Shown here: positions 1 to 64,000 of the stretch, piece by piece
Layout of the letters: the number at the start of each line of letters is the position of its first letter
Position numbering within the stretch: the first letter of the stretch is position 1
IMG/VR virus record: IMGVR_UViG_3300045988_171858
Direction: 5' to 3' (one strand)
Length of the DNA stretch: 64,000 nt
DNA from: a virus
The notes under the pieces: generated by a model
The model's database searches: none
What the model was told of the DNA's origin: nothing
What the model saw: the letters and a program-made list of their open reading frames with translations, nothing else
Position numbers and translations under genes: made by a program

Positions 1-2
1 CC

Positions 3-623
3 GGCGCAATCCTTCGCTTTAAGAAGCCAATCCATAACCGCCTGTACGAAGAAACAGACCTTCAGCTTCGAAGCAGAGTATTCCTAGCTAAGAATAAAAC
101 ACATGGCTCTAGCAATGCCGCATTGGCAGGAATCGTATCTTCAATCCCTCTTATCAAATATTACGACATCGAAGAGGACAAGTCCCTAGGTGTAACAAGA
201 GTTTATGTTGCTACAGCTAAGACTATTCTTGATGAGGCGGAACAAAACTTTGAGGCTATCACCTCAGCCATTCGTGCAAGAGCTGATTATAAACTATCTG
301 CAGAACAAAGAATCGAAGTTTATGAAGCAGAAGTAATCAGACTATCTCCATTGTATACATACAAAAATGTAACCGAAGATATGGCTATGGCGGCTATGGC
401 GGATGCATTTAACAGTATCTATACTCCATTCTCAAAGACCGTTAATATCGACGAGCTTAATAAGCGAATCGTTGAATCAGGCATCGGAGTTACAGTTGAT
501 AGATTTGTAACCTCACATAAAAAGTTGGGGATTATAGGCTCACAATCTAGCGGCACCCTTGCTATTGATGGCCCGTATATCGTTGTATTCTCAGATGCAG
601 AGGCACAAGGGGCACCAGAGTGA
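3..623 (+). CDS. virion/tail-module protein, 5'-truncated at window edge
   Basis: The frame is open from base 3 to the stop at 621-623, with no stop upstream of the TTG at 123 used by the ORF track. It overlaps the next start by 4 nt (GTGA). Confidence 0.7.
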   Translation, partial: GAILRFKKPIHNRLYEETDLQLRSRVFLAKNKTHGSSNAALAGIVSSIPLIKYYDIEEDKSLGVTRVYVATAKTILDEAEQNFEAITSAIRARADYKLSAEQRIEVYEAEVIRLSPLYTYKNVTEDMAMAAMADAFNSIYTPFSKTVNIDELNKRIVESGIGVTVDRFVTSHKKLGIIGSQSSGTLAIDGPYIVVFSDAEAQGAPE

Positions 624-2047
624 AGCAAAACTTATCGCTCAATCTTCTGACAAAATATTTCGCCAAATGGTCAACTCCCTATTTGTCACCATATTCAAAT
701 GTAGGTAGAGTTCTCTCTCCTATATCTGACATCATCAATTCAAACATTGAATACGCATCCAATCTAATAAACACCAGATACAGACAGTCTGGTCTAGATA
801 CATACTCAAAGCTCTATACAATTCCGTCATATGGGGAATATAAAAAGGTAGAGTCCGAATCTACAAGGATTATCTCTGCAAATGGAAATGTCGAATATAT
901 CGGCACTTCTGTTTTAGAGAATATCGGACAATACGGTGAAGAGTTTTTTGGGTTGTATCCTGCAACCGGTGTAGAGCTTTTAGAAGACCCTTCCAACTGG
1001 CTTGAGGATTCTTTCTCAGTCAGTTTGGAGCCGGGCGAGACTCACCTTAATTTAAGGTTTGTTTCTCCTAATAGGGCCTATATCACATCAGCAGGAGGTG
1101 CAGAAAATATCCCGGTCATCATAAGCGGATACACCAAAGACTACAAATATGTAGCTGAGTCCATTACGATCACCCATAAGGGATGCTTTGAATCATTCAA
1201 TGAGTTCTCAGAAATCTGTTCAGTTCAAACTCCAATCAAAATTGATATTTCTAATTATGTAGATTGCCAAGACGAGCATTCTATCGTAACCAAAGAGACA
1301 TTACCTAGCAGGGTAACAGACTTGGACGGTTCATTCCTGGACGCCGGCCTAACCTTTGATGAAGAAACAGTATTTATCGTAGACAAGGCCAGAGAATTAG
1401 AATCTCCTATTGGCCAATACGATATGGAAATCCCTGCAAGATTTGGATTCCTATCTTCTATCATGGACGTTTATACTATTGATGAAGCCGGATGGTTAGG
1501 TGTAGCCAAACCGACATTTAACCTATCTTCAGATACAATAGCAGACGGCTCTGCAAACAATAACGAATACGTCTACCTAGAGGACTACGAACATAGAGTT
1601 GGGTCAGTTATTAGAGCAAGAGTAAAGGCTCATCAAATAGCAGCACGGTCAAGCAGTAACAATATCAGAATCTCGGTTAAGAACGGAGAAACTCTGTATT
1701 ATGTGGACCGCTTTGGTAATCTTATGGTCGATGAGAACACATGGATTGATGCACGAATGACGGCAGATATTATTAACATCGCCATCATGTGTGACAACAA
1801 AGATCCATACTTGTTTAAAGTGGAAGACGAGGACGGGAATACCTACTCGACAATGCTTGCACAAATGGTGTCGCAATACACTGACATTATCGATGGATGC
1901 ACGGCGATGTATCTTTACAACAAAGAATTATACGTTGTAAGAAAGGGTTCTCTATATAAGGTTCGGCCATTAAGACACATTTACTCCAGATACAATAGCT
2001 CTAGGATTGCACTAGATTCGGATTACGGAAAGATTAAAGTATCATGA
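620..2047 (+). CDS. hypothetical tail/baseplate-module protein (475 aa)
   Basis: Long ORF translationally coupled on both sides (GTGA and ATGA overlaps). No recognisable motif. Confidence 0.8.
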   Translation: MKQNLSLNLLTKYFAKWSTPYLSPYSNVGRVLSPISDIINSNIEYASNLINTRYRQSGLDTYSKLYTIPSYGEYKKVESESTRIISANGNVEYIGTSVLENIGQYGEEFFGLYPATGVELLEDPSNWLEDSFSVSLEPGETHLNLRFVSPNRAYITSAGGAENIPVIISGYTKDYKYVAESITITHKGCFESFNEFSEICSVQTPIKIDISNYVDCQDEHSIVTKETLPSRVTDLDGSFLDAGLTFDEETVFIVDKARELESPIGQYDMEIPARFGFLSSIMDVYTIDEAGWLGVAKPTFNLSSDTIADGSANNNEYVYLEDYEHRVGSVIRARVKAHQIAARSSSNNIRISVKNGETLYYVDRFGNLMVDENTWIDARMTADIINIAIMCDNKDPYLFKVEDEDGNTYSTMLAQMVSQYTDIIDGCTAMYLYNKELYVVRKGSLYKVRPLRHIYSRYNSSRIALDSDYGKIKVS

Positions 2048-2673
2048 TTAAAGTAGAAACAATCGACATTAATCCGTTCAAAAGGGCGGAGCTTTCTCCG
2101 TCCTATGCTAAGACTATCGGAGAGACATATCCTGCTATTGCAATCTATAACACAGATAAAGTTATTTCTGTGTATGATGGGATCATGAAAGTAGACAATG
2201 AGTCGATTGACCTTAAAGATTTAACCATCGGCGGGCTATTTAAACTTTTGAAAACAAAAGGTATTTCGACAAAAGTCTTTAAGGGCATGGAAAAACTTCC
2301 AGCCCTTTCTATTGCAAACTACTCAAATGTAGACCTGGTTGTTACAGAAGCAAGACGTTCTCCAATCTACATTGCATCTCTTGTATCTGAATATATTGCT
2401 AAGGGCCTGATTGGAAGTTATAATGAGAATGTTGAGATAAGAATCCTTAGCGACAACACCATCGCGGGGAATAGAAAATACTTCTCAGAAAGCTCAGAAC
2501 TGCCGGTTGAAATCGAGAGTCTGCATAGAGCCAAAACATTCGTCCTATTGGCAGCAGATGCAAACGTAATTAGAGGTACGAAGAGAATCAAAGACATTAA
2601 GCAAGTCAATGATGCAATAGTTGACTTTAATCTTAAAACATATGGGAGAGATAATGCCTACATTAACCTATGA
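2044..2673 (+). CDS. hypothetical structural-module protein (209 aa)
   Basis: ORF with an ATGA overlap to the upstream gene. Confidence 0.75.
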   Translation: MIKVETIDINPFKRAELSPSYAKTIGETYPAIAIYNTDKVISVYDGIMKVDNESIDLKDLTIGGLFKLLKTKGISTKVFKGMEKLPALSIANYSNVDLVVTEARRSPIYIASLVSEYIAKGLIGSYNENVEIRILSDNTIAGNRKYFSESSELPVEIESLHRAKTFVLLAADANVIRGTKRIKDIKQVNDAIVDFNLKTYGRDNAYINL

Positions 2674-4105
2674 CGTAAGAGTCGGGGCTAGAGCTGGAGT
2701 ATCTCCCGAATACCGGAGCCCACCTCTTAGACTGTCAGAAATAGACCCTAATAGAAACCATCTATTAGATACATACACATCTCCAGGTTCAGTCTCTAAA
2801 TTCGGATGGGAATCAGAGTTGATGTCATTCGATTCGTTCGGTAAGCTAACAGCGGGATCTATGTCGTTCCTAAAGGATGATAGTTCTGTCTCAGCGGTGT
2901 CAGGCTATGGATTTATCCCATCTAGCCAAAAGATAAAGCTCAAGACTTATGTATCGGTATCTGCATCAGTTTATAAACGAGGCAAAGATTCTGATTCTGT
3001 ATATATCAAATATAGTGGTAATAAGGATGACAAATATCACGTCCTGACAACAAGAGTTGGCGAGCTGGACCATATCGAAGATGATTCACATAACCACGGT
3101 ATTAATCTTGACGAGGTTGGCGAACTCACAATCGAAGTTTCACACATTGCTATCCCAGAGGAAAAGACTAAGGTTTCATCAGATAAAATCATTAAGCTAG
3201 ATTACTATCCTGTTACGAACGTCAGAGTAGAAGGCGCGGCAGAATACGATGTAAATCCATATTCCGGCATTGTCATAAATAAATCCGGGAAAAGTCTTAC
3301 AATCAAATATAATCCTGCTCCATTAGTAGTTATTCATAGCGGTCCCGCCACATATCTTGAGGCAATCAACCCATCAATAACCCTAAACCTTCTAGAGATA
3401 AACAATCAAAGTGTTGATAAGATTATCTCTAACGACAATATGATTGACGCTAAAACCAGCTTCTTCATAGAGTCCACGGGTCCTGTCGATATAGATAACG
3501 CTACATACTCCTCAGGTAGAAAACATATCCTGCCTCCTGGCGTATACTCATTGACCCAGACAAGTTCAGAATGGGAGACAGAGGTCAACTCTAAGATTGC
3601 AGCCTCGGACTTATCGGTAGTTGCAGATATTAAATCCAGACTCCTTAAGAAGTACAAGTCGGATAATGCAAACCCAATCTCATATGAGAGCGCAGCTAAT
3701 GGTGATGTGTATAAGTTAAAAGAAGATGGTAGATCTGGAACCTATTCATTAGAAACGGTTGTGGATAATGAGGATAGAAGGATTATTCTTCCGCATCTTA
3801 CAAATCCTGCCTCCATCTCTGTGCAAAGAGTTGGTCACCGCAACTCTAGGGTAGAAGTAACTGACTATGACAAGGACGCCGCCGGCACACTAAAATTTGA
3901 CACCAAAGGTAGATATATTATTAGATACACCCCCATCAAAGAGAACGAATGGGAAGCTTCAAATTCTAGCATTTTAAGCTCAATTGTAGCTGCACTAAGA
4001 GCACCTCAAACGCAAGTCAAAGTGTATTACGGGACAGAAGAAAACGGCTCCGTAGAGTATTTAAATATAGACAACCCTATTATTATAGGTAGCAACAATG
4101 GATAA
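2654..4105 (+). CDS. hypothetical structural-module protein (~483 aa)
   Basis: The ORF opens at 2621. The ATG at 2654 is preceded by GGGAGAG and overlaps the upstream stop by 20 nt. The stop overlaps the next start. Confidence 0.75.
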   Translation: MPTLTYDVRVGARAGVSPEYRSPPLRLSEIDPNRNHLLDTYTSPGSVSKFGWESELMSFDSFGKLTAGSMSFLKDDSSVSAVSGYGFIPSSQKIKLKTYVSVSASVYKRGKDSDSVYIKYSGNKDDKYHVLTTRVGELDHIEDDSHNHGINLDEVGELTIEVSHIAIPEEKTKVSSDKIIKLDYYPVTNVRVEGAAEYDVNPYSGIVINKSGKSLTIKYNPAPLVVIHSGPATYLEAINPSITLNLLEINNQSVDKIISNDNMIDAKTSFFIESTGPVDIDNATYSSGRKHILPPGVYSLTQTSSEWETEVNSKIAASDLSVVADIKSRLLKKYKSDNANPISYESAANGDVYKLKEDGRSGTYSLETVVDNEDRRIILPHLTNPASISVQRVGHRNSRVEVTDYDKDAAGTLKFDTKGRYIIRYTPIKENEWEASNSSILSSIVAALRAPQTQVKVYYGTEENGSVEYLNIDNPIIIGSNNG

Positions 4106-7100
4106 ACTAACTCTGCTTTCAGGCAGCACAATAACCCAACAAGGAACGATTGATGCAATTAATAAGCTTGCTCAGGCAAGTAATAGCATCAATGGGGATA
4201 TTGGGGATGTCAATAATTTTAGCGGTAAGTCAGACGCTCTAAACGGAACTCTTGCCGGTACACTTGGCAACGGTGAACTACTGGCGCCGCAAATTCCTTT
4301 TGGCGAAACAATCACAGACTTCACAGAGAACTTTAGCGGTTCAGCATCCCATGATTTCGTATTGACCCTTATCCCACTGACCGATGTAACAATCACAACT
4401 CAGTCCGGTAAGTCATACGAAAAAGTCGATAAAGCCACAATGACAAACGACTCTCACTATTCCATTGAGGGTCGCAGACTAAACTTCTACAAAAACCCAG
4501 AAGGCCAATTCTCTGTAACCTACAAAGGTAAATTCCCAAGTATTCCTGGTTACGAGAAATACGCAACTAATACATATCCAAACGTAGCAAGTGTTGCATC
4601 TGGTAAACAGCCAAAGTCAGAAGTCCAAAAGCTTGACAATACAACCTACTCTGTAACTATTAAACCGACAACAAAGATTGGCGATATTGGCATTCCAAAT
4701 GGAATCCAGCCTTCCCTTCCGGATAAGGTTAAACCATATGTTGACCCAAACGGAACCAAAGAGGCGAATCCTTCTGATGTCTCAGTCTGGGTTAAATCAG
4801 ACGAAAGATACCAACGAGTATCAGATGCCGTCGTATATCTCTTAAGCGACTCTACGTTTAAATTCAAAACGCAGATGTCTCTTCCGTCTAATCCAGAGAT
4901 TGTTCTATACGTTAACGGTTGGACTGTTAGTGACGGTGTAGGCTTACTGTATAAGCTGTTCACCTCTCATGCACACAATGGTGAAGACCCATCGGCGTTA
5001 CTTAGCCACTCAAAACTTGTAGGCCTAATTGCTGATCGTTATGTTGCCGGACAGCCAGGATTTGGCGTATCAAAACACAAAGGCGATGACCATCCTCATT
5101 ATTTCCATAGGGATGGTTATACTACGGACAATCCCGGCAACTTTAACAATGCAATCCTTGGTGACGTTCTTATTGGTTCTACCAATCCTGGCGACATGTA
5201 TAACAACACCTTAGACAATTCCAATAAATTGTTCTTCGGTTCTGTCTCTACCGGCGCATCATTAATGTATGATAAAGACTTCCAAGGTATCAAGTTATTC
5301 GGTACTAATTCTGGTCTTAGAATCAATACACACGGTTTGCCTAGCGAAGAAAAGAATCTGTATGCCACGGCAATTGAATTCGACGGCAATAAGCTCTACT
5401 CTACCGGCGACAAAGGTGATGCTAAAAACGTCCTGAACATTAGGGCAAAAGACGGTCTAGTTAAGGTTTCCAAAACGGACGAAGAACTGGCAGCAATTGA
5501 GGCCAAGTCTGTTTCTGTCCAAGACGCATCAGTGTCAGGAACTCTTGCAACAAAAGGCACTGGCGGAATTAAAGTAGCCAAGGTTGACTTCCGCAGTAAT
5601 GACGGTAATAAGGTAGAAGTCTCATCTGAGGATGCAGAAGCCTCGGTCGAATTCAAACTTCCTGTTGCATTTGACAAACTGGCCGCTAAATCCTTTAACC
5701 CAACATCTATTGGTATCTCCGGCGATGGAGCAATTAAGTTCGGGGAAGAGGGCGCAAACTCCATCAAGAGTGTAGATGGTGCAGCAACAGTTGCAGGTAA
5801 GAAACCACTTACTATCGAAGAGTCAGGTAAGAACACCGGCATTCGTTATCAACGTCAAGAAGGCATGCCATTTGCAAACGTCTACGTATCAGCAGAGAAC
5901 GGCGGACAGGCAACCCAGACAGACCATGACACCTACTTCGAGACCGGCAATGGTGACCTGTATTTTCTAAAAGACACTACAAAGGTTAACAGTGTCCTAG
6001 GAACTAAGTACGGTTTCGGTGAACTTGCAAAAGACGGCGCAACCCGGTTAGATAACCTAACTTTAATGCCAAGAGCCAACACATTTGCCGGTACTGGTGA
6101 TTTCTACACTATCAAAGTTAAAGAGTCATCACTAAAACAAAGACAGGGTATCCATGTAGGCCCAGATGCAAACATTTATGCAACCGGTGCAGATGCTGAC
6201 TGCCCTCCAGGCTGGCTTGTAGTTGAATCTCGCAATGGTGTTGTATTCGCAGAGACCCGCGCGGGCGAGATGAACTGTTCCAACTTGTCTTATTCGGAAG
6301 TTACAACCGGTTCATTGAAAGTCTTTGGTTCAGCTTCCATTGATAAAAACCTTGGCTTGAACGGAAATATCGACGCTGGCGGTTATGTTAGTGCAGAAAG
6401 TGGCGAGTTTAAAACCAAGATTTCTACAAAAGAAATCGAAGTTGCCGGCAACTCACGATTCACAGGTAAGGTTGATTTTACGGAGAACGTAGAGATCAAT
6501 TCCGGGCTTGTTGTTGGTGGTTCTATCCAAACCAAGAACAGACTCGAAGCAAATGAACTTGCAGTTCAGTCCAGTGCAATCTTCTCAGGCCCTGCAACAT
6601 TCTCGAAACAAATCAACATCGAGGGTGATATTTACTCTCGCGCCGGATTTAGTGGCGCAGGAACAATCTCTACAACAGGCTCTGTAAATGCAGACCAGGC
6701 TAAATTCAATACTGCTAGTATTGGTCAGCTATCCGTAGTAAATAAACTAGATGCAAGAGCAGGTATTTCAGGCGCAGGTGACTTTGTTACCAATGGTAAC
6801 TTAACCGCAGACGGCGACGTAACAGCAACCAATGCTCGTTATACAGGCACCGCCACATCAGGAATGCTCGATGTAGAGAAAGACGCATCTATTAGAGGCG
6901 ACATCTATGTCGGAGGTAAGGTTCAGCTTAACGGCGACACCTATGTTGGCTCAGATGAAAATGACAAACTGAATGTTCTTGCTAATACGACATTCAACAA
7001 TAATCGAAACATCTTCCTCGGGGATGTAGAGATTTCCGCCCCTGTTTCAGTAAAAGCGGAATTGGATGTAGTAGGACAATCAAGCTTCCAATCTGCAATT

Positions 7101-8150
7101 AGAGCTAAGGCCGGACTAGAAGTAGAAGGCCCAATCAATTCTAAATCAAGCGCAGAATTTACGGCAGTTGATGTTAAAGACAATATCAGTGCTGCCGGCA
7201 ACATCTACGCTAAGGGCGATATCGTTTCAGATGGCCAGCTAAGAGCAGATAAAGGCGCTACGATTTTAGGTAACTCTAACATCGGTCAGCAAGGCGACAA
7301 TATCAACATCTCTGGTGATGTCATTTTTGGTAATGAGAAGTCTACATTCTCTGGCGAAGTATTAATGACCGATAAGGTTACAATCTCTGGTGAAACCACA
7401 CTTAACTCAAAAGTTAATGTTGAGGGTTCTATCAAAGCCAAGGGTAACCTAGAGATTGAGGGTATTGCAAACGTCAAGACAATCCGCGCAGATGCTCAGT
7501 CAGAGTTTAAGGGCGGCGTTATTATTGACCGACAAACAGAGATGTACAGTGCCTATATCAAAGATAAGGCAATCATCGAAAAAGACCTGATTGTCTCTGG
7601 CGGCCTAAGCCTTCAAGGCGATATCACCTCAGTTCCATCATCAACTGCAACACTGGGACAACTTAACGTCTCTAAAGGTTTAACACAAATCGGTTCAGCC
7701 GAGGTTAACAGCTTTGCAGGTGAAACCAGATTCAACTCCACAGTTAGCGTATCTGGCAAGATGTCCATATCTGGTGCTATAATGACAGGTAGCGAACGGT
7801 CTGGTGTTATCATTGAGAATAACACGATCCAAATGACCGGCGAGGCTTCCTTGATTAAAGCAGACTCAATGTCTGTTAATAGCATCCGAGGCGATGCAAC
7901 CAAAACCGTACCAATCACTTCTTCTAACGCCGCAATGTCTAGAGAGGCAAACAATCTTAGCCGTAAGAAATTTACGACTATTAATAATGCCTACATCGAA
8001 GACTCAATGGTTGCCAATGGTAACTTGTTCTGTCTTGGTACATTGTTTGTAAGTGCAATCGAAGTGGTCGAGAACGAGAAGTCTAAAAACGAGCTGAATA
8101 ACAAATCTGTTCTTAACATTATTGCAAGAAGGGCAAAATACGCTCCATGA
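4098..8150 (+). CDS. long tail fibre / fibrous spike protein (1350 aa)
   Basis: Very long Gly/Ser/Asn/Thr-rich ORF. From about aa 750 there are many short periodic units of the type G-x-(I/V)-x-x-x-G / 'GNL..(D/E)G(D/S)I..', typical of trimeric beta-helical fibres. Confidence 0.8.
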   Translation: MDKLTLLSGSTITQQGTIDAINKLAQASNSINGDIGDVNNFSGKSDALNGTLAGTLGNGELLAPQIPFGETITDFTENFSGSASHDFVLTLIPLTDVTITTQSGKSYEKVDKATMTNDSHYSIEGRRLNFYKNPEGQFSVTYKGKFPSIPGYEKYATNTYPNVASVASGKQPKSEVQKLDNTTYSVTIKPTTKIGDIGIPNGIQPSLPDKVKPYVDPNGTKEANPSDVSVWVKSDERYQRVSDAVVYLLSDSTFKFKTQMSLPSNPEIVLYVNGWTVSDGVGLLYKLFTSHAHNGEDPSALLSHSKLVGLIADRYVAGQPGFGVSKHKGDDHPHYFHRDGYTTDNPGNFNNAILGDVLIGSTNPGDMYNNTLDNSNKLFFGSVSTGASLMYDKDFQGIKLFGTNSGLRINTHGLPSEEKNLYATAIEFDGNKLYSTGDKGDAKNVLNIRAKDGLVKVSKTDEELAAIEAKSVSVQDASVSGTLATKGTGGIKVAKVDFRSNDGNKVEVSSEDAEASVEFKLPVAFDKLAAKSFNPTSIGISGDGAIKFGEEGANSIKSVDGAATVAGKKPLTIEESGKNTGIRYQRQEGMPFANVYVSAENGGQATQTDHDTYFETGNGDLYFLKDTTKVNSVLGTKYGFGELAKDGATRLDNLTLMPRANTFAGTGDFYTIKVKESSLKQRQGIHVGPDANIYATGADADCPPGWLVVESRNGVVFAETRAGEMNCSNLSYSEVTTGSLKVFGSASIDKNLGLNGNIDAGGYVSAESGEFKTKISTKEIEVAGNSRFTGKVDFTENVEINSGLVVGGSIQTKNRLEANELAVQSSAIFSGPATFSKQINIEGDIYSRAGFSGAGTISTTGSVNADQAKFNTASIGQLSVVNKLDARAGISGAGDFVTNGNLTADGDVTATNARYTGTATSGMLDVEKDASIRGDIYVGGKVQLNGDTYVGSDENDKLNVLANTTFNNNRNIFLGDVEISAPVSVKAELDVVGQSSFQSAIRAKAGLEVEGPINSKSSAEFTAVDVKDNISAAGNIYAKGDIVSDGQLRADKGATILGNSNIGQQGDNINISGDVIFGNEKSTFSGEVLMTDKVTISGETTLNSKVNVEGSIKAKGNLEIEGIANVKTIRADAQSEFKGGVIIDRQTEMYSAYIKDKAIIEKDLIVSGGLSLQGDITSVPSSTATLGQLNVSKGLTQIGSAEVNSFAGETRFNSTVSVSGKMSISGAIMTGSERSGVIIENNTIQMTGEASLIKADSMSVNSIRGDATKTVPITSSNAAMSREANNLSRKKFTTINNAYIEDSMVANGNLFCLGTLFVSAIEVVENEKSKNELNNKSVLNIIARRAKYAP

Positions 8151-9838
8151 CGACAATAACCTACAACATCTCGATTGTAGGGAAGAGACATTCAGCAGAA
8201 TTTCAACAAGCCACAGACAGCAGAAACGCTGTCGTGGCTGTTGATACTTCTCCATTGAATGGTTCCCTAATTGAGATCGAACACAAGAGCCAGGGCGACA
8301 GACTACGCTTTGTCAGACTGGAATCAAAATCTATCTCAGGGATTGCTATTCGTTCTAGCAGCCCTGACATTTTAATTACCGACATTATTCATAATGGCCG
8401 CCCGATGTGGTATAAGTACCAGCTTCGAGGAGAGCCTTCTTTATCAACACCGCATTGGACAAAAGACGACAACTGGATTTATAGCGATGCCCCATACCTA
8501 AATATTGAATATGGGAATATCAAACTAAGAGAAGTTGGAACTCCAGTATTCGTAAAAGAGTCCAATCATTTTCTAAATGCCATTAAGGCACTCGACAATA
8601 GAACATATTCTGTATCACAAGATTCATCTGGCGAATATATTATCAAATGCAAGAATCAGAATGTTTCGTTCTCAAGTATTACCGGAGAGATTGCAACAAT
8701 CTCTGAGTATACTAATCCAAATAGCCCTGTAGTAGGCATCTTTGCAAACGAATACTCAAGCGATAGAATCGCCTCAGTGGGAGAACAAAAAGCAAAATAC
8801 CGCTTTCAATCTCCAGAGTTTATAGCATCAGTAATCAAAACAAATAAAACGAAAGTGCCTGTCAATTCTGGCGTGGCCAAACTCCCTCATAGATATATCA
8901 ATTCCGTTAAATCCCACGAACCCAAGAATATTGTATACAATCAAGGATTTATTGTCGTTGATCCATCATTGGAGTCAATTGACGTAGAGTACGAATATAT
9001 CGAACCTGTTAATAACTATGCTTCTATCCCTTTGGGTGTAATTAGAAATGCATCGGTTATTAAGGTTTATGCAACTCCGTACTCAATAGCTAAGGGTGAT
9101 GCTGAGGATTTTCTTAATACGGAACTTCTATTCTCTGCCTTCGACAAGGCTGGCGTTTGCATTTACTCAACAATGACAGGAATTAATTCTTCTGTTCCGG
9201 CCGCAATTCTTGTTACGTCAAATTCCGCATCCGGAGTTGACTACAATGCGGGTAAAGGTAAGAAGAAATCAAAGGCGCCGCGCTCATTATTTCAATCTGC
9301 CCCAGAACTAGAAAAAGATACCGTATTGGAAATAGCAGAAATCAGAATTAAAAAACAAGAACTAGATTACGCTATCTCCGGAAGAAGAGCTATGCCAGTA
9401 CAAGGAAGTATAGGACCAAGAGACCTAAGACTACCCAAACTATCATACTCAAGAATAGTTCTAGCGGATTACGCTCCACAATCTATTAATTCAAATGTTA
9501 CAGTAATAGATGCAAATCTATCTGCCGGATACCCAATTCTTATTGGAGAAACAGATTCAGACATACTTGTAGAAATAGATAACAGAGAAGAAGAAACAGA
9601 TGTTGATTTTGTCGACGATGATGATGGCCGTTTCCATAGACGCAATCCTCCTGTATTCCTTGGTCAAAACTCTAAAATTTGCCTAGTTAATACATACAAT
9701 ACACACAGAGAAATTTTAAAAGAACTTGCTTCAAAAGAGCTTGATGGAAAGACGTATATTAAGGCTAAAAAGTCGGACTACCCAATTGGTAGAATCACAG
9801 CCGAATACGTTCACCTGTCTAAGATTCCGAAAGGCTAG
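8147..9838 (+). CDS. hypothetical tail/baseplate protein (563 aa)
   Basis: ORF with an ATGA overlap to the fibre gene. Confidence 0.8.
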   Translation: MTTITYNISIVGKRHSAEFQQATDSRNAVVAVDTSPLNGSLIEIEHKSQGDRLRFVRLESKSISGIAIRSSSPDILITDIIHNGRPMWYKYQLRGEPSLSTPHWTKDDNWIYSDAPYLNIEYGNIKLREVGTPVFVKESNHFLNAIKALDNRTYSVSQDSSGEYIIKCKNQNVSFSSITGEIATISEYTNPNSPVVGIFANEYSSDRIASVGEQKAKYRFQSPEFIASVIKTNKTKVPVNSGVAKLPHRYINSVKSHEPKNIVYNQGFIVVDPSLESIDVEYEYIEPVNNYASIPLGVIRNASVIKVYATPYSIAKGDAEDFLNTELLFSAFDKAGVCIYSTMTGINSSVPAAILVTSNSASGVDYNAGKGKKKSKAPRSLFQSAPELEKDTVLEIAEIRIKKQELDYAISGRRAMPVQGSIGPRDLRLPKLSYSRIVLADYAPQSINSNVTVIDANLSAGYPILIGETDSDILVEIDNREEETDVDFVDDDDGRFHRRNPPVFLGQNSKICLVNTYNTHREILKELASKELDGKTYIKAKKSDYPIGRITAEYVHLSKIPKG

Positions 9839-9840
9839 TA

Positions 9841-10230
9841 ATGAAGGATTTTATTCAAAACCATCAGTTCAACTACGTTAACGATGAATTGCGTATCAAG
9901 GGCATAAAAGACCTAGATACAATCGGCCTTTCATATGTTACGAAGGAAGTTTCTAGATTTGGCGAGACTGCAACCTCTTCTTCTGACTTTATCGTAGAGT
10001 CAATGGACAGGATCGAGGCTGATCTTGAAAAGTGGCATAAGGGATACATCGAGAAGCTGGCTATTATTAAGAGCGGTTCTGATTTTATTCAGGGTAGCAA
10101 TCTGTCATCAGAAGATGCAGGTCATTATGCAATTATGGAAATTGACACGTCGGCGAATGGAAGCATGATTTATTCGACCACTGAAGAAGCATATGTTATG
10201 CCTCCACGCGATGAAAGGTATTTTGCATGA
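9841..10230 (+). CDS. hypothetical protein (129 aa)
   Basis: ORF with a 2-nt spacer upstream and a 4-nt overlap downstream. Confidence 0.7.
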   Translation: MKDFIQNHQFNYVNDELRIKGIKDLDTIGLSYVTKEVSRFGETATSSSDFIVESMDRIEADLEKWHKGYIEKLAIIKSGSDFIQGSNLSSEDAGHYAIMEIDTSANGSMIYSTTEEAYVMPPRDERYFA

Positions 10231-11015
10231 AAGAACTAAGAGAAACACTGCGGCCGGGCGTATCGTTCTTTAATAGAATAGTAATCCGTCCAAATGTAAG
10301 AGATGTAGTTATCTCATCTATTACCGCTATTGATTCTATGGGCAATGCAAAGCCTATCATATCGTTCCCTCTTGAGCTCGATGAACCAATCGTAATCAAA
10401 AATAAACATCAAAACTCTATGGCAATAGAAGTGTCAATCATCCATGAGCATATCGAAGATGGAGACTCTCTGTCTAAATTTGTCGACATTGACGCTAATA
10501 GAATCTCTTCCGAAGATGTTGCTTCTCTGCGGACAAAAAGAACAGAGATACTTAACTCCGGTTCGCTTAACGTAGTGATTAAGGGTGAGGACCTTGAGAC
10601 GGCAATTATCTCCGGCAATATTACAGTGACTGGATATTCTCGTTCCGGCGTAGAGTTAATGGAAGAGAAGGTAACACTAGGTCTTGGCAAAACCAGAGAA
10701 GTCGTACTTGGAAGTGAACCATCTAAATACAAGCTGTCCAGTGCATATAAATACAGAGCGGGGATGGTTAGCAAAGACGAGGTTATAATTAAGGACGGGA
10801 AGGTAGAAGATAGAGATGAGTCTTGCTTCTATATTGCGTCTCCCAACTATACCGGCGGCCTGTATAGCAATGAAAATATAGCTATTGATGAAAACAACTC
10901 AATTAGAATTTTAAATAAGGATGTTTACAAAATAGCCTGCTATTTGGACGCAGTTGTAATTGACCCGGATAAGTCTGAGCCTAACATCAAATACGTTGGA
11001 ATTATATCAAAATGA
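10227..11015 (+). CDS. hypothetical structural protein (262 aa)
   Basis: ORF with coupled overlaps on both sides. Confidence 0.75.
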   Translation: MKELRETLRPGVSFFNRIVIRPNVRDVVISSITAIDSMGNAKPIISFPLELDEPIVIKNKHQNSMAIEVSIIHEHIEDGDSLSKFVDIDANRISSEDVASLRTKRTEILNSGSLNVVIKGEDLETAIISGNITVTGYSRSGVELMEEKVTLGLGKTREVVLGSEPSKYKLSSAYKYRAGMVSKDEVIIKDGKVEDRDESCFYIASPNYTGGLYSNENIAIDENNSIRILNKDVYKIACYLDAVVIDPDKSEPNIKYVGIISK

Positions 11016-13639
11016 TAAAAGATTATTTCAGTTCATATTCCGTTTATTCAAAACGGCTTCCAGGATGGAGAGAGCAACTCTTATCCGATATTAAAGCTAG
11101 AGCGGATAAGCTGGCTTCATCTGTAAACGATTCCAATAATAGAATCGCTATGGCTATCGGTAAATTTGCTGAAGGCGTATCGGATGTAAGAGAGCAGATG
11201 TCTGACGTTTCGGATTTGTATCTGACCGTATCAACTGTTAGCGGTAATACTAATCGGCAGTTTGGCATTAACAATATGCCAATCCTAAAGAACAGTGGAA
11301 TCGTAATTAGCGATGGAACGCTATCCCTGCAAACCAAGACATTCTCTCCTGTTCCTATCGTAGATGTAAAGGTCAATACGAACGGGCAAGAAGGCAACTC
11401 GGCAGACTTTGATATTCCCAGATACAACAATAAGAATACGATCATTTCTGAGACTCAGTATGAGGTAGAGAAATTTGATTCCGCTATCACCGCTGTATTG
11501 ACAATCAACCTCAGAGACGTAAGTCAGGTAAACAGAATCTCCTTGGCGCATTCTGAATACGGAATTAATAAGCCCACAGTTATGTACCTAGAGGTTTCTC
11601 CAGACGGCAAGCGATTCTACCGTTCTGACTTCTCTGTTCAGGAAGTTAATGGTATTTCTCAAATCAGCTTCCCCGGAGTTAATGCGACATCGGTTAAAGT
11701 GTCTTTCCTTCAGAACAGTCCATACACCTCAAAGAGCGGGCAGATTCGATACGCTATAGGGATCCGCAATCTCTCTATTGGTATTGCTACATCAATCGAA
11801 AGCGGCGAAGTAGTATTTGGTCCTATTACACAGAAAGACGAAATCTTAAAGGCATCAATCGCTGCATCTATTCCTACGGATAAATACTCATTTGAAAATA
11901 TTGCATTCGAAATAAGCAATGATTCTTCAACATGGTATCAGGTGTCTACGCCATTCTCTGTAAGCGACTATCCAAAACATCTGGATTTCAATACTAAGTC
12001 TGAGAACTCCATTAATACAAGAACGCCGGTGACTACGTTATTCTTCAGAATCAGAATGACTGGCAATCGGCATACATTGCCACTAATGGCGTCTAGCATT
12101 AATAGACATATTCAGCAGGTTAGTCAGCAATCTCCAGTAATTCAGGCTCCATTTGACTTGTCCGATAAGTATATCGTATCAGAAAGACTTGGTTATCAAT
12201 TCGGAGAAAGAGGCTCATATTTCCTCTACAATGACAATACGGAATTGGTAGATTCTATTAGCTCAATCAAATCAGGGTCCGATTATCTTATTAAAACAGT
12301 TGCTCCTATGAAAAATATTACAAGAGCAACAATTAGAGCTGATAAGATCAAGTGTGCAATCGAGGGCGGCGAGATTTATAGAATCGTCCCTCCATACTCT
12401 ATTGATCCAAAATCAGCAAAAGCATATAAAGCATCATTGCCAGTTAATAGGGAAGTAAGAATATCAGACAGCGCAAATATGGTTATCCCATTTACACAGC
12501 CTGCCGGTATATACACACTTACAGACGGAGAGAATACAAGAAAAATCAACCTAACACTAGGTTCATTTGCATCTTGCTACGAATGGGTATTTGCCCCTTC
12601 GGATAGGACCGTATCTTTAACTGACCCGTTTGGTAAAAAGGTAATGGAATTTGAGGCCGGCAAGTACATTAATCTGCTGGACTATTTTACAGTAACAGTC
12701 CCGACCAGCTCAAACAAATCCATTATCAATGTAACATTCAATAGTAGATACCCAGAAGCCCCATTAAGCGAGGGCGAATTTACCATTATCGATGGTAAAT
12801 TCTATTCTTCTTCTCACTCTGCTATTGTTAATGGTATGTACGTCAACTACGAAGAAATTCCTCTAGTTATGCGTTCCAATATCAATGGAATCGACCTGTA
12901 TACAGAGGAAGCGAAGTTCTCTAAATCAAAAGAGAAGCTTTCGCGTTTCGACGGCCAAACATCTGCTAAACTTGCACACTCGGGATTACTAAAGGGCGGA
13001 CTGAAGTTTACAAACAAATCATCTTCTCTTTTGTCATTCGTAAAAGAGGTTCCGTATATCAACGGCATTGACGAGTTTAAAACTTCCGGCAGGGCGAATA
13101 TCCTTATTCCAAAATCAGCAAACAGATTTAGTCTGGGTAGACTTGTTAATCACTTCGACGACATTGAGATTACCGGCGGCGTTGAACAGCTAAGTTCAAA
13201 GGTCTTTAGCAGAGACGAACTCATCTATCGCGGCGACTATATGCTAGAAGATGTTGGCAATGAAACATTTATTCAATTGCCAGAAGGAGTTAAAACAGAC
13301 GATATTATCGACACGTTTATCTCCGTATCTGTAGCCGATTCTAATAGCTCAAGTGGGTTATACTCTATTGACTACACGAACGGTATGCTGTATTCTCAAT
13401 CTACAATTAGCGGCGAATCCGAGGTAGAGTACATCTATTCAAATATCTTCATATCAGGCTTCCCAATTAAAGTTCTTGATAAGAAATCCTATTCAGTAAG
13501 CGAGCGTCAAATCGAATTAAAGGATGCGACAATGGATACTGAATATGTGGTTCTGTCCGAAAGCAAAACAGATAAGGGCGAAGAAATACTGCGCTCACCA
13601 ACATTGAAGAATCTAACATTAAACACAGTGACGGTATAA
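11012..13639 (+). CDS. tail/baseplate protein with discoidin (F5/8 type C)-like carbohydrate-binding segment (875 aa)
   Basis: The segment ..LTINLRDVSQVNRISLAHSEYGINKPTVMYLEVSPDGKRFYR..ATSVKVSFLQ resembles galactose-binding-like domains. The domain call is tentative. Confidence 0.75.
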   Translation: MIKDYFSSYSVYSKRLPGWREQLLSDIKARADKLASSVNDSNNRIAMAIGKFAEGVSDVREQMSDVSDLYLTVSTVSGNTNRQFGINNMPILKNSGIVISDGTLSLQTKTFSPVPIVDVKVNTNGQEGNSADFDIPRYNNKNTIISETQYEVEKFDSAITAVLTINLRDVSQVNRISLAHSEYGINKPTVMYLEVSPDGKRFYRSDFSVQEVNGISQISFPGVNATSVKVSFLQNSPYTSKSGQIRYAIGIRNLSIGIATSIESGEVVFGPITQKDEILKASIAASIPTDKYSFENIAFEISNDSSTWYQVSTPFSVSDYPKHLDFNTKSENSINTRTPVTTLFFRIRMTGNRHTLPLMASSINRHIQQVSQQSPVIQAPFDLSDKYIVSERLGYQFGERGSYFLYNDNTELVDSISSIKSGSDYLIKTVAPMKNITRATIRADKIKCAIEGGEIYRIVPPYSIDPKSAKAYKASLPVNREVRISDSANMVIPFTQPAGIYTLTDGENTRKINLTLGSFASCYEWVFAPSDRTVSLTDPFGKKVMEFEAGKYINLLDYFTVTVPTSSNKSIINVTFNSRYPEAPLSEGEFTIIDGKFYSSSHSAIVNGMYVNYEEIPLVMRSNINGIDLYTEEAKFSKSKEKLSRFDGQTSAKLAHSGLLKGGLKFTNKSSSLLSFVKEVPYINGIDEFKTSGRANILIPKSANRFSLGRLVNHFDDIEITGGVEQLSSKVFSRDELIYRGDYMLEDVGNETFIQLPEGVKTDDIIDTFISVSVADSNSSSGLYSIDYTNGMLYSQSTISGESEVEYIYSNIFISGFPIKVLDKKSYSVSERQIELKDATMDTEYVVLSESKTDKGEEILRSPTLKNLTLNTVTV

Positions 13640-13640
13640 G

Positions 13641-15374
13641 ATGAATAAAGTAGAAGAAGCGATTTACAATTTGAATCTATTCCAAGCTTCATCTGCTGGA
13701 ACTGAAATCCCGAGCCTCGGCAGTGAATACACTGAGGCCGGGTTAAACAAGATTCTAAAAGAATGGTATGACATTCTGTTCTGCAATCAGGATAAGATAG
13801 ACGAATTACTACCACGGATAGAGAAGTTCGAAACCAGGTCTTCTGATTATGTCAGGGATATTAAGACTAGGTTAGCCAAAGCGTCATCAGATGCTAAGGC
13901 GGCAAACGTTGCGGACAGGTCTGTTACGAAGTATACAAAAGCGGTTTATTACTCCCCATCATCAATTTCATACATTGAGGAAGAAACTACCGCTTATGTT
14001 GACGGCGGAAAGATTGTTGGTGTAAAAGAGTCGGATACATTCAACTCCGACTCTCATGTTATCTCCAATAATACCAGCTCCGGCATTTCGTGCTATGTAT
14101 TTGAGGATAATAAAAAAGTTGATTTGGTTTGGACTGTTGATGGCGGCGCGGCACAATCCCGCAATGTCTTAAATTCCAATGTCAATTCAACCATTTCCTA
14201 TTCCTCTCTAAATGGTGGTACTAAGAGTTTTGTATTGGATATTGATAGAAAAGAATACGGAGTCTTTAATAATATCCAGTTAAAAACAAAACGAGCATAT
14301 GTGTACACCATCTACACCAGCAATGATTCAATCAACTATAACAGGATTACAGATAGAATCCTAACCAATAGTCTAAACGAATCAATCGGCGAAACAAACG
14401 ACCGTTATGTCCGCATAGTTATCGAACTAGACAAAAATTCGGATTATGTATCAGGCAGATATATCTACAACGTAGAAATAAGTTCTTTTCACATTGCAGT
14501 AAAGCGGTACTCAACTCCGACAGAATACGTTACAGGCGATATTCCTATCAGGGCTACCGGTGAGTTTGTAGCCATAGATACTTGCGACAACTACCAGTCT
14601 AAGAATGTCGATATGCACTACCAGATTTCAATCAACGGCGGCGCGTATAAAGACATTAAGCCTCTACGGAAGCTATCAAAAACTGGCAGGTCAATTAGGA
14701 GCATTTTGCCAATAAATGACTATTCTGATAATAACATTGTTACGCTACACGCCCATATTAGACATCCTGATGGGAACATTTTCACGACTGAAATAGACCC
14801 GGCGCTACTTGAAACAAACATCTTTAAGTATTACGATGCTACAAATCCTATCTCTGTAAAAGGAAACGTAGTATCTGCTTCAGGCATTGCCATTTCAGAA
14901 AAGGTCATCAACTTCAAAGATACCTACTTCGTAAATGGTGTACCATTCTCAGGCGAGTCTACTATCTACACAGGGTTCAATAGTTTGTCATTCCCTGCCG
15001 ACAATTATGTCGAAATCTATGACGTAACTAAATACACTTTAGTATCTTTCAACTCCGGGGAGTTTAGGGTTGCAGACGCGGCCGGCGTAGAACAAACCAT
15101 TATAGCCGAAGACTGGGAGAAAAACCCATTCACTTCTATTGTTCTATCCCTTAAATATATCCTTGGTAGAGAACTAGGGTACGGCAAAGATATCAATACT
15201 AGCAAATCAAAGAATGGATACCAGCTAAAAACATCAGAGGATGTAAAATCCCTCTATGTAGCTGCCAGACAGAAGAATGCTATTATTAATACAGCCAGAA
15301 TCAAGATAAAGATGAAAACCTTAGATGGATACACCAAACCTAATGTATCCAGAATCCTAATCAAGGTGGCCTAA
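13641..15374 (+). CDS. tail/baseplate protein, second discoidin-like segment (577 aa)
   Basis: The segment ..[49 protein letters not shown] has the same pattern as the upstream gene. Confidence 0.75.
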
Positions 15375-15952
15375 TGCAGTTAGATTTAAAACTGAAACAA
15401 GCCGCATTCTTCTTCGTTAATGGAATTTCTGTCAGAAGAGAATTTTCAACATTCGACATTGACAACGGTGATACCACCGCTCTAATTTCCGTAGTTAGAG
15501 GAATTGAGGGGAACAGGATCGAATCGTCAATCTCTGCTGAATCCATTCGGGCAATCATAACTCCGAATGGAGGTGGTGGTGGCGGTGCACCTGGCAGGCA
15601 GGGACCTCAAGGCGCTAGAGGAGAAACAGGCCCGGCAGGCCCAGCCGGACCACAGGGACCAACCGGTTTAACAGGACCTATGGGACCTCCAGGCCCTCCA
15701 GGACCTCCGGGGCCAAAAGGCGATAAGGGTGACCCAGGACCAAAAGGAGACCCTGGCGAATCTAGTTCTTCAAGCGGGCTATTCGATATTGAAAAGTTCT
15801 ACAATACCTATCTTGATATGCAAAAAGACTTCAGTATCAAGGAAGGAACTTTTGTAGGAGTTCTCGATTCCAATGGTAATAAAGAAAACTCTATCATCTA
15901 CAGGAAGGCAAACGGACAATTTCAAGAGGTTGTCAACTTCTCAGAAATCTAA
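15374..15952 (+). CDS. collagen-like tail fibre protein (192 aa)
   Basis: GGGGG followed by about 20 uninterrupted G-X-Y triplets ([27 protein letters not shown]...GDPGE). TAATG start/stop overlap. Confidence 0.85.
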
Positions 15953-15961
15953 GGAAGAGTA

Positions 15962-16393
15962 ATGAATGCACTTACAATTATCTCTCTTCAGTTCAAGAAG
16001 CTAATTGACAAAATCACGCCAATTCTAGCCGACCTAACCTCACTGAAGAAAAGAGTTGAAACAATCGAATCCAGCCCATTATATACAGGCGCCGGAAGAA
16101 AAGAGGAATTCATCGTATTGACCAAAGAAATGTTCAATGACAATGGATATCCTTATACAGAAAAACCAATCCAATTCAGAAACACCTATACTTCTCCCGT
16201 AGCTAAGGTATACACTAATTTTAGTGGAGCTGAAACTGGCGACACAACCATAACAGTTTACCAACTAAAGGAAAATAGATGCTCCTTGAGATATGGAATT
16301 GGTAAAAGGCCAGTCGAACTCGGCAAATCATATAGGGCGATTCTACACATACAAGAGTCTGGAACAGATCCGGCTTTATTTAAGAGAGTCTAA
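15962..16393 (+). CDS. fibre-associated protein sharing its N-terminus with the next gene (143 aa)
   Basis: The N-terminus (MNALTIISLQFKKLIDK...) is paralogous to the N-terminus of 16414..17172. Confidence 0.7.
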   Translation: MNALTIISLQFKKLIDKITPILADLTSLKKRVETIESSPLYTGAGRKEEFIVLTKEMFNDNGYPYTEKPIQFRNTYTSPVAKVYTNFSGAETGDTTITVYQLKENRCSLRYGIGKRPVELGKSYRAILHIQESGTDPALFKRV

Positions 16394-16413
16394 ATAAAAT
16401 ATAAGGCAAATAA

Positions 16414-17172
16414 ATGAATATTGTACAATTGCTTTCACTACAATTTAAAAAGCTGGCATCCGGTTTGACTACTTTGACTACCAAAACCGAAGAGCTAGAT
16501 CAAAAGGTAAAATCCCTTGAAGTTACTGGCGGTGCTAAAGGTGGAAAAGGCGAAGACGGCAAATCCGCATATGAGCTGGCAAAAGGAACTGGCTATACCG
16601 GCACCAAAGAAGAATGGCTGCAAACACTCAAAGGTGAAGCAGGTCCTCAAGGTCCAACCGGCCCACAAGGTCCTCAAGGTCTCAAAGGCGAAATGGGTAG
16701 CCCATTCTCAATCGCCAAAACATTCGAAACCAAAGCCGAACTGGAAGCAGACCGAACTGTCGAAGAAGGCAAGTTCGCTGTTGTAGCCTCCGCCAATCCC
16801 GATACAGACGAAGATAACGGTCGTCTCTATGTTCGAACTACAGATGGTTGGTCTTACATCCTCGACCTGTCAGGTGTTAAAGGTGTCCAAGGCCCAGCAG
16901 GTCAAGATGGCCCAGCAGGTCCAGCAGGACCTCAAGGTATTCCTGGTGAGCGAGGACAAACTGGCCCAGCCGGAGAAAAAGGTGACCCTGCCAATCTATT
17001 CGTTGCAGAAGTCACCGATCTAAGCGAAGCCGGAAACACTTCCGACTTTAAAGATGGAGACATGTTGTTAGTTGTACCTGCCGGTACCAAAAAAGAAGAC
17101 GGCAAGCTTTACAGCTTCCAAGAAAACGACTCCTCTTGGGAATTGGTATTCGACTATTCTACGGTCAAATAA
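16414..17172 (+). CDS. collagen-like tail fibre protein (252 aa)
   Basis: Two G-X-Y blocks ([22 protein letters not shown] and [36 protein letters not shown]). N-terminal SLQFKKL motif. Confidence 0.85.
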
Positions 17173-17237
17173 AAAAGAAAAGGGTGGTCGCGCAATAAAG
17201 CACGGCCACCCTTCAATACATTGAATAAGGAGATAAG

Positions 17238-17597
17238 ATGAAGATTAACAAAGAAAGCATCGCTGAATACGCAAAAAGCTTCACACCTTTTTGGGTTAAG
17301 ATTCTTCCTGCTGTCTTTATTCTTGGACTTGGCGCGGCACTGGTTTACCAATACGGAGAAAACAAATACCAGCGTGGACGAACTGATGCAGAAGCAATGT
17401 ACCTTAAGGAATCGGCTGAACTGGCCAATAGAATCAGAGGAGTAGAGGGTACAGTTCTTACTCAATTCAGAGAGGGCCGTAAAGGCGTAAGAGATATGCT
17501 GAATGACAACAACGCGGAAATCCGTGCACTTGTCGTTGACAAAGAATGTGTATCTGAAGACTTCAAAACTGAATATAACAAAAGGCTGAAAAAATGA
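17238..17597 (+). CDS. i-spanin-like protein (N-terminal TM helix plus charged periplasmic domain)
   Basis: TM segment FWVKILPAVFILGLGAALVY is followed by a charged helical region. ATGA overlap with the following lipoprotein gene. Confidence 0.6.
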   Translation: MKINKESIAEYAKSFTPFWVKILPAVFILGLGAALVYQYGENKYQRGRTDAEAMYLKESAELANRIRGVEGTVLTQFREGRKGVRDMLNDNNAEIRALVVDKECVSEDFKTEYNKRLKK

Positions 17598-17860
17598 AGC
17601 ATCTATTAATTGTTCTGGCTGCACTATCCTTGGGTGCTTGTTCCTTTGCACAAAAACCTAAAAAAGCACAACAAATACAAATAGCAGAAGAAGTAAGACT
17701 CGGACAATGTGAACAGGAAATCCAAGAACTACAAGGAACCACATCAAGAGCACTAATCGAGCACTCATTATCGCTTATTGAAAAAGTTCATAATTGCAGA
17801 CTTGAAAAACAATATCTAGTAGACCTAATTGACGGATACAATAAGGAGGCCGCTAAATGA
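17594..17860 (+). CDS. o-spanin-like outer-membrane lipoprotein (88 aa)
   Basis: Signal peptide with lipobox: MKHLLIVLAALSLGAC|S. Confidence 0.65.
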   Translation: MKHLLIVLAALSLGACSFAQKPKKAQQIQIAEEVRLGQCEQEIQELQGTTSRALIEHSLSLIEKVHNCRLEKQYLVDLIDGYNKEAAK

Positions 17861-18216
17861 AATGGTCAGTCAAAAAACTAAACAAAAATGAATACATTAC
17901 ACTAGAAGGTGTAACATTGGGAACTGATGCAACTGAAATCAAAGTAACAGACCAAAACAAAGTTGCTATTCGTGCAGTTAAGAATGCCCTATCCCGATTG
18001 AAACGTGAAAAACGTATTGAGGTAGTTTCAGGCGATGTTCCAGAGAAAGCTGCAACTGTATATGCTAAGAAAAACAAACAGGCCAAAGCAGCTCCAGCTC
18101 CAACAGAACGAGCAGCAGTAACAGAGCAAGTTCCTCCGGCCAAGCCAGTAAAACCTAAAGCGGCTAAACCAGAAGCACAAGCTGAAGGTGTAGTAGCTTC
18201 AGAAGAAGCAAGCTAA
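17857..18216 (+). CDS. hypothetical protein, paralog A (119 aa, Ala/Pro/Lys-rich tail)
   Basis: The first ~60 aa (MKWSVKKLNKNEYITLE...RLKREKRIEVVSGD) are paralogous to the next ORF. Confidence 0.7.
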   Translation: MKWSVKKLNKNEYITLEGVTLGTDATEIKVTDQNKVAIRAVKNALSRLKREKRIEVVSGDVPEKAATVYAKKNKQAKAAPAPTERAAVTEQVPPAKPVKPKAAKPEAQAEGVVASEEAS

Positions 18217-18248
18217 GAATAATCAAAACAACAGTAAGAATCAGCTAA

Positions 18249-18710
18249 ATGAAATGGTTAATCAATAAGATGAAATGGCTAGTTAGAAAACTAAGAAAGC
18301 ACGACTATATCGCATTGGAGAATAAGACCATTAAGGACGAACCAACAGAGATAGTTGTACCGGATGATCCTAATGTTATCCGTTCTGCAAACAACACCCT
18401 TAACCGTCTTAAAAACGAAGGTAGAGTAGAAGTTCTTTCAGGCGAAACAACTGGTAGTCATAACCCTTTTAACGGCTCGGGAATTCCTGGGGCTTCTGGC
18501 AATCCCGGAAGCTCCGGTGGTTCTGGTAACTCAGGGAACACTGGTGCACAAGACTTCTCCGGCCCTACTATTGATTCATCTACAACCACTGAGGTTAAAA
18601 GAGAAGTAACTCCAGATGGTAAAGAAAAAATCGTAGAAAAGGTAACTATCAAACAAATCGTTGACATTAGCAATACAACTAAAACTAAAATAGAAGAAAT
18701 CCTGGCCTAA
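18249..18710 (+). CDS. hypothetical protein, paralog B (153 aa, Gly/Ser-rich linker)
   Basis: MKWLINK-MKWLVRKLRKHDYIALE...RLKNEGRVEVLSGE. The start may instead be the second ATG at 18270, which aligns with paralog A. Confidence 0.7.
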   Translation: MKWLINKMKWLVRKLRKHDYIALENKTIKDEPTEIVVPDDPNVIRSANNTLNRLKNEGRVEVLSGETTGSHNPFNGSGIPGASGNPGSSGGSGNSGNTGAQDFSGPTIDSSTTTEVKREVTPDGKEKIVEKVTIKQIVDISNTTKTKIEEILA

Positions 18711-18720
18711 GAGAGTAAAC

Positions 18721-21700
18721 ATGACAACTCCAAATTTAGACTCAGTAACCATCTTAATGGCACAAAAGATTGCTGCTAACAAAGCAGAGCAAGTAGCAAT
18801 CAAAGGCGAAATTGAGAGAGTCAAAACATCTCAGAGTGAATCTGATAAGAAAGCAGATAAAGCTTTAGAGGCAATCAAAACGGCTGAAGGTAAAATTGCC
18901 ACAGCAGAGGAATCTCTAGAGCAGGTTAAATTAAAAGCAGAAGAAGCTAAACAACAATCGTCGGAAGCTAAAGAACAAATCGAAGCTGCTAAACAATCTG
19001 CAGAAGCAGCCAAACAAGAAGTAGCACAGCACAAAGCCACGGCGGAAGATGCCAAAACAAAAGCCGAACAAGCTCAAACTAAAGCTCAAGAAGCACTAGA
19101 TGCAGCTAAAGAGGCTAAATCCTCTATTGTCACTCCTACTGTTGATATTACTGTCGGACAAGAAGGCGACATCAAAGTCAACAATAAGACCACTGGTGTA
19201 AAAGTTGTAACACCAGAAAAAGTAGAAGAGGAAGTAGGAAAAGCGCTTGGTTCAGAAGACTCAAGCAAAAAGATCTTAAAAAGCCAAGTTGAAGCAACAA
19301 AATCCGAAGATCATATTAAAGCCCCTCTAAGACTTTCCTTGGAGTCAGGCATTTACTATATCGAAGATGCACTGACAGAAGATCTTAGAAACAAAGTTAT
19401 GTCCAGATACTACGAACCACTGGACAAAAAAGTAGAAGGCAAAAACGATGCCAGAGAAATCGTAAGGCTGATTCAAGCCTGGTATGACAAAGTTCCTCCT
19501 CATTCGTACATCTCTTCTCGCGGCGGCGTATTCCCATTTACCAAAAACAAAGGTTACAAACCAGAATACTACGGTGCAGATAACCGTTCTATCAAACGTA
19601 ACTGGGACAATCCTCAAACACTGGTAGTCCACGGACAGCAACCATGTATTTCCTTCTATCACTCAGTCGGCAATAAATACGACTTTGCAAAAGCAAAATT
19701 CATCGTCGAAGAAATGGGCCAAGATGCATTCCATCTTTGTGGCAATTCGTTAGATAACGAAATCATTCACGGCGGCACAATCCTTACACGGGCTTATCAA
19801 GAGTTCGGCTACAAAAAAGGCGCTGACCGAGATAAAATGCTGTTTGCTCCTATTGATGGATGGACCAAAGAAGCACCTAACATCGGTACGGGGATGGCAG
19901 ACAAAGGCGTAGCAGAAGCAGGTTTCAACACAACAACACAACGCCATGATATTGCTGCATATATGAACAACGGCTATGAAGCCCAAGACATTCAGCAGCC
20001 AGAAGGTTTTAACAAAACCAAAATTATGGAGCTTCTGAGAAATGGTTCTTCCCTCAGATACATGAGTGCCGGCGGATACTTCAACGAGCAGGGCATTTCC
20101 GAATTCCCTCAAGAAGACGGAACCACTTCTCCGAAATGGGGAACTTGGCGCGGACAACAACGAGGCAGTCGTGGTTACGGATGGAGACTATTCGGCACTA
20201 AAAACACTATCGTCAAAAACTTCGATGTTAGAGGTATGACAGGTGGTGCAATTGTCTGTGGACTCTATGGCACTCCTATGGGTGAATCTGTAGATGCCAG
20301 AGACTCAGCCGCCGCATTCGCCGCTGGTATTGTTGCAGAAAATACAAAAATCACAGGTGGTTACTTCACACATAACTACATCTGCGGTGTAGAATGTATT
20401 CGTGCATCTGGCTTTGAATTGACCGGAATTTACGCTCCAGACTCTGTCGTCGGACATCCGGACGCAAACCTTGAACATACACGCGGTATTGGTGGTGGTA
20501 CCTCTCTCGATCCTGGCTATCAACAATGTACATCTCGATATCTGCCAATGGATAATATCTATATCCATGACAACGTATTCGGATTGGGAATGCGGAAAAT
20601 TATGGATATCCATACCGGCAATAACGTTAAGATCATCAACAACGTTGGTAAAGCTATGTATTATGGTGTATCAACAGTTATTGAAGAACTATTCGCCGGC
20701 AAGCTAATTAAACCTAGCGATAGAAACAGTAAAGACATTCCAGACCCTCATTCCTTCCCATACCAAGATAGCAATATCGAAGTAAGAGGAAACACCATCA
20801 CCTCTGGACTATTTGGCCTTCATCCTATTAATGGAGCCAAAGGTGTAAAAGTCCGTAGAGATGCCAAAAAATGGTGGCTAAGATGCCATCAAGTCTGGGC
20901 GGACAATATTGTTTATGCTCCTAGAGGTATCCTTTGCAACTTTGGCCATAACCACTACCTAGTTGAGAATAACCAATTCACATTCGCGCTTCCTTATGGC
21001 GAATTCTATTCTATGCGTCAAATCTCGGGCATTAACATCACAAACCAAGGCTCAGGATACACCAGCGAACCAACTGTAACAATTACAGGTGGAGGTGACG
21101 AAGCATTCGATGGACAAGCTTCAGCAAAAATCCAAGACGGAAAAGTCGTAGCAATCAGACTAGACCGGGCAGGAAGCAGATATGACACTCCTCCCACAGT
21201 AACAATAACAGGAGGCGGCGGTTCAGGAGCAACAGCAGTTGCAACTGTAAACTCTCACACATATGGTATGCTCATTGGTGCGGAAACTCACTATGGAGAC
21301 ATGCTAGGATGTGTTATTGCTAAAAACTGGATTCAAAACTCCCCAGAAGGCAACTATGCCAGACAGTTGGTGGTAGGTTCACTAAGAGGCTCAACCTTGA
21401 TGTGCAACTATACAGACACCACTCCGTTCTCTAGCGAAGAAAAATCAAAACTTCCATTTGGTGACCCTTATGTATCCAAAACGATGAAATACAGAGACGG
21501 CATCGGAAGTCAAGGATTCTACGGCGGCGCATTGAATGGCTGTGAAGTAATCGGAAACTATGAATACGACCAACTAAGACAAACGCTTACACCGTGGATT
21601 GGTAAGAATAGAAACGGAACTGTTCATAGCAATTACACTCCGACATACTTGCAATCTGTACTAAACTTGGAAGAAATCCAAAAACTGACAGCTAAGGTTA

Positions 21701-22443
21701 CAGAACTAGAGAAACGACTAGGTTCAACATCCGGTAGCTCAGGACAAGGTTCATCAGCAACTAATCCTGCTACAACTCCGTCACAACCTCCAGCGCCTCC
21801 AAGAGAACCGGGACCTTCCGTTTCAACAGCAATGAGTCTGGCTTCAGTGGAAGCAAACGCCAATAAAGTCGAGCTGGGCCATATTGTTATTAAAAGTCTA
21901 AACTCCTCTCCTAATAGCGGAGAGCCAGAAGGATGGCAGGGTCTAGTAAAAGAAGTTGATGGACACAAATCTATTATCAGCTCCCATACTGGAAATAGCG
22001 GATTCAGATATCTTGAAACCGAAGGATTTGCATCTAAAGCCGGAGAGGATAGAGCGTTAGTTATTCCGTTTAGACTAACTAAAGGTGGAACTGATGGTGG
22101 CGCATTTGCCATTACTCCATTGAAAGATAATGCAGTCGCAGTCCCTACATTGCTAACCACAAACGAGGATAGCGGATTCAAACTTCGCTTCTACGAAGAT
22201 GTCAAAATAAACGGCAAGAACATTGACCCAGATAAGGTATACGAATACGATAAATGGCATATCGTAACTATGTCAATCAAAGCTGGAACAGAGTTCAACA
22301 AAGTAAGATTCGGCGCTAACCAAAATGCAAATACCATTCGTCTAGTAGCAATTGGCGAAGGAATGGAATTCATTGAGGGTGATATCTCTAGAATCGGAGA
22401 AAAAGCCACAGCGTTGATGACTAAATACGGCGTACAACAATAA
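18721..22443 (+). CDS. tailspike / depolymerase-like protein (1240 aa)
   Basis: N-terminal Ala/Glu/Lys/Gln coiled coil. The central region has right-handed beta-helix-like repeats (IHDNVFG, NNVGKAMYYG, VRGNTITSG). It also has a tandem GSGYTSEPTVTITGGG / GSRYDTPPTVTITGGGG repeat, a second coiled coil and a Pro-rich linker before the C-terminal domain. Confidence 0.8.
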   Translation: MTTPNLDSVTILMAQKIAANKAEQVAIKGEIERVKTSQSESDKKADKALEAIKTAEGKIATAEESLEQVKLKAEEAKQQSSEAKEQIEAAKQSAEAAKQEVAQHKATAEDAKTKAEQAQTKAQEALDAAKEAKSSIVTPTVDITVGQEGDIKVNNKTTGVKVVTPEKVEEEVGKALGSEDSSKKILKSQVEATKSEDHIKAPLRLSLESGIYYIEDALTEDLRNKVMSRYYEPLDKKVEGKNDAREIVRLIQAWYDKVPPHSYISSRGGVFPFTKNKGYKPEYYGADNRSIKRNWDNPQTLVVHGQQPCISFYHSVGNKYDFAKAKFIVEEMGQDAFHLCGNSLDNEIIHGGTILTRAYQEFGYKKGADRDKMLFAPIDGWTKEAPNIGTGMADKGVAEAGFNTTTQRHDIAAYMNNGYEAQDIQQPEGFNKTKIMELLRNGSSLRYMSAGGYFNEQGISEFPQEDGTTSPKWGTWRGQQRGSRGYGWRLFGTKNTIVKNFDVRGMTGGAIVCGLYGTPMGESVDARDSAAAFAAGIVAENTKITGGYFTHNYICGVECIRASGFELTGIYAPDSVVGHPDANLEHTRGIGGGTSLDPGYQQCTSRYLPMDNIYIHDNVFGLGMRKIMDIHTGNNVKIINNVGKAMYYGVSTVIEELFAGKLIKPSDRNSKDIPDPHSFPYQDSNIEVRGNTITSGLFGLHPINGAKGVKVRRDAKKWWLRCHQVWADNIVYAPRGILCNFGHNHYLVENNQFTFALPYGEFYSMRQISGINITNQGSGYTSEPTVTITGGGDEAFDGQASAKIQDGKVVAIRLDRAGSRYDTPPTVTITGGGGSGATAVATVNSHTYGMLIGAETHYGDMLGCVIAKNWIQNSPEGNYARQLVVGSLRGSTLMCNYTDTTPFSSEEKSKLPFGDPYVSKTMKYRDGIGSQGFYGGALNGCEVIGNYEYDQLRQTLTPWIGKNRNGTVHSNYTPTYLQSVLNLEEIQKLTAKVTELEKRLGSTSGSSGQGSSATNPATTPSQPPAPPREPGPSVSTAMSLASVEANANKVELGHIVIKSLNSSPNSGEPEGWQGLVKEVDGHKSIISSHTGNSGFRYLETEGFASKAGEDRALVIPFRLTKGGTDGGAFAITPLKDNAVAVPTLLTTNEDSGFKLRFYEDVKINGKNIDPDKVYEYDKWHIVTMSIKAGTEFNKVRFGANQNANTIRLVAIGEGMEFIEGDISRIGEKATALMTKYGVQQ

Positions 22444-22452
22444 GGCCAGGCA

Positions 22453-22650
22453 ATGGAAAAAGATCTATTAATCCAACAAATCGAAGATTTAAAACAGCAC
22501 TGTAGAAATCTTCAGGCAAATATCCAAGAAGCCCTAGATTGGGGAAGTCAAGGAATTGCAATCGCGCTAATGGATGACCTTCAAGAAGCGGAATCCCAAA
22601 TTGGTGCTAAAAAACTTTTCCTAGAAGAGCTAGAACAAAAAGGGCAATAA
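22453..22650 (+). CDS. hypothetical small coiled-coil protein (65 aa)
   Basis: ORF 9 nt after the tailspike stop. Confidence 0.55.
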   Translation: MEKDLLIQQIEDLKQHCRNLQANIQEALDWGSQGIAIALMDDLQEAESQIGAKKLFLEELEQKGQ

Positions 22651-22653
22651 GCT

Positions 22654-23199
22654 ATGATAGAAACCATTACCATCACCGGTACTGGCGAGTCTGTCTATGA
22701 AGTTCCTGCAAAAGCAAAACGTGGAACAGTTAAGTCTAAAAACGAGTCTTATCAAGTACAAGAAGTAGACGGGAGCCTGGACACAAATTCGGGCACCGTC
22801 CTTGTATTGATAACACCAGAACTACCAGTAGGTTTCAAACTAGAATTAGAATACGAAATTCCAGATACAGAAGCCCTACAAAAAGTAGAAAGAGCAGTCT
22901 TCGGAGAACAGATAAAATCCTCTTCTCTAAAAGACATCATCGTTGTCTTAACTAATATCATAGAAAGACAAAACAACTTAGAAAAACTCTTATACGATAA
23001 AGTCGGATACTCAGAGCTAGATGCAGCAGTGCACCCAGTAAAAGAGTCTCTAAGTCTAATCGTAGAGGACATCAAGTTGCGTCAGCAAACAAAAGAACCG
23101 GCCAAAGGAAAAGGTAAAACAACCAAGACCGAAACAACCGGAACATTTGATTTATCTCCTACCGTAATGAAGAAAGTCGAAGACCTCCTAAACGGATAG
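22654..23199 (+). CDS. hypothetical protein (181 aa)
   Basis: Last ORF of the + strand block, followed by a terminator hairpin. Confidence 0.7.
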   Translation: MIETITITGTGESVYEVPAKAKRGTVKSKNESYQVQEVDGSLDTNSGTVLVLITPELPVGFKLELEYEIPDTEALQKVERAVFGEQIKSSSLKDIIVVLTNIIERQNNLEKLLYDKVGYSELDAAVHPVKESLSLIVEDIKLRQQTKEPAKGKGKTTKTETTGTFDLSPTVMKKVEDLLNG

Positions 23200-23210
23200 G
23201 CAAAACAAAA

Positions 23211-23245
23211 CCCCGGCACCAATTAAGGTGTCGGGGATATTTTTA
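23211..23245. terminator. bidirectional intrinsic terminator at the strand switch
   Basis: CCCCGGCACC-aattaa-GGTGTCGGGG forms a 10-bp stem with one G.U on the + strand. It is flanked by AAAACAAAA upstream and ATATTTTTA downstream, between convergent genes. Confidence 0.75.
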
Positions 23246-23959
23246 TTACTGATACAAAGCTTTGTTGTACGTATCCGCGGTGAAATATTTTAAAGGGTCC
23301 AATCGTCCAGTAAGGCCTTTGCCTGGATGTTGGGAAGTTCTCACCTCAAAGTGCAAATGAGAACCCTCGGCCATATTCCGCATTGTCCTAGCATTTCCAG
23401 AAGAGCCGGTAAGGGCAACAACGTCACCAGCCTTAACTCTCTGCCCCTCTTTGACAAGAATGTCTTTAAGGTGTGCATACGCAACATACAGTCCACGGTC
23501 AAGCTTAATAATAAGCATACGTCCATAACCATTGTCATCAGTAGTTTTAACAAAAGACACTACACCATCATCGACAGCATAACATCTATAGTTATTAGGC
23601 ACAGCAAGATCAACACCCTGATGTGCCCGAGTACCTCCATTACGAACCATACCAAAACCAGCAGAACGAACAGAAGCTAACTTAGCAGTTCTAAGAACAT
23701 TGAAACCATGTTTTAGGGGCTGAAATTTAAATCCGCCCGGCAATGGGTCATAATTGCTCTCAGAAGGCTTTTGAACCACAGGTAATGGTTTTGTATTAGC
23801 AGGAGTAGAAACGCTCTCTACGGCCGTTTTTGGAGCCTCTACGGGTACTTCGTCTACTTCGTCAAAAGAATCTTCTTCTAGTCTGTATGGAACTTTAACA
23901 TTGGTGGTTTTTTGGTCAGGCTGATTTAATAGCCCTCCAATAAGATTGAAAATATTCAT
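23246..23959 (-). CDS. M23 (LytM-type) peptidoglycan metallopeptidase
   Basis: HxxxD (HQGVDLAVP) and HxH (SHLHFEV) motifs in the C-terminal domain. Pro-rich N-terminal linker. Confidence 0.8.
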   Translation of the reverse strand: MNIFNLIGGLLNQPDQKTTNVKVPYRLEEDSFDEVDEVPVEAPKTAVESVSTPANTKPLPVVQKPSESNYDPLPGGFKFQPLKHGFNVLRTAKLASVRSAGFGMVRNGGTRAHQGVDLAVPNNYRCYAVDDGVVSFVKTTDDNGYGRMLIIKLDRGLYVAYAHLKDILVKEGQRVKAGDVVALTGSSGNARTMRNMAEGSHLHFEVRTSQHPGKGLTGRLDPLKYFTADTYNKALYQ

Positions 23960-23985
23960 AGGCTTTATCCTTATGTGACCTAGGG

Positions 23986-24711
23986 TTAATCCCAGGTATG
24001 AAATTTACTAATGAATTCTGCAGCAAGTGGCAAAGCCGGGTCGTACATACAGTCATCTATTTCATATGATACCACATCTGGTACATCATCGAAGCCTATG
24101 GTTTCCCGCCTCCATATAAGAGAGTCGTAAACGGGCCCTCTTCTAAGGAAATCTCTAAATTCGTACTCCAGACAATCCGGGAATTGATTGATGAAGAATG
24201 TTCCGAATTTAAATTTTGCGTCATGATTATACTTTGGCAAAGACCAGGTCATAAACTTGTTGAGGGCATTATTCCAAAGTGTCGGCCAGTTATCCTCGAG
24301 GATGGACCAATAACGGGCGTTCAATTTGAAATGTATCCTCAACTCAAGTCTAAACAGAATATCATCCCTTATCATCTGATAAGAACCTTTCCATTCTTCC
24401 CTGAATACTTTGTCAAAGACAAGGTAGGACCTCGTTAATCTTGACATTATCCGGTTCATCTTTACGGTATTCTTAAGTCCCATACTCAACTCTTCAGGAG
24501 TAAAGTCGGCAAGCTCATTAACCATAGAAGATTTAAAAACCAGCTCATCTCCAATAGGCTTATCTAGCCCCTTTTCGATTCTGGCTATCCTAGCTTTACG
24601 GCGCTTTTGTCTACGTTTCTCAAATCGACTTTGCACCCGGTAATATGCAGACCAGTCAGTAACATACGGAATTTGTCCGTCGTATTGACCTTCAAGGACT
24701 ACATTACTCAT
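23986..24711 (-). CDS. hypothetical protein (241 aa)
   Basis: ORF only. Confidence 0.7.
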   Translation of the reverse strand: MSNVVLEGQYDGQIPYVTDWSAYYRVQSRFEKRRQKRRKARIARIEKGLDKPIGDELVFKSSMVNELADFTPEELSMGLKNTVKMNRIMSRLTRSYLVFDKVFREEWKGSYQMIRDDILFRLELRIHFKLNARYWSILEDNWPTLWNNALNKFMTWSLPKYNHDAKFKFGTFFINQFPDCLEYEFRDFLRRGPVYDSLIWRRETIGFDDVPDVVSYEIDDCMYDPALPLAAEFISKFHTWD

Positions 24712-24890
24712 AACTTCATAAAGCTAGCTAATGATGCCATAGGGTTCTTGCCATAATTGCGTTGAAAGGTTTTCTCTTTACGAGTAAGCAAATCCAATGC
24801 AAAGTTGACAATTCTTTTAGCTAGAATAAGCATACTTTGGAATGCTAAGATTCCAAGAAACTTAGAGAGTGACAACATAAATAATACCAA
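24708..24890 (-). CDS. small membrane protein (about 56-60 aa)
   Basis: Hydrophobic N-terminus LFMLSLSKFLGILAFQSMLIL. 4-nt overlap with the downstream gene. The start is TTG at 24890 or ATG at 24878. Confidence 0.4.
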   Translation of the reverse strand: MVLFMLSLSKFLGILAFQSMLILAKRIVNFALDLLTRKEKTFQRNYGKNPMASLASFMKL

Positions 24891-24913
24891 GGATTGCTTT
24901 TGCTTATATCTTT

Positions 24914-25165
24914 CTATGCTAATTTTGAAAGGCGAATCCTATAACCTTCTAAATCAGTTTGGGCCGAGAGGACAGGCTCAATTCGGAACTCATAACCGCA
25001 GCATCTATCATAACCGGTTATAAAATTCATATCCGCAGCGGGGTTCCAGGCCAGCTTCAAATCCCATTCAAGAGGAGTGCCACAAATATGGCAACAACTC
25101 AAAAGCGCTTCTTCTATTGTATCGAATATAGCGCCATCTTCGGCATCCGCATAAATAGCATTCAT
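24914..25165 (-). CDS. hypothetical Cys-rich small protein (83 aa)
   Basis: CCHIC...CCG cysteines. ATGA overlap with the upstream gene. Confidence 0.6.
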   Translation of the reverse strand: MNAIYADAEDGAIFDTIEEALLSCCHICGTPLEWDLKLAWNPAADMNFITGYDRCCGYEFRIEPVLSAQTDLEGYRIRLSKLA

Positions 25166-25728
25166 GCAGACACCATAGATTCAAAAATTTCTTTAAGAGA
25201 AACCAGATAACGAGCTGAAAAGTCATTTTCCAATTCAATGACACCTTCTACTTCATCTTCGATTCCCCATTCTGATGCGTGTTCAGAAAACTTAGACTTA
25301 TTATGTTTATCTTTAACAGCGGTAATATTAATTACTTTGCCGCCATTGTTAATAACATAATCACGCTCATTGTCAAATCTAATATCAGAGATAATGACAA
25401 TATCGAAATCAGAATAGCGTTCTGAAATTCTTTTATCCAGGACTTTAACCCAGATATCTTCAGACACCATATGTCTGCCCCAGTCAGTACCAAGGCTCTG
25501 GAGAATCTCTCTTAAAGAAATTCCAAAACCGTCTATTGGGTCTTCTTTACTACCACGACGATAAATATCATCAACATCAAAAATAGGTCTAACCATATCT
25601 CTAACTGCATCAGCAAAAGCAACCTTTGCAATCTTCAGGTTAGGATATTCTTGAATAATATGGTCGGCTGAAAAGTCTTTGCCACTATGGGCCTTTCCAG
25701 CGAAGCCCAATAAAAACGGTTTCTTCAT
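25162..25728 (-). CDS. deoxynucleoside monophosphate kinase-like P-loop kinase
   Basis: N-terminal Walker A (GFAGKAHSGKDF). Size and layout match phage dNMP kinases. Confidence 0.6.
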   Translation of the reverse strand: MKKPFLLGFAGKAHSGKDFSADHIIQEYPNLKIAKVAFADAVRDMVRPIFDVDDIYRRGSKEDPIDGFGISLREILQSLGTDWGRHMVSEDIWVKVLDKRISERYSDFDIVIISDIRFDNERDYVINNGGKVINITAVKDKHNKSKFSEHASEWGIEDEVEGVIELENDFSARYLVSLKEIFESMVSA

Positions 25729-25741
25729 TATTATTATTACC

Positions 25742-26161
25742 TTATTTGGATTTAGAAAGAATTTTTTCTTCCAAATCGAAAATATCCAAAATACCTAGGC
25801 GACAATACAGTTCTGCATAAACCTGAAGATTTTGGAAATCTTCTTTAGTTACCTGCTTGCAGAATTCAGAAATGGCATCAGTAACTCTGGCATCTGCCTG
25901 TTCTAGGCGCCAAATATATGCAAAGCCTATCCTTTCGGCAACATACCGGTTATACTCTCTAATCATCTTTCGAGGGTCGTTTAGGATGTCAGGATTTGCA
26001 TAGTGAATACCATTAGATCTAATAAGGTCTCTTAATACCTCTTCTGCAGTTCGGGCCGGAATAGAATACCCCTCAGAAATTACGCGAACAGCATCTAGAT
26101 GAAATTTAGGATCATCAGAAATGGCGGCCCTTAATTCTTTTAAGAGTGTTTCTTTTGACAT
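25742..26161 (-). CDS. hypothetical protein (139 aa)
   Basis: ORF only. Confidence 0.65.
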   Translation of the reverse strand: MSKETLLKELRAAISDDPKFHLDAVRVISEGYSIPARTAEEVLRDLIRSNGIHYANPDILNDPRKMIREYNRYVAERIGFAYIWRLEQADARVTDAISEFCKQVTKEDFQNLQVYAELYCRLGILDIFDLEEKILSKSK

Positions 26162-26169
26162 TTTTAATC

Positions 26170-26379
26170 CTATTTAATAGGGTGTCCTTCTACGGCTACA
26201 ATCTTGCAGAATCCCCATGTATCATCTACTTCGATATCTACATTAATAGCGCCGAAAGCAGAACGTATTGCATCTTGTTGCTCCTCATTAAACATAAGGG
26301 CACAATGGTCCAAAGGAGGTATTTCTCCTTCTTCTTCTATTTTGTATCTGCATCTTACTAGCATGTTAATCCTTAGCAA
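26170..26379 (-). CDS. hypothetical protein (69 aa)
   Basis: ORF only. Confidence 0.5.
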   Translation of the reverse strand: MLRINMLVRCRYKIEEEGEIPPLDHCALMFNEEQQDAIRSAFGAINVDIEVDDTWGFCKIVAVEGHPIK

Positions 26380-26401
26380 TAATGTAGCCGTATAAAACTA
26401 T

Positions 26402-26764
26402 TTAACCGATAAGAGCTTGGAACATTTGAATAAGCTCAGAAGCTTTACGCTTAGATTTACGAGCGTCAAGGTGTTCCTGATGGGCTTGAAGTACACTCGC
26501 TTTAGATCGGCGAACTTCTTTTTTATTTTCTGCTTCATCAAGAATTCCAGCCAATGTAATAGCACCGATAAGCTTCAGAAACTCTTCAAACTCTTTTTGC
26601 TCATCGTCTTCACATTCAAAGGTTTCGGTTGGAATAACTTCTACAGGCTCGTCATCTTGGACTGAACGCAAATAACCCAGTCCGTCAATAGCTTTACTTC
26701 TTTCAGCAGCTCGATGTGCTGCTAGGATTTTGGCGATATCGCCAGGGGAAACGTTACGAATCAT
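26402..26764 (-). CDS. hypothetical protein (120 aa)
   Basis: ORF whose start overlaps the nrdA stop by 1 nt. Confidence 0.65.
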   Translation of the reverse strand: MIRNVSPGDIAKILAAHRAAERSKAIDGLGYLRSVQDDEPVEVIPTETFECEDDEQKEFEEFLKLIGAITLAGILDEAENKKEVRRSKASVLQAHQEHLDARKSKRKASELIQMFQALIG

Positions 26765-28206
26765 TATAGTTTACACGCTACACAATCGTCTTCATCGTCT
26801 GTGTGAGAATCATCAGGAACTTCGGTTACATTGCCTTCCATAATGTCGGAAGATTGACCATCATAATTGTTATTATAATACATGGTCTTACCTCCCAATA
26901 GATAATGGAGATAAATGTCCCAAGATACAACAGATGCGGGCACCTTGTTGTTCGGATAATTCTGTTTGTTATAATACGTATTAACAGAAATAGCTTGGTC
27001 AGTATATCTCTGAATAACAGCATAAGTTTTAATTAGCGCCTCATTAGACGTATGATCCCAAATGCGGTCATACTTATCTTTAAGCCGCGCCAATTCAGGC
27101 ACTACGAATTTAGCCTGTCTATTCTTGCCGCCCTTAGAAATAATCAATTCCCGTATTGGCTCAATACCATTGGTAGTACCAGAACCAGAAATCTTAGCAC
27201 TCGTTTCAGCAGGGAACATAGCAATCATAGAAGCATTTCTAACACCGTACTTAGCAATTCTAGCACGGAGACTAGTCCAATCTAATTTCTCTTCATAATT
27301 AAACAAAGAGTCATACATAGGAGTAGTCATATCTTTTGGAAGTTTACCTTCCGCCCATCGAGTATCAGCGTATGCATCACAAGCACCGCGCTCTTCAGCA
27401 AGGCTAACAGAAGCACTAATAACTCCATAAGAGAAATATTGCATCCATTCGTCTAACAGTTCATAGCAATTGGAATATTTCTTATCATTCTTAGCTAACC
27501 AATATGCAAGACCTGTAATACCAATACCAATAGGTCTAAACAATCTATTATGTTCCTCGGCCGCCGGGAAAGGATGCTCTTGGAAATCTAACAAATTGTC
27601 AACAGCACGCATAGTTACATAAGCTACACGAGCCAAATCTTTAGGGTCATCAAAAGCCCCAAAGTTAATACCACTCAAGTTACACAGAGCAATCAATCCG
27701 TCCTGCTTATATGTCTTACTTACAGGGTCATAAGTTCGCGTAAGTCCTTGAGTTGGAAGAACAATCTCAGCACACAAATTAGATTGTTTAATCGGATATC
27801 TGTCCGTATTGTACATAGAATGACGGTTAATATTATCCGCAAATCCTACATACACTCGACCAGTGCCGAATCTTTCTTCCACCAATAGGTCCATAAGGTG
27901 TCGGGCATTAATAGTACCAACAGCCTCGCCTTTATTCATGGCTCTGGTGTAAGCATCATAAAAATGAGAGTCAGAACAGCTAGAATAAAAAGCATCGTAA
28001 ACCTCTTTGGAGATATGCGGGGAGAACAGGCCAATATCCCTATTTTCCGCCGCGGCCTTAAGCATAAAGCCGTTTAAGAATATAGAATGGTCAGAATGTT
28101 TCATAGACTCAGAATCCTTCTTCATATTATTTTTATAAAGAAGAGTTTCTTCGATGTCTGGATGTAGACCCCACCAGTTGAATGTCAATGAGCCCTTCCT
28201 GATGCC
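26764..28206 (-). CDS. nrdA: ribonucleotide reductase class Ia large subunit, exon 2
   Basis: Begins GIRKGSLTFNWWGLHPDIEE and contains NLCAEIVLPT. Joining it to exon 1 restores SCSQG|GIRKG (compare E. coli SCSQGGVRGG). Confidence 0.9.
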   Translation of the reverse strand, partial: GIRKGSLTFNWWGLHPDIEETLLYKNNMKKDSESMKHSDHSIFLNGFMLKAAAENRDIGLFSPHISKEVYDAFYSSCSDSHFYDAYTRAMNKGEAVGTINARHLMDLLVEERFGTGRVYVGFADNINRHSMYNTDRYPIKQSNLCAEIVLPTQGLTRTYDPVSKTYKQDGLIALCNLSGINFGAFDDPKDLARVAYVTMRAVDNLLDFQEHPFPAAEEHNRLFRPIGIGITGLAYWLAKNDKKYSNCYELLDEWMQYFSYGVISASVSLAEERGACDAYADTRWAEGKLPKDMTTPMYDSLFNYEEKLDWTSLRARIAKYGVRNASMIAMFPAETSAKISGSGTTNGIEPIRELIISKGGKNRQAKFVVPELARLKDKYDRIWDHTSNEALIKTYAVIQRYTDQAISVNTYYNKQNYPNNKVPASVVSWDIYLHYLLGGKTMYYNNNYDGQSSDIMEGNVTEVPDDSHTDDEDDCVACKL

Positions 28207-28473
28207 CAAATATGTTCAGTATCGTTCGCAAATCGACACCCGGGATTATACCCAGCTCTATATCACTATAGAGTTCAGACTATATCTTCATCCGTATTAA
28301 ACGGAGCGTAACATTTCGAACGCCATAAGCTTGCGTCCTACGCCTCTCGGCTAGTCGTTGAACCTTGAATCCATAAAAGGAAACCTTGGCTGCTGATTGT
28401 CTCGTATGTTGAGAGTTCCCAGCAATTAATTACGTTTGCTATTGTATATTACTATACAAAGGGGCAGTCATTT
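28207..28473 (-). mobile_element. group I intron (family 1, 267 nt, no ORF) in nrdA
   Basis: On the - strand: 5' splice site GGU|AAAUGACUGCCC (P1 GGGU/GCCC), P AAUUGCUGGGAA, Q AAUCAGCAGCC, R GGUUCAACGACUAGCC, S GAAGAUAUAGUCUGAAC, terminal G before GGC. The exon-1 frame stops 2 codons into the intron. Confidence 0.85.
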
Positions 28474-29361
28474 ACCCTGGCTACAAGAAAGTGCACTATA
28501 CTCGATAGATTTAGCATGATAAAGAGCTCCACTGTTTACAGCAGCACCATTTCTGATTGATGCATTGCGCTCTCTTAATTTGGATGAACCAATACCAAGG
28601 CCCGCGCCCAGTGTTGCATATTTACGGGCAGCAGTTGCCGCTTCGCCAATCGAATCGATAGAATCATCAGTTTCAATCAGGACACATGAACTAAAACTAC
28701 GAGTAGGTTTCCTCAAATTTGCAATATGAGGAGTGGGAACATTTACCCGGCCAAGAGACATATTGTCATAATGCTCTTTAACAAAGCTTAGACGATCTGT
28801 ATAAGCATCGCCTTTATCGTTGATAAAGTACATCATAGCTGCAACCATATACGAAACTTGTGGAGTCTCGTAATATTCTTTGGTTTTAGCATTCTTGGCT
28901 AAGTATTTAGCTTCCCATTCAACCGCGCCGGAGATAGAATACATCATATCCCTATTGTGGTCTATTTGTTTATTCAGCCATTCAATTTCTTCTTCAGAAT
29001 ACTTCTCAAGAATAATCTTGTCATAAACACCAAGCTCTGTATTGTGTTTAATAATTTCATGTAAATGTTTAGGCTCAAAATCACCATAAACATATTTGCG
29101 CATATTACAAAGCAAGATGCGGCCGGCAACAATAGCATAATCAGGATGCTCTTCATCAATCAAATTGTTAGCACTGGTTAACAATGCCCCATTGATTTCT
29201 TCGGTAGTGATCCCATCGTAAAACATAATGTTGCTATTGACAGCAATTTCAGAAACAGAAACGTTGTCTAATCCTGCACATACAAAACCAAGAAAGGAAT
29301 TGATACGTTCAGGGTTATAAGGGACAACGTCACCGTTACGTTTGGTAACGTTGAATCCCAT
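28474..29361 (-). CDS. nrdA: ribonucleotide reductase class Ia large subunit, exon 1
   Basis: N-terminal ATP-cone-like region (VTKRNGDVVPYNPERI) and an RNR body ending ...YSALSCSQG. Confidence 0.9.
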
Positions 29362-29362
29362 A

Positions 29363-29677
29363 TTAAGCCTCTTCCAAGTTCAGTGCCTTAACAAGCTCTA
29401 CAACTTTAGCACGGAGGTCTTTAAATTCTACATGCTCATAAGAGCCTGTATCATCACGATCAATGAAGATTTGAGGAACAGAACGAGGTTCAGGTTTTCC
29501 CATTTCTTCGAATCGTTTTTTCAGTTCTTCCATTTCTGTTTTACCGGCATCAACATAAGTCTTTTCAAAATAGAATCGCTTATGCTTGTCGATATATTTG
29601 GTACCCAGGCCCTCCAGAATGGCAGTAGCCTGAACACATTGCGGGCAATTGGATTTGGAATAAATCAAAACCTTCAT
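29363..29677 (-). CDS. glutaredoxin/NrdH-like redoxin
   Basis: CPQC active site at aa 11-14 and a VPQIFI motif. Lies between nrdB and nrdA. Confidence 0.8.
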   Translation of the reverse strand: MKVLIYSKSNCPQCVQATAILEGLGTKYIDKHKRFYFEKTYVDAGKTEMEELKKRFEEMGKPEPRSVPQIFIDRDDTGSYEHVEFKDLRAKVVELVKALNLEEA

Positions 29678-31698
29678 TGATTTTTCTCCGGGTTAAATTT
29701 GTTAAACGCAACAAGAATCTCTCCATAATTGGTTTGAGACTTATCAATAATGCCGCGCTCATAATCTGTTTTCTCCGCCTCTTGTGGTGCCACTTGTTCT
29801 TTTTCCTCACCATTCCAAGCTGTTACCCAAGGAATAGGATTCTTAGTTACAGATTGCAGGCCACACAACTCTTCCAGCGGCGGAAGGTTGTATCGTTTCA
29901 ATCTAGCAGTTGCCAGATAGCGCAGATACTCTTCAAGGATTGCTTGGTTAAAGGCAAAAATTTCACCTTCTTTGAACAGGTACTTGCACCAGTCAAGCTC
30001 TTCCATAATGGCATCTCGCCATATTCCTTCAATTGCACATTTGACGTCTTCTTCTTCAGACACCATAAGGAAGTCGATATCATCGACAGGAAGAATGCTT
30101 AGCAGGTTGTTTGTGATTGCGACGTGAATATTTTCGTCCCTATTGATGAGTTTAATAATACGCGCAAGTCCGGGCAATTTGCCCATTTGTCCAAAGATGA
30201 AACTACATGCAAAAGATACTTGGAATCGGATAGACTCCAAAGCATTTGCAGTATGCAATGCAAGCCACAAAGCCCTTACAGCTTCAATACGCTCACATCT
30301 ACCTTCATAGTAATCTTGAACCTTTTGAATGGCATCATCATAATATTTGCAGATGCTATCTTTACATTGGACAATCTCTTGGATGTCCATAACAGTATCC
30401 AAAGTTTCTTTTGGATTAACAAAAGACTGTTGGATAATATGTGTATATGAGAATGAATGCAGGCAGTTGCCGGTAATAGACGGGATGCCTTTATAACGAA
30501 TGACAAACGCGCCGGTTGGCACTGTTAAGCAGTAAACCTTACCTTCATATTGCTCATAAGTCTTTTCGACAAAATCACCACGAACAGTATCGTCATGGCT
30601 AATATACAATACATAGCCGCCATCCTCTTCTTTGTATGTAGAATGAATGCCAGACATAAAGAGCAATGCCTGAATATCGTCCACAATTTCTTTACGCTCA
30701 ATCCAAAGGTTATCTTTACCAGAAGCTTCGGCCATATTTTTAATTAAACCAAGAAGCTGATAACCTTTAAGATAGCTCATCGAAGAAAGAGGCAGTATAT
30801 CAGTAAGGCGATTATGATAGACATCTTTAATTGCTCCATCTAATTGGAATTCAATACGGTCATCGAATACAAAGCTAGGTTTAGCTAAGTTCGACAACAA
30901 ATCGGCCGCATACTTATTCTTTCCATAAAAATGAAGTTCATCAGGAATACCATCATCTGTCTTAAGGTGATATCCAAGGACAGTTGCATACACCTTAGCG
31001 GCTGTAATCGCATCAAAATCAGCACTGAATTCTTCATCTTCAAAAGCAGTGCCGGTCAATGGCAAACCAACCATCTCATGCGGCTCAAACTTATCGGCCT
31101 CTTCAAAACCAAAAGAGTCATAGGTCACAAAAGGCATTCTATGGTTCTTAGTTACGAACTGCTCAAAATTACCATTAGCAGATTTAAAACGAACCAGTTC
31201 TTCGTTCTTATCGTAAACATGAATCTTCTCAGGATGAGTCCAATACAACCCTCTATTGGTAGAACGATATTGAGCAACCATAGTTTCCATAGTTACATCT
31301 TTAATATCAATCCATCCCTTGTCGGTAAGAACTTCAGCTCCTTCAGCCAAACATTCAAACAAAGACCAAGTTTGAATCACACATTCAAGACTAGGATCAG
31401 CAACCGCCGGATTAAACACAGCAGTAGGAGCACGACCCATAATAGAATCCAATAGGATCTGACGCTTAATGTTAGAAATAACAATATGCTCCTCCGCCTT
31501 TGTAAGCAAAGGAAAGTTAGTTCTATCATTAGTCATATCAATTTCTTCAGGGCGCCAAATCTTTTCAAGCTGCATTGTAAATAAATCCAAGATAACTTTG
31601 TATCTAGGATTATCAAAACGCTGGACCGTAGCGCCCTGGCTGCGGTCCAAGAATAAAGTCTTAGGAAACAATTCGTTCCCAAATACTGTACCTGTCAT
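29674..31698 (-). CDS. nrdB: ribonucleotide reductase small subunit with in-frame intein (674 aa precursor)
   Basis: WRPEEID and the iron ligand motif E|CLHSFSYTHII, which is split by an insert. The C-terminal part is typical of R2. Confidence 0.9.
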   Translation of the reverse strand: MTGTVFGNELFPKTLFLDRSQGATVQRFDNPRYKVILDLFTMQLEKIWRPEEIDMTNDRTNFPLLTKAEEHIVISNIKRQILLDSIMGRAPTAVFNPAVADPSLECVIQTWSLFECLAEGAEVLTDKGWIDIKDVTMETMVAQYRSTNRGLYWTHPEKIHVYDKNEELVRFKSANGNFEQFVTKNHRMPFVTYDSFGFEEADKFEPHEMVGLPLTGTAFEDEEFSADFDAITAAKVYATVLGYHLKTDDGIPDELHFYGKNKYAADLLSNLAKPSFVFDDRIEFQLDGAIKDVYHNRLTDILPLSSMSYLKGYQLLGLIKNMAEASGKDNLWIERKEIVDDIQALLFMSGIHSTYKEEDGGYVLYISHDDTVRGDFVEKTYEQYEGKVYCLTVPTGAFVIRYKGIPSITGNCLHSFSYTHIIQQSFVNPKETLDTVMDIQEIVQCKDSICKYYDDAIQKVQDYYEGRCERIEAVRALWLALHTANALESIRFQVSFACSFIFGQMGKLPGLARIIKLINRDENIHVAITNNLLSILPVDDIDFLMVSEEEDVKCAIEGIWRDAIMEELDWCKYLFKEGEIFAFNQAILEEYLRYLATARLKRYNLPPLEELCGLQSVTKNPIPWVTAWNGEEKEQVAPQEAEKTDYERGIIDKSQTNYGEILVAFNKFNPEKNQ
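30466..31353 (-). mobile_element. intein (296 aa) in nrdB with LAGLIDADG-like endonuclease region
   Basis: Starts with Cys (FE|CLAEGAEVLTDKGW) and ends ...SITGN|C, so removal gives WSLFE-CLHSFSYTH (ExxH). Internal LGYHLKTDDG and YLKGYQLLGLI segments resemble LAGLIDADG motifs. Confidence 0.8.
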
Positions 31699-31759
31699 AC
31701 TAGCTATTCCTTTTTGTAATTATAATAGTAGGAACATCTTAATTGCAACAAAGCAATAA

Positions 31760-32400
31760 GGTCGGACGAAAATGTCCGCTCGGATCCGGCAGCATGCCGG
31801 ATCTGCAGTCACCCCCGGGCACGGGGGCCCAACATCTGCGAAGCACGGTGTTGGAATCTTCTCAGAAACGAACCTCAGTTCGTAGAAGGTTGGGAATAGC
31901 ATGTACTCCCACAGCTAGTTTTTCTTTTAGAAAAAATAAAGATATTAATGAGCCTCAGCTCATATAAGGCCGGAAGGAAAACTTCCGTCACCGGGCGCGT
32001 CCGCGGCCGTGTGATCAGCTCCGCCAGGCAGCGCCGGGCGGGCGCATTATTTTACCAAAATAATGCAATACAATATTAACGGACCTCAATCCATTTTAAG
32101 GCAGAAGACTATAAGGTTATCCCAGCTGTCAATCACAACTGATGCACCGCACATCTTCTACATTTTAGCAGGCGCTAAAATGCATTTATTTGAATCTACC
32201 CAAAGCGTAGATTCAAATGTCTAAGTATAATCACTCTTAAGTGACAAAGACCGGAAGGCAAGCTTCCGTGCCGGAGCAGAGCCCACGGGATCTGGCCGGC
32301 ACCTACAGCATCAGGCTGCCCGAATTTCGCAGAAATTTGGATGGTGTTATAACGATCCTTAAATCGTAGTTGCCGACTCTGCCCTGGTCGGCCCGGGTTA
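31760..32400. other. GC-rich, hairpin-dense non-coding island (candidate structured RNA or mobile remnant)
   Basis: No ORF of 60 aa or more that fits the gene context. At least 12 stable hairpins are listed in the findings. The strand is uncertain. Confidence 0.5.
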
Positions 32401-32486
32401 TAAAGGAAATTTCATTATGACTTTAGAATTTATGAAAATTAAATCTAAAAGGTTATGGAGCTTAATCCATCGCCGCAATTAATCTT

Positions 32487-32975
32487 TTATTTTTCTGTGG
32501 CATTGCGATCAACCACACCTTTTTGTTTTTGTTCTCGATAACGTTTTGCCCTGATCTCCCTTGCCTTCTCTAAGGCCGGATTTTCAGAACTCTTCATTAT
32601 AGAATTGAAATCGTATTCAACATCAGGATAAGGCACTGAATCTATGATCGCCTTTAGCTCTTCTTTACTTTTAGGACATTCGGATTGAGGAATCCTAATT
32701 AGCTTAATGCCGGACTCTTCTGCTTTTCTGTCCTTCTTTTTGTCCTTGAACTGCTGCCACTTAAAGCCTGTAATGTCTTTATGAAAATGTTTAATAAATT
32801 CAGCATGCTGGGCCCCATCGGTTTCTACGACTATTCCCATTTCTTTGACGAAACAGTCATATCTCGTCCCATCTGGAAGACAAGCTTCGTATATAACATT
32901 ACACGTAGGATAAAGCTGGCAAAGATAGCCATAAATAATGCGCTGTTCATTGGAGCCTCTATTATCGGCCGCCAT
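32487..32975 (-). CDS. free-standing PD-(D/E)XK (Vsr/DUF559-like) endonuclease
   Basis: The pattern ...RYDCFVKEMGIVVETDGAQH... matches the 'D-x(n)-(V/I)-E-x-DG-x-x-H' core of the Vsr/DUF559 nuclease fold. Basic C-terminal tail. Confidence 0.55.
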   Translation of the reverse strand: MAADNRGSNEQRIIYGYLCQLYPTCNVIYEACLPDGTRYDCFVKEMGIVVETDGAQHAEFIKHFHKDITGFKWQQFKDKKKDRKAEESGIKLIRIPQSECPKSKEELKAIIDSVPYPDVEYDFNSIMKSSENPALEKAREIRAKRYREQKQKGVVDRNATEK

Positions 32976-33291
32976 AACAAATACCCTGAATAGAGCTCAA
33001 TTCTCCATGAGCAATGCCATCTAGAACCTTTCCGAGTCCATTATCGTAAAAGAACTTACGATACGCCTCAAACGCTTTATCATCATCAACGCGCTTAAAG
33101 TTATGAGTGGCAAATTTCCAAATGGCACGTTTATCAATCAGTTCATTGATATAGCAGGCGTTATAAACCTTATCTACAATCAGTGCAACTTCAATACCAT
33201 CATCTTCGAGGACGGCAACAACGACCTGATGGTCGAAGCTGCCTTCCACATTAAAACCCATTTTCTCAGGGGCCATATGTACTATCTTCAT
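32962..33291 (-). CDS. hypothetical protein (~109 aa)
   Basis: The ORF opens at 33357. The ATG at 33291 is preceded by AGGA. Confidence 0.6.
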   Translation of the reverse strand: MKIVHMAPEKMGFNVEGSFDHQVVVAVLEDDGIEVALIVDKVYNACYINELIDKRAIWKFATHNFKRVDDDKAFEAYRKFFYDNGLGKVLDGIAHGELSSIQGICYGGR

Positions 33292-33589
33292 CGGAATCCT
33301 TTTCTGGGCAATCTTTCTTACACTTGCATCTGAATAGTATATAAATATGTTCAACAAGAAGCAAAAATGTAGCCAATGCGAAGACGCCTAAAATGAAGAC
33401 CACTGGAGTCATAAAAATCAATGGCCACGGAACAAATGCAATTTCCCCGCTAATCTTCATCAGTATCATTGGCAAGATACCGGCAGTAAACCCAACACCA
33501 ATAAGCTTTAGATTATGGAATGACAATTCATCCTTATCTAGTGCAATTTTGGCTTTTCTTTTCTTACTCTTTATAGAACGAACTGTCAT
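33266..33589 (-). CDS. membrane protein (107 aa, 2-3 TM)
   Basis: Hydrophobic stretches LIGVGFTAGILPMILM and WPLIFMTPVVFILGVFALATFLLLV. Confidence 0.6.
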   Translation of the reverse strand: MTVRSIKSKKRKAKIALDKDELSFHNLKLIGVGFTAGILPMILMKISGEIAFVPWPLIFMTPVVFILGVFALATFLLLVEHIYILFRCKCKKDCPEKDSDEDSTYGP

Positions 33590-33599
33590 GTCTCAATCC

Positions 33600-34475
33600 T
33601 TAGAAATTGTCAGGTATCATCTTTTGTATTCCGCAATAATTATGATTTGGGCAAGCAGAACATTTTCCCGGATTACCTCCGGAAGTAGAGTCAGAGTTCA
33701 TAAATCTGATAGCTATTTCTTTTAGCGGCCCTTGAGTAAACTCAGGTCGCTTGGTCACTCCTGTATTGATATTAGGTGTCCAACCAAATGGAATCCGAAT
33801 ATCATGCAAAGTATTAACCTTAATCCCTATATCTTCTATATGCTTTACAACTGCCATGTTTCTTGGATTGTTATATGCATACATCGGGTTGTTTTTATCA
33901 TCTTGATGAAAAGGACTAATTAAAAAAACCTCAATTCCATCTTCCATCAATAGGATAAGGTCTATCGACGTATGAAACGTCTTTCTTGGCTTTCTGCCAT
34001 AGGACCAAAATATAAGCTCGTCATTAATAGCGCCCTTAGAGTTATACACCCTATCAGAGATTATATCCAAAGACTCGGTTAAGAATCTTCTTAGTGCCGC
34101 TTTATACGACTCCATATTTTCATCTCCAGCTGGGAGTATCTTCCTAATTTTGCGCTCAAAATAGAGAATTGGGGCATTGCTAGGCCCATTCAAATCAGAC
34201 ATATAGATCTTAATTGCTTCATATAAAGCCAGGGCGGCCCGCTCTTTCTCACTGAGATTTTCATCATCAGAAGAAAGACCTTCAAAAGAAATGATTTGAT
34301 TTAGACTACGATAAACTGTATCCGGCGCGTCAATCTTATTCCTGCATTGGGTATACAATTTAAACATATTAGCATTAAGCTCCATATAAGGAGCATCAGC
34401 CCTAGTCCTTCTATCATGAAGAGGTATCTCAACCTCCTCCTTTAAGACAAGCTCTTCTATCTCATTGTTGAACAT
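33600..34475 (-). CDS. Cas4/RecB-like nuclease with C-terminal Fe-S cysteine cluster
   Basis: C-terminal GKCSACPNHNYCG (Cx2Cx5C) plus an upstream Cys, as in Cas4/AddB-type nucleases. The acidic catalytic residues are not clearly placed. Confidence 0.5.
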   Translation of the reverse strand: MFNNEIEELVLKEEVEIPLHDRRTRADAPYMELNANMFKLYTQCRNKIDAPDTVYRSLNQIISFEGLSSDDENLSEKERAALALYEAIKIYMSDLNGPSNAPILYFERKIRKILPAGDENMESYKAALRRFLTESLDIISDRVYNSKGAINDELIFWSYGRKPRKTFHTSIDLILLMEDGIEVFLISPFHQDDKNNPMYAYNNPRNMAVVKHIEDIGIKVNTLHDIRIPFGWTPNINTGVTKRPEFTQGPLKEIAIRFMNSDSTSGGNPGKCSACPNHNYCGIQKMIPDNF

Positions 34476-36987
34476 TTTGACCGATACCCTGTTTAGCAGC
34501 AGTATTTTGCTGAATCAGTGCATCAAACTCACGAGGAGTCATCTCTTCAAAGTAAGCCTTCTCAGGCCAGAATCTAGTTGGAATATCACCCTTAAAGGAT
34601 GCAACTTTATTCTTACCAATGCTCCAGATAACAAGAGGTTTTCTACGACGAGATTCATCTTCGCTATAATCAATATGATAAGCGACTGCATTCTCGCGCA
34701 GACCATGCAACTCATTCCAACCGTGCATAATCAGATTACTGTCATACACAAGGCTGTTAGATTCGGCAATGTTGTTATTGTGTGGGCGAACATCCGGCGG
34801 CATCTTCGTATACTCTACGGTTGAAACAACAGTCAAACCATACTCTACAGAATATGCCTTCAGTTCATGTGAGATATGTTGGAATTTCTCACGTCCGGAC
34901 CTCTCAGTTGGGACCTGAATCAAGTGGAAGTTATCAATGAAGAAGTAGATGTGGCGACCAGGATATTTATCCCGGTAATTAGCCATCAGTGTCTTAATGA
35001 ACGCCAATGAGCGACCATCAACACTATCGTAGATAATGAATCTGTCTTCTCTGGCATAGCTTAAGAATTTACGGAAAAACAATTCCCGCTCTTCAAGAAG
35101 CATAGGATATTCTCGGCTATCTTTATACAATTCCGGTTTAGCGAATTTGTTAATGTTGATAGCATCAAAAATGTCCATATTGCCATTATCTCTTGCTCGT
35201 TTTGCCGCATCATAACAAATAAATCTCGGCAATAGCTCTTTAGCACTATCGTCAATGGAAAGGAAGATAACCATAGCATGTGGATTATTCTCCGCAATGC
35301 GCCATGACAAGTTGACCTGCCATGAGGTTTTACCAGAGTTAGAAGAGCCACCAATAAAGATGACTTTTTCCTGGATATCGCCATCAGTAGTGGCAGATAG
35401 GATAGGCATATCGCCGCCCCAATCTGTATATTTGCCACTACTAGGGTCTTCCTGATATTCCTTGATCCCCAAGATATTATTAACGCGGGCAGACGTATCC
35501 ATAATGTCCGTATTGTTCATCTGGTTAATCTGCCCTATATTAGACAGGGCTTCACTGAGTAAAAGTTCAGAGTCATTACTCGAGTCACTATTCAAGTCTT
35601 TAATCAGCTTGTCAATAATGGCTCTTTTAGAATCTTGACTTCTACGATCCTTTTCACGCTCAGACTTGTTTACCTCATCACGAATGATTCTATCACTATA
35701 GCCGGTAAACACAGACAATTCGGAAATCATCTTTTCCCTACGAATAGAGCTAGGCTCGCTTGTAATAATAGGAACCATCTTTTCGCAGATGTCTGCAGGG
35801 TCCATATCATCATCTTCGAATAGGGATAATCTCCAAGAGAAGGACGAAACCTTTGGAATCTCTTTAAATTTTTCGATTCCATATTTACGGACGAATTCAT
35901 CAGGGTCAATCTTAACCCTGACTCCATTTTCATATTCATCAGGCAAGAATACAAAAGCAAACTTGATATCATGGGTTTTAGCCACGACTTTATCAAGCAT
36001 ATCTATCGCTTTCTGTCTACCAGCTGCGTCATTGTCCAGACAGATTGTAATATTATACAAGCCATTCCGGCGCAATGTATTTAAATGGGCCTCAGAGAAA
36101 TCAAGGCCGCAAATACCAACGGCATTAGTCATACCGTGGTTATGCAGACTTAAGGCATCAGAATTGCCCTCTACAATAAAAATGGAATCAGTTGTTTTAC
36201 GGGCCTTATCCAATAGATAAAGTCGCTCATTCTTCTTGTAGATGTTCTTCTTAACACCGTTTTTAGTTCCAATGAATTTAGGGCCGTTAACCAGTTTCCC
36301 ATCCTCATTGAATACACCATCATAGTTCAGATTACGGGCTTGGAACCCAACAGGACGACCAAACTCATCACAAATGGTATAGATAAAATTCGAAGGATTG
36401 AACAACATCGGGTTACACAAATCAACTTCGTCGATAAATGTATTTTTAAAACCAAGGTTATTCAAATACTTGCGCAAATCGGCAACATCATTACATACGC
36501 CAATCCGGTATTTCTTCATGAATTCAGCACTGAATCCCCGCTTCTCCATTTCCCCCATCTGCTTTTCATTCAAATCAGTTCGAGAGACAATATAGTTCGA
36601 GGCAGCTTCATAGGTCTGATACATGTTAAGCTCATATACCTCATCCTCAGAGAGTTTACGATATACAAGCTCAATGCCATATTTATCGGCGAGATATGCA
36701 ACGGTGTTGTCGACAAATCCGGGGCCAGACATGGGTTTATCTTCCAGCACATGAGCTGCATTGAAGATGTCCATTGTAGACCCACAGCTCATACACTTCA
36801 CAAGAGGATAACCCTGTTCCGCCATAAACATGGACATTGACGGGTGATGGTCATTATGTTCAGGATTCAAGCAACAAATCTTTTTGCCATTCTCTACATT
36901 GAGACCATGCTCATGCAGATATGCAGGCAAAAACATTCGAATGCTATCAAGCTGACTTTCGAAATCACTTATTTTTCTGTAAGACAT
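34462..36987 (-). CDS. bifunctional primase-helicase (T7 gp4-like, 841 aa)
   Basis: N-terminal zinc ribbon (CCLNPEHNDHHPSMS...CMSCG), TOPRIM (IFIVEGNSDALSL...CLDNDAAG) and C-terminal DnaB-type Walker A (GGSSNSGKTSW). Confidence 0.9.
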   Translation of the reverse strand: MSYRKISDFESQLDSIRMFLPAYLHEHGLNVENGKKICCLNPEHNDHHPSMSMFMAEQGYPLVKCMSCGSTMDIFNAAHVLEDKPMSGPGFVDNTVAYLADKYGIELVYRKLSEDEVYELNMYQTYEAASNYIVSRTDLNEKQMGEMEKRGFSAEFMKKYRIGVCNDVADLRKYLNNLGFKNTFIDEVDLCNPMLFNPSNFIYTICDEFGRPVGFQARNLNYDGVFNEDGKLVNGPKFIGTKNGVKKNIYKKNERLYLLDKARKTTDSIFIVEGNSDALSLHNHGMTNAVGICGLDFSEAHLNTLRRNGLYNITICLDNDAAGRQKAIDMLDKVVAKTHDIKFAFVFLPDEYENGVRVKIDPDEFVRKYGIEKFKEIPKVSSFSWRLSLFEDDDMDPADICEKMVPIITSEPSSIRREKMISELSVFTGYSDRIIRDEVNKSEREKDRRSQDSKRAIIDKLIKDLNSDSSNDSELLLSEALSNIGQINQMNNTDIMDTSARVNNILGIKEYQEDPSSGKYTDWGGDMPILSATTDGDIQEKVIFIGGSSNSGKTSWQVNLSWRIAENNPHAMVIFLSIDDSAKELLPRFICYDAAKRARDNGNMDIFDAININKFAKPELYKDSREYPMLLEERELFFRKFLSYAREDRFIIYDSVDGRSLAFIKTLMANYRDKYPGRHIYFFIDNFHLIQVPTERSGREKFQHISHELKAYSVEYGLTVVSTVEYTKMPPDVRPHNNNIAESNSLVYDSNLIMHGWNELHGLRENAVAYHIDYSEDESRRRKPLVIWSIGKNKVASFKGDIPTRFWPEKAYFEEMTPREFDALIQQNTAAKQGIGQNVQQ

Positions 36988-37002
36988 ATCTCGCCTTTAT
37001 AA

Positions 37003-37392
37003 TTATTGTTCTTTGGCTTTTTCTTCTGCAGCTTTTACTGCTGCTTCGGCGGAATCGGCAAGTTTCTCTGCTTGTTCTGCAGCAGACTGTTCGGCTTCTT
37101 GTTCCAGGCGGTCACGGTGTGCCTTCAGCTCTTGACCAAGACGGGTCATTTCTTTTTCAAATTCTTCGCGTGTGACCAATTTCTTTTCTTCAAGGATGGA
37201 CAGAATTGCCTCACAAATCAGGAAGTTAGACATCCATTTGCCATCTTGTTCTGCAAATGCATGGCTTGCACGGCCAAGTGCACTTTGGAAACTACCAAGT
37301 GCAAAATACACTTCGGTAAAACGCTTAGATGCTTCGGCGAAATCTTTGACTTCGATTTGTGGAATTTCTTGTTGTAGTTTTTGTTCAGACAT
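37003..37392 (-). CDS. hypothetical protein with Ala/Glu-rich coiled-coil tail (129 aa)
   Basis: ORF whose start overlaps the upstream stop by 1 nt. Confidence 0.65.
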   Translation of the reverse strand: MSEQKLQQEIPQIEVKDFAEASKRFTEVYFALGSFQSALGRASHAFAEQDGKWMSNFLICEAILSILEEKKLVTREEFEKEMTRLGQELKAHRDRLEQEAEQSAAEQAEKLADSAEAAVKAAEEKAKEQ

Positions 37393-38330
37393 TATGTGTA
37401 TCCTTGTTCTTCTTTTTGTTGTTTACAAATAGTTCTGTAGTTGCAATATGCACATTGCCAATCACCGATTGGGTTGGCATCTGGATTTCTTGTCCATTTT
37501 TCGTATTTAGTTTTTGCGATTTCGCCTTCATTCCAAAGTCGGATTACCTTTTCTTTGGAATAGACATGTTCATAGTCGGGCGGCGGCGGCATGTCTTTGT
37601 AGTCACGGGCAGAATTAATTTGCTCTTCATACCGCTCAAATACACCCTCAAGGGTAATACCAGGCATATCATAAGAATGATGAACACCTTTAATGTCTTC
37701 ACCATCAATATGGATATAGGTCTTATCACCTTCTGGTCTTAATGTTACCCAGAATTCCCTATTGTTCTCTGGTCCTCCACAAGCCCTATCAAAATAGGTT
37801 AGTAAAACCCTATTGATTCCGCCTCTTTCTGGAGGATTGAAATAATGCAGATACAAAGCAGCCTGCATTACATTCTGATGCTTAGGCATAGGAACTCTAC
37901 CTCCAATGCCGCAATACTCAGCTTTGGCCTGATAATTAGCAGAGCTATAAGTCTTAGACTCTACGATAATTACTTCCCCTGTTTCAGGGTCCTTGATTGC
38001 AATATCGATTTCACCGGAAAGATAATATTCAGGGATAGAGAACTTCAGGTTATTCATCAGGAAGAAACCACCGAGCTTACATTGCTCAATAATCCATTCT
38101 TCCCACATCTTACCTGCAGCAAAGATATACTGGCTATAAGCCCCAGATGGGTCAGACTCGGAGTACCCTGCCAAACGATACCATGTTGCCCTTAAACAAC
38201 CACCGTGGATTTTAGAAGGGTCTTCAATATCACGGCAAGATGCCGATGAAGGATAGAGCGTTTTTAGACGACTTCCCTTTAACGGCGGCGGGGCCAATAT
38301 GTTATCTTCTATTGTTTTAAAAAATCTCAT
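37392..38330 (-). CDS. Cas4-like PD-(D/E)XK exonuclease with Fe-S cluster
   Basis: N-terminal Cys (HGGCLRATWY), D...ExK core (GEIDIAIKD...VIIVESKT) and C-terminal CAYCNYRTIC (Cx2Cx5C). Confidence 0.75.
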   Translation of the reverse strand: MRFFKTIEDNILAPPPLKGSRLKTLYPSSASCRDIEDPSKIHGGCLRATWYRLAGYSESDPSGAYSQYIFAAGKMWEEWIIEQCKLGGFFLMNNLKFSIPEYYLSGEIDIAIKDPETGEVIIVESKTYSSANYQAKAEYCGIGGRVPMPKHQNVMQAALYLHYFNPPERGGINRVLLTYFDRACGGPENNREFWVTLRPEGDKTYIHIDGEDIKGVHHSYDMPGITLEGVFERYEEQINSARDYKDMPPPPDYEHVYSKEKVIRLWNEGEIAKTKYEKWTRNPDANPIGDWQCAYCNYRTICKQQKEEQGYT

Positions 38331-38734
38331 TATTTGAACTCAGTTAAAAAATGGATTAAATCCATAGGCATATAAGGACGCATATCAAATTCATGATTAT
38401 AAGAAACACCATCAACTTCAATACGGCACTTATAATACAAACGAATCATCATATCCTCATCCCTGCGGATAGACACACCAACAGGTTCCCCAATTTCACT
38501 AAGAGAGACATCAGCATAAGGTGTTAGCTCATAAATAGAGCCTTTATTGCTTGCCATTGCCTGAATGCAGTCCAAAAGGATTGACCTCTTAATAGACACA
38601 TGCAGGTTAATGCCTTTAGCAGGGACGGCTTCACCATCAAGTGGAATGCCGTTGAAGTCTACTTTATCTTCAGGGAAAAAGGTTGTCTTTATGTTGATAT
38701 TTTCAAGACTGTCGATGAAGAATTGTTTTATCAT
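38330..38734 (-). CDS. hypothetical protein (~134 aa)
   Basis: The ORF opens at 38794. The ATG at 38734 is preceded by GGAGAG. Confidence 0.6.
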   Translation of the reverse strand: MIKQFFIDSLENINIKTTFFPEDKVDFNGIPLDGEAVPAKGINLHVSIKRSILLDCIQAMASNKGSIYELTPYADVSLSEIGEPVGVSIRRDEDMMIRLYYKCRIEVDGVSYNHEFDMRPYMPMDLIHFLTEFK

Positions 38735-39074
38735 TATTTGCTCTCCGGGCCGCTTCTTGAAATTCAGAAAACCATTTATGGGCGACCAATTCAATTGCGT
38801 CTGACTTTAATTTAAACTCACCCTCTTTCAAAATATTCTCTTCAACATGACGTTCTTTAAAGTGATAGGTAACGCCGTGCATAATATTTGTAGCAGGCTC
38901 TTTTGCAACCAATGTCAAAATACCATTTCGAATGCCGTCCTCATTATCAATATAAAGACTGATTTTAGCTGAAAGGCTGTCAGTTCTGAATCGGCCGACC
39001 TGTTTATTGGTCACAGTTCGCAAACAATTTGCAATATGCGATTTAGTAATAGAAGAGAGTGGGTGTTCAGACAT
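38703..39074 (-). CDS. hypothetical protein (123 aa)
   Basis: ORF only. Confidence 0.6.
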   Translation of the reverse strand: MSEHPLSSITKSHIANCLRTVTNKQVGRFRTDSLSAKISLYIDNEDGIRNGILTLVAKEPATNIMHGVTYHFKERHVEENILKEGEFKLKSDAIELVAHKWFSEFQEAARRANNDKTILHRQS

Positions 39075-39131
39075 TTTCTTTTTCCGATGTTATTTTAATA
39101 AAAATAGCCGGGCCGTTTCCGACCCGACATA

Positions 39132-40406
39132 TTATCTTGTAGAGATTGTTACATCTCTAAGCCCATTAAAATCACGAACAACATCAATATCAGCAGTCTT
39201 AATGTAAAATGGGCCAAACCGTATAGTTGTTTTATTGATCTTGACGCCAGGGCTAACTTCCGGTTCAAAGTCGGCCATAGTGATGAACACTTTCGTGCCC
39301 TCATCGTCATCAGATCTATTGTCCCTAATTTTGTTCAGAACGGTTCTAAACTTAATAGGAGACGGAATCCCAGTCATATTGACTGTAATTTCTTCGAAGA
39401 CGGACGCAGCCTCGTCATCGGGGCTAGAAGTATCAACAGTTAAATCCAAAACAGAATTTATAATACAGTCAATACCAGTGCCTCTATAACTAGGCTTAGC
39501 TGTAATAAAGCACTGCAGATACTTCCCTACAGCAAACAGCTCTTTATTAGGCTCATAGACGTTGGAGAATGCAGTTAAGGCATAATCCCTGCCATGTATA
39601 TCCTTAGCTTCAATAAAGGCCATAGGCTTACCATTTTTAGTGGTAATAACCCTAACCTTAGAAACCTGACATACAGTGGCTCCATGATAACCTCCGGCTT
39701 CAGCGACTTCACGTTCAATAAAAGCAGAATCATGATGCACATCCTTAACACCCTTGGTAATAACATCCATAGGGTTACCTGAAATGTATACACCAATCAA
39801 TTCTTTTTCTGATTCCAGGATTTCAAGAAGCGTAAATTCCTTAAACAATGGGTCAACGAAATACGTATGCTCCAGCTTGCAGAATTCCTTGATTCTCTCT
39901 TCAGCTTCAGTAGTTAAGCCTTTAGCTGCCCTGCATTCCTTCTTCAATCTGCCCTTAGGGTCAAAATCAAGAATGAACTTAGAGTACGAACGAATAAGTA
40001 CACTTCGTTTATATCCAAAAGAATCGACCGCGCCGGAAAGGATTAAACTATCACAAACCTTCTTATTGATATTAGTAGTCAACAAATAAGTTCTAAGAAG
40101 AAAATCCCCAAAACTACTATAAGGTCTAAGTTCAATCAATTTACTAACAGCACCATCACCAATCCCACGAATACCAGACAAACCATAAATAATATCATTG
40201 TTACGATTAAGACCAAAAGTACCAACAGATTCATTCAGGTCGGGCGGCAAGATATTAATACCTTTAGAAACAGCATCTTCCATATAGGTTTTCTTCATAG
40301 GAGGATCAGTTTCACAAGTAATAATAGAGCAATAAAACTCTTCCGGATAATTGGCTTTAAGCCATGCAGTGTAGTAAGTCAAATGACCATAGGAGTACGC
40401 ATGCGA
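39132..40406 (-). CDS. dnaE: DNA polymerase III alpha-type polymerase, C-gene, last exon
   Basis: Begins SHAYSYGHLTYYTAWLKANYPEEF (DnaE 'KSHa.aYa...AyLKahYP.eF' motif), then an OB-fold-like C-terminus. The TTG 'start' in the ORF track is the intron 3' end. Confidence 0.85.
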   Translation of the reverse strand, partial: SHAYSYGHLTYYTAWLKANYPEEFYCSIITCETDPPMKKTYMEDAVSKGINILPPDLNESVGTFGLNRNNDIIYGLSGIRGIGDGAVSKLIELRPYSSFGDFLLRTYLLTTNINKKVCDSLILSGAVDSFGYKRSVLIRSYSKFILDFDPKGRLKKECRAAKGLTTEAEERIKEFCKLEHTYFVDPLFKEFTLLEILESEKELIGVYISGNPMDVITKGVKDVHHDSAFIEREVAEAGGYHGATVCQVSKVRVITTKNGKPMAFIEAKDIHGRDYALTAFSNVYEPNKELFAVGKYLQCFITAKPSYRGTGIDCIINSVLDLTVDTSSPDDEAASVFEEITVNMTGIPSPIKFRTVLNKIRDNRSDDDEGTKVFITMADFEPEVSPGVKINKTTIRFGPFYIKTADIDVVRDFNGLRDVTISTR

Positions 40407-40675
40407 CAATTGTTACCCTAGAGGCTTTTTATCCTCTAGCTCTATGGATACTTTACACTCTCCATAGTTCGGCATATATTTTCTTCCCATAGGGAAGGCG
40501 GACACTCTTGGGCGGATTATATTCTCTAACGAGTTTCACCGCCTATGCTCTACAATGGTTTAAGATGTTAACCTTAAACTTATCTCGGTATTAGGAACAC
40601 AAGGCAAATCCTTTCACCGATTTTGCCCACTGATAATCTAATATATTACTATACTAGACGCCTCGCATTATTCAA
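40407..40675 (-). mobile_element. group I intron i7 (family 2, ~269 nt) in dnaE
   Basis: P AAAUCGGUGAAAGG, Q CUAAUACCGAGAU, R GUAGAGCAUAGG, S GAAAAUAUAUGCCGAAC, 3' end GGGUAACAAUUG|UCG. P1 pairs AUGCU (exon) with GGCGU. Coordinates +/-2. Confidence 0.7.
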
Positions 40676-40683
40676 AGCATTAA
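40676..40683 (-). CDS. dnaE: dnaE mini-exon (~8 nt, UUAAUGCU)
   Basis: With the last nt of the previous exon it encodes F-N-A, restoring ARYA-FNA-SHAYSYG (compare AGYGFNKSH). A 5-nt version is also in frame. Confidence 0.5.
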
Positions 40684-40980
40684 CAAATATGTTCAACCTC
40701 ATTCGCAAGTTGAGGTCCGTTATTAATAACTGCTCTATGTTTCCATAGAAGTTCAGACTATATCATATCCTCCGGCATTATCCGGTAAGGCACCAATAAG
40801 GTGTCTACATAGAGGAATAAATCCACTGTAGAATTCCCATTTTCAGACATCATAAGCTTATGCCTTACGCTTTTCAGCTAGTCGTTGAACCTGTCCGTAG
40901 ACGTGGCTGCTGATTCCCTAAACGGGTTCCAGCAATTAACGGGATTATCATTTGTATATTTCTATACAAAGGCGCCAATG
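40684..40980 (-). mobile_element. group I intron i6 (family 1, ~297 nt) in dnaE
   Basis: Closely resembles the nrdA intron: UUUGUAUAGAAAUAUACAA, P UUAAUUGCUGGAAC, Q GGAAUCAGCAGCC, R GGUUCAACGACUAGCU, S GAUAUGAUAUAGUCUGAAC, 3' end GAACAUAUUUG|. P1 pairs GCGU with GCGC. Confidence 0.75.
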
Positions 40981-41107
40981 ACGCATACCTCGCAAACTCC
41001 AGGAGCTCTTCCCAGAATTGCGCTACTTCTTGTTTATCTTCACCATTGGCCACTGCACCATTGATGAAGTCCTCTCTGAGTGATGCCAGTTTGGCTGCAT
41101 CTTTTTT
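40981..41107 (-). CDS. dnaE: dnaE C-gene exon (KKDAAKLASLREDFINGAVANGEDKQEVAQFWEELLEFARYA)
   Basis: Matches the DnaE 'gKKk...m...F..Ga..nG......if..i..FagY' region. Confidence 0.8.
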
Positions 41108-41351
41108 CAATTATGTTATCCCGCCGGCTTTTTATCCGGCAGTTCTTATACTCCATATTCGTATAAGTTCGGCGTACATTTTCATCCCATTGGGATGTCG
41201 AACACTCTTGGAGATATTATATCTTTTCAATCTCTACGCTCTACGGTGGTTTACAGTTCCTGTAAACTTACCTCGGTATTAGCATCTCAGCCTTCACCGA
41301 TTTTGCTCGATACACACTGCATCATTACTGAAGCAGGGGGCAATTAAAATT
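41108..41351 (-). mobile_element. group I intron i5 (family 2, 244 nt) in dnaE
   Basis: 5' splice site GGU|AAUUUU, P AAAUCGGUGAAGG, Q CUAAUACCGAGG, R GUAGAGCGUAGAG, S GAAAAUGUACGCCGAAC, 3' end GGGAUAACAUAAUUG|AAA. Confidence 0.75.
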
Positions 41352-41422
41352 ACCAACAGCCTTTCTTAAAACATCAGCTTTAATATCAGAGAAGCCGCAC
41401 ATTTCTTTTGATAATCGGAGGA
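41352..41422 (-). CDS. dnaE: dnaE C-gene exon (..LRLSKEMCGFSDIKADVLRKAVG)
   Basis: Matches the DnaE '..aGfs..eaD.lRrAmgKK' region. In frame only when joined to the flanking exons. Confidence 0.75.
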
Positions 41423-41700
41423 CAATTTGTTATCCCAAAGGCTTTTTATCCTTTGGCTCTATATCTACTTTTGCTCTCGATATAGTTCGGCATACATTTT
41501 CACCATATTGAAAATCAACTTAGGTGCCGGCCACTCGTGGAATCATTATATTCTCCATTGGAGTTTCAGATTCTATGCTCTACGATGCTCCGCGTCATTT
41601 AAATGCGAAGTTATCTCGGTATTAGGATAAAAGCAAAATCCCTTCACCGATATTGGCCAGTAATAATAAAAAGTATTTCTACTTTAAACGTCCCTCTTAG
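41423..41700 (-). mobile_element. group I intron i4 (family 2, ~278 nt) in dnaE
   Basis: P AAUAUCGGUGAAGGG, Q CUAAUACCGAGAU, R GUAGAGCAUAGAA, S GAAAAUGUAUGCCGAAC, 3' end GGGAUAACAAAUUG|. The 5' boundary is uncertain by a few nt. Confidence 0.7.
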
Positions 41701-41839
41701 AACCTTCCTGAAAAATCAATTCGTTATGTGCGTTACTAAAAATGTGGTCATACTTAGGAAATCTAAATTTCGTTGGAGGAAGCTCTCCTGAAATCTTTCC
41801 TATAATTCGTTGTACCAATCCGGGGATATTAAGCGGTCC
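41701..41839 (-). CDS. dnaE: dnaE C-gene exon (GPLNIPGLVQRIIGK...NELIFQEG)
   Basis: Continues YRP|GP.. and ends at the conserved (Y/F)QE motif. Confidence 0.75.
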
Positions 41840-42091
41840 CAGAAATGCAATACAACGGTATCTGGTATTTCTATCAGGATTGGACTATCTCATCACCATA
41901 TCAAATGACTTAGGTGTCGGGCGCTGTATCTGGTAATTAAGAACACTATAGTTCTCCAGTAGTCTCTGCACCTTCTTATGGTGTACCATAAGCTTGGCTC
42001 AGGATTGCCTTATCTTAAATTAAGACTTAGGTTTCCCTGAGTTCACCCGATTTTAACCTAACTGTTTCCAATTAGGGCCCCAGACCGCTTT
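41840..42091 (-). mobile_element. group I intron i3 (family 1-like, 252 nt) in dnaE
   Basis: 5' splice site CCU|AAAGCGG with P1 GCCCU/GGGGC, R GUGCAGAGACUACUGG, S GAUGAGAUAGUCCAAUCC, terminal G before GGACCG. Confidence 0.75.
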
Positions 42092-42338
42092 AGGGCGATA
42101 TGTACTAACAATTACTGCAATATCATGAATCGTTTTGGGTTTACAGGCATTAACAAATCCAGACATACCTGCCTCTTCAAATTGAAAGATACCATAGTTC
42201 CTTTCATTCCAAAGAACCTTATACGCTGCCTCGTTGTCCATTGGTAAATTATACCAATCAATATCAATGCCGTGACGCTTCTTAATCAGCTCTCTTGCAA
42301 AGTTAAGAACTGTAAGCGTCTTTAACCCAAGGATGTCT
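42092..42338 (-). CDS. dnaE: dnaE C-gene exon (DILGLKTLTV...GIFQFEEAGMSGF...VSTYRP)
   Basis: Contains the DnaE motifs 'KmDfLGLk.L' (completed across the splice junction) and 'GvFQlES.gm'. The frame was checked against ORF 42053..42241. Confidence 0.85.
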
Positions 42339-42606
42339 CAAAATTTTGTATAATCAATACAAGGGTGGGCTTTTTATCCCAACCGTCCAGACTTCTTTTT
42401 AATCTGGTTTGGCATACTTTTTCAACCGTTCTGGTTGCACCGGCCTCGTGGGGATATTATATTCTATTTAAATAGGTTCAATCCCTATGCTCTGCGCCTG
42501 ACTAAATTTTTAAATCTAGCCTTCGGTCTCGAGTTAGCATCACAGCCTTCTCGCTTAATTCCGGTGTGATAATCCATAATGTTCCCACTATGGACGCCAG
42601 ATATCT
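42339..42606 (-). mobile_element. group I intron i2 (family 2, 268 nt) in dnaE
   Basis: Close relative of the recA intron: GGAAUUAAGCGAGAA, CGAGACCGAAGG, R GCAGAGCAUAGGG, S GAAAAAGUAUGCCAAAC, 3' end ACAAAAUUUUG|AGAC. Splicing gives VK-L-DILGLK. Confidence 0.8.
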
Positions 42607-43547
42607 AGCTTCACGACATTTGACGTTTCTTCAATCTTATTGCCCTCCCATTGAATAGCAGGGGAGCCCTTACTATCCCAGAGTGGCACATCTTCCCATA
42701 GAGGACGGTCAGACAATGCAACGCCACAGTTATGAACAACTACGCCATTAGCAATATAAGAAGAGTCATCTAATACGGTAAAGTTATATACATCAACCTC
42801 TGAGTCAAGATCTTTAGCAAAGGCTTTGGATACATCAAGAACTTTTCTTGCATATCTTAAATCTTCCTTGTCGTTGATGCCTATCACACCATACCCTGCA
42901 ACAATAGACTTTGCCTCTGACCATATCAATTGCCCTTTAAATTCGCCATTACCTTGCGGTTCAATTGGATCAATGAGCCCAATCGGGTGATTCGAGGTAC
43001 AAACAAAATGGTTAAAATCGTCATACTTAGAACATTGGTAAGATATGTGCAAAAGGTCTTCTTTTCGGACCTTGTTGACTTGAATCTCAACTACCTCTTT
43101 CCATCTTAACATATGGGTTAAGGCATAATATCCAGGCTTAACATCCTGAATATTCATAAGTCGAGGGGCATCATTTTCAGATGTTTTTATATAAACCTTT
43201 GTATCTGCTATGAAACAGGCATGAAGACCAGTGGCCGCCAAACAGTCACTAAGACTAATTGCATCATCCCAGACCTCTTTTACTTCAGGGTCTGAGTCAT
43301 ATAATGCCTTAATGGAATCGTCCTCTTTAAGCAATACATCAAGTGGAGGGCAATCAAGCTCCGGCATCATGCCGGATATCTTATTGGCCTTTTCAAAGCC
43401 CATACCATGAATACGTGCAGCGTCTTTAAAGGCCTTTTTGCCGCCGGTGTATGTTAAGGTGCCCAAATGAGCAAATCCATCACCATACTTCTCCTTGAGC
43501 ATTTCGAAAACTTCAGGCCGACGTTCTTTCTCTACGTCGGAATCAAT
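42607..43547 (-). CDS. dnaE: dnaE C-gene exon with in-frame mini-intein
   Basis: IDSDVEKERRPEVFEMLKEKYGDGFAHLGTLTYTGGKKAFKDAARIHG..., then ..TGLHA[intein]CGVALSDRPLWEDVPL. Confidence 0.85.
42729..43217 (-). mobile_element. mini-intein (163 aa) in dnaE C-gene
   Basis: HA|CFIADTKVYI... (block A), ...VYNFTVLDDSSYIANGVVVHN|CG (blocks F/G). Interrupts the conserved 'HAaGvvi' motif. Confidence 0.85.
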
Positions 43548-43800
43548 CGTTTATGTTCAGTATAGGTCGTTAATCTATACCCGGTACAAAACCAGCTCTA
43601 TGTCGCCATAGAGACCAGACTATCTCATCACCATGTCCATGAGGATTTAGGTGCTCTGCGCTTCGAACCACTTGGCCCTACATAATAGTCGTTACACGTC
43701 CTTCGCTTTCGCAAAGTTTCGCACGGTATTGTCTTCTAGAGAGTTTCACCGTTTTCACAGAGTTTTCTGTTGTCAATTTCTTGACAAAGGGACTATTTTA
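43548..43800 (-). mobile_element. group I intron i1 (family 1-like, 253 nt) in dnaE
   Basis: 5' splice site GGAU|UAAAAUAGUCC (P1 GGAU/GUCC), R GUGUAACGACUAUUAUG, S GAUGAGAUAGUCUGGUC, 3' end GAACAUAAACG|AUU. Splicing gives GGGFPD|IDSDVE (the PDxDxD catalytic motif). Confidence 0.8.
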
Positions 43801-44061
43801 ATCCGGGAAGCCGCCACCAACAGTATGAACCTTACCGGTCGGCGGGGTTGTTACGATTCCGAGTAGATAAGCAATAGAAGAATTAGCCTCATTATCCTCA
43901 ATATTTCTAACACTCGCATTATACAGATTCAAATAATACGAATCGATATGATGCAATTCACAATGATTCAATTCGAACATAATATTTGCTTTATGCTCTT
44001 TGAACCAATCGGTATCAGAATAAGAAAGAACTAACTCTCTTAAGTTTTTATGCTCAGCCAT
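43801..44061 (-). CDS. dnaE: dnaE C-gene exon 1 (divergent duplicate of the palm segment)
   Basis: The likely start is the ATG at 44061, which overlaps the upstream stop (AAATGGCTGA). It ends ...SSIAYLLGIVTTPPTGKVHTVGGGFPD. The ORF track opens at 44145. Confidence 0.6.
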
Positions 44062-45121
44062 TTTCTTTGCCCATGTAATATGCCAATGGTTGAACCATAT
44101 AGGCGATTCTATCCTCAATACTTGATTCTTTTGGAAGCAAATCAATAATCAGGGCCTTCATTTGACCTTTGATTTCCGCAGAATGAGGTTTAGTACAATC
44201 AAAAGCAACCGGTTCCGCCGACACAAGTGGGATCACCTTGTCACCAAATTTAACATAGCTTCCATCTTGAACTGGACTGACCGGAACAAACAGGCGAATA
44301 CGTCTGGTGTCAAAGTTAATTGTGTCAGTATGCTCAGAGACTACACAGTCTTCAAATTCCTCAACTTCAACGCCGGCAACAATATAATCGTTATCTTTGT
44401 TGTATTGTTCAATCTGCAATTCAAGTCCGACCATAGTAAGATGGGCTAATGGAGTTCTGTGTGCCTTAGGATTAACAAGGCCCGCGGCATACAAGAAATT
44501 AGTATTCCAAACACCAGAAAGTTTATCCATACTATTAGGATACATACCGATAGTTTCTACGATAGTATCTAACAGTCCAGTATTCTTAAACAATTTGAAA
44601 TCGGGAATACGGATATGCCCAGAATCACAACTATCCGCATAAATGAAGCTACCTTCAATTACTTCTGTATAGCTCATAGTTGGCTTCAAGAAGCTTGAAT
44701 TATAGCTCCTATCAGGAGGACAAGTAACAATAAAGGCATAAATACCAGCGCCGCCAAGATGTTCAAAATCAGTACCGCGATTGATTTCAAAACAGAGTTC
44801 AGTCGCTTTCGACTCATAGTGTTCCCCATTGTATTTTAAAGAAGATTGGAACAAAGGAATCAGAAAGCTCAGGGTGCCGGGAGGTTCATACCCATAAGGA
44901 TGACCTTTCAGTTCCCCGGACTTACCAGGAATCCAAATGCCGCATAAGGCATTCAAGCCCTCTTCGCAGACTTCATAGCCTTCGGCAAGCTCTTGGGCAA
45001 TCTTCATGCCGAAATCACCGGGCTTTTCATTCACATTGCCGAAATAACCATAGCGCCCAAGATTCGAATATTTGATATCCGCGTAAACGCCTCTAAGCAT
45101 GTATATAGGTGAGTCTTTCAT
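44054..45121 (-). CDS. hypothetical protein (355 aa), last gene of the dnaE-splitting cassette
   Basis: ORF only, with no motif I can name. Translationally coupled to the dnaE C-gene. Confidence 0.75.
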   Translation of the reverse strand: MKDSPIYMLRGVYADIKYSNLGRYGYFGNVNEKPGDFGMKIAQELAEGYEVCEEGLNALCGIWIPGKSGELKGHPYGYEPPGTLSFLIPLFQSSLKYNGEHYESKATELCFEINRGTDFEHLGGAGIYAFIVTCPPDRSYNSSFLKPTMSYTEVIEGSFIYADSCDSGHIRIPDFKLFKNTGLLDTIVETIGMYPNSMDKLSGVWNTNFLYAAGLVNPKAHRTPLAHLTMVGLELQIEQYNKDNDYIVAGVEVEEFEDCVVSEHTDTINFDTRRIRLFVPVSPVQDGSYVKFGDKVIPLVSAEPVAFDCTKPHSAEIKGQMKALIIDLLPKESSIEDRIAYMVQPLAYYMGKENG

Positions 45122-45136
45122 TTTCTAATTCCTTTA

Positions 45137-45811
45137 TCATTCGGCTAAACCCGCTTTTGCCAGGCCATAAAATACGCCAGTATCGCCATTCCAACTTTGG
45201 AATTTTTCGGCAATAACATGAAGCTCAGTAATGTCCATAGTTAACAATGGGAACTCCTCAAAGAAGCTCTTAGTAGATAGGCCACCATAGCCAACCATAA
45301 TGCCGCCGGGACGAAGAAGTTTTTCATAGACCTGGGTAGAATAAATATTCGTAGGGTCAAGAGCAAGTTCATCAGTCAAATCACAAACAATTAGGTCATA
45401 AGTCTCAGATTGTTCGTTATGCTCAGCCAAGAAGGTTTGAATGTCTTTCTCTACGATAGTTAAAAATGCCTTGCCGGTCATGGCTGCATATTGCTTTTTA
45501 AATTGGTTAGCAGCAGCAGTATGATGAGGCTTAAACTTGGTAAAGTATTCCGTAATGCCTGGGTCCACAATTGTAATGCGGTTATCATAGGACAGGAATG
45601 TACATTCGCTGATTAACTGGAAATCACCACCGCCAATAACAAGGATATTGTTCCATTCTTCCGGAGCCTTATTATCAGGGAACATTCTTTGGTATACTTT
45701 ATGGAACATTCGGGGATATTTGAAATAATCCCGGCCAGTTGCCCATTGGATCAAACCGTCAATGTAATAACCAAACGACCCGCCCGGGCCCTTTTTAAAC
45801 TCAAGCTCCAT
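45137..45811 (-). CDS. spermidine-synthase-like (class I SAM-binding fold) transferase
   Basis: ILVIGGGDFQLISE (compare SpeE GGGDGG), ITIVDPG, and YDLIVCDLTDELALDP (compare SpeE D-x-x-D-P), then L..GGIMV. Confidence 0.55.
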   Translation of the reverse strand: MELEFKKGPGGSFGYYIDGLIQWATGRDYFKYPRMFHKVYQRMFPDNKAPEEWNNILVIGGGDFQLISECTFLSYDNRITIVDPGITEYFTKFKPHHTAAANQFKKQYAAMTGKAFLTIVEKDIQTFLAEHNEQSETYDLIVCDLTDELALDPTNIYSTQVYEKLLRPGGIMVGYGGLSTKSFFEEFPLLTMDITELHVIAEKFQSWNGDTGVFYGLAKAGLAE

Positions 45812-46394
45812 ATCTTCTTACCTCATCAAAAACAAAACAGTTATCCTTGTCGATATCTGTAACATTATACTTCTTAATAACATCTTCCTTAGTAGGGAAG
45901 TCCCTCGTTTCACCATAAAGAATACGATACTCTTCAGCAATCATGCTCTCTTTTAAGCAAGGAACGACGGATTGGGCAGTAGAAACGATAAGTGGAGTCC
46001 ATGTGTTTACTTCACACGCATCGAATTCATCTTGGATTAAACAAGCCCGAATGCAAATTGCCTTGATAGCTTTAAGGATAGACATTTTGCATGAGCGAGG
46101 ATGGAGAAATATAGTACCGCCAATAATAGAATTTGTTCGGTCTAAGTCCTGACAGAAAAAGCCAACATCTTTTTGTCCGTTGTTGACGACATATAGGTCT
46201 TGCGGCGCCTTTGGATAGATGTACCGTTTAAACCAGTCAAAGTTATAACACTTATGCAGCTCTTCCTCACGGATACCAAACTCCTTCAACCAGTCCTCAA
46301 ATGTCCCGCTATAATCATTGATAACCCAGTCTTTATTGGAACATTCCACAAGCCATTCAAAATCGGCTTCTGTTGCTTTTCGTACTAAAACCAT
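45801..46394 (-). CDS. hypothetical protein (197 aa), weak GNAT-like N-terminus
   Basis: VRKATEADFEWL resembles GNAT starts, but no clear acetyl-CoA motif is present. Overlaps both neighbours. Confidence 0.6.
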   Translation of the reverse strand: MVLVRKATEADFEWLVECSNKDWVINDYSGTFEDWLKEFGIREEELHKCYNFDWFKRYIYPKAPQDLYVVNNGQKDVGFFCQDLDRTNSIIGGTIFLHPRSCKMSILKAIKAICIRACLIQDEFDACEVNTWTPLIVSTAQSVVPCLKESMIAEEYRILYGETRDFPTKEDVIKKYNVTDIDKDNCFVFDEVRRYGA

Positions 46395-47518
46395 CAGTCT
46401 TCTCTCTCAACTTCTTCCTGCTCAATAGCTATTTTTAATAGCTCATCAACTTTAGGATAAAAATAATCAATTATCTCAGACAGATTATCAGCCTGAGAAT
46501 TTACGGCAACGATTGTAGAGTACATAGGTTTTACTACAAAATCTTGCCATGAATCAGATAGCCAATACAGATCGTTTTCAACACCTGCCTGTCTATACTG
46601 TATATTCTTAACTGGACAATGGGTTAAGTCTTTCTCGTTTTGTTCAACTATAGGAAAAGACTCATTGTCAGATTTTAGGTTATTCTTATTGAAGAATTGA
46701 ATAACCTTTGGAGAATAGAACATCTCTTCTTCGTTTGCTGCATGATCACGGCACATATAAATGTTACCGCGCGGCGAAATAGCCCTTACGTTCTTTGAGC
46801 ATAAATCCTTATCGCCTTGATGATACCAAGATGCAGCCAATAGCTCTTTCGCTACAAACAGAGACTTATCTTCTCCGGAAATATAAATATCCCTAGAAAT
46901 CTCCATAATGCCTTTAAATAAAGCACCAAAGAAATCTCTAGGGATGATAACAGCTTTGTCTGTTCTATATATTGTTACCGGCTCGTAACTAAACGTATCG
47001 ACACCAAGCGTCGAGAAGAATTTGTAATTATCAAACATATTCTCAAATTTAGCCCGACCATACAGAACAGAACTCAAAGTAATATCAAGCTCATCTGATT
47101 TTCGCATTGCTCTAATATTATTCAGAACAGCTTCAAACTGAGCCTGACTTTCAAAACGTTGCTTATTCTCTTCAAAAGTAGAACCATCAAGAGAAATAAG
47201 AACTTCATCTAAAATATAAGACAGAGAAAGGACTTCTTCCTCCGTCCAGTCTTTAAATAATCCATTAGTGTACAATCTGGTACGAATGCCCATATCAAGA
47301 GAACTGCAAAAATCAATAATGTCAAACAGTTCTTTTTTATGGAGGGTAGGCTCACCGCCGTAAAACTCGACGATGGAACCTACCTTAGCATACTTCCTAA
47401 TGAAGTCTTTAATTTGATTTAAATCAGCCAATACTGGAGATTCATTCTTAGACTGTATACAGCAATAAGAACAATCCAAATCGCAATGATTACTGAACAC
47501 AACACTAAGAATATACAT
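46394..47518 (-). CDS. radical SAM enzyme (374 aa)
   Basis: CDLDCSYC (Cx3Cx2C) at aa 12-19, GGEPTL, and three further C-terminal Cys (possible auxiliary cluster). Confidence 0.85.
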   Translation of the reverse strand: MYILSVVFSNHCDLDCSYCCIQSKNESPVLADLNQIKDFIRKYAKVGSIVEFYGGEPTLHKKELFDIIDFCSSLDMGIRTRLYTNGLFKDWTEEEVLSLSYILDEVLISLDGSTFEENKQRFESQAQFEAVLNNIRAMRKSDELDITLSSVLYGRAKFENMFDNYKFFSTLGVDTFSYEPVTIYRTDKAVIIPRDFFGALFKGIMEISRDIYISGEDKSLFVAKELLAASWYHQGDKDLCSKNVRAISPRGNIYMCRDHAANEEEMFYSPKVIQFFNKNNLKSDNESFPIVEQNEKDLTHCPVKNIQYRQAGVENDLYWLSDSWQDFVVKPMYSTIVAVNSQADNLSEIIDYFYPKVDELLKIAIEQEEVERED

Positions 47519-47520
47519 CT

Positions 47521-48120
47521 TTAGTCCTTCACTGGGTTGTCTCTAAAATAAGCTTGCACTTGAGATGGAATTGCTTTACGGGCAGAATCATCCTCGTCGA
47601 AGAAGCCCATGATATAGTCATTGTAACCAAATCTGGTTTTGTAGACTTTGATCTTTTCGTAAAGCTCTTTTGTATATAACCACAACCAATCGGTTTCATA
47701 GTCAAATGCAAATTGGAATTTCAGATATTTAAAATCAGATTCCTGAATTCCATCAAGGGCAGTATAGCACTGATAGAGGTGGTCTACAAATTCGCGTAAA
47801 CCTCGAATATCAAGGCTTGCCAAATCTGCATCAGTACGAGGAAGTGCATACTTCTCACAATAGAAGCGGGAGAAACGTAACAATGGGTACTGTTCCGATT
47901 CCTTCTCAACTACTTCTAGTTCGGCATCAATAATACCCTTCAGAGTGTTATAGGCATAGAGAGAGTAATCATCATCCTCGATATTAGAGGCGAAATAGAA
48001 AATCTTTTCCGCCCGTTCCAATGAACCCTTTTCGGAAGCTTCAAGAACTTCCAGAGCCTTTTCATAGTTACCCTCGGCAACCGTCATCGTATTGTTGATT
48101 TCAAAAAAGCTAAGGGCCAT
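47521..48120 (-). CDS. hypothetical protein (199 aa)
   Basis: ORF with a 1-nt overlap to the upstream small ORF and a 2-nt gap to the radical SAM gene. Confidence 0.7.
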   Translation of the reverse strand: MALSFFEINNTMTVAEGNYEKALEVLEASEKGSLERAEKIFYFASNIEDDDYSLYAYNTLKGIIDAELEVVEKESEQYPLLRFSRFYCEKYALPRTDADLASLDIRGLREFVDHLYQCYTALDGIQESDFKYLKFQFAFDYETDWLWLYTKELYEKIKVYKTRFGYNDYIMGFFDEDDSARKAIPSQVQAYFRDNPVKD

Positions 48121-48332
48121 CAGCAGCCACCTCCAACATTATCTTGGTGTGTATGTGTATGAATCATCAGTGCCTCAATAACACGACGCATATCGTTAAT
48201 ATCTCGAACACTAATATCATCTTCTGTAGTTACCCGTCTAGAGACACCATTTCCAAACGGGAGTGCTTCTTGTCCTGAGCCATTAGTCCATTGCGGAACT
48301 GAAAAGCCCGTAGGAGAACTGGTTTCTGGCAT
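48120..48332 (-). CDS. small protein/peptide (70 aa) ending HTHTHQDNVGGGC
   Basis: ATG preceded by GAAAGGA. Coupled to the downstream genes. Single Cys at the C-terminus. Confidence 0.6.
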   Translation of the reverse strand: MPETSSPTGFSVPQWTNGSGQEALPFGNGVSRRVTTEDDISVRDINDMRRVIEALMIHTHTHQDNVGGGC

Positions 48333-48393
48333 AAGAAATCCTTTCTTGTAGAAAAATATATCTGTTGCTACAGATACATTCTACATCAGATCC

Positions 48394-48879
48394 TTACTCT
48401 TTACTACCTTCAATTCGTATATAGGAAGCGTTTGACACAATCATGAAGTGCAGAATTGTTGCAAGCTCAAGTAGTGTGTCATCCTGATGCATATACCAAA
48501 TAGGCCCTGCATTCAGGCGATCGTCAATGATCAAAGAATCCAAACGTTTCTCGCCGTCTTCCATTTCGAGGATTCGCGCCAATAGGCCATAAACGTTGGT
48601 AACTTCATCAAGACCCATACGGCCGTCTTTACGATGCGAGAAATAGACTACAGGATTTACGCATTCCGGCACGCAACTCAAAAGCAAATCGTCTTCATTG
48701 CAAGAGATGTGCAATGTGTCCATGAAGGACATCCAATTGTGGTCAAAACCGGACTTGACAACTTCCTTGAGGAATTCATATTTCTCTTTTACCGGCAAAT
48801 TGGTATAAGTAGAATAGCATGCAAAATTTGCGTTATTCAGTTTTGGGAGTAGTTCGTTTTGAAGGTATGGTAAAGACAT
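48394..48879 (-). CDS. hypothetical protein (161 aa)
   Basis: ORF starting 4 nt after the dnaE N-gene stop. Confidence 0.7.
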   Translation of the reverse strand: MSLPYLQNELLPKLNNANFACYSTYTNLPVKEKYEFLKEVVKSGFDHNWMSFMDTLHISCNEDDLLLSCVPECVNPVVYFSHRKDGRMGLDEVTNVYGLLARILEMEDGEKRLDSLIIDDRLNAGPIWYMHQDDTLLELATILHFMIVSNASYIRIEGSKE

Positions 48880-48882
48880 TTT

Positions 48883-50697
48883 TTATTTTCTTTCTGTAGT
48901 AAGCCACTCTTTTAACGGGTAGCCTTTAATTTCGATAACCGGCAATTTTGCGCGTCCGGCATTAAGGTAACGGCTGAACATTAGCCCGTATGGGATAGGA
49001 TCAATAGCGGTAATACCTAAAGCATAGGAGAGCAATGAGCCCGCGGCGCTATTGTGAACCATACAAACATTAGTCCTAAAAGAACAATCCTCGTCAACCA
49101 TAAGGTCATATACCCTTACCGGTTCATCTTCATTATAGAAGCTAGACAACTCAAAATTGTCTATTGAATCCATTTTGTAATCTTCAACCTTAGACAAAAT
49201 ATCGTCAGGTAAAGTTCCCCTATCTAGTGTGTGTATTTGCTTGTCCAATTCGATAGCGGGAATGAATCCATGTTTTTTAGTTTTAACTTTATGGTCTTCT
49301 GTTAAATGCATCATACCATATTCAGTTTCAAGGGTAATCATTTCCCTATAATCTACAATATGTTTGGTAGTATGATACACAGACTTCCATCGGTTATTAT
49401 GGGTCCAAACCATATCTCCGACTTTGACAAATTCAATCGGACAATAATAAATGGCGCCGGCCCTATTGATTAGAGCCTTAGTCCCCTCAAATAGACACCC
49501 ACGACCAGGACCAATCATAATACCTTTAGCTTTAGCCTCATCAAGAATCTCTTGCAAGACCAAAGGATAAGAACTGAAACCCATCTTAGAGTACATATCA
49601 AGCTCTTCTTCAAGTCTATCGAAATAAACCTTCTTCTGTTCGTCAGAAAGCTTTTTAGAATATTCAGAATACCATTGCATGGCTCTGCCTCTCAATACAG
49701 AGTCAGGGTCAGCATAAGGAGCAGGGAAGATAATATCCTCATTCTTAGGCAAGGTTACATTACACATCTCTGCAATTTTATTTGTATTTGCAAAAGCCTC
49801 TGCATCTTCAGGATGAGAGTAATACTCTTCAACCAATACATGATGCGGCTTAACATAATACTGGCTAGGCTGATAGAACATAGAGTTGCTATCAACGTCG
49901 GCATCTTCTTTGCTCGAGTCAGTCAGGCCGGCAGCTTTTACCGCCTTATTGATTTGACCGCCAGTATTAACCATAACTAATTTAGCATGGCTATCAGATT
50001 GCCAAGGATATACATAGTGGCTATCACATGTGATAACCATAGGAATATTATGCTTCTTGGAGATTTCAACCAAATTCTTATTGGCAATATCCTGCTCTTC
50101 AAGGCCGGTATAAGTTTTCTCCAAATAGAATCTGTCACCAAAAATCTCCTTCAGCTTTAATGCAATCTGTTCGGCTTCTTCCGGTTTGCCATCCAAATAC
50201 AGCTGGTTAATAGGTCCGCCCAAACAAGCAGACGTACAAATCAAGCCTTCATTGCACTCTTCAAGAAGAGCTAAATCAAAACGCGGCTTATAGTATTTGT
50301 AACGAGTCCAGGCAATAGAGGTAGCTTTCATAAGGTTACGATAGCCCTGCTCATTAATAGCGATAAGCAGAATATGATAGTTAGCTTTATAGCCTTCTAT
50401 CTTTTCCTTAATAGAGCCAGAATGAAGAGTCATGTATCCTTCATTAGCAAAAATTGGCTTAATACCATGCTTAGCGCAAATTTTAGCTTGCTCATGATGG
50501 CCAATCATATTGCCATGTTCAGACAAACACAAACCCTTCATTCCAAGAGCCTTAACACGTTCACAATACTCTTCAAGCTTACCAAATCCATCCAAAGGAC
50601 TATAGATACTATGAGCATGCAGATTCGTATACATCCCGACATCTTCGGGTTTAATATCGCCATTTGGATTTTCGGGAGTGGACACAAATTCCATCAA
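48883..50697 (-). CDS. dnaE: DNA polymerase III alpha-type polymerase, N-gene (PHP domain plus start of palm) with mini-intein
   Basis: PHP motif NLHAHSIYSPLDGFG, then ...GPGRG[intein]SAAGSLLSYALGITAIDP..FSRYLNAGR. It continues into a degenerate LPVIEIK in place of PDxDxDF and stops. Confidence 0.85.
   Translation of the reverse strand: MMEFVSTPENPNGDIKPEDVGMYTNLHAHSIYSPLDGFGKLEEYCERVKALGMKGLCLSEHGNMIGHHEQAKICAKHGIKPIFANEGYMTLHSGSIKEKIEGYKANYHILLIAINEQGYRNLMKATSIAWTRYKYYKPRFDLALLEECNEGLICTSACLGGPINQLYLDGKPEEAEQIALKLKEIFGDRFYLEKTYTGLEEQDIANKNLVEISKKHNIPMVITCDSHYVYPWQSDSHAKLVMVNTGGQINKAVKAAGLTDSSKEDADVDSNSMFYQPSQYYVKPHHVLVEEYYSHPEDAEAFANTNKIAEMCNVTLPKNEDIIFPAPYADPDSVLRGRAMQWYSEYSKKLSDEQKKVYFDRLEEELDMYSKMGFSSYPLVLQEILDEAKAKGIMIGPGRGCLFEGTKALINRAGAIYYCPIEFVKVGDMVWTHNNRWKSVYHTTKHIVDYREMITLETEYGMMHLTEDHKVKTKKHGFIPAIELDKQIHTLDRGTLPDDILSKVEDYKMDSIDNFELSSFYNEDEPVRVYDLMVDEDCSFRTNVCMVHNSAAGSLLSYALGITAIDPIPYGLMFSRYLNAGRAKLPVIEIKGYPLKEWLTTERK
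49051..49497 (-). mobile_element. mini-intein (149 aa) in dnaE N-gene
   Basis: GPGRG|CLFEGTKALI.., block B LTEDHKV, and blocks F/G VYDLMVDEDCSFRTNVCMVHN|SAAGS. Confidence 0.85.
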
Positions 50698-50719
50698 TAG
50701 TCCTTTCTTATTGGAGTGG

Positions 50720-51265
50720 TTACTTAATACACTTAGTTAAATCCGGCGCCCAATAATGAGGGCCTTTGATAACCTTTCCGAGTTCATTTTTAACAGCCTT
50801 GCCATCAACAAATTTAGACATATTAGAAGCATGAACTTCATCAAATCCAGCTTCAAGATCCAAACCAAATGTAATGGCAGCACCAGTATTAACATAGTCG
50901 ATATCAACAATAGCATCATAGACGCCAATCAAATCAATATCGAGATCTTTATCTTTCAATTCATGAGAAACATCTTTCAGTTTCTTCAGGCCGACATTTA
51001 AAGTGTCCAGGACATCTTTTGCTTTATTATTATTTTCAGCTTCATTAGACAAAATAGCTTCGGCCATTTCGATGGTTTCTTCGAGAGTCAATTGTACACG
51101 AAGGAGAGAATCGGCGGAAGAAGGAATGGTAGCCTTCTCATTAACGGTTTGGCCAGCAATAGTCATAAACCGTTTTACCTTTTCCGTGTGACTCTTAACA
51201 CCAAAGAATTTTGCAAGTTTGCACATCATAAAATTACCGGTCATCCATACTTGATAAAAAAACAT
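50720..51265 (-). CDS. MazG-like nucleoside triphosphate pyrophosphohydrolase
   Basis: Helical EExxE-type segment LTLEETIEMAEA, then VYDAIVDIDYV and HASNMSKF, as in phage MazG/NTP-PPase proteins. Confidence 0.55.
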   Translation of the reverse strand: MFFYQVWMTGNFMMCKLAKFFGVKSHTEKVKRFMTIAGQTVNEKATIPSSADSLLRVQLTLEETIEMAEAILSNEAENNNKAKDVLDTLNVGLKKLKDVSHELKDKDLDIDLIGVYDAIVDIDYVNTGAAITFGLDLEAGFDEVHASNMSKFVDGKAVKNELGKVIKGPHYWAPDLTKCIK

Positions 51266-51702
51266 TAGTATCCATCCTCAACAGTTCCGGGCGCACCGAC
51301 TACTTGAATACCATCATCGTCATGCCCTGCATTGTTAACAAGTTCCTGAAGTTTATCCAATTCAGAAGGATTAGCTTCATAATAAGACTTAAGACCAGTC
51401 TTGCCTTGGAATTTAAGAACTTCACCATCAGGAGTACAATAAGGTAATGTATACCAAGCGCCGCCCTTTTCAAAAACATCTTTAGCAATAGCAGCATCAA
51501 TAAGTTCTTCAACCCTATTGAAACCTACACCAAAATAAAGGTTAGATTCACCAACACCAAAAGGACTACCGACTTTATTCTTAATTATAGTAAAGTCCAC
51601 GGTTTGGCCAATGAATCCATCACCGGCTGAATTCTTGATTCTCATTGATGGAGTCGAATTGACTTTGACACGGCTTGAGCAATAGAAGGGAATGGCTTTT
51701 CC
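51265..51702 (-). CDS. recA: RecA/UvsX-type recombinase, exon 2
   Basis: Begins GKAIPFYCSSRVKV (compare RecA GGnALKFYaSvRldiR). Confidence 0.85.
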   Translation of the reverse strand, partial: GKAIPFYCSSRVKVNSTPSMRIKNSAGDGFIGQTVDFTIIKNKVGSPFGVGESNLYFGVGFNRVEELIDAAIAKDVFEKGGAWYTLPYCTPDGEVLKFQGKTGLKSYYEANPSELDKLQELVNNAGHDDDGIQVVGAPGTVEDGY

Positions 51703-51997
51703 CATTTTGTTATCGCAGAGCTTTTTATCTCTGCTTCTGCATCATTACAATGCAGTTCAGCATACTTTTTCACCATATCCAAAGGACTTAGGTGTAGCGG
51801 CCTCGTGGAAGCATTATATTCTATTATTAGTTTCAGCTTCTATGCGTTGCCCCTGACTGGGCCGTTAGACCAGCCTTCGGTTCGAGTTGTCCTATCTAAG
51901 AGGGAGGATTTTCTCGCTTAATTCCGCTATTATAATTCATAACGTTTCCGCTATGAACGGCAGATATAATCACTTAAGTAGTTGATTTATATACATT
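51703..51997 (-). mobile_element. group I intron (family 2, 295 nt, no ORF) in recA
   Basis: 5' splice site GGU|AAUGUA, GGAAUUAAGCGAGAA, CUCGAACCGAAGG, R GCAACGCAUAGAAG, S GAAAAAGUAUGCUGAAC, 3' end GAUAACAAAAUG|GGA. Splicing gives QTTPG|GKAIPFY. Confidence 0.85.
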
Positions 51998-52654
51998 ACC
52001 TGGAGTGGTTTGCCCACCCCAAAGGTCCATCTTGTCCCTCACCTGATTCACAAAGATCAGAGTGGTATTAGCTTTCTTCAGAGACTCTAAAAGCTTTGGC
52101 AGGGCCTTGGACAAGAATCGGGCTTTCTCGGCCATCGTCTCTTTATCATAATCGCCATTTAATTCACGTTTAGTCATCAGCGCTGGAACGCTATCAACAA
52201 TAACTAAACTAAAGGCGCCGGTAGCGACCGCGCCATCAATAACTTCGAAAACATTTTCAGCTTCTTGCATCTGAAGGAACACAACGCCTTCGTCATTTTC
52301 GCAGTCAAGGCCAAGCTTTCGCATATAGTTGAAGTTTTGTGCCTGTTCGGCGTCAACGTACAAGATATATTTGTCGGGATATTGTCGACGTGCATTTGCA
52401 CAAGTCAAAGATACAATGGTAGATTTGCCAGAACCGGATGCCCCAAAGATCTCGTGAATACGACCTCTGACCCATCCTCCATTGCCAAGAAGACCATCAA
52501 GAATAGCAGAGCCAGAAGAAATAGACTCAAAAACCTGATACTCCCCATTGGAGAAGATATCGCCACCTTCACCGTATTTCTTATTCATTGCTGTCTTAAA
52601 GCTGGTCATTGCCCTTTTAACGTCGGGCGAAACGTTCATTTCTATTTTAGACAC
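51998..52654 (-). CDS. recA: RecA/UvsX-type recombinase, exon 1
   Basis: Walker A GASGSGKST and Walker B LVIVDSV. Ends ..WGGQTTPG. Confidence 0.9.
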
Positions 52655-52683
52655 TTCTACGTTGTCCTTTTTATTTAGAGTTA

Positions 52684-53202
52684 TTATTGACCTCTAGTAG
52701 AGTATCTCTCTTCTAGAGATACCAAATATCCCAGACCTCCCAGTCTGGAATCGAAGACTTTGATTTTTTCATTTTGAATATGCCAATAGTCAACGAATGA
52801 TTCGGCTATGTTCATTGCAATATATTTTGTTTTACACTCTTCCATAGCCATAGAATTTAAAGCTTCAATGCTCGGCCGGCGCTTAGCTTCTTGTTGCTCG
52901 AAGCGCTCCATAATTTCTTTTTTGGCAGCCAACATAGCAGCCTGATAATGCACTTCACAAGTCTTATACGCAGCTTTAGCATACGCATAATTAGAATTTA
53001 CAACACGGAGTATTTGAATAAACCTTGCATTGGCCGCCCGCAAATCAGCAGTATCTGAATGCTCATTGATAACAGGAAGTTGAACTTCAGCTTCCCATTC
53101 AGCCAAGGACTTTCCTCTAAATGGAACATTCTCCATAAAAGAAGAAACATACTCATCATAATTACGATAGCCAATCATGGCTGTTTCAATAGTTTCAGAC
53201 AT
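52684..53202 (-). CDS. hypothetical protein (172 aa)
   Basis: ORF immediately upstream of recA. Function unknown. Confidence 0.7.
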   Translation of the reverse strand: MSETIETAMIGYRNYDEYVSSFMENVPFRGKSLAEWEAEVQLPVINEHSDTADLRAANARFIQILRVVNSNYAYAKAAYKTCEVHYQAAMLAAKKEIMERFEQQEAKRRPSIEALNSMAMEECKTKYIAMNIAESFVDYWHIQNEKIKVFDSRLGGLGYLVSLEERYSTRGQ

Positions 53203-53203
53203 A

Positions 53204-53497
53204 TTATTTCTCTATTTCAGGCGAATCAGAAAAACGTTCAGACATCTTGATTAGAACATGAACCTGAAGCATTAGTTGCAATCCGAAATTGTCCGGATGG
53301 GCAAGGCACATTTTCTCAACCTCGAAGCTGTCATTGTAATTAAATTTAGGAATGTTTCCGTCAATCACTATATGTGCAAGCGAAAAGACTCGCAGCAAAT
53401 TAGCAACAGATAAAATAAACTCGGCATTAGTCGGACTTTCTTCTTCTACGACCTCGTTTAGTCTTCCCAGTATCTTCTTTATCTTCTTCACATCCAT
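53204..53497 (-). CDS. hypothetical protein (~97 aa)
   Basis: The ORF opens at 53584. The ATG at 53497 is preceded by GGAGAG. The 5' part overlaps the ruvC-like gene. Confidence 0.55.
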   Translation of the reverse strand: MDVKKIKKILGRLNEVVEEESPTNAEFILSVANLLRVFSLAHIVIDGNIPKFNYNDSFEVEKMCLAHPDNFGLQLMLQVHVLIKMSERFSDSPEIEK

Positions 53498-54002
53498 TTT
53501 GTATTCTCTCCATTTGCAAACCATAGGAAACGGCAACAGCAACAGCATCAGATTCATCGTAATTGTTGAAGGTGAAATCATCAATATTCACGACAAAATT
53601 TTTTAATGCCGACTGGACTTCATTTTTGTCTGCCCTTCCCGAGCCGGTAATTATTTTCTTGACTGTTTGGGGAGCAATTACGTCGTAACTTTTATCAAGT
53701 CCGCGTATAATATGCCCCTTATATAATCCAGCCAGTTCAGCCAAGTCTGTTAGACGGCCGGGAGAACCAAAACTATAGTTTTCCAATACAAAGAACTTAG
53801 AGTCCTTAATTGGAGTAAAGGACTCTGTTGCAAAGATAAAGCATTCCAAAGATTCCAATTTTTTGTTGAAACCTTTTGTTCTCGGGTTCGGCGCGATTGA
53901 CTTGATATCAATCAAATTGAATTTGCCTTCCCCTAGATATTCAACTACTGCCAACCCTGTATTGGTGACAGATAAGTCAATACCACAAAAATAAACACTC
54001 AT
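53427..54002 (-). CDS. ruvC: RuvC-like Holliday junction resolvase
   Basis: N-terminal CGIDLSVTNTGLAVVE and C-terminal DESDAVAVAV acidic motifs. Confidence 0.8.
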   Translation of the reverse strand: MSVYFCGIDLSVTNTGLAVVEYLGEGKFNLIDIKSIAPNPRTKGFNKKLESLECFIFATESFTPIKDSKFFVLENYSFGSPGRLTDLAELAGLYKGHIIRGLDKSYDVIAPQTVKKIITGSGRADKNEVQSALKNFVVNIDDFTFNNYDESDAVAVAVSYGLQMERIQNGCEEDKEDTGKTKRGRRRRKSD

Positions 54003-54005
54003 AGT

Positions 54006-54764
54006 TTACTCATTGCTACTACCATTACCAATAGAACCAATTCCAGCAATAATGGTTAAGAACTCTCTATCAAGAAGTGCTCTATAAGAAATATCCAAAG
54101 TAAAAGAAGGATATGTTGCATTCGGGTCAAGATGGGTAGCGCCCAAATTGAATAATACAGCGTTCTCTCTATGGTGATACAGCCAGTATACCGAAGCATG
54201 AATATGAGGAGCAGTAATATTCATCATAACCGGCTCGGTAGGAATGTCAAATGCAATACCTCTAACAAAATTATGGTAAGGAATGAGAGATTCCGACCAG
54301 AAGGTGGTATCGAGATCCTCATAAATCGCCTGATAGTGCGTGTTTGAAAACATCAGCCTATCAAGGCTATACGCGATATCGAACAGGTATTCCTGCCCAA
54401 CCATATAATTTCTGAGGTTAACAATAGACTTCAGATACTCGCTTGCATTGTAAGCATAGAAGGAGTGAACGTTCTTTTTCGCTTCTCCCCTAATATATGG
54501 CTTAAACAGCATATTATTTAAATCATGCGTCCTGTTATCAAACATTGTATCAGAGAAGATTTTTTGCCGAGGAAAAGATATGCGGACATTATTGTTATTC
54601 AGCGAAACCCGGACTCCATCACCCAAAAGTTTTCTGAGATGAGCTCCCAAGGATCGGCGGTAGCTTCCCATATCGAAGCCTCTGAATTTAACCTTTGTAT
54701 CCCGAATACCTGCGATATTCGAAATTGCAGTTCTCAAAAGCACTTCATTATCTAAAAAGTTCAT
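54006..54764 (-). CDS. hypothetical protein (252 aa)
   Basis: ORF only. Confidence 0.7.
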   Translation of the reverse strand: MNFLDNEVLLRTAISNIAGIRDTKVKFRGFDMGSYRRSLGAHLRKLLGDGVRVSLNNNNVRISFPRQKIFSDTMFDNRTHDLNNMLFKPYIRGEAKKNVHSFYAYNASEYLKSIVNLRNYMVGQEYLFDIAYSLDRLMFSNTHYQAIYEDLDTTFWSESLIPYHNFVRGIAFDIPTEPVMMNITAPHIHASVYWLYHHRENAVLFNLGATHLDPNATYPSFTLDISYRALLDREFLTIIAGIGSIGNGSSNE

Positions 54765-54796
54765 GTTAATATCTTTCTGTTTGAATTGGTGTTGCC

Positions 54797-54952
54797 CTAT
54801 TCTATCGTTTGCATAAAGATATCATTATACAAAAGACGAATTATCTCAAGGAATTCTTTGTTCAAAAGCAGTGATGTCGGAACAATAAGATCCGTCTCAT
54901 GGCATCTCCTATTCCATAAATTATCTTTCCACACAACCGTATCGTAGATCAT
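54797..54952 (-). CDS. possible small ORF (51 aa)
   Basis: ATG-initiated ORF, below the ORF-track threshold, that fills an otherwise empty 220-nt gap. No other support. Confidence 0.3.
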   Translation of the reverse strand: MIYDTVVWKDNLWNRRCHETDLIVPTSLLLNKEFLEIIRLLYNDIFMQTIE

Positions 54953-54984
54953 AGTCCTATCGACATGATGGTAGTCAAGGTTGA

Positions 54985-55326
54985 TTAAAAATGGAAATTA
55001 TTATGCCTCCATCCAGTATCGTCCACATCGTTCTCTTTCATAAAAAGATAGAGGCAATAGTATGCCTTCATCGCATTGGACGGCTCAAGCATCCTTCTAG
55101 GCTCTTTTCTGTGGATTTCGAAAGGAGGAATGGTAAAACGAATATATGAACAGTTGCTGCTAAGCTCAATAACATCAAAAGGCAAATGCATTCTGCTAAG
55201 TTCTAAAAATTCATAAATCTCAAGGCAGAATTCCCATGTATAATCTTTATCTGAAAACTTGAAATTCATTCCAGATATTTGAGACATTAGAGTTAAACTC
55301 AGGCGCCTTAGCAAAGGAGGAATCAT
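54985..55326 (-). CDS. hypothetical protein (113 aa)
   Basis: ORF only. Confidence 0.6.
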   Translation of the reverse strand: MIPPLLRRLSLTLMSQISGMNFKFSDKDYTWEFCLEIYEFLELSRMHLPFDVIELSSNCSYIRFTIPPFEIHRKEPRRMLEPSNAMKAYYCLYLFMKENDVDDTGWRHNNFHF

Positions 55327-55376
55327 ATTACACCAATCTATACGATAGCCTCCCGTCCCAAGACAGGAGGCCGATT

Positions 55377-55730
55377 TTAGTTAATACCAGAAGCCATCAA
55401 AATGCGGTCCATAATGCTTGGAGCTTGCGGATTGATTTTAGAGAGAATAGTAGATTTGACGACTTCCAATGCACCAATCGCCTCATGACTTCCCCATTGG
55501 CCTTCAATCGAAAAGGAAATTGAACCATTCTTTTCCACAATTACGATTGTTTTTTGAACAGGCTGAGGAGCCTCTTTTACTTTCTCTCGGCCATCCTTAT
55601 CGGGAGAATAGTCCGGGTCTTTATCAAACACGACACTTTCTTTTTTGGGGAATGTTTCGGCAAATACCGGGCCGCTAGTTTCCATAACTTCACTTTCAGT
55701 TGTTTGATCAACATCTTTATATTTAATCAT
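55377..55730 (-). CDS. hypothetical protein (117 aa)
   Basis: ORF whose start overlaps the upstream stop by 1 nt. Confidence 0.65.
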   Translation of the reverse strand: MIKYKDVDQTTESEVMETSGPVFAETFPKKESVVFDKDPDYSPDKDGREKVKEAPQPVQKTIVIVEKNGSISFSIEGQWGSHEAIGALEVVKSTILSKINPQAPSIMDRILMASGIN

Positions 55731-56590
55731 TACTCTCTCCGTAGTATAAATCGGATTTTATCTGAATCTGAAATCAATGCAAGCTTAACCAAGGAGCATA
55801 CATCCTTAAAGGATATATGTACGCCTTCACTTGGGTCTTTAACAATATTGCCCGGATAAACAGTAATACGCTGACCATTGTTTGATTCCAACACGACAGA
55901 TTCCATTAGCTTGAGGGATTTGCCTAATCCAGGGTCACTCAACTTCATAGAATCAATCATACGGTCGATCATCTCATCAACTTGAAACGAAACTTCGGTT
56001 CCGTCTGCTGTTTCCTGGGCCACAGAGAACGTTGTAGGCGCATCATCCGGCCGGACATATGGTTGCTCAGGTTTAGCCTCTGCAGGGGCTTCCTGCTCAT
56101 TCTGAGGGGCCTCCTGAACAACTTCCTTTACAGGCTCCTGTTTAACTTCTGGTTGCTGCGCCTCTTGGGCTTGCTGTTGAGGTTGGCTGTGTTGAACAAG
56201 GCTTGGATACCATTCAGAGAATTTAGCCGCAATCTTCTGGACGCAATTCCATAACATTGCCTTATCAGAAACCAAACAATGCGGCAAGGCATAGTGGGAA
56301 ATAGGCTCCGACAAAATGCAAACTGCAACCTTTTGTGCATCGTCTGCAAAGTCTTTGATAAAGGTATATCCAGGATAGCCGCGCTCTCTGGACAAAGGCA
56401 TAGTAACCTTGCCGGACGTTTCATTGAAGCAAAGAAAAATCGACTTACCAGAAACATTTAAATCTTCAGATTCAACATCAATTACACGAACAAATTCCGG
56501 ACTAATATTAGCCAAGGAAAAAATGCGTTTAATTGCCTCAGACTCTTGAGAAGTCACGCGCTTACTTACTACATAAATTATATTGTGCAT
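55730..56590 (-). CDS. hypothetical protein with Gln/Pro/Glu-rich linker (286 aa), coupled to the RT gene
   Basis: GAGGAA Shine-Dalgarno sequence within the 22-nt spacer between the RT stop and this start. Linker QHSQPQQQAQEAQQPEVKQEPVKEVVQEAPQNEQEAPAEAKPEQ. Confidence 0.7.
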   Translation of the reverse strand: MHNIIYVVSKRVTSQESEAIKRIFSLANISPEFVRVIDVESEDLNVSGKSIFLCFNETSGKVTMPLSRERGYPGYTFIKDFADDAQKVAVCILSEPISHYALPHCLVSDKAMLWNCVQKIAAKFSEWYPSLVQHSQPQQQAQEAQQPEVKQEPVKEVVQEAPQNEQEAPAEAKPEQPYVRPDDAPTTFSVAQETADGTEVSFQVDEMIDRMIDSMKLSDPGLGKSLKLMESVVLESNNGQRITVYPGNIVKDPSEGVHISFKDVCSLVKLALISDSDKIRFILRRE

Positions 56591-56612
56591 ATTGTTCCTC
56601 TAAAATCTGAAG

Positions 56613-58151
56613 TTATTCCTGACGGTCAATATAAAGGGCATCCAAGAAATCTTTCTCAAAAGAGAATACCGAAGCAGTATGTTTTTTAGTGCCATTGGAG
56701 AATTCTTTAACAAGGCCGACGGACAAATGGACTTTGCCGCCTTCCTCGTAAACATTTGTAGTCCACATTTTGTAACCGGAAGGATTGTCCGCAATAAACA
56801 TTTCAGCAAATTTGTCTATCGCCGCATATAGCTCTTGATCTTCATCATCACTATCACGCCCGTAAGGCCATCGGTAATTGATTGGAAGATTTTTAGCCAT
56901 AATGCAGATATCTTTATAGCTCAATCCGGTTGGGTCAAAGATATCCTTGTCCATTTTTAAATCCAATTCACCGGCAACCAATTTATCCCAAAGCTTACAC
57001 TTATCGTCAAAATAGGAATGCAAAATGATATCTGGATTGAACAATACCGAAATGTCACTATTAATACGAATTGCGTAGTCAATGATGCCCTTTTCGGAAG
57101 GCGTATATTCACGGCGTTCTTTGACAATGTCAAGACATTTTTTACGACTCTTAGAATCAACCTTCGAGTAATGGCGGGCAGTGAAATCAAAGACTTTACG
57201 CTTGCCAAGGGTAGAATACTCAAATTTAGAGTCATCAGCTTTGGGATAGAAGTATTGCGTCTTTTTATAATTCAAGTAGAGGCCGCCCTTGTTTAAGGCT
57301 TTTTCAAATTCAGCATAAATAGCCTTAATATCATGTTCCCTGCCGGCAAGAATTAAATCATCCACATATACATAAACCCGCGAAGATGTAACACCCGCCA
57401 TAGCCTTATCAAAGTGATGAAAGATCGTATTGTACAAATGGTAATTCGCCAACTCATTCGCATATCTCGCACCAGTAGGAACGGCACCATTGTGAAAGAG
57501 GCAACTCAAAAATGCCCACAATCCAATTTCAAGGCGCTCAAACTTTTTGTGGTCTTCCAGTTCGAATTTGCATTCGCTGAACAACGGAAGATTTTTAATC
57601 AAAAATGTTTTAGGTGCAAGCTGCATTACCTTTTCAAATCTTACAGATTTAAAGAAGGCAGAAATATCCGACTTAATAACCATTTCATTGTAATTATTAG
57701 TCGCTACATGATTTGTATTGTGGATATTGTGCATAAACCGTAAATTTGGAGTCATCCAACGTAAGGTATTCCGAATACGATTATGAGCCCGTTTAATATT
57801 CTCACAATCATCTTCAGAAATCTTTTTGTTGATATAACAAACCTCACGGCCTTTATCTGTCACAAAATTACGGAAAAGAAGAGTGTTATTGCAATTACCG
57901 ACAAAGTCAGCAAGAGTTTTAACCATTCTTGAGTATTCCTCAAAATCCGGAGTCAACAAGCCATTTACACCATTAAGGGATTCGATTGCCTTCAGGACAT
58001 CTTCCTTAGGTGTCTTGTTAAAAAGTTTCTCCGGGAATGTGGAATCAATATCGCATTCACCATCTTCAATTTTTTTGATGATGTCTAAAAATGTTTGGGC
58101 CAAATAAACAATTGGCGTAATGAACTCTAAATGAATATCTACTGCGTCCAT
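56613..58151 (-). CDS. reverse transcriptase (512 aa, unclassified lineage)
   Basis: RT motifs A (IKSDISAFFKSV), B (GAVPTGARYANELAN), C (VYVYVDDLILAG) and E (LYLNYKKTQ). Confidence 0.85.
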   Translation of the reverse strand: MDAVDIHLEFITPIVYLAQTFLDIIKKIEDGECDIDSTFPEKLFNKTPKEDVLKAIESLNGVNGLLTPDFEEYSRMVKTLADFVGNCNNTLLFRNFVTDKGREVCYINKKISEDDCENIKRAHNRIRNTLRWMTPNLRFMHNIHNTNHVATNNYNEMVIKSDISAFFKSVRFEKVMQLAPKTFLIKNLPLFSECKFELEDHKKFERLEIGLWAFLSCLFHNGAVPTGARYANELANYHLYNTIFHHFDKAMAGVTSSRVYVYVDDLILAGREHDIKAIYAEFEKALNKGGLYLNYKKTQYFYPKADDSKFEYSTLGKRKVFDFTARHYSKVDSKSRKKCLDIVKERREYTPSEKGIIDYAIRINSDISVLFNPDIILHSYFDDKCKLWDKLVAGELDLKMDKDIFDPTGLSYKDICIMAKNLPINYRWPYGRDSDDEDQELYAAIDKFAEMFIADNPSGYKMWTTNVYEEGGKVHLSVGLVKEFSNGTKKHTASVFSFEKDFLDALYIDRQE

Positions 58152-58206
58152 TTAACTTCCTTGAAAGTGAAAGAGCGGCCGACACATTTAATATGCCGGC
58201 CATCTA

Positions 58207-58815
58207 TTAGATAATTGCAATGTTTTTCAGAACAACTTCAACAGTCGGCATTGGAAGACAATTGAAATTAATACGAGCAGGAATAGAATCCGGTTGGCTC
58301 ATAAACGAGCATAACCAGTTGTGTCCAACAAGGGCAGCAGTATCATTTGCCACCAAGAATTGTTCTTCCAGAGCTTCATCGGTATCTGCCTCTGCACAAG
58401 AATACAGCTTAACTTCTTCTTCCTGAGTCAGAGTTTCCGGAGACATAGAAAAGAATTTCAATCTCCAGAATTCTTCATTTGTTGCTCTTCCATACGGCGT
58501 TGCAAACAGTTGGCCATGAGCCAGTTCATTGCCAATATCGACAATCCATCCGCTCATACTGAGAGAGTGGACCGCGCGGCGGGCATTTTGATTGTCCACC
58601 AAATTGAACACCACAACTTTATCGCAGTGTTCAATCATGCTGTTCAGAACACCAATATAGGTGAAATGGGCCGGATCAGAATTGGATTTCATTGTCAAAT
58701 ATTTATCCAGATATTGAACTTCAATATCCTTCATTACAGGGCCGTAACGCAAAGCCATAACTTCTGCTTTGTTACTGCCAATGTCCGGCTCAATAAAGTT
58801 CTGCCGAATCAAGTT
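58207..58815 (-). CDS. E1-like (ThiF/MoeB family) adenylyltransferase, exon 2
   Basis: Begins NLIRQNFIEPDIGSNKAEV, which is the second half of the 'D.D.V..sNL.RQ.....diG..Ka' motif. Confidence 0.75.
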   Translation of the reverse strand, partial: NLIRQNFIEPDIGSNKAEVMALRYGPVMKDIEVQYLDKYLTMKSNSDPAHFTYIGVLNSMIEHCDKVVVFNLVDNQNARRAVHSLSMSGWIVDIGNELAHGQLFATPYGRATNEEFWRLKFFSMSPETLTQEEEVKLYSCAEADTDEALEEQFLVANDTAALVGHNWLCSFMSQPDSIPARINFNCLPMPTVEVVLKNIAII

Positions 58816-60044
58816 CTTAGGTTCGCTTATTGTTACTCTTTGCCATTGATAAAAAGTTTTTATACTTTCTATCCAAATATATCTTAGAGTCTAAATAAAG
58901 ATAATTTAAAACTTTCAAAACATTGTCATTGCCAGATAAGGACAATTCATAACAACAGTTTTCTGTATTAAATCTCTTTTTAAGTTTTTTAGAAGTGGAA
59001 AATCCCATTGAGTTGAAAATCCCCATCAGGCCCAGAAGAAATTCTTCTGTTCCACATATCGTCATTGATGACCTGTAATAACCGTCATTATGAAGATATT
59101 TTCCAAAAGATCCATCGCCATCTATATAGCCTCTTATAAAATGCCTATAAAGAGAGCTATCGATTTCTGGGATTCTAAAGTTCACCGTTTTGTCTCTTAC
59201 AAAACCTAAAGACCTTAAACTGGAAATCATTTCCTTTGTCCCGAATGCGAATCTAGCAAACTTTGATTCTTTATCTAAGCTAAAAGAATTTCCAGTATAA
59301 AATTTTATACCCTTATTTATACCAATACTGCTTCTAATCTTTTCGATAATATCAATATCTTTAGACGATAGCGATATTATTATTTCCTTGTCAGAAACAT
59401 GACCGTCAGCAGCTATGAACCCAAGGGTATAGGCCTTTTCTTCAGTGTCAATTGAGGAAAAGTATTGAGGATCTTCGTAATTCTTATGGTTATAGTTGTA
59501 TCTTCCAGATAGATTATGCCTTCTAGCGAATGCATTTACATTTACTAAGGAACATCCGTATTTTCGGGCAACATCAATACTAGGAATGTTATTGCATATA
59601 TCTATCATCATGCAAATATTCTTAGATGACATATGCTTAAATCCAAGCTCTTTTATCCTTCTTTCTGCTGTTCTTTCCGAAACATCAAAAAACTTAGAAA
59701 CAAGACTCTTGTCTATATAACCATTGTAAGAGTTATTTTTAATGTACTCTAAAATATTTTGTTTTATTTTCATGTGTGCCCTAATAAAATTAATCAAGTC
59801 TATTTGACATGAAAAACATTATACGACACTATTTGGCAAATGGCAAGGTCGTTTCTGTTCCGCCTTGCTCTGTATCTCATATATGCATATTTCCGATACA
59901 GTACAGACTATCGCTTCACTATAAAAGTGTTCACCCGCATTAGTCGTTCACGCTGCACGAGAATGATCTCTGCTTGCGCCTTGTCTTCTGTTATGCCAGA
60001 GGTCCAAGTCAATTAGGGCAAATTTATACACGGCCGGTTAGAGA
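58816..60044 (-). mobile_element. group I intron (1229 nt) with LAGLIDADG ORF in the E1-like gene
   Basis: The core lies at the 5' end, with R GCGUGAACGACUAAUGCGG and S GAAGCGAUAGUCUGUAC. The ORF occupies the 3' kb. Terminal G at 58816. Splicing gives DGDTVNLN|NLIRQ. Confidence 0.75.
58817..59797 (-). CDS. LAGLIDADG homing endonuclease (326 aa, double motif, N-terminal HTH-like region)
   Basis: The two LAGLIDADG motifs are AYTLGFIAADGHVS and FIRGYIDGDGSFG. The stop codon ends 1 nt before the inferred 3' splice site. Confidence 0.8.
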   Translation of the reverse strand: MINFIRAHMKIKQNILEYIKNNSYNGYIDKSLVSKFFDVSERTAERRIKELGFKHMSSKNICMMIDICNNIPSIDVARKYGCSLVNVNAFARRHNLSGRYNYNHKNYEDPQYFSSIDTEEKAYTLGFIAADGHVSDKEIIISLSSKDIDIIEKIRSSIGINKGIKFYTGNSFSLDKESKFARFAFGTKEMISSLRSLGFVRDKTVNFRIPEIDSSLYRHFIRGYIDGDGSFGKYLHNDGYYRSSMTICGTEEFLLGLMGIFNSMGFSTSKKLKKRFNTENCCYELSLSGNDNVLKVLNYLYLDSKIYLDRKYKNFLSMAKSNNKRT

Positions 60045-60344
60045 ATTCAGGTTAACCGTGTCGCCGTCCACAAGGATCAAAGAGAACTTGTGTGACAGCA
60101 AATTCTTGCGCTTCATGTCATTGATGGTTTTAGCCAGCTTTGGAATCAGCCAAGAGCCTGTTCCGCCGCAACCAACCACAACAATTTTATCCAAAAGCCT
60201 AAAGGTTCGTGCAGATTCTTCACCGGAAAGCCTTTCCATCAGCTTTCCCGATTCATATTCTTCCACGCCTTTTTGATGAGCGTCAATTTCTTCCTGAGTA
60301 GAAAGGAACTCGATGATCTTTCCACGAATAGATGTTCTTTCCAT
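60045..60344 (-). CDS. E1-like (ThiF/MoeB family) adenylyltransferase, exon 1
   Basis: ATG at 60344 (AAGGAAAA SD) lies 14 nt after the JAB stop. Rossmann loop KIVVVGCGGTGSW. Ends LVDGDTVNLN. Confidence 0.75.
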
Positions 60345-60357
60345 TAATGATTTTCCT

Positions 60358-61284
60358 TTAAAATTTTTCCAGATAAGCAGCAATACGCTCAGGCAGGCAT
60401 AAATATTTAATGCCGTGAGCATCAAGCTCTTTCGACAACGGATTACTGCTCGTAATAAACGAGTCTTCTACGGCAAAAATAGAGGATGCAAGCGCAATAC
60501 ACAATGCTTTTGAAGGGTCTGCAATTTTATCAATACCGCTTCTCTCACCGGAGTGGATATCCGAAATTGATTCTACCAAATTCGACATAAAAATTTGCAA
60601 GCCGGACGAGAATACGCGGTACGGATGACCTTCAGGCAGCTCGATCGCATTGATAAAATCAGAAGCGGCAGCTTCAATTTGTTTAAACTCTTCATCGGCA
60701 TACAGAAGAGTGTCATATGGTTTATAAAAACCGCGAAGAATAGACGAAATCCAATGATACTTCGCTTTGTCCGCAGCTGCCTCGTTCCCGAGGGTCCAGT
60801 TATCCTCTACATCGCTAGGAGTTACAACTTTAGCATTTGTACCACCAGCAACATTATTCCAATGATCATAGTGGCCATAGTAAGGATAATCCCCATAGCC
60901 GGCGTAGTAATCATAATCTTCAACATCGCCGCCATAATAGTAGTCTTTGACTTTGGAGACGTTTGCCGCTGGCTTGCCGCCCGTGCTAGGAAACCCTTTC
61001 GATTTTGTCTTGTCATAATTGCCATACGCTCCATAGTTATAGACCTTAGCTTTAACTTTTGCATAGTCTTCTTCGGGAATTTCGAACAAGAATTCGCAAC
61101 CTTCGGTAAATTCGAAGATGTCTTCCAGAGCCAAAGGAATCAATGCATCAGCACAGCAAACGCGTTGAACGGTTTTATATGTAAAGGTATTGTCGGCAGT
61201 ATTGTTTACCAAATTGCCAAATACAAACGAGTAAATGCCGTGTTTGCCTTTCTCGTCTGAGTTGTCTGTGCCGGAATAGAATGC
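60358..61284 (-). CDS. JAB/JAMM-domain protein, exon 2 (rest of the JAMM motif, Tyr/Gly/Asp-rich linker, C-terminal domain)
   Basis: The frame extended upstream of the ORF-track start reads AFYSGTDNSDEKGKHGIYSFVFGNL.., supplying the Sx2D part of the motif. Confidence 0.75.
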   Translation of the reverse strand, partial: AFYSGTDNSDEKGKHGIYSFVFGNLVNNTADNTFTYKTVQRVCCADALIPLALEDIFEFTEGCEFLFEIPEEDYAKVKAKVYNYGAYGNYDKTKSKGFPSTGGKPAANVSKVKDYYYGGDVEDYDYYAGYGDYPYYGHYDHWNNVAGGTNAKVVTPSDVEDNWTLGNEAAADKAKYHWISSILRGFYKPYDTLLYADEEFKQIEAAASDFINAIELPEGHPYRVFSSGLQIFMSNLVESISDIHSGERSGIDKIADPSKALCIALASSIFAVEDSFITSSNPLSKELDAHGIKYLCLPERIAAYLEKF

Positions 61285-61590
61285 CTTTTTACTATTCCTC
61301 TTACGTTTAGGTTCGACTAACCTAAATCCGCCCTTTCGGTATTGAGATTGTTACGTCATCTCGCGGTGTGGGACTATATCATCACTGATTGTTATCAGTG
61401 CCTTGCGCTTCGGGGCACATCCCTACTCTACTCGATTCTATGTAATTAATTACAAAGTCTTTCGATAGTCTCTGATCGTCCCTTACAGATAAATTATATT
61501 CATCTATTAAGGTTTCGATGCTGATTGCCCTAGACAATTTGTCCTTAAGGGTTTCCAGCAATTCACAAGGTTTTAAATGGGCACATGTTT
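61285..61590 (-). mobile_element. group I intron (family 1, 306 nt, no ORF) in the JAB gene
   Basis: 5' splice site GGU|AAACAUG, P GAAUUGCUGGAAAC, Q GGCAAUCAGCAUC, R GAUCAGAGACUAUCG, S GAUGAUAUAGUCCCAC, 3' end AGUAAAAAG|GCA. Confidence 0.85.
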
Positions 61591-62058
61591 ACCCATTGTA
61601 TGATGTGAGTGTGATGTCAATACCAACACTTTATTAGGGTCATCATACCAACCGCCAGTTCTTTGATAAGTGATAGACGCACCGGCAACTTCTTGTTCTG
61701 GGACCTCAACGAGATACTTCTGCTCTTCTTTATCCCACCAGATTTGGGCCATCACTTCATTTTTGTTAGTTTCATAAATCTTGCGATAGAAACGGATAAT
61801 TCCGTAGAACAATTCGCCAGGAATCTTTGGAATTTCCAATGATTGGGTGAAACTTTCAGACATCTGAGGCATACCAATCATTTTGGTTTTAAAGCTTTCT
61901 GCCTTAATCCAGAAATCACCAATAGTGGCGCGGACCAGTTTGTAGACACCATCTTCAGCGACAATAGAATCGCCATCTTCAGCTTCTTCTTTCGTCTTTA
62001 CAATCTGCGGCACACGAAAATCCATTTCGGCCATCAGGTCTTCAATGCTTAAACTCAT
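61591..62058 (-). CDS. JAB/JAMM-domain protein, exon 1
   Basis: Conserved Glu (KNEVMAQIWW) and HSHHTMG at the exon end. The frame stops 5 codons into the intron. Confidence 0.8.
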
Positions 62059-62089
62059 AATATTTTTCCTTTAATCTGTGAAACAAAAA

Positions 62090-62809
62090 TTACATCATAA
62101 CGCCGCCAACGAGACATTGATATGAGTCCAGGATTTCAGAGCTCAAATCGAAATCTTCGTCTTTTTCATACTTCATTGCAAAGTACCGAACAGTTGAATT
62201 TTCAGCAGAACAGTTGGAAGCACTTGGCTTGATTTTATCCCAAATAGCATCAGTAAAATGATACTGGTTATGCAGGTCGCCGTTAAATATCGAACCAAAG
62301 AAGATTTGCGGCAATTGCTCAATATCAAAGAGGTCGCCTCTCTTCATGATTTCATTAACGGAGTCTTCATTCCGGCCCCAACAAACCCCATAAGAGGGGT
62401 TGTAGTTGTTCATCTTTAAATCCCAAAGTTTTGTGCTTGGATTGATTTCATTTCCATCGCAGATAAAGATAGAGCTTTTCTCACGCAAGAAGTTACCGTT
62501 TGCACTTGCAACGGCCTTCATAACGATGCCTGGAAGTTTAACCTGATATGGTTCACCACCACGATACTGCACTTGGAACGCGCGGGATGGTTGATAAATC
62601 AAGTAGCCCTTGTATTCTGAGTTTTCCCAAATGCGCAGAATATTCTGAGGAATCAAACCTGAATCCTTATTCTCGCCATTGGGACCGGCCAACGCAGCAG
62701 CCGCAGCCTTAGCTGTAACCATTTTTGATGTTCTGCGACCTTGAGTATCGGTAACATGAAGAACAACTTTGTCCTTATTTAGGACTTCAATATTGATTTT
62801 TCCTTGCAT
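62090..62809 (-). CDS. hypothetical protein (239 aa); candidate E2-like partner, C-terminus ..CLVGGVMM
   Basis: Cys in an HPN-like context (NNYNPSYGVCWGRN). Its position is immediately upstream of the JAB and E1-like genes. The fold assignment is unverified. Confidence 0.7.
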   Translation of the reverse strand: MQGKINIEVLNKDKVVLHVTDTQGRRTSKMVTAKAAAAALAGPNGENKDSGLIPQNILRIWENSEYKGYLIYQPSRAFQVQYRGGEPYQVKLPGIVMKAVASANGNFLREKSSIFICDGNEINPSTKLWDLKMNNYNPSYGVCWGRNEDSVNEIMKRGDLFDIEQLPQIFFGSIFNGDLHNQYHFTDAIWDKIKPSASNCSAENSTVRYFAMKYEKDEDFDLSSEILDSYQCLVGGVMM

Positions 62810-62828
62810 TTTTTATTTCCTTTAAAAA

Positions 62829-63452
62829 TTAATAATCGTAGAAATTTCTTGTCGTGAAATACGGGCTCCAGCTATATGAGAAAAATGGCGATGCTGTCCT
62901 TTTGCTATCGTCAGGCTTAAAGTGCTCTTCAAGTTTATATGCAAAAGAGTTCTTAATGCTATCTCTCATGGACTCAAAGGAACTCAAAACCCTTCGTCTT
63001 TTAACGAGAAGCCCGTCGTATATATTTGCACTAGGGTTCATGTCTAGCTCCATTAGATAATAGACGTAATACCTAGTCATACAGTCGGCAACTTCATGGA
63101 CACCCATTTTAATAGGGAGGTTCATTCTTCTCAGGTATGTAAGGCAATCTGTATTTGCATCGTATAAACGGGCACTTAAATTTATATAATACCCATCTAC
63201 TCCTTCGTACATGGCAGTTGCTAGCTCTTGGCTAATAAGATTTCTGCCTGTAGCCGCTCTTGTATCGTCAAATTTCATCGGCACATGGACAGCAGACCCA
63301 ATAAGAATCTTTCTGCGACGATTCATACGAATAGCAAAAACATCAGGAACCACATTAACGAAGTTCTCAATAAGGCCATCGTATTTGGCATCTAGTAGAA
63401 ACCTTGACATAACCAATTTCTGCAATGGATTATGAATATCTAGATCGAACAT
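62829..63452 (-). CDS. hypothetical protein (207 aa)
   Basis: ORF whose start overlaps the upstream gene by 23 nt. Confidence 0.65.
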   Translation of the reverse strand: MFDLDIHNPLQKLVMSRFLLDAKYDGLIENFVNVVPDVFAIRMNRRRKILIGSAVHVPMKFDDTRAATGRNLISQELATAMYEGVDGYYINLSARLYDANTDCLTYLRRMNLPIKMGVHEVADCMTRYYVYYLMELDMNPSANIYDGLLVKRRRVLSSFESMRDSIKNSFAYKLEEHFKPDDSKRTASPFFSYSWSPYFTTRNFYDY

Positions 63453-63981
63453 TTCGACTCCTGTCTATTAAATCAGCAACACGATTCCGACTGTAGCACA
63501 TATTGCTTACGAAATCCTGAAAAGTCAAATTTGCTTTCCGCAATGTTATTACAGGGTGATAATAGATATTCTCTATGCAATGAAAATCGTGGGAAAACAA
63601 ATATACTCCATCATCAGAGATATGGTAGTATATTCTTCTCGCCCCAATTTTTTGCATGATTTCAAACGAAACCGCATTTATTGATTTAGAGCGGATGTGC
63701 ACAAGGTGCAGGTCGTTATCCTTTCTGAAAAACATGATGAAGGATTTAAGTCCCGATATATATATATTCGGGATAACTGCCGGTTCGATTTTAACTGTGG
63801 CGAATACATTTGCAATCGCCCCTGTTTCCCACGCCGAAAATGACGGAGGCGTGATTTTATAATTCTTGCCTAAAAGAACTTCCCCAACCAGACCCAAGTC
63901 CATTTCGTATGGAGTTTCAACACCGGAGCTTTGAATCAGTTTTAACAACATCATTCTTTCATATATTTTATCAAAATCCAT
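63430..63981 (-). CDS. hypothetical protein (183 aa)
   Basis: ORF with GAGGT upstream of its ATG. Confidence 0.65.
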   Translation of the reverse strand: MDFDKIYERMMLLKLIQSSGVETPYEMDLGLVGEVLLGKNYKITPPSFSAWETGAIANVFATVKIEPAVIPNIYISGLKSFIMFFRKDNDLHLVHIRSKSINAVSFEIMQKIGARRIYYHISDDGVYLFSHDFHCIENIYYHPVITLRKANLTFQDFVSNMCYSRNRVADLIDRSRNVRSRYS

Positions 63982-64000
63982 TTCAACCTCATCAATCCTA

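Follow-up and report, generated by a model that had tools for sequence, protein, structure and literature searches.

Among the described systems closest to the locus analyzed here are the promoter-early stem-loops (PeSLs) of T4-like phages, which flank ORFs and are dispersed in hyperplastic regions (PMC4122927). Like the PeSLs, the array that we describe, located next to nrdB in a 64,000-nt stretch of phage DNA (hereinafter, the window), has short, conserved and repeated intergenic stem-loop motifs that form joints, at which closely related large phages gain, lose and swap modules, and insertion, deletion and permutation of its cassettes all break in the junction repeat. Unlike the PeSLs, however, these joints enclose only non-coding cassettes, within one gap, with a sigma70-type promoter only at the last joint, and no dispersed copies were detected, either with a junction model in the 64 kb or with a strict motif in 180-kb relatives. 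The REP/BIME elements of enterobacteria are mosaics of palindromic units and linkers that are transcribed in operons, stabilize upstream mRNA and attenuate read-through; BIMEs occupy hundreds of loci per genome and consist of near-identical units. The phage array is likewise an intergenic mosaic of palindromic units and short conserved linkers, but it is confined to a single locus and its units are strongly diverged; the many loci typical of REP, BIME or MITE were not found when one module was searched for in 185,579 species genomes.

Hairpins in untranslated spacers offer another comparison. In T4-style arrangements, hairpins mask a ribosome-binding site in combination with an internal promoter, so that read-through and promoter-proximal transcripts are translated differentially. 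RNase III sites in the early mRNA of Bacillus phage SP82 are intercistronic processing hairpins, according to a citation in PMC4838370. The hairpins of the array similarly lie in an untranslated spacer, the SP82 and T4 cases being part of long early transcripts; unlike those single sites, the array is tandem, covarying and reshuffled. We know of no tandem array of covarying, reshuffled cassettes described for hairpins of the SP82/T4 type. The boxB-boxA antitermination sites, present in rrn operons and as nut sites of lambdoid phages, combine a hairpin with an adjacent U-rich single-stranded motif. The tracts GAUCUUUGACAA, GACCUUUAAAU and GCUAUCUUUAC of the array resemble the boxA consensus, GCUCUUUAACAA, which is a lead only; unlike boxA/boxB sites, the array has five copies in a row, and the first boxA positions are not conserved. 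Type III toxin-antitoxin systems encode ToxI, near-identical units of ~36 nt that precede an endoribonuclease toxin gene and are processed into monomers. The array shares with ToxI the tandem arrangement of small structured units, but its units are 80-150 nt long, diverged, and followed by nrdB. With diverged, irregular repeats between a nuclease-like ORF and nrdB, the locus was rejected as a CRISPR or type III antitoxin repeat array.

The array fills a true gene-free gap of 788 nt (31699-32486). As originally predicted, the ORF and intron maps identify it as the sole long ORF-free stretch of the 64-kb window without a group I intron, and its GC excess is genuine (0.488 in 31801-32400 vs ~0.40 for the window, the top of all 600-nt bins). 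On either strand, the gap folds to a minimum free energy (MFE) far lower than that of dinucleotide-shuffled controls (z -7.66 for the - strand, -9.14 for the + strand), and after GC correction, its 400-nt windows hold ranks 2 and 3 of 319 (z -3.7 and -3.2). All the stems listed from the letters alone were found in place, in the sequence and as inverted repeats I7, I8 and I14: 31783-31803, the CCCCC/GGGGG stem at ~31811-31828, 31869-82, 31949-62, 31971-87 and 32252-68, and, further, 32044-66, 32161-82, 32188-218, 32268-302 and 32320-40. The two hairpin contexts that had appeared to be repeated are true families, with 2 matches each against chance expectations of 0.02 and 0.00; repeat families within the gap show 65-87% identity at an irregular spacing of 80-404 nt. 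The view of the region as non-coding and dense in structure also holds: protein coding was rejected given that the small ORFs, including a 21-codon + strand ORF at 32418, are not conserved in relatives, and 1-nt indels occur among near-identical relatives.

The genes flanking the array are all on the - strand. Upstream lies a 162-aa ORF (32487-32975, -) with a Vsr/DUF559-type domain. Its expected nuclease character is supported by matches to 'HNH endonuclease' (7.5e-13) and 'homing endonuclease' (4.2e-8; PHROG 559, 9084); the Pfam DUF559 match is sub-threshold, as it is in 6 of 9 homologues. Downstream is nrdB, the ribonucleotide reductase small subunit (29674-31698, -), recognized by Pfam Ribonuc_red_sm in two stretches and carrying an intein-like insert. 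With a primase-helicase at 34462-36987, the gap is located between this gene and the nrd and polymerase genes.

Comparison with 15 related arrays from uncultured phages of ~180 kb changes the picture from that of one structured region to that of a mosaic. It is well supported that the gap is a lineage-specific tandem array of small exchangeable hairpin cassettes, five of them in the window. In the relatives, the array is always located between the nuclease-like ORF and nrdB, and this ORF directly adjoins the array on its upstream side down to 44% identity. The plan consists of a conserved leader, 1-6 variable interior cassettes (67-300 nt across arrays and 80-150 nt in the window) and a conserved end module merging into the nrdB promoter and 5'UTR. 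Each cassette begins with a hairpin, hp2 (5-8-bp stem, YNAG tetraloop), followed by an A/U box (UAAUAU or UAUAAY), a long A/U-rich hairpin, 1-3 GC-rich hairpins, a second short hairpin, hp1 (6-bp stem, 5-nt loop N-W-U-N-C), and RYCUU(U). The junction motif reads hp1, RYCUU(U), hp2, A/U box. Different relatives have different pieces in common and in changed order. With units denoted by letters, the window reads A-K-C-D-G-B, L077 A-K-C-D-P-G-B, L078 A-Q-D-G-B, L007 A-H-D-B, L008 A-E-C-F-B, L015 A-L-M-N-O-B-B and L009 A-I-J. The extra cassette of L077 (88 nt) is inserted exactly at the junction before cassette G, flanked by an imperfect direct repeat, CCGATCTT...CCGGCCTT, and both this insertion and the whole-cassette deletion in L078 have their breakpoints in the junction repeat. 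The intermediate clades have 1 or 2 units, and a relative with 33% GC, whose ORF is 44% identical, follows this order too, with a hairpin, AUCUUUAC and an hp2 whose loop is UUAG. The array probably evolves through recombination, unequal or homologous, between the repeated junctions, whereby cassettes are gained, lost and reordered.

Within the window, the parts can be followed along the - strand, to which all coordinates in this paragraph refer. The leader module A (32368-32486), the conserved 5' end of the array, is present in 15/15 arrays and includes the hairpins AUGGA-UUAAGC-UCCAU (~32455-32470) and GCCGAC-CAGGGCAGA-GUCGGC (32372-32392), the latter being the best-conserved element of the whole gap. 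Over 51 nt, this module is 88-92% identical in relatives that are otherwise unalignable, and a search with its pattern picked up 8 metagenome contigs and no bacterial genome. Cassette 1 (K, 32246-32367) starts with hp2 ACGAUU-UAAG-GAUCGU (32352-32367) and a UAUAAC box, continues with an A/U hairpin (32320-32340) and a GC hairpin (32268-32302), and ends with hp1 CGGAAG-CUUGC-CUUCCG (32252-32268) and the tail GUCUU (32247-32251). In close relatives, its hp2 stem is swapped (AUGGUU/AACCGU, ACGGUU/GACCGC, ACAGUC/GACUGC) between fixed flanks. Cassette 2 (C, 32096-32245) consists of hp2 GUCACU-UAAG-AGUGAU (32230-32245), a UAUACU box, hp3, a 12-bp A/U stem with the loop GCUUUGG (32188-32218), a further hairpin (32161-32182) and a long closing stem ending in GCCUU. 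This cassette is 100% identical in four relatives with differing neighbor cassettes and missing entirely from L078; its hp3 loop is kept in the distant L061 clade. Cassette 3 (D, 31964-32095) comprises hp2 AAUGGAU-UGAG-GUCCGUU (32078-32095), a UAAUAU box, a 10-bp A/U hairpin, GCAUUAUUUU/AAAAUAAUGC (32044-32066), variable GC-rich hairpins (31989-32043), hp1 CGGAAG-UUUUC-CUUCCG (31971-31987) and the tail GCCUU (31966-31970). Across 7 homologous D cassettes, hp2, the A/U hairpin and hp1 are kept, and the GC-rich interior is replaced, with its helices covarying. The shorter cassette 4 (G, 31884-31963) has hp2 AUGAGC-UGAG-GCUCAU (31948-31963), a UAAUAU box, an A/U hairpin (31916-31938), the hp1 variant UGGGAGUA-CAUGC-UAUUCCCA (31891-31911), with a G.U on the - strand, and the tail ACCUU (31886-31890). 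Cassette 5 (31758-31883), which opens the conserved 3' end module B, contains hp2 ACGAAC-UGAG-GUUCGU (31868-31883), GC hairpins at 31828-31856, 31811-31828 and 31783-31803, hp1 CGGAC-AUUUUC-GUCCG (31763-31778) and the tail ACCUU (31758-31762). The last junction then gives way to the predicted nrdB promoter and 5'UTR (31699-31757): the junction hairpin AUUGC-UUUGUU-GCAAU (31742-31757) carries the -35 element TTGCAA (31743-31748), a TATAAT at 31719-31724 is the predicted -10 element, and GUUCCU (31730-31735) can pair with the Shine-Dalgarno (SD) sequence AGGAAU (31706-31711). A junction covariance model, searched unfiltered against the two strands of the 64 kb, matches the gap only: the trained junctions score 67.9, 51.7 and 41.7 bits, and the junctions on which the model was not trained score 28.4 bits (C to D, E 2e-4) and 17.5 bits (the last junction, E 0.056), compared to 13.7 bits (E 0.39) for the best match outside the gap. 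This model is too clade-specific to recover the distant arrays; a strict hp1 pattern in the 180-kb relatives is confined to the gap between the nuclease ORF and nrdB.

It is equally well supported that the array is constrained as a single-stranded nucleic acid of the gene-sense (window -) strand. Among 32 distinct copies of hp2, 97.4% of the cells are paired and 67 cells are changed on both sides, a level reached in 0 of 500 shuffles, and for hp1 and hp2 of the junction combined, 92% are paired, with both-side change in 11 of 12 pairs; these paired percentages are inflated, as pairing was in part a condition for choosing hp1 and hp2 copies. The differences among four arrays of 92-97% identity are clustered in hairpins, and at least 9 of their pairs have changed on both sides. 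The stems all seem to be maintained through compensatory substitution. The original prediction named a lack of conservation or covariation in related phages as evidence that would count against it, and we observe the opposite, because the position is conserved in these phages and the helices show compensatory change. The strand is indicated by asymmetry: hp2 has 28 G.U cells vs 5 non-pairs, local uncompensated hairpin changes in close relatives yield 8 sense-strand G.U vs 1 A.C, the hp1 variants CGGAUGC/GUAUCCG, CGGGUGC/GCAUCCG and UGGGAGUA/UAUUCCCA each have a sense-strand G.U, and in 11 of 16 arrays, the more stable fold is that of the sense strand. An unfiltered global count over all possible hairpins shows little strand bias (G.U 79 vs A.C 67). 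A G.U in the hairpin at 32320-40 had been taken as a clue to the + strand; it is an isolated mismatch, and the clue loses its support because three relatives have perfect Watson-Crick pairs there.

Among 50,697 phage records, blastn finds no match to the gap in either its near or its distant mode, and a tblastn search with the primase-helicase yielded only relatives with <30% identity, indicating that there is no cultured relative. The suggestion that the island came from a GC-richer donor finds no support, given that the best-conserved module, the only one used in the GTDB search, has no match in 185,579 bacterial and archaeal species genomes; the ORF162 family is missing from the GTDB species genomes as well, and a host origin of the modules was rejected. 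ARAGORN found 0 tRNA or tmRNA genes in the window, and no description of a junction-type hairpin array was found in the literature searched.

What might such an array do? It is probably a previously undescribed kind of regulatory spacer, and we infer its transcription, processing, termination and function from sequence. The reading that we tentatively prefer, and that we consider possible rather than probable, is that the array is a co-transcribed untranslated spacer, a set of RNA punctuation and insulation modules ahead of nrdB's own predicted promoter. Transcribed by read-through from the upstream replication genes, it would act in cis: hp1 with RYCUUU could serve as weak terminators or as hairpins protecting 3' ends, and the single-stranded A/U boxes beside hp2 could be entry sites for an endonuclease, so that the upstream mRNA would be ended, or cut and stabilized, before nrdB. 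In read-through RNA, the hairpin would mask the nrdB ribosome-binding site, and transcripts from the last-junction promoter would start inside the masking hairpin and thus be translatable. Several observations bear on this scheme. There is one sigma70-like site in the gap, at the last junction, matching at 10 of 12 positions, and the SD-masking hairpin straddles the -10 element and appears in the MFE folds of the window, L006, L007, L008, L077 and L078. Terminator-like sites are modestly enriched in the three arrays analyzed (4 vs 0.9 +/- 1.1, 2 vs 0.9 and 2 vs 0.7). The hp1 copies that pass a lenient terminator scan number 1 in the window, 1 in L008 and 2 in L015, and hp1 is much weaker than the gene-end terminators of the phage (6 bp and a short interrupted U tract vs 9-12-bp stems and U runs). 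Because one processing or terminator site would suffice and there are five cassettes with conserved loops, namely YNAG (hp2), GCUUUGG (hp3) and N-W-U-N-C (hp1), specific recognition by some factor is suggested. Under the punctuation reading, hairpin RNAs of 80-150 nt that are cut out in the process may be mere by-products.

Those same RNAs would be the active products if, as seems somewhat unlikely, the array were a library of trans-acting small RNAs or decoys, with each cassette released as an 80-150-nt RNA in which a conserved handle (hp1, RYCUU and hp2) presents a variable hairpin body to a host or phage protein or to the ribosome, for example, as an anti-defense decoy or an SD/anti-SD-like sponge. 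The constant scaffold with a variable body, copy-number turnover and reshuffling between close relatives are compatible with such a library, as are the invariant loop sequences, which suggest recognition by a factor, and the anti-SD-like RYCUU and SD-like hp2 loop. Yet the variable parts are closed hairpins rather than single-stranded seeds, the internal cassettes have no preceding promoter-like site, and no complementarity of 14 nt or longer was found between the gap and the rest of the 64 kb, that is, no antisense targets in the window; furthermore, the array shows no sign of an arms race, because it is 92-97% identical vs 95-99.7% for the coding flanks, so that the substitution rate is only slightly elevated. 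A more far-reaching form of this idea, which strikes us as unlikely, is that the array stores small structured RNAs, each with an anti-SD-like linker in its conserved two-hairpin handle and with a hairpin body that is rapidly exchanged. Excised from the read-through transcript, these RNAs would work in trans, decoying or sponging up a host factor such as a nuclease, a defense sensor, Nus factors or the ribosome, and junction recombination would amount to integron-like swapping of RNA cassettes between co-infecting phages. Alternatively, the array could function as DNA, as a transcription-activated replication origin or another cluster of protein-binding sites in the replication module, with iteron-like repeat units made of promoter-like A/T boxes, GC clamps and A/T palindromes that melt easily. 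The location between the primase-helicase and the nrd and polymerase genes fits this possibility, as do the perfect 9-12-bp A/T-rich palindromes, one of which is conserved in sequence across clades (GCATTATTTT N3 AAAATAATGC), and there are precedents for origins that need a structured transcript, such as ColE1 RNA II and T4 oriF/oriG. The gap also contains the densest GATC cluster of the GATC-poor window, but this enrichment is missing in L009 and L010, and, not being conserved across clades, Dam/GATC clustering was rejected as an origin signature. Considering also that the G.U-type asymmetry and the compensatory stems are signs of a folded single strand and not of duplex binding sites, that there are no short iterons at helical spacing, and that cassettes are individually dispensable and reordered, we regard an origin as rather improbable; a role in packaging, which the original prediction named beside replication, is conceivable.

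The variation in copy number and the GC-rich hairpin modules within an AT-rich genome could also be those of selfish palindromic mini-elements, functionless for the phage, which insert side by side at a CCG-RYCTT target, comparable to MITE/REP or mitochondrial GC clusters and possibly mobilized by the adjacent nuclease-like protein, whose gene always adjoins the array. We consider this quite improbable: the imperfect direct repeat around the L077 insertion is explained equally well by unequal recombination, there is one locus per genome, with no copies elsewhere in the 64 kb or, by the strict motif, in the 180-kb relatives, the copies within a genome are highly diverged instead of near-identical, the position and the end modules are kept over deep divergence, and the one module searched for is missing from bacterial genomes. 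It is very unlikely that the units are PeSL-type composite cassettes, in which each junction would combine a terminator with a downstream promoter for the next unit. Such an arrangement is suggested by the stem-loop followed by a TATAAT-like box at every junction, by the predicted promoter at the last one, and by the role of junctions as points of modular exchange, as described for PeSLs (PMC4122927). However, sigma70-like matches are not enriched (1 vs 1.2, 2 vs 2.1 and 3 vs 1.1 expected in three arrays), the internal junctions lack a -35 or an extended -10 element, the 'TAATAT' box is mutated to TAATAC in L069 and L077, and, in this array, no ORFs separate the junctions and the motif stays within a single gap. 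Least credible, and largely refuted, is the proposal of one large ornate structured RNA of the GOLLD/ROOL type, or a decayed ribozyme, which the original prediction had put forward. As in GOLLD and ROOL, this is a long, GC-enriched, hairpin-dense non-coding region in a large phage, the folding z-scores are extreme, and the MFE fold joins the two ends of the gap (inverted repeat I1). In contrast to those RNAs, there is no covariance-model match and no conserved global architecture: the region is a string of independent local hairpins without conserved multi-helix junctions, and the relatives reorder pieces and gain or lose whole units. The array-wide closing helix I1 was rejected, being lost in L008, where its 3' partner forms the local hairpin ACGAAC/GUUCGU. 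At the gathering threshold, a scan of the whole window with Rfam 15, which covers GOLLD, ROOL, HEARO, OLE, raiA, STAXI, riboswitches and ribozymes, reported only five group I introns (67.8-97.6 bits), all outside the gap, and a permissive scan (E<=10) of 31500-32700 gave only two chance-level matches (E 6.8 and 8.7). The gap itself gives no group I covariance-model signal, although the five introns of the window are readily detected; it has no similarity to these introns, the S-like string 'UAUAGUCU' is not conserved in relatives, and nrdB is complete at its N-terminus.

If the modular reading is correct, large uncultured phages of human-associated communities carry a non-coding architecture that has not been described, a single-locus array of hairpin cassettes in which the structures are held by selection and whole cassettes are exchanged as modules. 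The array offers a compact, natural case in which compensatory RNA evolution can be followed over very short divergence, and a test case for phage insulation and timing of the expression of nucleotide-metabolism genes. It also cautions against taking every GC-rich, hairpin-dense island with extreme folding z-scores in a genome scan for a single ornate RNA. The find would gain considerably in importance if the cassettes proved to be trans-acting.

Several smaller features of the array deserve mention. RYCUU and the hp2 loop are 87.6% complementary, without covariation (95 of 500 shuffles are as high), and a pseudoknot or alternative helix between them was rejected given the lack of covariation beyond shuffles and the steric unlikelihood of an H-type knot. 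The hp2 stems of the form CGAAC-N4-GTTCG can be read as LexA sites (Cheo boxes), which we judge coincidental because most hp2 stems are unrelated. The array interior is the end point of two metagenome contigs and probably of a third. Read on the + strand, the hp1 loops take the form G-N-A-W-N, which is GNRA-like.

Between about 23 and 64 kb of the window, every gene is on the - strand. In the sense direction, a primase-helicase (34462-36987) is followed by several short ORFs and one of 162 aa (ORF162, 32487-32975); beyond a 788-nt gap (31699-32486) come nrdB (29674-31698), which carries an intein-like insert, glutaredoxin, and nrdA, which is split by a group I intron into ORFs 26764-28209 and 28468-29361. 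The original prediction of a free-standing endonuclease next to the gap is a fair description of ORF162, given its matches to HNH and homing endonuclease families in PHROG (7.5e-13 and 4.2e-8), a weak match to Pfam DUF559, and a homologue labelled Vsr endonuclease by its source annotation. The picture of a GC-rich, hairpin-dense island also held: all the listed stems are found in the sequence, no other part of the window stays free of ORFs for as long, group I introns aside, its core has the highest GC content of all 600-nt bins (0.488 versus about 0.40), and the two hairpin families with a common context are well beyond chance expectation. On both strands, the gap is predicted to fold much more stably than dinucleotide shuffles (z -7.7 and -9.1) and, with GC regressed out, its 400-nt windows rank second and third of 319. 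Rank 1 (z -3.7 after GC correction) belongs to a coding stretch, 46801-47200 within ORF 46394-47518 (-), which folds as exceptionally as the gap and includes, at 46889-46945, a 26-nt quasi-palindrome. With 84 sites (1.3 per kb), GATC is scarce in the window; it peaks at 31754-32553 and is densest in the gap (5 in 788 nt). Two related arrays, L015 and L016, reach 12 in about 810 nt, and two others, L009 and L010, have none. The low frequency in the coding genome may reflect restriction avoidance. Among the neighbors, the 674-aa nrdB product has its Ribonuc_red_sm domain in two stretches around the insert (CLAEGAEV... to ...SITGN/C), compared to 523 aa in the relative L078 and 371 aa, insert-free, in L080; in the replication module, a 312-aa ORF (37392-38330, -) matches Cas4-domain exonuclease PHROGs (5.8e-11).

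Taken in the - strand sense, the gap is organized as a leader module and, after it, five cassettes in tandem. Its best-conserved element is the leader hairpin GCCGAC-CAGGGCAGA-GUCGGC (32372-32392). Each cassette consists, in order, of hp2, a hairpin whose 5-8 bp stem carries a YNAG tetraloop with U.G or C-G as the closing pair; an A/U box reading UAAUAU or UAUAAY; an A/U-rich hairpin that is long and almost perfect; between one and three hairpins rich in GC; hp1, with a 6-bp stem, commonly CGGAAG/CUUCCG, and a 5-nt loop; and the tract RYCUU(U), so that hp1, the tract and the next hp2 form a repeated junction. The last junction grades into the nrdB promoter, with the -35 TTGCAA within a hairpin at the hp2 position and, after an 18-nt spacer, the -10 TATAAT at 31719-31724. 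In the 5'UTR, GUUCCU (31730-31735, -) can pair with the Shine-Dalgarno sequence AGGAAU (31706-31711), with the -10 in between, and this masking hairpin appears in the predicted folds for six arrays from the window's clade. About 40% of the hp2 stems fit CGAAC-N4-GTTCG or CGAAT-N4-GTTCG, the pattern of the Cheo (Gram-positive LexA) box, for example at 31868-31883, and the last junction of L008 (3946-3961) shows the pattern in perfect form, ACGAAC-TATA-GTTCGT, just ahead of nrdB; this likeness is probably coincidental because the remaining hp2 stems are unrelated. Outside the array, ORF 51974-52654 is followed at its gene end (51920-51960, -) by the hairpin GUUCAUAGCG-GAAA-CGUUAUGAAU and then immediately by UAUAAU, an hp2-style grammar but with a GNRA loop.

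Rfam 15 gave no match for the gap, not even with filters relaxed and E values up to 10. The possible kinship with GOLLD/ROOL-like RNAs was not borne out, the feature being a modular array of hairpin cassettes; both one large ornate RNA and a defunct ribozyme are essentially excluded. Elsewhere in the window, Rfam 15 detected five group I introns (28256-28483, 40733-40990, 41861-42101, 43596-43810, and 61352-61600, all -; 67.8-97.6 bits); one of the five divides nrdA, and this 64-kb phage segment is unusually rich in introns. ARAGORN found no tRNA, there was no nucleotide match among 50,697 phage records, no close cultured relative of this phage was found, and the best-conserved module of the gap was not found in 185,579 species genomes. 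A junction covariance model, run unfiltered over all 64 kb in both orientations, gave matches confined to the gap, including two untrained junctions (28.4 and 17.5 bits), with the best match elsewhere at 13.7 bits (E 0.39). In the 180-kb relatives, the strict hp1 pattern occurs in this gap only, the remaining 18 database matches being at chance level. Selfish palindromes appear quite improbable.

Using the flanking proteins and one conserved 27-nt pattern, we retrieved 15 different versions of the gap, some on 170-188 kb contigs of uncultured phages and others in metagenome and Logan assemblies, always between an ORF162 homologue and nrdB. The gap spans 577-896 nt with 3-6 units in the window's clade, 383 nt with two units in the L017 clade, and 206 nt with a single unit in the L061 clade (ORF162 about 60% identical); L080 (33% GC, ORF 44% identical) has at least two junctions of the same grammar in 717 nt between called genes, and in L079 (ORF 46% identical) the array is absent. 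Between relatives with 97-100% identical nrdB N-exteins, the gaps have only patches in common, in changed order. Clustering of units shows conserved end modules (A, the leader, and B, the 3' end) and variable interiors: A-K-C-D-G-B in the window, A-K-C-D-P-G-B in L077, A-Q-D-G-B in L078, A-H-D-B in L007, A-E-C-F-B in L008, A-L-M-N-O-B-B in L015, and A-I-J in L009. When the window is aligned three ways with L077 and L078, the relatives nearest to it, L077 has an extra 88-nt cassette exactly at a junction, flanked by CCGATCTT...CCGGCCTT, and L078 a clean deletion of cassette C. The repeated junctions make the array liable to unequal recombination, a principle also described for the PeSLs of T4-like phages (PMC4122927). 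Two, probably three, independent metagenome contigs end inside the array (L013 starts 212 nt and L014 129 nt ahead of nrdB; L071 breaks off about 290 nt past the ORF162 stop), many for a 0.8-kb target in 180-kb genomes, which suggests strain-level structural variation or hard assembly. In L007 (3605-3844), an AUU->AUG point difference following hp2 lets a 79-codon ORF run across one cassette; this ORF is not conserved in the window or other relatives.

The array is a real, conserved, structured feature. Across 32 distinct hp2 copies, 97.4% of cells are paired and 67 have both sides changed, a level matched by none of 500 shuffles; across the whole junction (hp1+hp2), 92% of cells are paired, with both-side changes in 11 of 12 pairs. 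Because these copy sets were partly picked for pairing, orthologous comparisons are more telling. In four arrays that are 92-97% identical, the differences fall mostly within hairpins, with both sides changed in at least nine pairs (CAUUUUC/GAAAAUG to CAUUCUC/GAGAAUG; GCAACC/GGUUGC to GCAGCC/GGCUGC); a single cassette shows 100% identity throughout this set of four. The hp2 of cassette 1 has four differing yet complementary stems in four close relatives. Divergence of the gap is just slightly higher than that of the coding flanks, which implies structure-preserving drift and recombination rather than hypermutation. The uncompensated changes point to the gene-sense (-) strand as the structured one: 28 G.U versus 5 non-pairs in hp2, and 8 G.U versus 1 A.C in local hairpins of close relatives; several hp1 variants have sense-strand G.U, and in 11 of 16 arrays it is the sense strand that folds more stably. 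The G.U at 32320-32340 that had favored the + strand is a lone mismatch missing from three relatives. The call is good but not absolute, given the near balance of a crude tally over all possible stems (79 vs 67) and the GNRA-like hp1 loops on the + strand.

As to function, we infer that the array is most likely a cis-acting spacer for punctuation and insulation. It is sense-oriented within an extended block of genes, has no internal sigma70-like promoters, and stops at a promoter that has its -10 within the predicted SD-masking hairpin. In the corresponding T4 layout, read-through transcripts are translationally silent and promoter-proximal transcripts active. This T4-style arrangement at nrdB implies sense read-through across the array; promoter-proximal nrdB transcripts alone would be translatable, with read-through transcripts masked. 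Within the array, hp1 with RYCUUU could act as weak terminators or 3' protecting hairpins; terminator-like sites show modest enrichment in the arrays but are weaker than this phage's gene-end terminators. The A/U boxes next to hp2 could act as nuclease entry sites; specific processing hairpins have a precedent in SP82 phage early mRNA (PMC4838370). Such a spacer does not account for the invariance of the hp2, hp1 and hp3 loops (hp3 being the A/U stem of cassette 2 with loop GCUUUGG) and of RYCUU, which points to a binding factor; RYCUU(U) resembles boxA and is complementary to the hp2 loop, without covariation. The array is a further variation on the theme of intergenic hairpin modules seen in PeSLs and BIMEs.

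Among the other readings, true terminator/promoter cassettes are improbable. A transcription-dependent origin seems rather improbable, a little less so than selfish palindromes. Cassette RNAs acting in trans are unlikely, the least so of these alternatives, and would be a finding of greater interest.

Follow-up and report, generated by a model that had tools for sequence, protein, structure and literature searches.

A split replicative DNA polymerase gene of uncultured phages encloses a conserved small protein and a set of putative modifying enzymes

The radical SAM/SPASM thioether synthase CteB, which acts in SCIFF maturation, links Cys to Thr, and the SPASM-type radical SAM enzyme QhpD puts Cys thioethers into QhpC, the small subunit of quinohemoprotein amine dehydrogenase. 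Maturation of microcin C includes aminopropylation by MccD/MccE and a GNAT domain; the aminopropyl group is derived from SAM and placed on a ribosomal peptide, where its target is a phosphoramidate on the heptapeptide. In Elp3 a radical SAM domain is followed by an acetyltransferase fold. PapB, a thioether synthase of ranthipeptide maturation, links Cys to the carbon next to a carboxylate (PMC12373016). With respect to gene structure, 'fractured genes' are split genes in which a homing endonuclease gene lies between split-intein halves (Dassa et al. 2009, PMC2677866).

In an uncultured phage lineage of ~180 kb, the replicative DNA polymerase is encoded by two genes, with those of a small conserved protein and of enzymes between them. 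The window, a 64,000-nucleotide stretch of IMG/VR record IMGVR_UViG_3300045988_171858, contains seven ORFs in the order c1, c2, c3, c4, c5, c6, c7, all on the minus strand, flanked on both sides by dnaE. An earlier note on this DNA had described this coupled cassette, and its ORFs, coordinates and motifs were confirmed; the overlaps are 1 nt for c2/c3 and for c4/c5, and 11 nt for c5/c6. Over the tested cassette genes dN/dS is 0.03-0.08 (c2, 0.04; c4, 0.06-0.08; c5, 0.03-0.08). The seven ORFs are real, tightly coupled genes under purifying selection, and the conservation of their order between the dnaE halves is far beyond chance. The combination of a split polymerase, a small protein and these modifying enzymes has not been described before; as the note had stated, no match to the cassette was found among described phage systems.

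The dnaE-N gene (48883-50697, minus strand) encodes the PHP domain (Pfam PHP, E 3e-41) and the first part of the palm, reaching positions up to ~106 of the Pfam DNA_pol3_alpha profile, which is picked up again at position ~120 by the ORF at 42588-43502. In the junction alignment dnaE-N keeps GRGS and FSRYLN, and its catalytic PDIDxD has degenerated to LPVIEIK. A mini-intein occupies about residues 401-549 of dnaE-N (about 49051-49497), a segment absent from the L010 and L011 orthologues. Exon 1 of dnaE-C (43801-44061, minus strand), the ATG of which overlaps the c7 stop codon (ATGGCTGA), is, by the same alignment, a degenerate duplicate of the sequence preceding the active site, with GRGS missing and the terminus ...GGGFPD. 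The Pfam profile overlap between the halves covers positions 69-104 (L015, L016). The split is thus more than a simple cut of dnaE: a duplicated, degenerate segment is shared by both halves, and its degeneration is complementary in the two. A group I intron (43548-43800, ends approximate, minus strand; Rfam RF00028, 68 bits at 43596-43810) is located precisely at the PD/IDxD site of dnaE-C, of which exon 2 reads IDSDVEKERRPEVFEMLKEKYG. The remaining dnaE-C (39132-43547, minus strand) comprises exons at 42588-43547 (with an intein), 42053-42241, 40874-41110 and 39132-40409, with further group I introns at 41861-42101 and 40733-40990. In addition, two inteins and three or more group I introns interrupt the two halves.

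Insertions recur at the split position, a hot spot immediately ahead of the catalytic DxD. In other phage lineages this site is occupied by an intron or by unrelated cargo: L125 has ORFs of 154 and 378 aa, L179 has seven ORFs, helicase-like and HNH genes among them, and L181 has a gap of intron size; the proposal that the cassette itself split dnaE is not supported. As in fractured genes, foreign ORFs separate the two genes that encode a conserved replication protein, and the break lies at a hot spot in the catalytic site. However, the dnaE junction has the duplicated overlap with complementary degeneration in place of split-intein halves, and its cargo is an enzyme set rather than a homing endonuclease. 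Genes for RNR, RecA and primase-helicase are found near the cassette.

Between the dnaE halves, the cassette genes occur in unchanged order in 11 IMG/VR genomes and in more distant contigs, and these carriers, all uncultured phages, are monophyletic. Radical SAM identity falls to 31% without loss of the core order c2, radical SAM, GNAT, (SpeE). Occurrence is nested: no cupin gene was found without SpeE, SpeE always comes with radical SAM, GNAT and c2, and radical SAM always with single-module c2. The content of the cassette varies, and relatives have further ORFs inserted inside it. In relative L013 the gene set stays together outside dnaE, with 4 kb separating c2 from the radical SAM gene; L013 and L016 both have a thymidylate synthase gene in the cassette or at its side. 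The split is old: a dnaE divided in two, its halves enclosing c2 and radical SAM genes, is ancestral to a deep clade, which overturns the view of a recently landed, self-contained module.

The c4 gene (46394-47518, minus strand) encodes a 374-aa protein with a Pfam Radical_SAM match (E 3e-15) and the motifs CDLDCSYCC (CX3CX2C), GGEPTL and CRDHAANEE. Its C-terminal region resembles a truncated SPASM/twitch domain, with CX10GX4C and one more Cys, and exactly three C-terminal Cys are invariant in the family (C240, C256 and C301). The best PDB match is CteB (5wgg, E 7e-19), in an alignment over residues 6-274 that takes in the first SPASM motif; viperins, YydG and SkfB are far behind. By sequence, c4 is classified as a radical SAM enzyme of the peptide-maturase type, closest to thioether-forming CteB, so that the maturase assignment made earlier is retained, with CteB and not NrdG or QueE as the best solved relative. 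The family comprises 54 clusters, the large ones from contigs of 150-220 kb, and no closer cellular relative was found in GTDB genomes. As in CteB and PapB, the protein supplies too few Cys ligands to coordinate the auxiliary cluster fully on its own, and the partner has a Cys near its end, with c2 tails that are Thr-rich in some lineages. Unlike these enzymes, c4 has neither the N-terminal RRE nor the second SPASM half, scores far under the curated cut-offs for PapB (41 bits; cut-off 340) and StsB (43 bits; cut-off 625), and is encoded in a phage replication operon. Neither c4 nor c3 showed an RRE or any other recognisable domain for peptide binding.

The c2 gene (48120-48332, minus strand) encodes a 70-aa protein with the C-terminal end IHTHTHQDNVGGGC, the candidate substrate of c4. 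AAAGGA is present 8 nt upstream of its ATG, and the gene is translationally coupled to c3. Invariant positions of the family alignment (A7) define an MPxT..P N-terminus, W..G and (R/K)RV, followed by an amphipathic helix (DIN.LR..IE.L), HxH.[YH].D and a flexible, variable Gly/Ser/Thr tail with a final Cys. The protein is conserved over its entire length, N-terminus included, under strong purifying selection; the conservation expected of this ORF was thus found. It is unlike SCIFF, a six-Cys-in-45 peptide, being a fully conserved protein of 65-80 aa with fold motifs of its own. An exhaustive search yielded about 20 small members together with triple-repeat forms. Every relative with the radical SAM gene has c2, and all 22 distinct single-module c2 sequences have a radical SAM gene at the locus; the final residues are C or CG in 21 of these, and in L100 the last residue is Trp, not Cys. 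Thr-rich tails occur in four lineages (L100, L102, L103 and L183), each of which carries an additional full-SPASM radical SAM enzyme of ~450-500 aa. The composition of the c2 tail thus tracks the enzyme set.

In three lineages (L097, L098/L099 and L182) c2 is triplicated in one chain, has no Cys tail and adjoins dnaE-N directly. No radical SAM gene was found in the available flank of these loci, an absence that is not fully secure in L182 and L098 because both are short contigs. In the dnaE-N tree, from which L182 was left out, L097 and L098 branch from within lineages with complete cassettes and therefore look like secondary losses. The persistence of tail-less triple c2 without the radical SAM gene suggests a function independent of the enzyme. 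Structure prediction of triple c2 gave no reliable model (pLDDT 40). Taken together, the co-occurrence with radical SAM, the pairing of tail and enzyme and the triplicated forms indicate that c2 is probably both a functional small protein and an enzyme substrate, not a disposable RiPP leader-core peptide.

The c5 gene (45801-46394, minus strand) encodes 197 aa. The GNAT-like character noted earlier is supported by its AlphaFold2 model (pLDDT 77), for which the top Foldseek PDB matches are GNATs (SpeG, AAC(6') and RimL; E about 1e-4, TM about 0.5) and the BFVD matches are NAT_SF proteins. No GNAT sequence model matched, and the canonical CoA-binding loop motif is absent, which sets c5 apart from SpeG; the invariant residues are C18, H98, C102 and E128, with an atypical cofactor loop HP[RS]xC[KS][ML][SA] (alignment A1). 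In L108 and L120 c5 stands alone between the dnaE halves, with neither c2 nor a radical SAM gene, and the GNAT therefore has another or an additional target. The c6 gene (45137-45811, minus strand) encodes a 224-aa SpeE-family, aminopropyltransferase-like protein (Pfam Spermine_synth 35.8 bits, cut-off 22.9; PDB profile matches to spermidine synthases, E 1e-8), as previously assigned. Its catalytic, dcSAM-type GGGD and DxxD (CDLTD) motifs are intact, with G60-G62, D63, D83, D144 and D147 invariant. As in the SpeD/SpeE/SpeG system, a SpeE-family protein accompanies a SpeG-like fold, and in L013 an AdoMet decarboxylase gene (AdoMet_dc) is added two genes from c6. However, c6 is shorter than the matched solved spermidine synthases (275-334 aa, the best two 282-283 aa), scores 39 bits against an equivalog cut-off of 472, and is found only alongside c2 and the radical SAM gene. 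The c7 gene (44054-45121, minus strand) encodes a two-part protein of 355 aa, the C-terminal half of which is a putative Fe/2OG cupin, weakly similar to AspH-type Asp/Asn beta-hydroxylases: PF05118 is matched by three of the five family members (best E 0.0035), and HxD...H is invariant (H264, D266 and H313; alignment A6).

These data suggest, tentatively and with slightly less than an even chance, that the cassette encodes a radical-SAM-centred post-translational modification pathway, with c2 as a substrate that is itself a working part of the replication module and accompanies the split DnaE. The short amphipathic helix and the HxH motif after it would probably form an oligomeric (trimeric) metal-binding bundle displaying the flexible Gly/Ser/Thr tail with Cys at its end. 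The auxiliary cluster of c4, with three protein Cys ligands, could bind this Cys, and c4 may then form a thioether-type cross-link inside c2 or between its protomers; c6 would add aminopropyl from decarboxylated SAM, c5 an acyl group and c7 a hydroxyl. To our knowledge, SpeE-family enzymes act on small polyamines and not on proteins, which counts against c6 modifying c2. As with QhpC, the modified protein would stay as a working subunit of a larger enzyme and would not be exported, although c4 is related to QhpD only through the radical SAM core, the cassette has no quinone cofactor genes, and the association of c2 with the polymerase is proposed from synteny. Microcin C offers a SAM-derived aminopropyl on a ribosomal peptide and a GNAT domain; it differs in its phosphoramidate target, MccD is not of the SpeE family, and the cassette has no MccB-type adenylating enzyme. 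The solitary c5 genes, the Trp end in L100, the separation of c2 and the location outside dnaE in L013, and the lack of a detectable peptide-binding domain in c4 or c3 speak against the proposed c2 modification pathway.

With its small ORF, accessory protein and SPASM-type radical SAM gene, the layout would also suit a classical RiPP or peptide-scaffolded small-molecule pathway, in which c2 is a disposable precursor with a core that is modified, cleaved and released as a peptide, cofactor or metabolite. A conserved C-terminal Cys on a variable tail and the extra full-SPASM maturases of sister lineages agree with this, but the full-length conservation of c2 and the persistence of its tail-less triple form do not. 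Moreover, neither the cassette nor its immediate surroundings contained a protease, exporter, immunity gene or RRE in any of the lineages, and the genes are embedded in a replication operon, inside which promoter or terminator signals did not exceed chance. Such a pathway is quite unlikely; the biosynthetic interpretation of the earlier note stands for the enzyme types (maturase, SpeE and GNAT), and not for the RiPP precursor or the recent module. If instead c2 were an unrelated polymerase accessory, the enzymes could serve replication through polyamines, c6 (with a host or phage AdoMet decarboxylase) and c5 remodelling the polyamine pool, or through hypermodified DNA, c4 and c5 acting like a split Elp3 and c6 decorating the base. 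The position inside dnaE near RNR, RecA and primase-helicase genes, the thymidylate synthase genes, AdoMet_dc in L013, the SpeG-type matches of c5 and the radical SAM-GNAT order with overlapping start and stop codons, which mirrors Elp3, are in line with this. However, c4 aligns best with a peptide maturase; Elp3 and QueE are absent from its 19 PDB matches and from the 25 listed of its 59 NCBIfam matches, among which NrdG2 (36 bits) and MoaA (39 bits) appear far under their cut-offs. SpeE is replaced by a second peptide-type SPASM enzyme in sister lineages and does not occur without c2 and radical SAM, c5 has no canonical CoA-binding motif, and the kinase, glycosylase-like and DNA-transferase genes of known thymidine or deazaguanine hypermodification pathways were not seen. 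The thymidylate synthase of L013 pairs with DHFR, as expected for ordinary dTMP synthesis. The DNA-modification or polyamine reading is thus less supported, and unlikely.

It is very unlikely that the genes share no function and merely piled up as unrelated cargo at a permissive landing site, even though the differing cargo of L125 and L179, the gap in L181, the group I intron of the window and the variable cassette content would fit. The core order held to 31% radical SAM identity, the nested occurrence, the translational coupling, the co-variation of c2 tail and enzyme set, and the cohesion of the L013 set outside dnaE all argue for a common function.

Two cassette proteins are orphans. The 161-aa product of c1 (48394-48879, minus strand) has no Pfam, PHROG, NCBIfam, PADLOC or PDB match, and the gene is confined to the closest subclade of the window, being present in L001-L009 and missing from L010-L016. 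Between c2 and c4, c3 (47521-48120, minus strand) encodes 199 aa with an FxFDYETD motif and gave no match in family and PDB searches; homologues occur in L010, L016, L106 and, weakly, L014, while in other lineages the slot holds unrelated-looking proteins of 180-250 aa (hhalign probability 0.45%). In L010 and L016 c7 is present as two separate genes of ~200 aa, each a half-size homologue.

The seven open reading frames between the two halves of the polymerase gene all lie on the minus strand and are tightly packed, at the positions claimed in the earlier note. They encode a 161-aa orphan (c1), a 70-aa small protein (c2), a 199-aa orphan (c3), a 374-aa radical SAM enzyme (c4), a 197-aa protein with a predicted GNAT fold (c5), a 224-aa SpeE-family enzyme (c6) and a 355-aa protein with a putative cupin C-terminal half (c7). 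All of the motifs quoted for them, namely CDLDCSYC, GGEPTL, GGGD, DLIVCDLTD and the c2 ending IHTHTHQDNVGGGC, were found. Genes c2/c3 and c4/c5 overlap by 1 nt and c5/c6 by 11 nt, while the ATG of the next dnaE piece overlaps the c7 stop as ATGGCTGA. One flank is formed by ORF 48883-50697, coding for a PHP domain and the Pfam DNA_pol3_alpha profile up to position ~106, and the other by ORF 42588-43502, in which this profile resumes at ~120. Counts of promoters and terminators predicted inside the cassette were not clearly above chance, and co-transcription with dnaE therefore looks likely. The 61-nt spacer between c1 and c2 (window 48340-48390) contains, immediately ahead of the c2 ribosome-binding site, an inverted repeat (ATCTGT-AGCA-ACAGAT) and then a T-run, an arrangement that could allow c2 to be expressed under separate control from the rest of the operon. 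The dN/dS ratios (Nei-Gojobori, against IMG/VR relatives) were 0.06-0.08 for c4 and 0.03-0.08 for c5. For c2, taken as a short precursor in the earlier note, the value of 0.04 and conservation from end to end indicate strong constraint. No close relative of the window was present among 50,697 GenBank phage records, and searches of these records with the cassette (megablast) and with c4 and c6 (tblastn) returned nothing besides Salmonella speE contaminants.

The radical SAM enzyme c4 contains the CX3CX2C core as CDLDCSYCC, and its C-terminal region carries a CX10GX4C motif and one further Cys. The three C-terminal Cys and a CRDHAANEE motif are invariant in 16 divergent members of the family. 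The best match of the c4 family profile was CteB, the SCIFF thioether synthase (PDB 5wgg; E 7e-19, residues 6-274), while the remaining PDB matches had E values of 1e-10 or worse. In the profile alignment the CX10GX4C of c4 falls on the first SPASM motif of CteB. However, the second SPASM block, CX2CX5CX3C, is missing, and the domain is thus twitch-like. Also unlike CteB, c4 has no N-terminal leader-recognition element (RRE): the sequence opens at the radical SAM core, leaving CteB residues 1-100 without a counterpart. Neither c3 nor c1 had a Pfam, NCBIfam or PDB match to a stand-alone RRE/PqqD-like element, and both are orphans without matches in Pfam, PHROGs, NCBIfam, PADLOC or PDB profile searches. 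The proteins occupying the c3 slot in different lineages were considered as one family, but no homology is claimed because the hhalign probability was 0.45%.

All curated NCBIfam models scored c4 far under their cut-offs, including PapB (41.3 bits versus 340), StsB (43.1 versus 625), the anaerobic sulfatase maturase (39.5 versus 349) and the housekeeping enzymes NrdG2 (36.4 versus 131) and MoaA (38.9 versus 284). QueE was not among the best 25 of 59 NCBIfam matches, and Elp3 was found neither among these 25 nor among the 19 PDB matches at E<=1e-3. Thus, c4 does not group with the housekeeping enzymes that the earlier note had set against its own interpretation, the nearest known structure being that of CteB. 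The family is small, with 54 clusters in 5.8 billion proteins, and its members on large contigs reside on contigs of 150-220 kb. In 185,579 species genomes only generic radical SAM cores were detected, mostly archaeal and with 21-34% identity; 76 of the 80 cellular matches stop by about residue 190, and two longer, weak ones reach residues 241 and 277.

When 1.84 billion representatives were searched exhaustively with a profile, c2 was placed in a family of about 20 small proteins of 65-79 aa. They share the motifs M-P-x-T..P, W..G, (R/K)RV and D.I...DIN.LR..IE.L..H.H.Y.D, followed by a tail of 3-12 residues, rich in Gly/Ser/Thr and with Cys or Cys-Gly at its end; conservation runs over the full length except for the length of the tail. 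No match to c2 was found in PDB, and neither c2 nor its triplicated forms matched Pfam or PHROG. In all loci tabulated, c2 accompanies the radical SAM gene wherever the latter occurs, and all 22 distinct single-module c2 sequences come from loci with this gene; they end in C or CG, apart from one that ends in W. Three relative proteins (P0087, P0091 and P0106) comprise three c2 modules in one chain. The triple form is encoded directly after dnaE-N in the relative loci L097, L098/L099 and L182, lacks the Cys tail, and in none of the three cases has a radical SAM gene in the available flank. An AlphaFold2 model of P0091 (pLDDT 40) revealed only three helices, and this supports a c2 bundle neither way. 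In four lineages (L100, L102, L103 and L183) the c2 tails are Thr-rich, and here a reduced c4-like gene is joined by a radical SAM enzyme of about 450-500 aa with a complete SPASM motif. A role of c2 as a glycyl-radical cofactor was rejected, there being no Gly after the RV motif.

A 442-aa protein of another locus (P0111, L101 10001-11329) contains three c2-like 'IN..LR..IE.L..H.H' repeats and is encoded among very large unannotated genes resembling a virion structural module. Helix-plus-HxH motifs occur in trimeric phage fibres, with which this placement agrees, and it hints that the c2 module was derived from a fibre-type trimeric motif.

The SpeE-like assignment of c6 was borne out by the Pfam Spermine_synth model (PF01564), with 35.8 bits against a cut-off of 22.9, and by the invariance in six divergent homologues of G60-G62 and D63 (GGGD) and of D144 and D147, the catalytic DxxD. 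The c6 profile detected spermidine synthases in PDB at E 1e-8, with Plasmodium and E. coli SpeE among the aligned proteins. Nevertheless, c6 scored well under the NCBIfam spermidine synthase equivalogs (39.5 bits versus 472, 34.3 versus 260 and 31.2 versus 249) and does not have the full-length SpeE architecture with an N-terminal beta-hairpin domain: at 224 aa it is short, and its alignment with SpeE is limited to residues about 30-176 (about 51-189 in SpeE).

No GNAT or other family was matched by the c5 sequence in Pfam or NCBIfam; the GNAT fold is predicted from its AlphaFold2 model (pLDDT 77), which gave 69 PDB matches at E<=1e-3, the top ones all being GNATs. The matches to SpeG, AAC(6') and RimL had E values of about 1e-4 and TM of about 0.5, and in BFVD the matches were NAT_SF proteins. 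The canonical acyl-CoA loop Q/R-x-x-G-x-G/A is replaced in c5 by HP[RS]xC[KS][ML][SA], in which the His and Cys are invariant. In L108 and L120, two relatives with reduced cassettes, c5 remains alone, without c2 or the radical SAM gene, and it must therefore have some role independent of c2. The two halves of c7 are separate genes of about 200 aa each in L010 and L016. Its C-terminal half contains an invariant HxD...H (H264, D266 and H313), and three of five c7 homologues weakly match the Asp/Asn beta-hydroxylase family PF05118 (best E 0.0035), while c7 of the window does not.

The cassette genes are located between the dnaE halves, in unchanged order, in eleven IMG/VR genomes of 80-188 kb. 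In a neighbour-joining tree of dnaE-N, built without L182, the cassette clade is monophyletic with L014 basal. The reduced forms in L097, L098, L108 and L120 are nested inside this clade and thus look like secondary losses. In one relative, L013, the radical SAM, GNAT and SpeE genes together with c2 are found outside dnaE, among genes for thymidylate synthase, DHFR and RNR; an AdoMet decarboxylase (13285-13656; PF02675, ESH...HTWPE) is encoded two genes downstream of the SpeE-like gene. The window contains no homologue of this enzyme, and the possibility that c1 or c7 is a hidden AdoMet decarboxylase was dismissed, as a tblastn search of the window with the L013 enzyme gave no match. In the L016 cassette a thymidylate synthase gene (8121-9032) separates c2 from the c3-like gene. 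Additional insertions of roughly 0.5 to 2 kb, which look like free-standing mobile ORFs, are present between cassette genes of relatives, at 11113-12034 and 13288-13787 in L002, at about 12377-12868 in L003 and L006-L009, and at 11907-13991 in L106; among them are a Cys-rich repeat ORF of 694 aa that lies between c2 and c3 (L106) and an insert of about 490 bp separating c6 from c7.

That the seven genes are merely unrelated cargo is contradicted by their order, conserved over deep divergence, and by the covariation of the c2 tail with the enzyme set. Their nested occurrence also argues against it: the cupin is never found without SpeE, nor SpeE without radical SAM, GNAT and c2. A classical RiPP or scaffolded-metabolite pathway, the maturase layout recognised in the earlier note, agrees with the gene arrangement, since a SPASM/twitch-type radical SAM core is adjacent to a co-inherited short gene. 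It does not fit the other observations: RRE, exporter and bipartite precursor are missing, no protease or transporter for peptide release is encoded in any of the examined loci, c2 is conserved over its full length, and its triplicated form occurs in loci without a radical SAM gene. The other proposal of the earlier note, a polyamine or DNA-modification role, would fit the replication context, the AdoMet decarboxylase and thymidylate synthase neighbours and the radical SAM to GNAT gene order, which recalls Elp3. However, by its PDB matches and the best 25 of its 59 NCBIfam matches c4 is not Elp3-, QueE- or NrdG-like, SpeE is swapped for a peptide-type SPASM enzyme in sister lineages, and SpeE is never found without c2.

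In the simplest account, the radical SAM enzymes would act on the c2 tail, most likely at the terminal Cys, and enzymes added later would then elaborate the product. In the CteB structure the substrate Cys binds an incompletely ligated auxiliary cluster, and by analogy the terminal Cys of c2 would be the target. The c2 protein is apparently not a throw-away precursor, because it is conserved end to end, is kept beside dnaE-N without the enzymes, and is then triplicated. Triplication and a heptad-like helix followed by HxH suggest that c2 is a trimeric unit, and modification and gene fusion may be alternative ways to tie three c2 modules together. A more specific version, which we consider improbable, is that c2 would be a small, hitherto unknown accessory subunit of the two-piece DnaE replicase, a trimeric, HxH metal-binding helical bundle. 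In most lineages its protomers would be covalently stapled through their Cys-tipped tails by the radical SAM thioether synthase, before aminopropylation and hydroxylation, with the three-copy c2 fusion giving the same result where the enzymes were lost. If this holds, it would be the first case in a viral replisome both of RiPP-type radical chemistry and of a SpeE-family enzyme aminopropylating a protein.

Radical SAM cross-linking of the small QHNDH subunit, aminopropylation of microcin C and the SpeD/E/G enzymes are among the nearest known systems. No relevant report emerged from literature searches, in RiPP and phage contexts, on a radical SAM enzyme combined with an aminopropyltransferase or a spermidine synthase, in agreement with the earlier note, which could name no described phage system. 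Thioether maturation by CteB and by PapB (PMC12373016) is also among the nearest systems. The cassette is best classed as a variant of radical-SAM-dependent modification of a peptide or protein whose combination of enzymes and genomic setting are without precedent, with a mechanism proposed from comparative genomics only. If c2 is the substrate, this phage-borne protein modification would join a CteB-like radical SAM enzyme, a SpeE-family transferase, a GNAT-fold protein and cupin hydroxylases, and SpeE-family chemistry would reach beyond free polyamines to a peptide or protein as the acceptor. Loci with the enzymes and a monomeric tailed c2, versus those with a triplicated c2 and no radical SAM gene nearby, represent a natural experiment on the effect of the modification. 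The parts of the cassette are small and readily expressed, which makes these questions directly testable.

The split polymerase is encoded by two separate genes, dnaE-N and dnaE-C, which in L015 and L016 cover positions ~9-104 and 69-260 of the Pfam profile, respectively. Compared with unsplit phage DnaE, dnaE-N keeps GRGS and FERFLN, whereas PDIDxD is replaced by PLIEFE (LPVIEIK in the window); dnaE-C begins with a decayed repeat of the ~60 residues before this motif, in which GRGS is lost, followed by an intact PDIDTDF. The duplicated overlap with complementary degeneration is located at 43801-44061 and 48883-49050 of the window and is also present in L015, L016, L097 and L108. The fission thus proceeded by overlapping duplication and subsequent complementary decay. 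Since dnaE-N is devoid of the DxD and dnaE-C of GRGS, the active site is presumably built from two chains, both being needed to complete it.

In phages with a dnaE-N identity of 36% or less DnaE is mostly unsplit. In other, unrelated phage lineages it is broken at the same site, just before DIDxD, with different cargo, an intron-sized gap or nothing there: L179 carries unrelated cargo of seven ORFs including helicase-like and HNH genes (11284-14559), L125 two ORFs (4448-6068) and L181 an intron-sized gap (11113-11389), and the break in L166 is at 11383-11413. In the window a group I intron lies exactly at the DIDxD break site. By these comparisons the site before DIDxD is a recurrent, general insertion hot spot. 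The earlier note had the cassette landing in and splitting dnaE, which is plausible as an ancient event; the arrangement is not a recent insertion but an old, stable trait of the clade. The split is a clear example of how an insertion hot spot for introns and homing elements, situated at the catalytic site, can make an essential polymerase into a two-gene enzyme that houses a stable cargo bay.

The 'fractured genes' are among the nearest known cases to the split dnaE (PMC2677866), but these have N- and C-intein halves at the gene ends, and none are found at the dnaE-N/dnaE-C junction: dnaE-N ends 18 residues after RAKLP, and dnaE-C opens with the degenerate DnaE copy. The two Pfam intein matches in dnaE are internal cis-inteins, namely a mini-intein at about aa 401-549 of dnaE-N and another in the 42588-43502 exon. 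Three group I introns were identified by Rfam at 43596-43810, 41861-42101 and 40733-40990, making the dnaE genes of the window (39132-44061 and 48883-50697) heavily invaded. About 265 nt that are extra relative to L001 between 42241 and 42588 may be a further intron, with no Rfam call.

Other genes of the window are interrupted as well. A LAGLIDADG element (58817-59797) interrupts a ThiF-like gene (58207-58812, with a further part upstream, near 60054-60188), which adjoins a reverse-transcriptase gene (56613-58151). The same pair occurs in L014 and L097; in L016 and L100 ThiF is not visible because both sequences begin inside the reverse-transcriptase gene. Immediately downstream of a JAB-like gene (61573-62058) lies a group I intron (61352-61600). 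The idea that c2 is a ubiquitin-like protein or sulphur carrier served by these ThiF-like and JAB-like genes was rejected as a primary reading: its tails end in GSC, RGC, TTTC or NNGC, not GG, there is no beta-grasp signature, and the two genes are about 10 kb away. The RecA-like gene (51265-52654) consists of two ORFs, 51974-52654 and 51265-51705, about 270 nt apart, and the gap may be another intron under the Rfam threshold. In the ribonucleotide reductase region (26764-31698) the large subunit is encoded by two ORFs split by a group I intron (28256-28483), while the small-subunit ORF, at 674 aa, is roughly double the normal length, suggestive of an intein.

Follow-up and report, generated by a model that had tools for sequence, protein, structure and literature searches.

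Genes and features of the locus

The 64 kb stretch of phage DNA analysed here (the window, which covers part of a roughly 185-kb genome) carries on its minus strand a reverse transcriptase (RT) gene preceded by the genes of a JAB/JAMM peptidase-like protein and of an E1/ThiF-like adenylyltransferase, and followed by that of a 286-residue protein, p286. In the direction of transcription the features are the following.

60358..62058, minus: JAB/JAMM peptidase-like gene, exons 62058-61601 and about 61351-60358
61352-61600, minus: group I intron in the JAB gene (Rfam, 74.9 bits), inside the HxH...S..D motif
60039..60344, minus: E1/ThiF-like exon 1, with the nucleotide-binding loop GCGGTGS (tblastn, residues 1-102 of the L009 E1)
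58825..60038, boundaries approximate, minus: intron-like insertion in E1, carrying a homing-endonuclease-like ORF
58817-59797, minus: the homing-endonuclease-like ORF, 326 aa
58207..58824, 5' boundary approximate, minus: E1/ThiF-like adenylyltransferase exon 2 (tblastn, residues 98-296 of the intact L009 orthologue)
58174..58205, minus: terminator-like GC-rich hairpin with a stem of about 12 bp, in the 55-nt E1-RT spacer
58163-58174, minus: U-rich tract after the hairpin
58156-58162, minus: RT Shine-Dalgarno sequence AAGGAAG
56613..58151, minus: RT gene, 512-aa ORF (Pfam RVT_1, invariant catalytic residues, AF2 model)
RT residues 1-92: N-terminal helical domain (AF2 model)
RT residues about 93-305: fingers/palm (AF2 model)
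RT residues about 333-392: thumb-like helical region, after motif E (AF2 model)
RT residues about 400-512: extra C-terminal alpha/beta domain of about 110 aa (AF2 model)
56591..56612, minus: 22-nt RT-p286 spacer, reading CTTCAGATTTTAGAGGAACAAT, with the Shine-Dalgarno sequence GAGGAA
55730..56590, minus: p286 gene, 286-aa ORF, conserved partner protein 3' of RT
p286 residues 1-133: N-terminal flavodoxin-like alpha/beta domain (AF2 model)
p286 residues 135-185: disordered Q/P/E linker (AF2 model)
p286 residues 190-286: C-terminal beta-rich domain (AF2 model)
55377..55730, minus: p117, a small, moderately conserved ORF that shares 1 nt of its start with the p286 stop

The 512-aa and 286-aa ORFs, and the 22-nt spacer with its GAGGAA between them, are exactly as given in the preliminary description of this DNA, and the four RT motifs listed there (A, SDISAFFKSV; B, VPTGARYANELAN; C, YVYVDDLIL; E, LYLNYKKTQ) are all found in the translated RT. 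The identification of the protein as an RT is borne out by a match of Pfam RVT_1 above its cut-off (40.8 versus 29.6 bits, E = 2.6e-10), by the invariance of the catalytic residues and by purifying selection. Residues D162, Y262-V-D264-D265 and P225-T-G227 and the LYLNYKK stretch are invariant in the homologues (15 clusters with 255 member sequences, 36-98% identity); D162, YVDD and PTG are unchanged in alignments of 16 close and 21 broad homologues, and D162, D264 and D265 stay invariant when relatives with only 21-25% identity are added. With a dN/dS ratio of 0.115 against the nearest unsaturated relative, the gene is, as judged from its substitution pattern, under purifying selection, and no interrupted or truncated copy occurs among the full-length cluster representatives. 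The RT is also the fastest-evolving and least conserved gene of its block, with the highest dN and an unusually high dS (0.74 versus 0.2-0.43), and such rapid evolution fits a role in host interaction or conflict no less well than a housekeeping one.

The alignments and the AF2 model of the RT (pLDDT 82.8) allow the terminal regions to be redefined. The N-terminal extension, initially put at about 150 aa, is reduced to about 80-90 aa, since the block DFVGNCNNTILFRNFVTDKGREVCYINK at residues 82-109, hyper-conserved in the alignments, is read by us as the putative RT motifs 0/1. The C-terminal stretch of about 170 aa, which had been left unassigned, is resolved in the model into the thumb-like region and the extra alpha/beta domain.

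The p286 gene directly follows that of the RT in every locus where this flank is present, often overlapping it: among relatives the two genes overlap by up to 8 nt or lie up to 49 nt apart, with overlapping codons in L002, L006, L012, L014, L020, L024 and L060. The protein is found in this phage group alone, with 68-97% identity among loci whose RTs share 36-86%, and a distantly related phage that has the p172-RecA segment and no RT also lacks p286. No significant match to it was obtained in Pfam, PHROG, PADLOC, NCBIfam, PDB sequences or by Foldseek, the only hints being that the N-terminal domain is of a generic flavodoxin-like type and that Formyl_trans_C matches the C-terminal domain weakly but recurrently. 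Nor does it match any known effector or domain, while being strictly co-inherited with the RT and translationally coupled to it through the overlaps. No toxin-like domain is recognizable in the cassette.

The E1 gene is interrupted by an intron with a homing endonuclease, a feature missed at first sight. It is unsplit and encodes 300-393 aa in L009, L012, L015, L017, L021 and L022, and at the other loci it is interrupted at one common site, with or without the homing endonuclease gene; the insertion found here is not recognized by Rfam. The E1 protein matches ThiF, PRTRC_ThiF (7.9e-18, with 64.7 below the cut-off of 144.75) and, through its E1 part alone, the models of the E1-E2 protein (Cap2) of CBASS (2e-10). 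Intact JAB orthologues are of 458-505 aa; the JAB protein matches PRTRC_A at 9.6e-13, again below the cut-off (48.1 versus 101.8), Prok-JAB is matched in relatives, and the JAB protein matches no PADLOC model. Neither ParB nor further PRTRC proteins were detected among the neighbours scanned, and there is no CD-NTase in the cassette. p117 was considered as a ubiquitin-like substrate and set aside, its C-terminal '...SG-IN' being kept in close clades only; a substrate ending in a conserved glycine was not found, and the C-terminus of p117 is only partly conserved.

The hairpin between E1 and RT has a calculated dG of -20.8 kcal/mol (z -4.2). Its stem sequence is clade-specific with the pairing kept, four pairs being changed on both sides within close clades, and it is missing solely from loci in which the two genes overlap or lie almost end to end (L021, L025, L059 and L060; for L021, L059 and L060 this applies to the E1 stop and the RT start). 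The U-rich tract is predicted to be able to pair with the AAGGAAG of the RT, so that, by complementarity, the U-tract of a conserved hairpin can occlude the RT ribosome-binding site. The initial statement that no retron-like inverted repeats flank the RT gene thus holds with respect to a retron-type msr/msd, but it overlooked this conserved terminator-like element adjoining the gene.

Distribution and gene order

When 1.84 billion protein representatives were searched exhaustively, only 15 relatives of the RT were found, and every one for which the context was examined lies on a related phage contig, the long ones being of about 120-190 kb. No copy was found among 185,579 cellular genomes, which is consistent with a lytic lifestyle. 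GenBank phages gave no match to the RT by megablast or tblastn, and the closest match of the DnaE protein is that of Bacillus phage G, at 35%. Our survey of the literature turned up neither this RT family nor the JAB-E1-RT-p286 cassette.

The order JAB peptidase, E1/ThiF, RT, p286 is identical in all 24 loci (24/24). JAB, E1 and p286 proteins homologous to those of the window are present in the deepest lineages, and E1, RT and p286 lie next to one another in each of the lineages examined, including those in which RT identity is as low as about 21%. At all loci the cassette occupies a fixed position within a DNA replication/recombination block. The location of the RT immediately downstream of the E1-like gene is confirmed, and the functional tie to the E1 cluster suggested on that ground gains strong support from the adjacency in all lineages examined and from the stop/start overlaps; as a counterpoint, the terminator-like hairpin separates E1 from RT in most lineages. 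Furthermore, adjacency by itself is no proof of functional coupling of the RT with E1/JAB, because the whole block from p239 through RecA is syntenic.

Relation to known reverse transcriptases and search for an RNA partner

By sequence profile and predicted fold the RT appears nearest to retron RTs, yet it falls inside no curated family, its scores being far short of each of their cut-offs. NCBIfam retron_St85_RT is the best match for four of the five RTs scanned, but with 26.6 bits against a cut-off of 235 bits it remains below the curated threshold for the RT studied here. The PADLOC retron RT models reach about 1e-11 at most on this protein, over the palm only, and up to 1e-34 on distant family members. 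The best Foldseek matches of the RT model are retron Eco2 and Ec86, and the 12 best PDB matches of the family profile are all retron RTs (12/12, E between 2e-19 and 7e-12). In the fold comparison retron, DRT9, DGR and group II RTs, all of them enzymes with a thumb, rank best (E = 4e-6).

Retron RTs are marked by NAXXH, which precedes motif A, and by VTG within motif 7. In the alignment of the close family the NAXXH position is unconserved, the window reading HNTNH and close relatives differing, and motif 7 is S-x-L-G. The most basal phage relatives, P0024, P0026 and P0027, retain YADD and carry HAxxH and I(A/V)G at what we take, by reference to Ec86, to be the NAXXH and VTG positions, respectively. 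The YVDD of motif C, previously offered as a class clue by comparison with YADD, turned out to be undiagnostic, as YADD, YVDD, YLDD, YMDD and YIDD all occur among relatives of the same superfamily.

Membership in the other classes considered, namely DGR, group II introns and catalogued DRTs, fails. The best PADLOC matches to UG/DRT models (UG10_small, Drt3a and UG36) are partial, all at about 1e-11, and score no better than retron or CRISPR-RT models; that to Drt3a extends over part of the N-terminal region, and the NCBIfam Drt3a model gives 21.3 bits against a cut-off of 200. The group II model TIGR04416 reaches 34.3 bits against a cut-off of 300. DGR-type motif B is [LIV]GxxxSQ, and its SQ signature is absent from the RT, where motif B reads VPTGARYANELAN.

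The DGR TR/VR pair, group II RNA and retron msr/msd, said at the outset to be lacking beside the RT, were indeed not found. A repeat scan of the 64 kb window revealed no TR/VR-like repeat, all the repeat families belonging to intron-like elements. Rfam gave no match to a group II intron RNA, either across the window (E <= 0.5) or locally (E <= 5), and at permissive thresholds it gave five group I introns and nothing else. Consensus folding of the 260 nt upstream of RT yielded no retron-like structure, covariation supporting the terminator-like hairpin alone, and no msr/msd lies beside the gene: only 52-61 nt are available upstream, these are filled by the hairpin, and an msr/msd would not fit there. 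An RNA or DNA element embedded in RT or p286 was not detected either, synonymous variation being nowhere suppressed (0.13-0.30 per 30-codon window).

Several further regions were examined and rejected. In relatives, the 135-300 nt that separate a '106-aa ORF' from the ThiF ORF looked like a candidate ncRNA but are the E1 intron, given that E1 is a single ORF in several loci. In the constant gap of 225 nt that separates RuvC from p172 lies a small protein gene, which overlaps the RuvC 3' end and is conserved at the amino-acid level, and the gap of 220 nt at 54765-54984 proved to be the tail of the p113 gene, frameshifted. The 788-nt block upstream of nrdB, considered as a template for the RT, has strong structure and contains a 28-nt element that is invariant; this element does not occur in the L008-type clade, which keeps the RT, and nothing was found that connects the block with the RT.

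The RT was also described as an orphan, which is an overstatement because the protein is closest to retron RTs at the family level and has conserved protein partners. Rather than clustering robustly inside a known class with its partner elsewhere, the RT lies beside the retron class and outside the curated families. It resembles retron RTs (Ec86, Ec78/St85, Ec67, Ec83, Eco8), which give the best profile and fold matches, in the alignment of palm and thumb and in its pairing with accessory proteins, and differs in the extra N-terminal helical and C-terminal domains and in the lack of an adjacent msr/msd; retrons reside in bacterial defence islands and have known effectors, whereas the phage RT belongs to the replication block of large phages and has E1, JAB and p286 as partners. 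The class 2 UG/DRT enzymes (Drt3a/UG3, DRT2, DRT9, UG10, UG36) give comparable PADLOC scores (about 1e-11), with DRT9 and DRT2 among both structural and profile matches, but DRT2, DRT3 and DRT9 use an upstream ncRNA, which is lacking here, and the UG/Abi-DRT systems are found in bacterial defence islands or prophage hotspots rather than in a phage core-gene context at a fixed position. DGR RTs (bRT/Avd) are likewise phage-encoded and are among the structural matches; the present RT differs from them in having no TR/VR pair in the 64 kb window, no Avd-like partner and no SQ in motif B. For the neighbouring genes the analogy is with the Cap2/Cap3 proteins of type II CBASS and with the PRTRC cassette of plasmids and ICEs (ThiF, protein A), in which E1-like and JAB proteins are side by side near a nucleotidyl-transferring enzyme. 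The phage cassette has no CD-NTase, no recognizable E2 domain and no ParB, its scores are under the curated cut-offs, and the neighbour is an RT. The cassette is neither a retron, a DGR, a group II intron nor a catalogued DRT.

Proposed function and alternatives

The explanation that we favour, with a probability of about 0.5, is that the RT is of retron-type ancestry, is vertically inherited in the JAB-E1-RT-p286 cassette of uncultured gut phages, and benefits the phage by copying, together with p286, an RNA supplied in trans; the enzyme itself is intact, and is predicted from its residues to be catalytically competent. In the DNA-metabolism phase of infection, small amounts of the RT would be produced along with p286, its translation being coupled to that of the RT. 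Its template would most likely be an RNA provided in trans, given the fingers-palm-thumb core similar to that of template-dependent RTs; candidates are a tRNA or other RNA of the host, a transcript of the phage, and an ncRNA from another part of the phage genome. The product would probably be a short DNA of use to the phage, which would either serve its DNA metabolism or help to neutralize host immunity, p286 may bind or process the RNA or the DNA product, and the E1/JAB pair could plausibly modify or regulate a component, by analogy with the control of CD-NTases by Cap2/Cap3 in type II CBASS.

At perhaps one chance in five, the cassette might instead be a phage-carried system of immunity or superinfection exclusion, in which a retron- or DRT-like RT would sense a rival phage or a satellite, the effector would be p286 or some other protein of the cassette, and E1/JAB would act as regulators in the manner of Cap2/Cap3. 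The closest homologues of the RT are indeed defence RTs (retrons and DRT3a/DRT2/DRT9), the E1 protein matches the Cap2 models, the dN and dS values are those of a gene in conflict or exchanged among lineages, and an RT with accessory proteins in a tripartite arrangement is the typical layout of such systems. The fixed position among core replication and recombination genes, rather than in a variable hotspot, down to about 21% RT identity speaks against it, as do the absence of the cassette from cellular genomes, the usual home of such defence systems, the lack of PADLOC matches for p286, JAB, p239 and p117, the lack of a recognizable toxin-like domain and, unlike in retrons and class 2 DRTs, of a cis ncRNA.

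Somewhat less probable is that the cassette represents a new phage retroelement system, in which a retron-derived RT would have lost its cis RNA and taken a template in trans, E1/JAB would control or modify the RT, p286 or the product, and the latter would subvert immunity or aid replication. A host tRNA, or structured ORF-free RNA modules such as the block upstream of nrdB, would then be the candidate templates. Precedents are the priming of cGAS-like enzymes by Cap2/Cap3 and the action of the E1-like TcdA on tRNA.

The missing RNA partner would also be explained if the RT were a template-independent, possibly protein-primed polymerase like AbiK, Abi-P2 or DRT4, making random or homopolymeric ssDNA, which we regard as unlikely. 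No template RNA was found near the gene; in motif B, which in templated RTs is PQG, the glutamine is replaced by an invariant threonine (PTG); and the RT shares with these enzymes a stand-alone RT fold, extra N- and C-terminal domains and the lack of an RNA partner. Abi-P2, DRT4 and UG15 are also among the structural matches, but they rank clearly lower (E from 2e-4 to 5e-4 versus 4e-6 for retron, DRT9, DGR and group II RTs), and with the family profile the difference is larger (6e-5 for Abi-P2 versus 2e-19 for the best retron RT). Moreover, Abi-type enzymes have a helical repeat domain in place of the thumb, whereas the AF2 model retains a thumb-like helical region after motif E.

A conventional retroelement with a partner that escaped detection, be it a DGR with a distant TR/VR pair, a group II remnant or a canonical retron with msr/msd, is very improbable. 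The window covers 64 kb of the about 185 kb genome, leaving room for a distant TR/VR pair or ncRNA, and the RT is placed nearest to retrons; but cis partners are largely refuted by the repeat, Rfam and folding results, by the space available upstream, and by the absence of SQ, NAXXH and VTG and the 34 versus 300 bits of the group II model. A decaying or non-catalytic RT-fold protein with a structural or regulatory role, which the low conservation of the RT within the block might suggest, is still less credible in view of catalytic residues invariant over very deep divergence, purifying selection and the lack of truncated or interrupted full-length representatives.

Prokaryotic RTs outside mobile retroelements have so far been understood almost wholly as bacterial anti-phage weapons (retrons, DRTs, Abi). 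Here a retron-related RT is found on the phage side, vertically inherited and selectively maintained in widespread large phages of the human gut, embedded among replication and recombination genes and tied to an E1-like enzyme, a JAB peptidase and p286. If the RT makes DNA from RNA during infection, this would be a new use of reverse transcription by bacterial DNA viruses, and a natural retron-type enzyme working without a cis-encoded RNA would be relevant to retron-based genome-editing tools. If the link with E1/JAB is also true, it would join ubiquitin-like conjugation in phage-host conflict with reverse transcription, two hitherto unconnected fields.

The reverse transcriptase and its affiliation

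The two genes at the centre of the analysis, which encode the reverse transcriptase (RT) and the protein that follows it, lie in the window as follows:

56613-58151, minus strand: RT ORF, 512 aa
55730-56590, minus strand: p286 ORF, 286 aa

Their spacing of 22 nt, with GAGGAA in the spacer, was borne out by the ORFs and sequence of the window, and all four RT motifs quoted in the preliminary description were found in the 512-aa ORF, residues 133-307 of which match Pfam RVT_1 (40.8 bits versus a gathering score of 29.6 bits). When 5.8 billion proteins were searched by word index, 15 clusters of homologues came back (255 member sequences, 36-98% identity), on contigs reaching 182 kb. Invariant in the cluster alignment are D162 of motif A, P225-T-G227 of motif B, Y262-V-D-D265 of motif C and LYLNYKK of motif E, with D162, D264 and D265 still invariant once relatives of 20-25% identity join the alignment, and dN/dS is 0.115 when calculated against the sole relative that is unsaturated at synonymous sites. 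Conservation is highest in an N-terminal block, DFVGNCNNTILFRNFVTDKGREVCYINK, which from its sequence is read here as RT motifs 0/1 placed after a putative family-specific signature. Since synonymous variation within this block is normal (0.21 versus 0.23 overall), it is the protein, not a nucleic-acid element embedded in the gene, that is constrained. With respect to the closest relative, L003, dS of the RT gene is 0.74, approximately twice that of flanking genes (0.20-0.43), which suggests allele exchange between lineages or mutation that differs locally.

The AlphaFold2 model of the RT (pLDDT 82.8, pTM 0.70) consists of four parts:

Residues 1-92: N-terminal helical domain
Following part: fingers/palm
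Residues ~333-392: thumb-like helical region
Residues ~400-512: extra alpha/beta domain

The family is very isolated: of 1.84 billion representatives searched exhaustively with HMMER, just 15 pass E <= 1e-3, and only 3 of these also pass E <= 1e-30. PHROGs gave only a weak match to a 'polymerase' family, and some two dozen PADLOC RT models matched without any of them standing out (retron type VI, UG10, Drt3a, CRISPR-associated RT and UG36, each at ~1e-11). Of five RTs scanned against NCBIfam, four had retron_St85_RT as the top model, and for the window RT a group II model scored slightly above it, all scores being far under the cut-offs (26.6 versus 235 bits for the window RT and retron_St85_RT). 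The distant homologues P0017-P0027 (458-678 aa) have the N-terminal signature in common with the RT, and for their palms the highest-scoring models are those of retron RTs (up to 1e-34). When the structural model was compared with the PDB by Foldseek, retrons Eco2, Ec86 and Eco8 came out on top (E ~4e-6, 12-14% identity), followed by DRT9, DGR and group II RTs, with Abi-P2, DRT4, UG15 and DRT6 clearly lower; BFVD contained no close viral structure. The best 12 hits of a broad RT alignment profile against all PDB sequences were 12 retron RTs (2e-19 to 7e-12), Cas6-RT-Cas1 and DRT2 (~1e-10), group II (~1e-9), and Abi-P2 and G2L4 (~6e-5) ranking lower. Like retrons, the basal phage relatives keep YADD, the HAxxH block and I(A/V)G, whereas the close family has lost all of them and has S-x-L-G as motif 7. 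The contrast between YVDD and YADD to which attention had been drawn earlier is uninformative, since A, V, L, M and I all occur before DD across the RT superfamily. From sequence profiles and the predicted fold it is concluded that the RT, which falls outside all curated families, probably represents a lineage derived from retrons or sister to them.

Gene neighbourhood and phage setting

The ORFs of 30 RT-bearing loci were compared with the window proteins. In the first set, the order p239, JAB (JAB/JAMM peptidase-like), E1/ThiF (adenylyltransferase-like), RT, p286, p117, ..., RuvC, p172, RecA (p-numbers give ORF lengths in aa) is kept in 24 of 24 loci, and in the deepest lineages the RT is also flanked by JAB, E1 and p286 homologues (E 1e-18 to 1e-83; E1 in L026, L059, L060 and L062, p286 in L025, L026, L059 and L060). 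In every comparison RT shows the lowest conservation of the block, identities with the clade typified by L008 being 25% for RT, 39% for p286, 47% for E1, 52% for JAB, 60% for RuvC and 70% for RecA; in a relative with a 36% identical RT, p286 is 68% identical. The RT and p286 genes overlap by 8 nt in L002, L006, L012 and L014 and by 1 nt in L020, L024 and L060, and are 1-49 nt apart in the remaining loci; in the window, the p286 gene also shares 1 nt with p117. p286 is confined to the RT-bearing phage group, and the more distant phage L040 has p172-RecA with RT and p286 absent within 9 kb upstream.

In p286 a well-modelled, flavodoxin-like N-terminal domain containing many invariant polar residues is joined through a disordered Q/P/E linker to a C-terminal domain rich in beta structure. 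Fold and profile searches gave no significant match, the one recurring weak hint being Formyl_trans_C, the tRNA-binding domain of Fmt (7 of 16 members, best E 0.019). A GxGxxG loop is present in the E1-like protein, which resembles PRTRC_ThiF (7.9e-18) and CBASS Cap2-type E1-E2 models (2e-10), both matches being under the curated cut-offs, as is that of the JAB-like protein, which carries an HxH...S..D motif, to PRTRC protein A (9.6e-13). Both upstream genes are interrupted:

58825-60038: ~1.2-kb insertion in the E1/ThiF-like gene, with a 326-aa LAGLIDADG-like ORF
61352-61600: group I intron in the JAB gene (Rfam, 74.9 bits), splitting the JAMM metal-binding motif

JAB orthologues are uninterrupted in several relatives, and the E1 insertion, which Rfam did not recognise as a group I intron, is replaced in relatives by a short ORF-less gap, a homing endonuclease gene or nothing. 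The nucleotide-metabolism/polymerase region holds four more group I introns (28256-28483, 40733-40990, 41861-42101 and 43596-43810). A 268-nt element (51706-51973), undetected by Rfam as a group I intron, interrupts the RecA gene and has repeat families in common with copies at 40410-40525, 41114-41554 and 42394-42604 in the polymerase region; some relatives have an unbroken RecA, and that of L003 contains an intein. The DnaE-type polymerase fragment (48883-50697, minus) and the NrdB-like protein (29674-31698, minus) look intein-containing from C...VHNS and C...TGNC blocks in translations read by eye, and relatives' DnaE and RecA give Intein_splicing Pfam hits. Taken together with the inteins and homing endonucleases, the four group I introns of the nucleotide-metabolism/polymerase region make the selfish-element load unusually high.

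The window also encodes tail proteins, primase-helicase, RNR, DnaE-type polymerase, RecA and RuvC, and many phage contigs with RT homologues measure 180-189 kb. NCBI members of the RT clusters are titled 'MAG TPA ... [Bacteriophage sp.]', one of them (DAD60149.1) already carrying the name 'reverse transcriptase'. No cultured relative was found, the RT was absent from 185,579 species-representative cellular genomes, and no published description of the family or of the JAB-E1-RT-p286 cassette was found in the literature. It is regarded here as an RT of retron type whose architecture and partners are new and which is encoded on the viral side.

The upstream hairpin and the search for an RNA partner

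In the E1-RT spacer (52-61 nt), a GC-rich hairpin (dG -17 to -21 kcal/mol, z-score -2.7 to -5.8) precedes a U-rich tract. The stems of the hairpin differ by clade with pairing kept (GGCCGGCA/TGTCGGCC, CTCAGGCG/CGCCTGAG, GCCTGCAC/GTGCAGGC and GCCCTG/CAGGGC), and within close clades 4 pairs are altered on both sides. The U-tract is predicted to be able to pair with the RT Shine-Dalgarno sequence AAGGAAG, and in loci without the hairpin the E1 and RT genes either overlap or lie almost end to end (L021; L059, 4-nt overlap; L060, 4-nt gap). The hairpin may be a terminator or attenuator that holds RT expression low.

Apart from this hairpin, no covariation was detected upstream of RT, and synonymous variation is nowhere suppressed in RT or p286. 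At gathering scores, Rfam matches in the window were limited to five group I introns, with nothing further at E <= 0.5 and chance-level hits only in a local scan at E <= 5; tRNAs were absent, and a repeat scan of the window found no TR/VR-like repeat, in agreement with the earlier view that a DGR partner is lacking. A dedicated RNA, if the RT uses one, is not encoded beside it.

The seemingly non-coding gaps near the RT can all be explained otherwise. One is the intron in E1, and that after RuvC is a small conserved protein gene (53204-53500, minus; MDVKKIKK...SPEIEK) that overlaps the RuvC 3' end in another frame and was missed by gene callers in most relatives. The third belongs to the p113 gene (54765-55326, minus), which appears frameshifted, the L003 orthologue aligning across two reading frames; a pseudogene, an error in sequencing and a programmed shift are all possible.

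Upstream of the nrdB-like gene, in a gap that varies from 143 to 865 nt among genomes, lies a block of 788 nt (31699-32486, minus) that is free of ORFs and enriched in GC. It folds with an MFE of -283.9 versus -224 +/- 7.8 kcal/mol for shuffles (z -7.7), comprises three tandem units, each with a similar terminal hairpin (ACGGAAGnTTnCCTTCCGGyCTT), and matches no Rfam family; its sub-modules are 70-92% conserved, different ones in different relatives. At 32367-32396 (minus) lies a single-copy, perfectly invariant 28-nt element, CCCGGGCCGACCAGGG(n)AGAGTCGGCAA, surrounded by barely alignable non-coding DNA. It is present in L041-L047, L050, L051 and L058, lineages with RTs only 39-54% identical, and absent from the L008-type clade.

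Possible role of the cassette

The solid conclusion is that the RT is a predicted active, retron-related, phage-restricted enzyme, inherited vertically as part of a JAB-E1-RT-p286 cassette set in a DNA-metabolism block. As to its role, the favoured reading is that the RT would reverse-transcribe RNA supplied in trans to the benefit of the phage, with p286 as a putative obligate partner and E1/JAB as possible regulators or modifiers. Supply in trans is favoured because the RT core is nearer to template-dependent RTs than to Abi-type enzymes and because no RNA was found in cis.

The main rival explanation is that the cassette is an exclusion or defence system carried by the phage, as would be suggested by the RT's descent from defence enzymes and by the Cap2-like E1; however, its position is core-like rather than in a hotspot, the cellular genomes searched lack the RT, and no effector is recognisable. 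Template-independent synthesis is possible but less supported: the invariant PTG in place of PQG and the outcome of the RNA searches are consistent with it, whereas fold and profile comparisons lend it weaker support.

If the RT does copy RNA supplied in trans, the benefit to the phage may lie in replication/recombination or in counter-defence, and the data fit either: the fast evolution of the RT and its raised dS lean towards a role in conflict, and its fixed place in the core block towards DNA metabolism.
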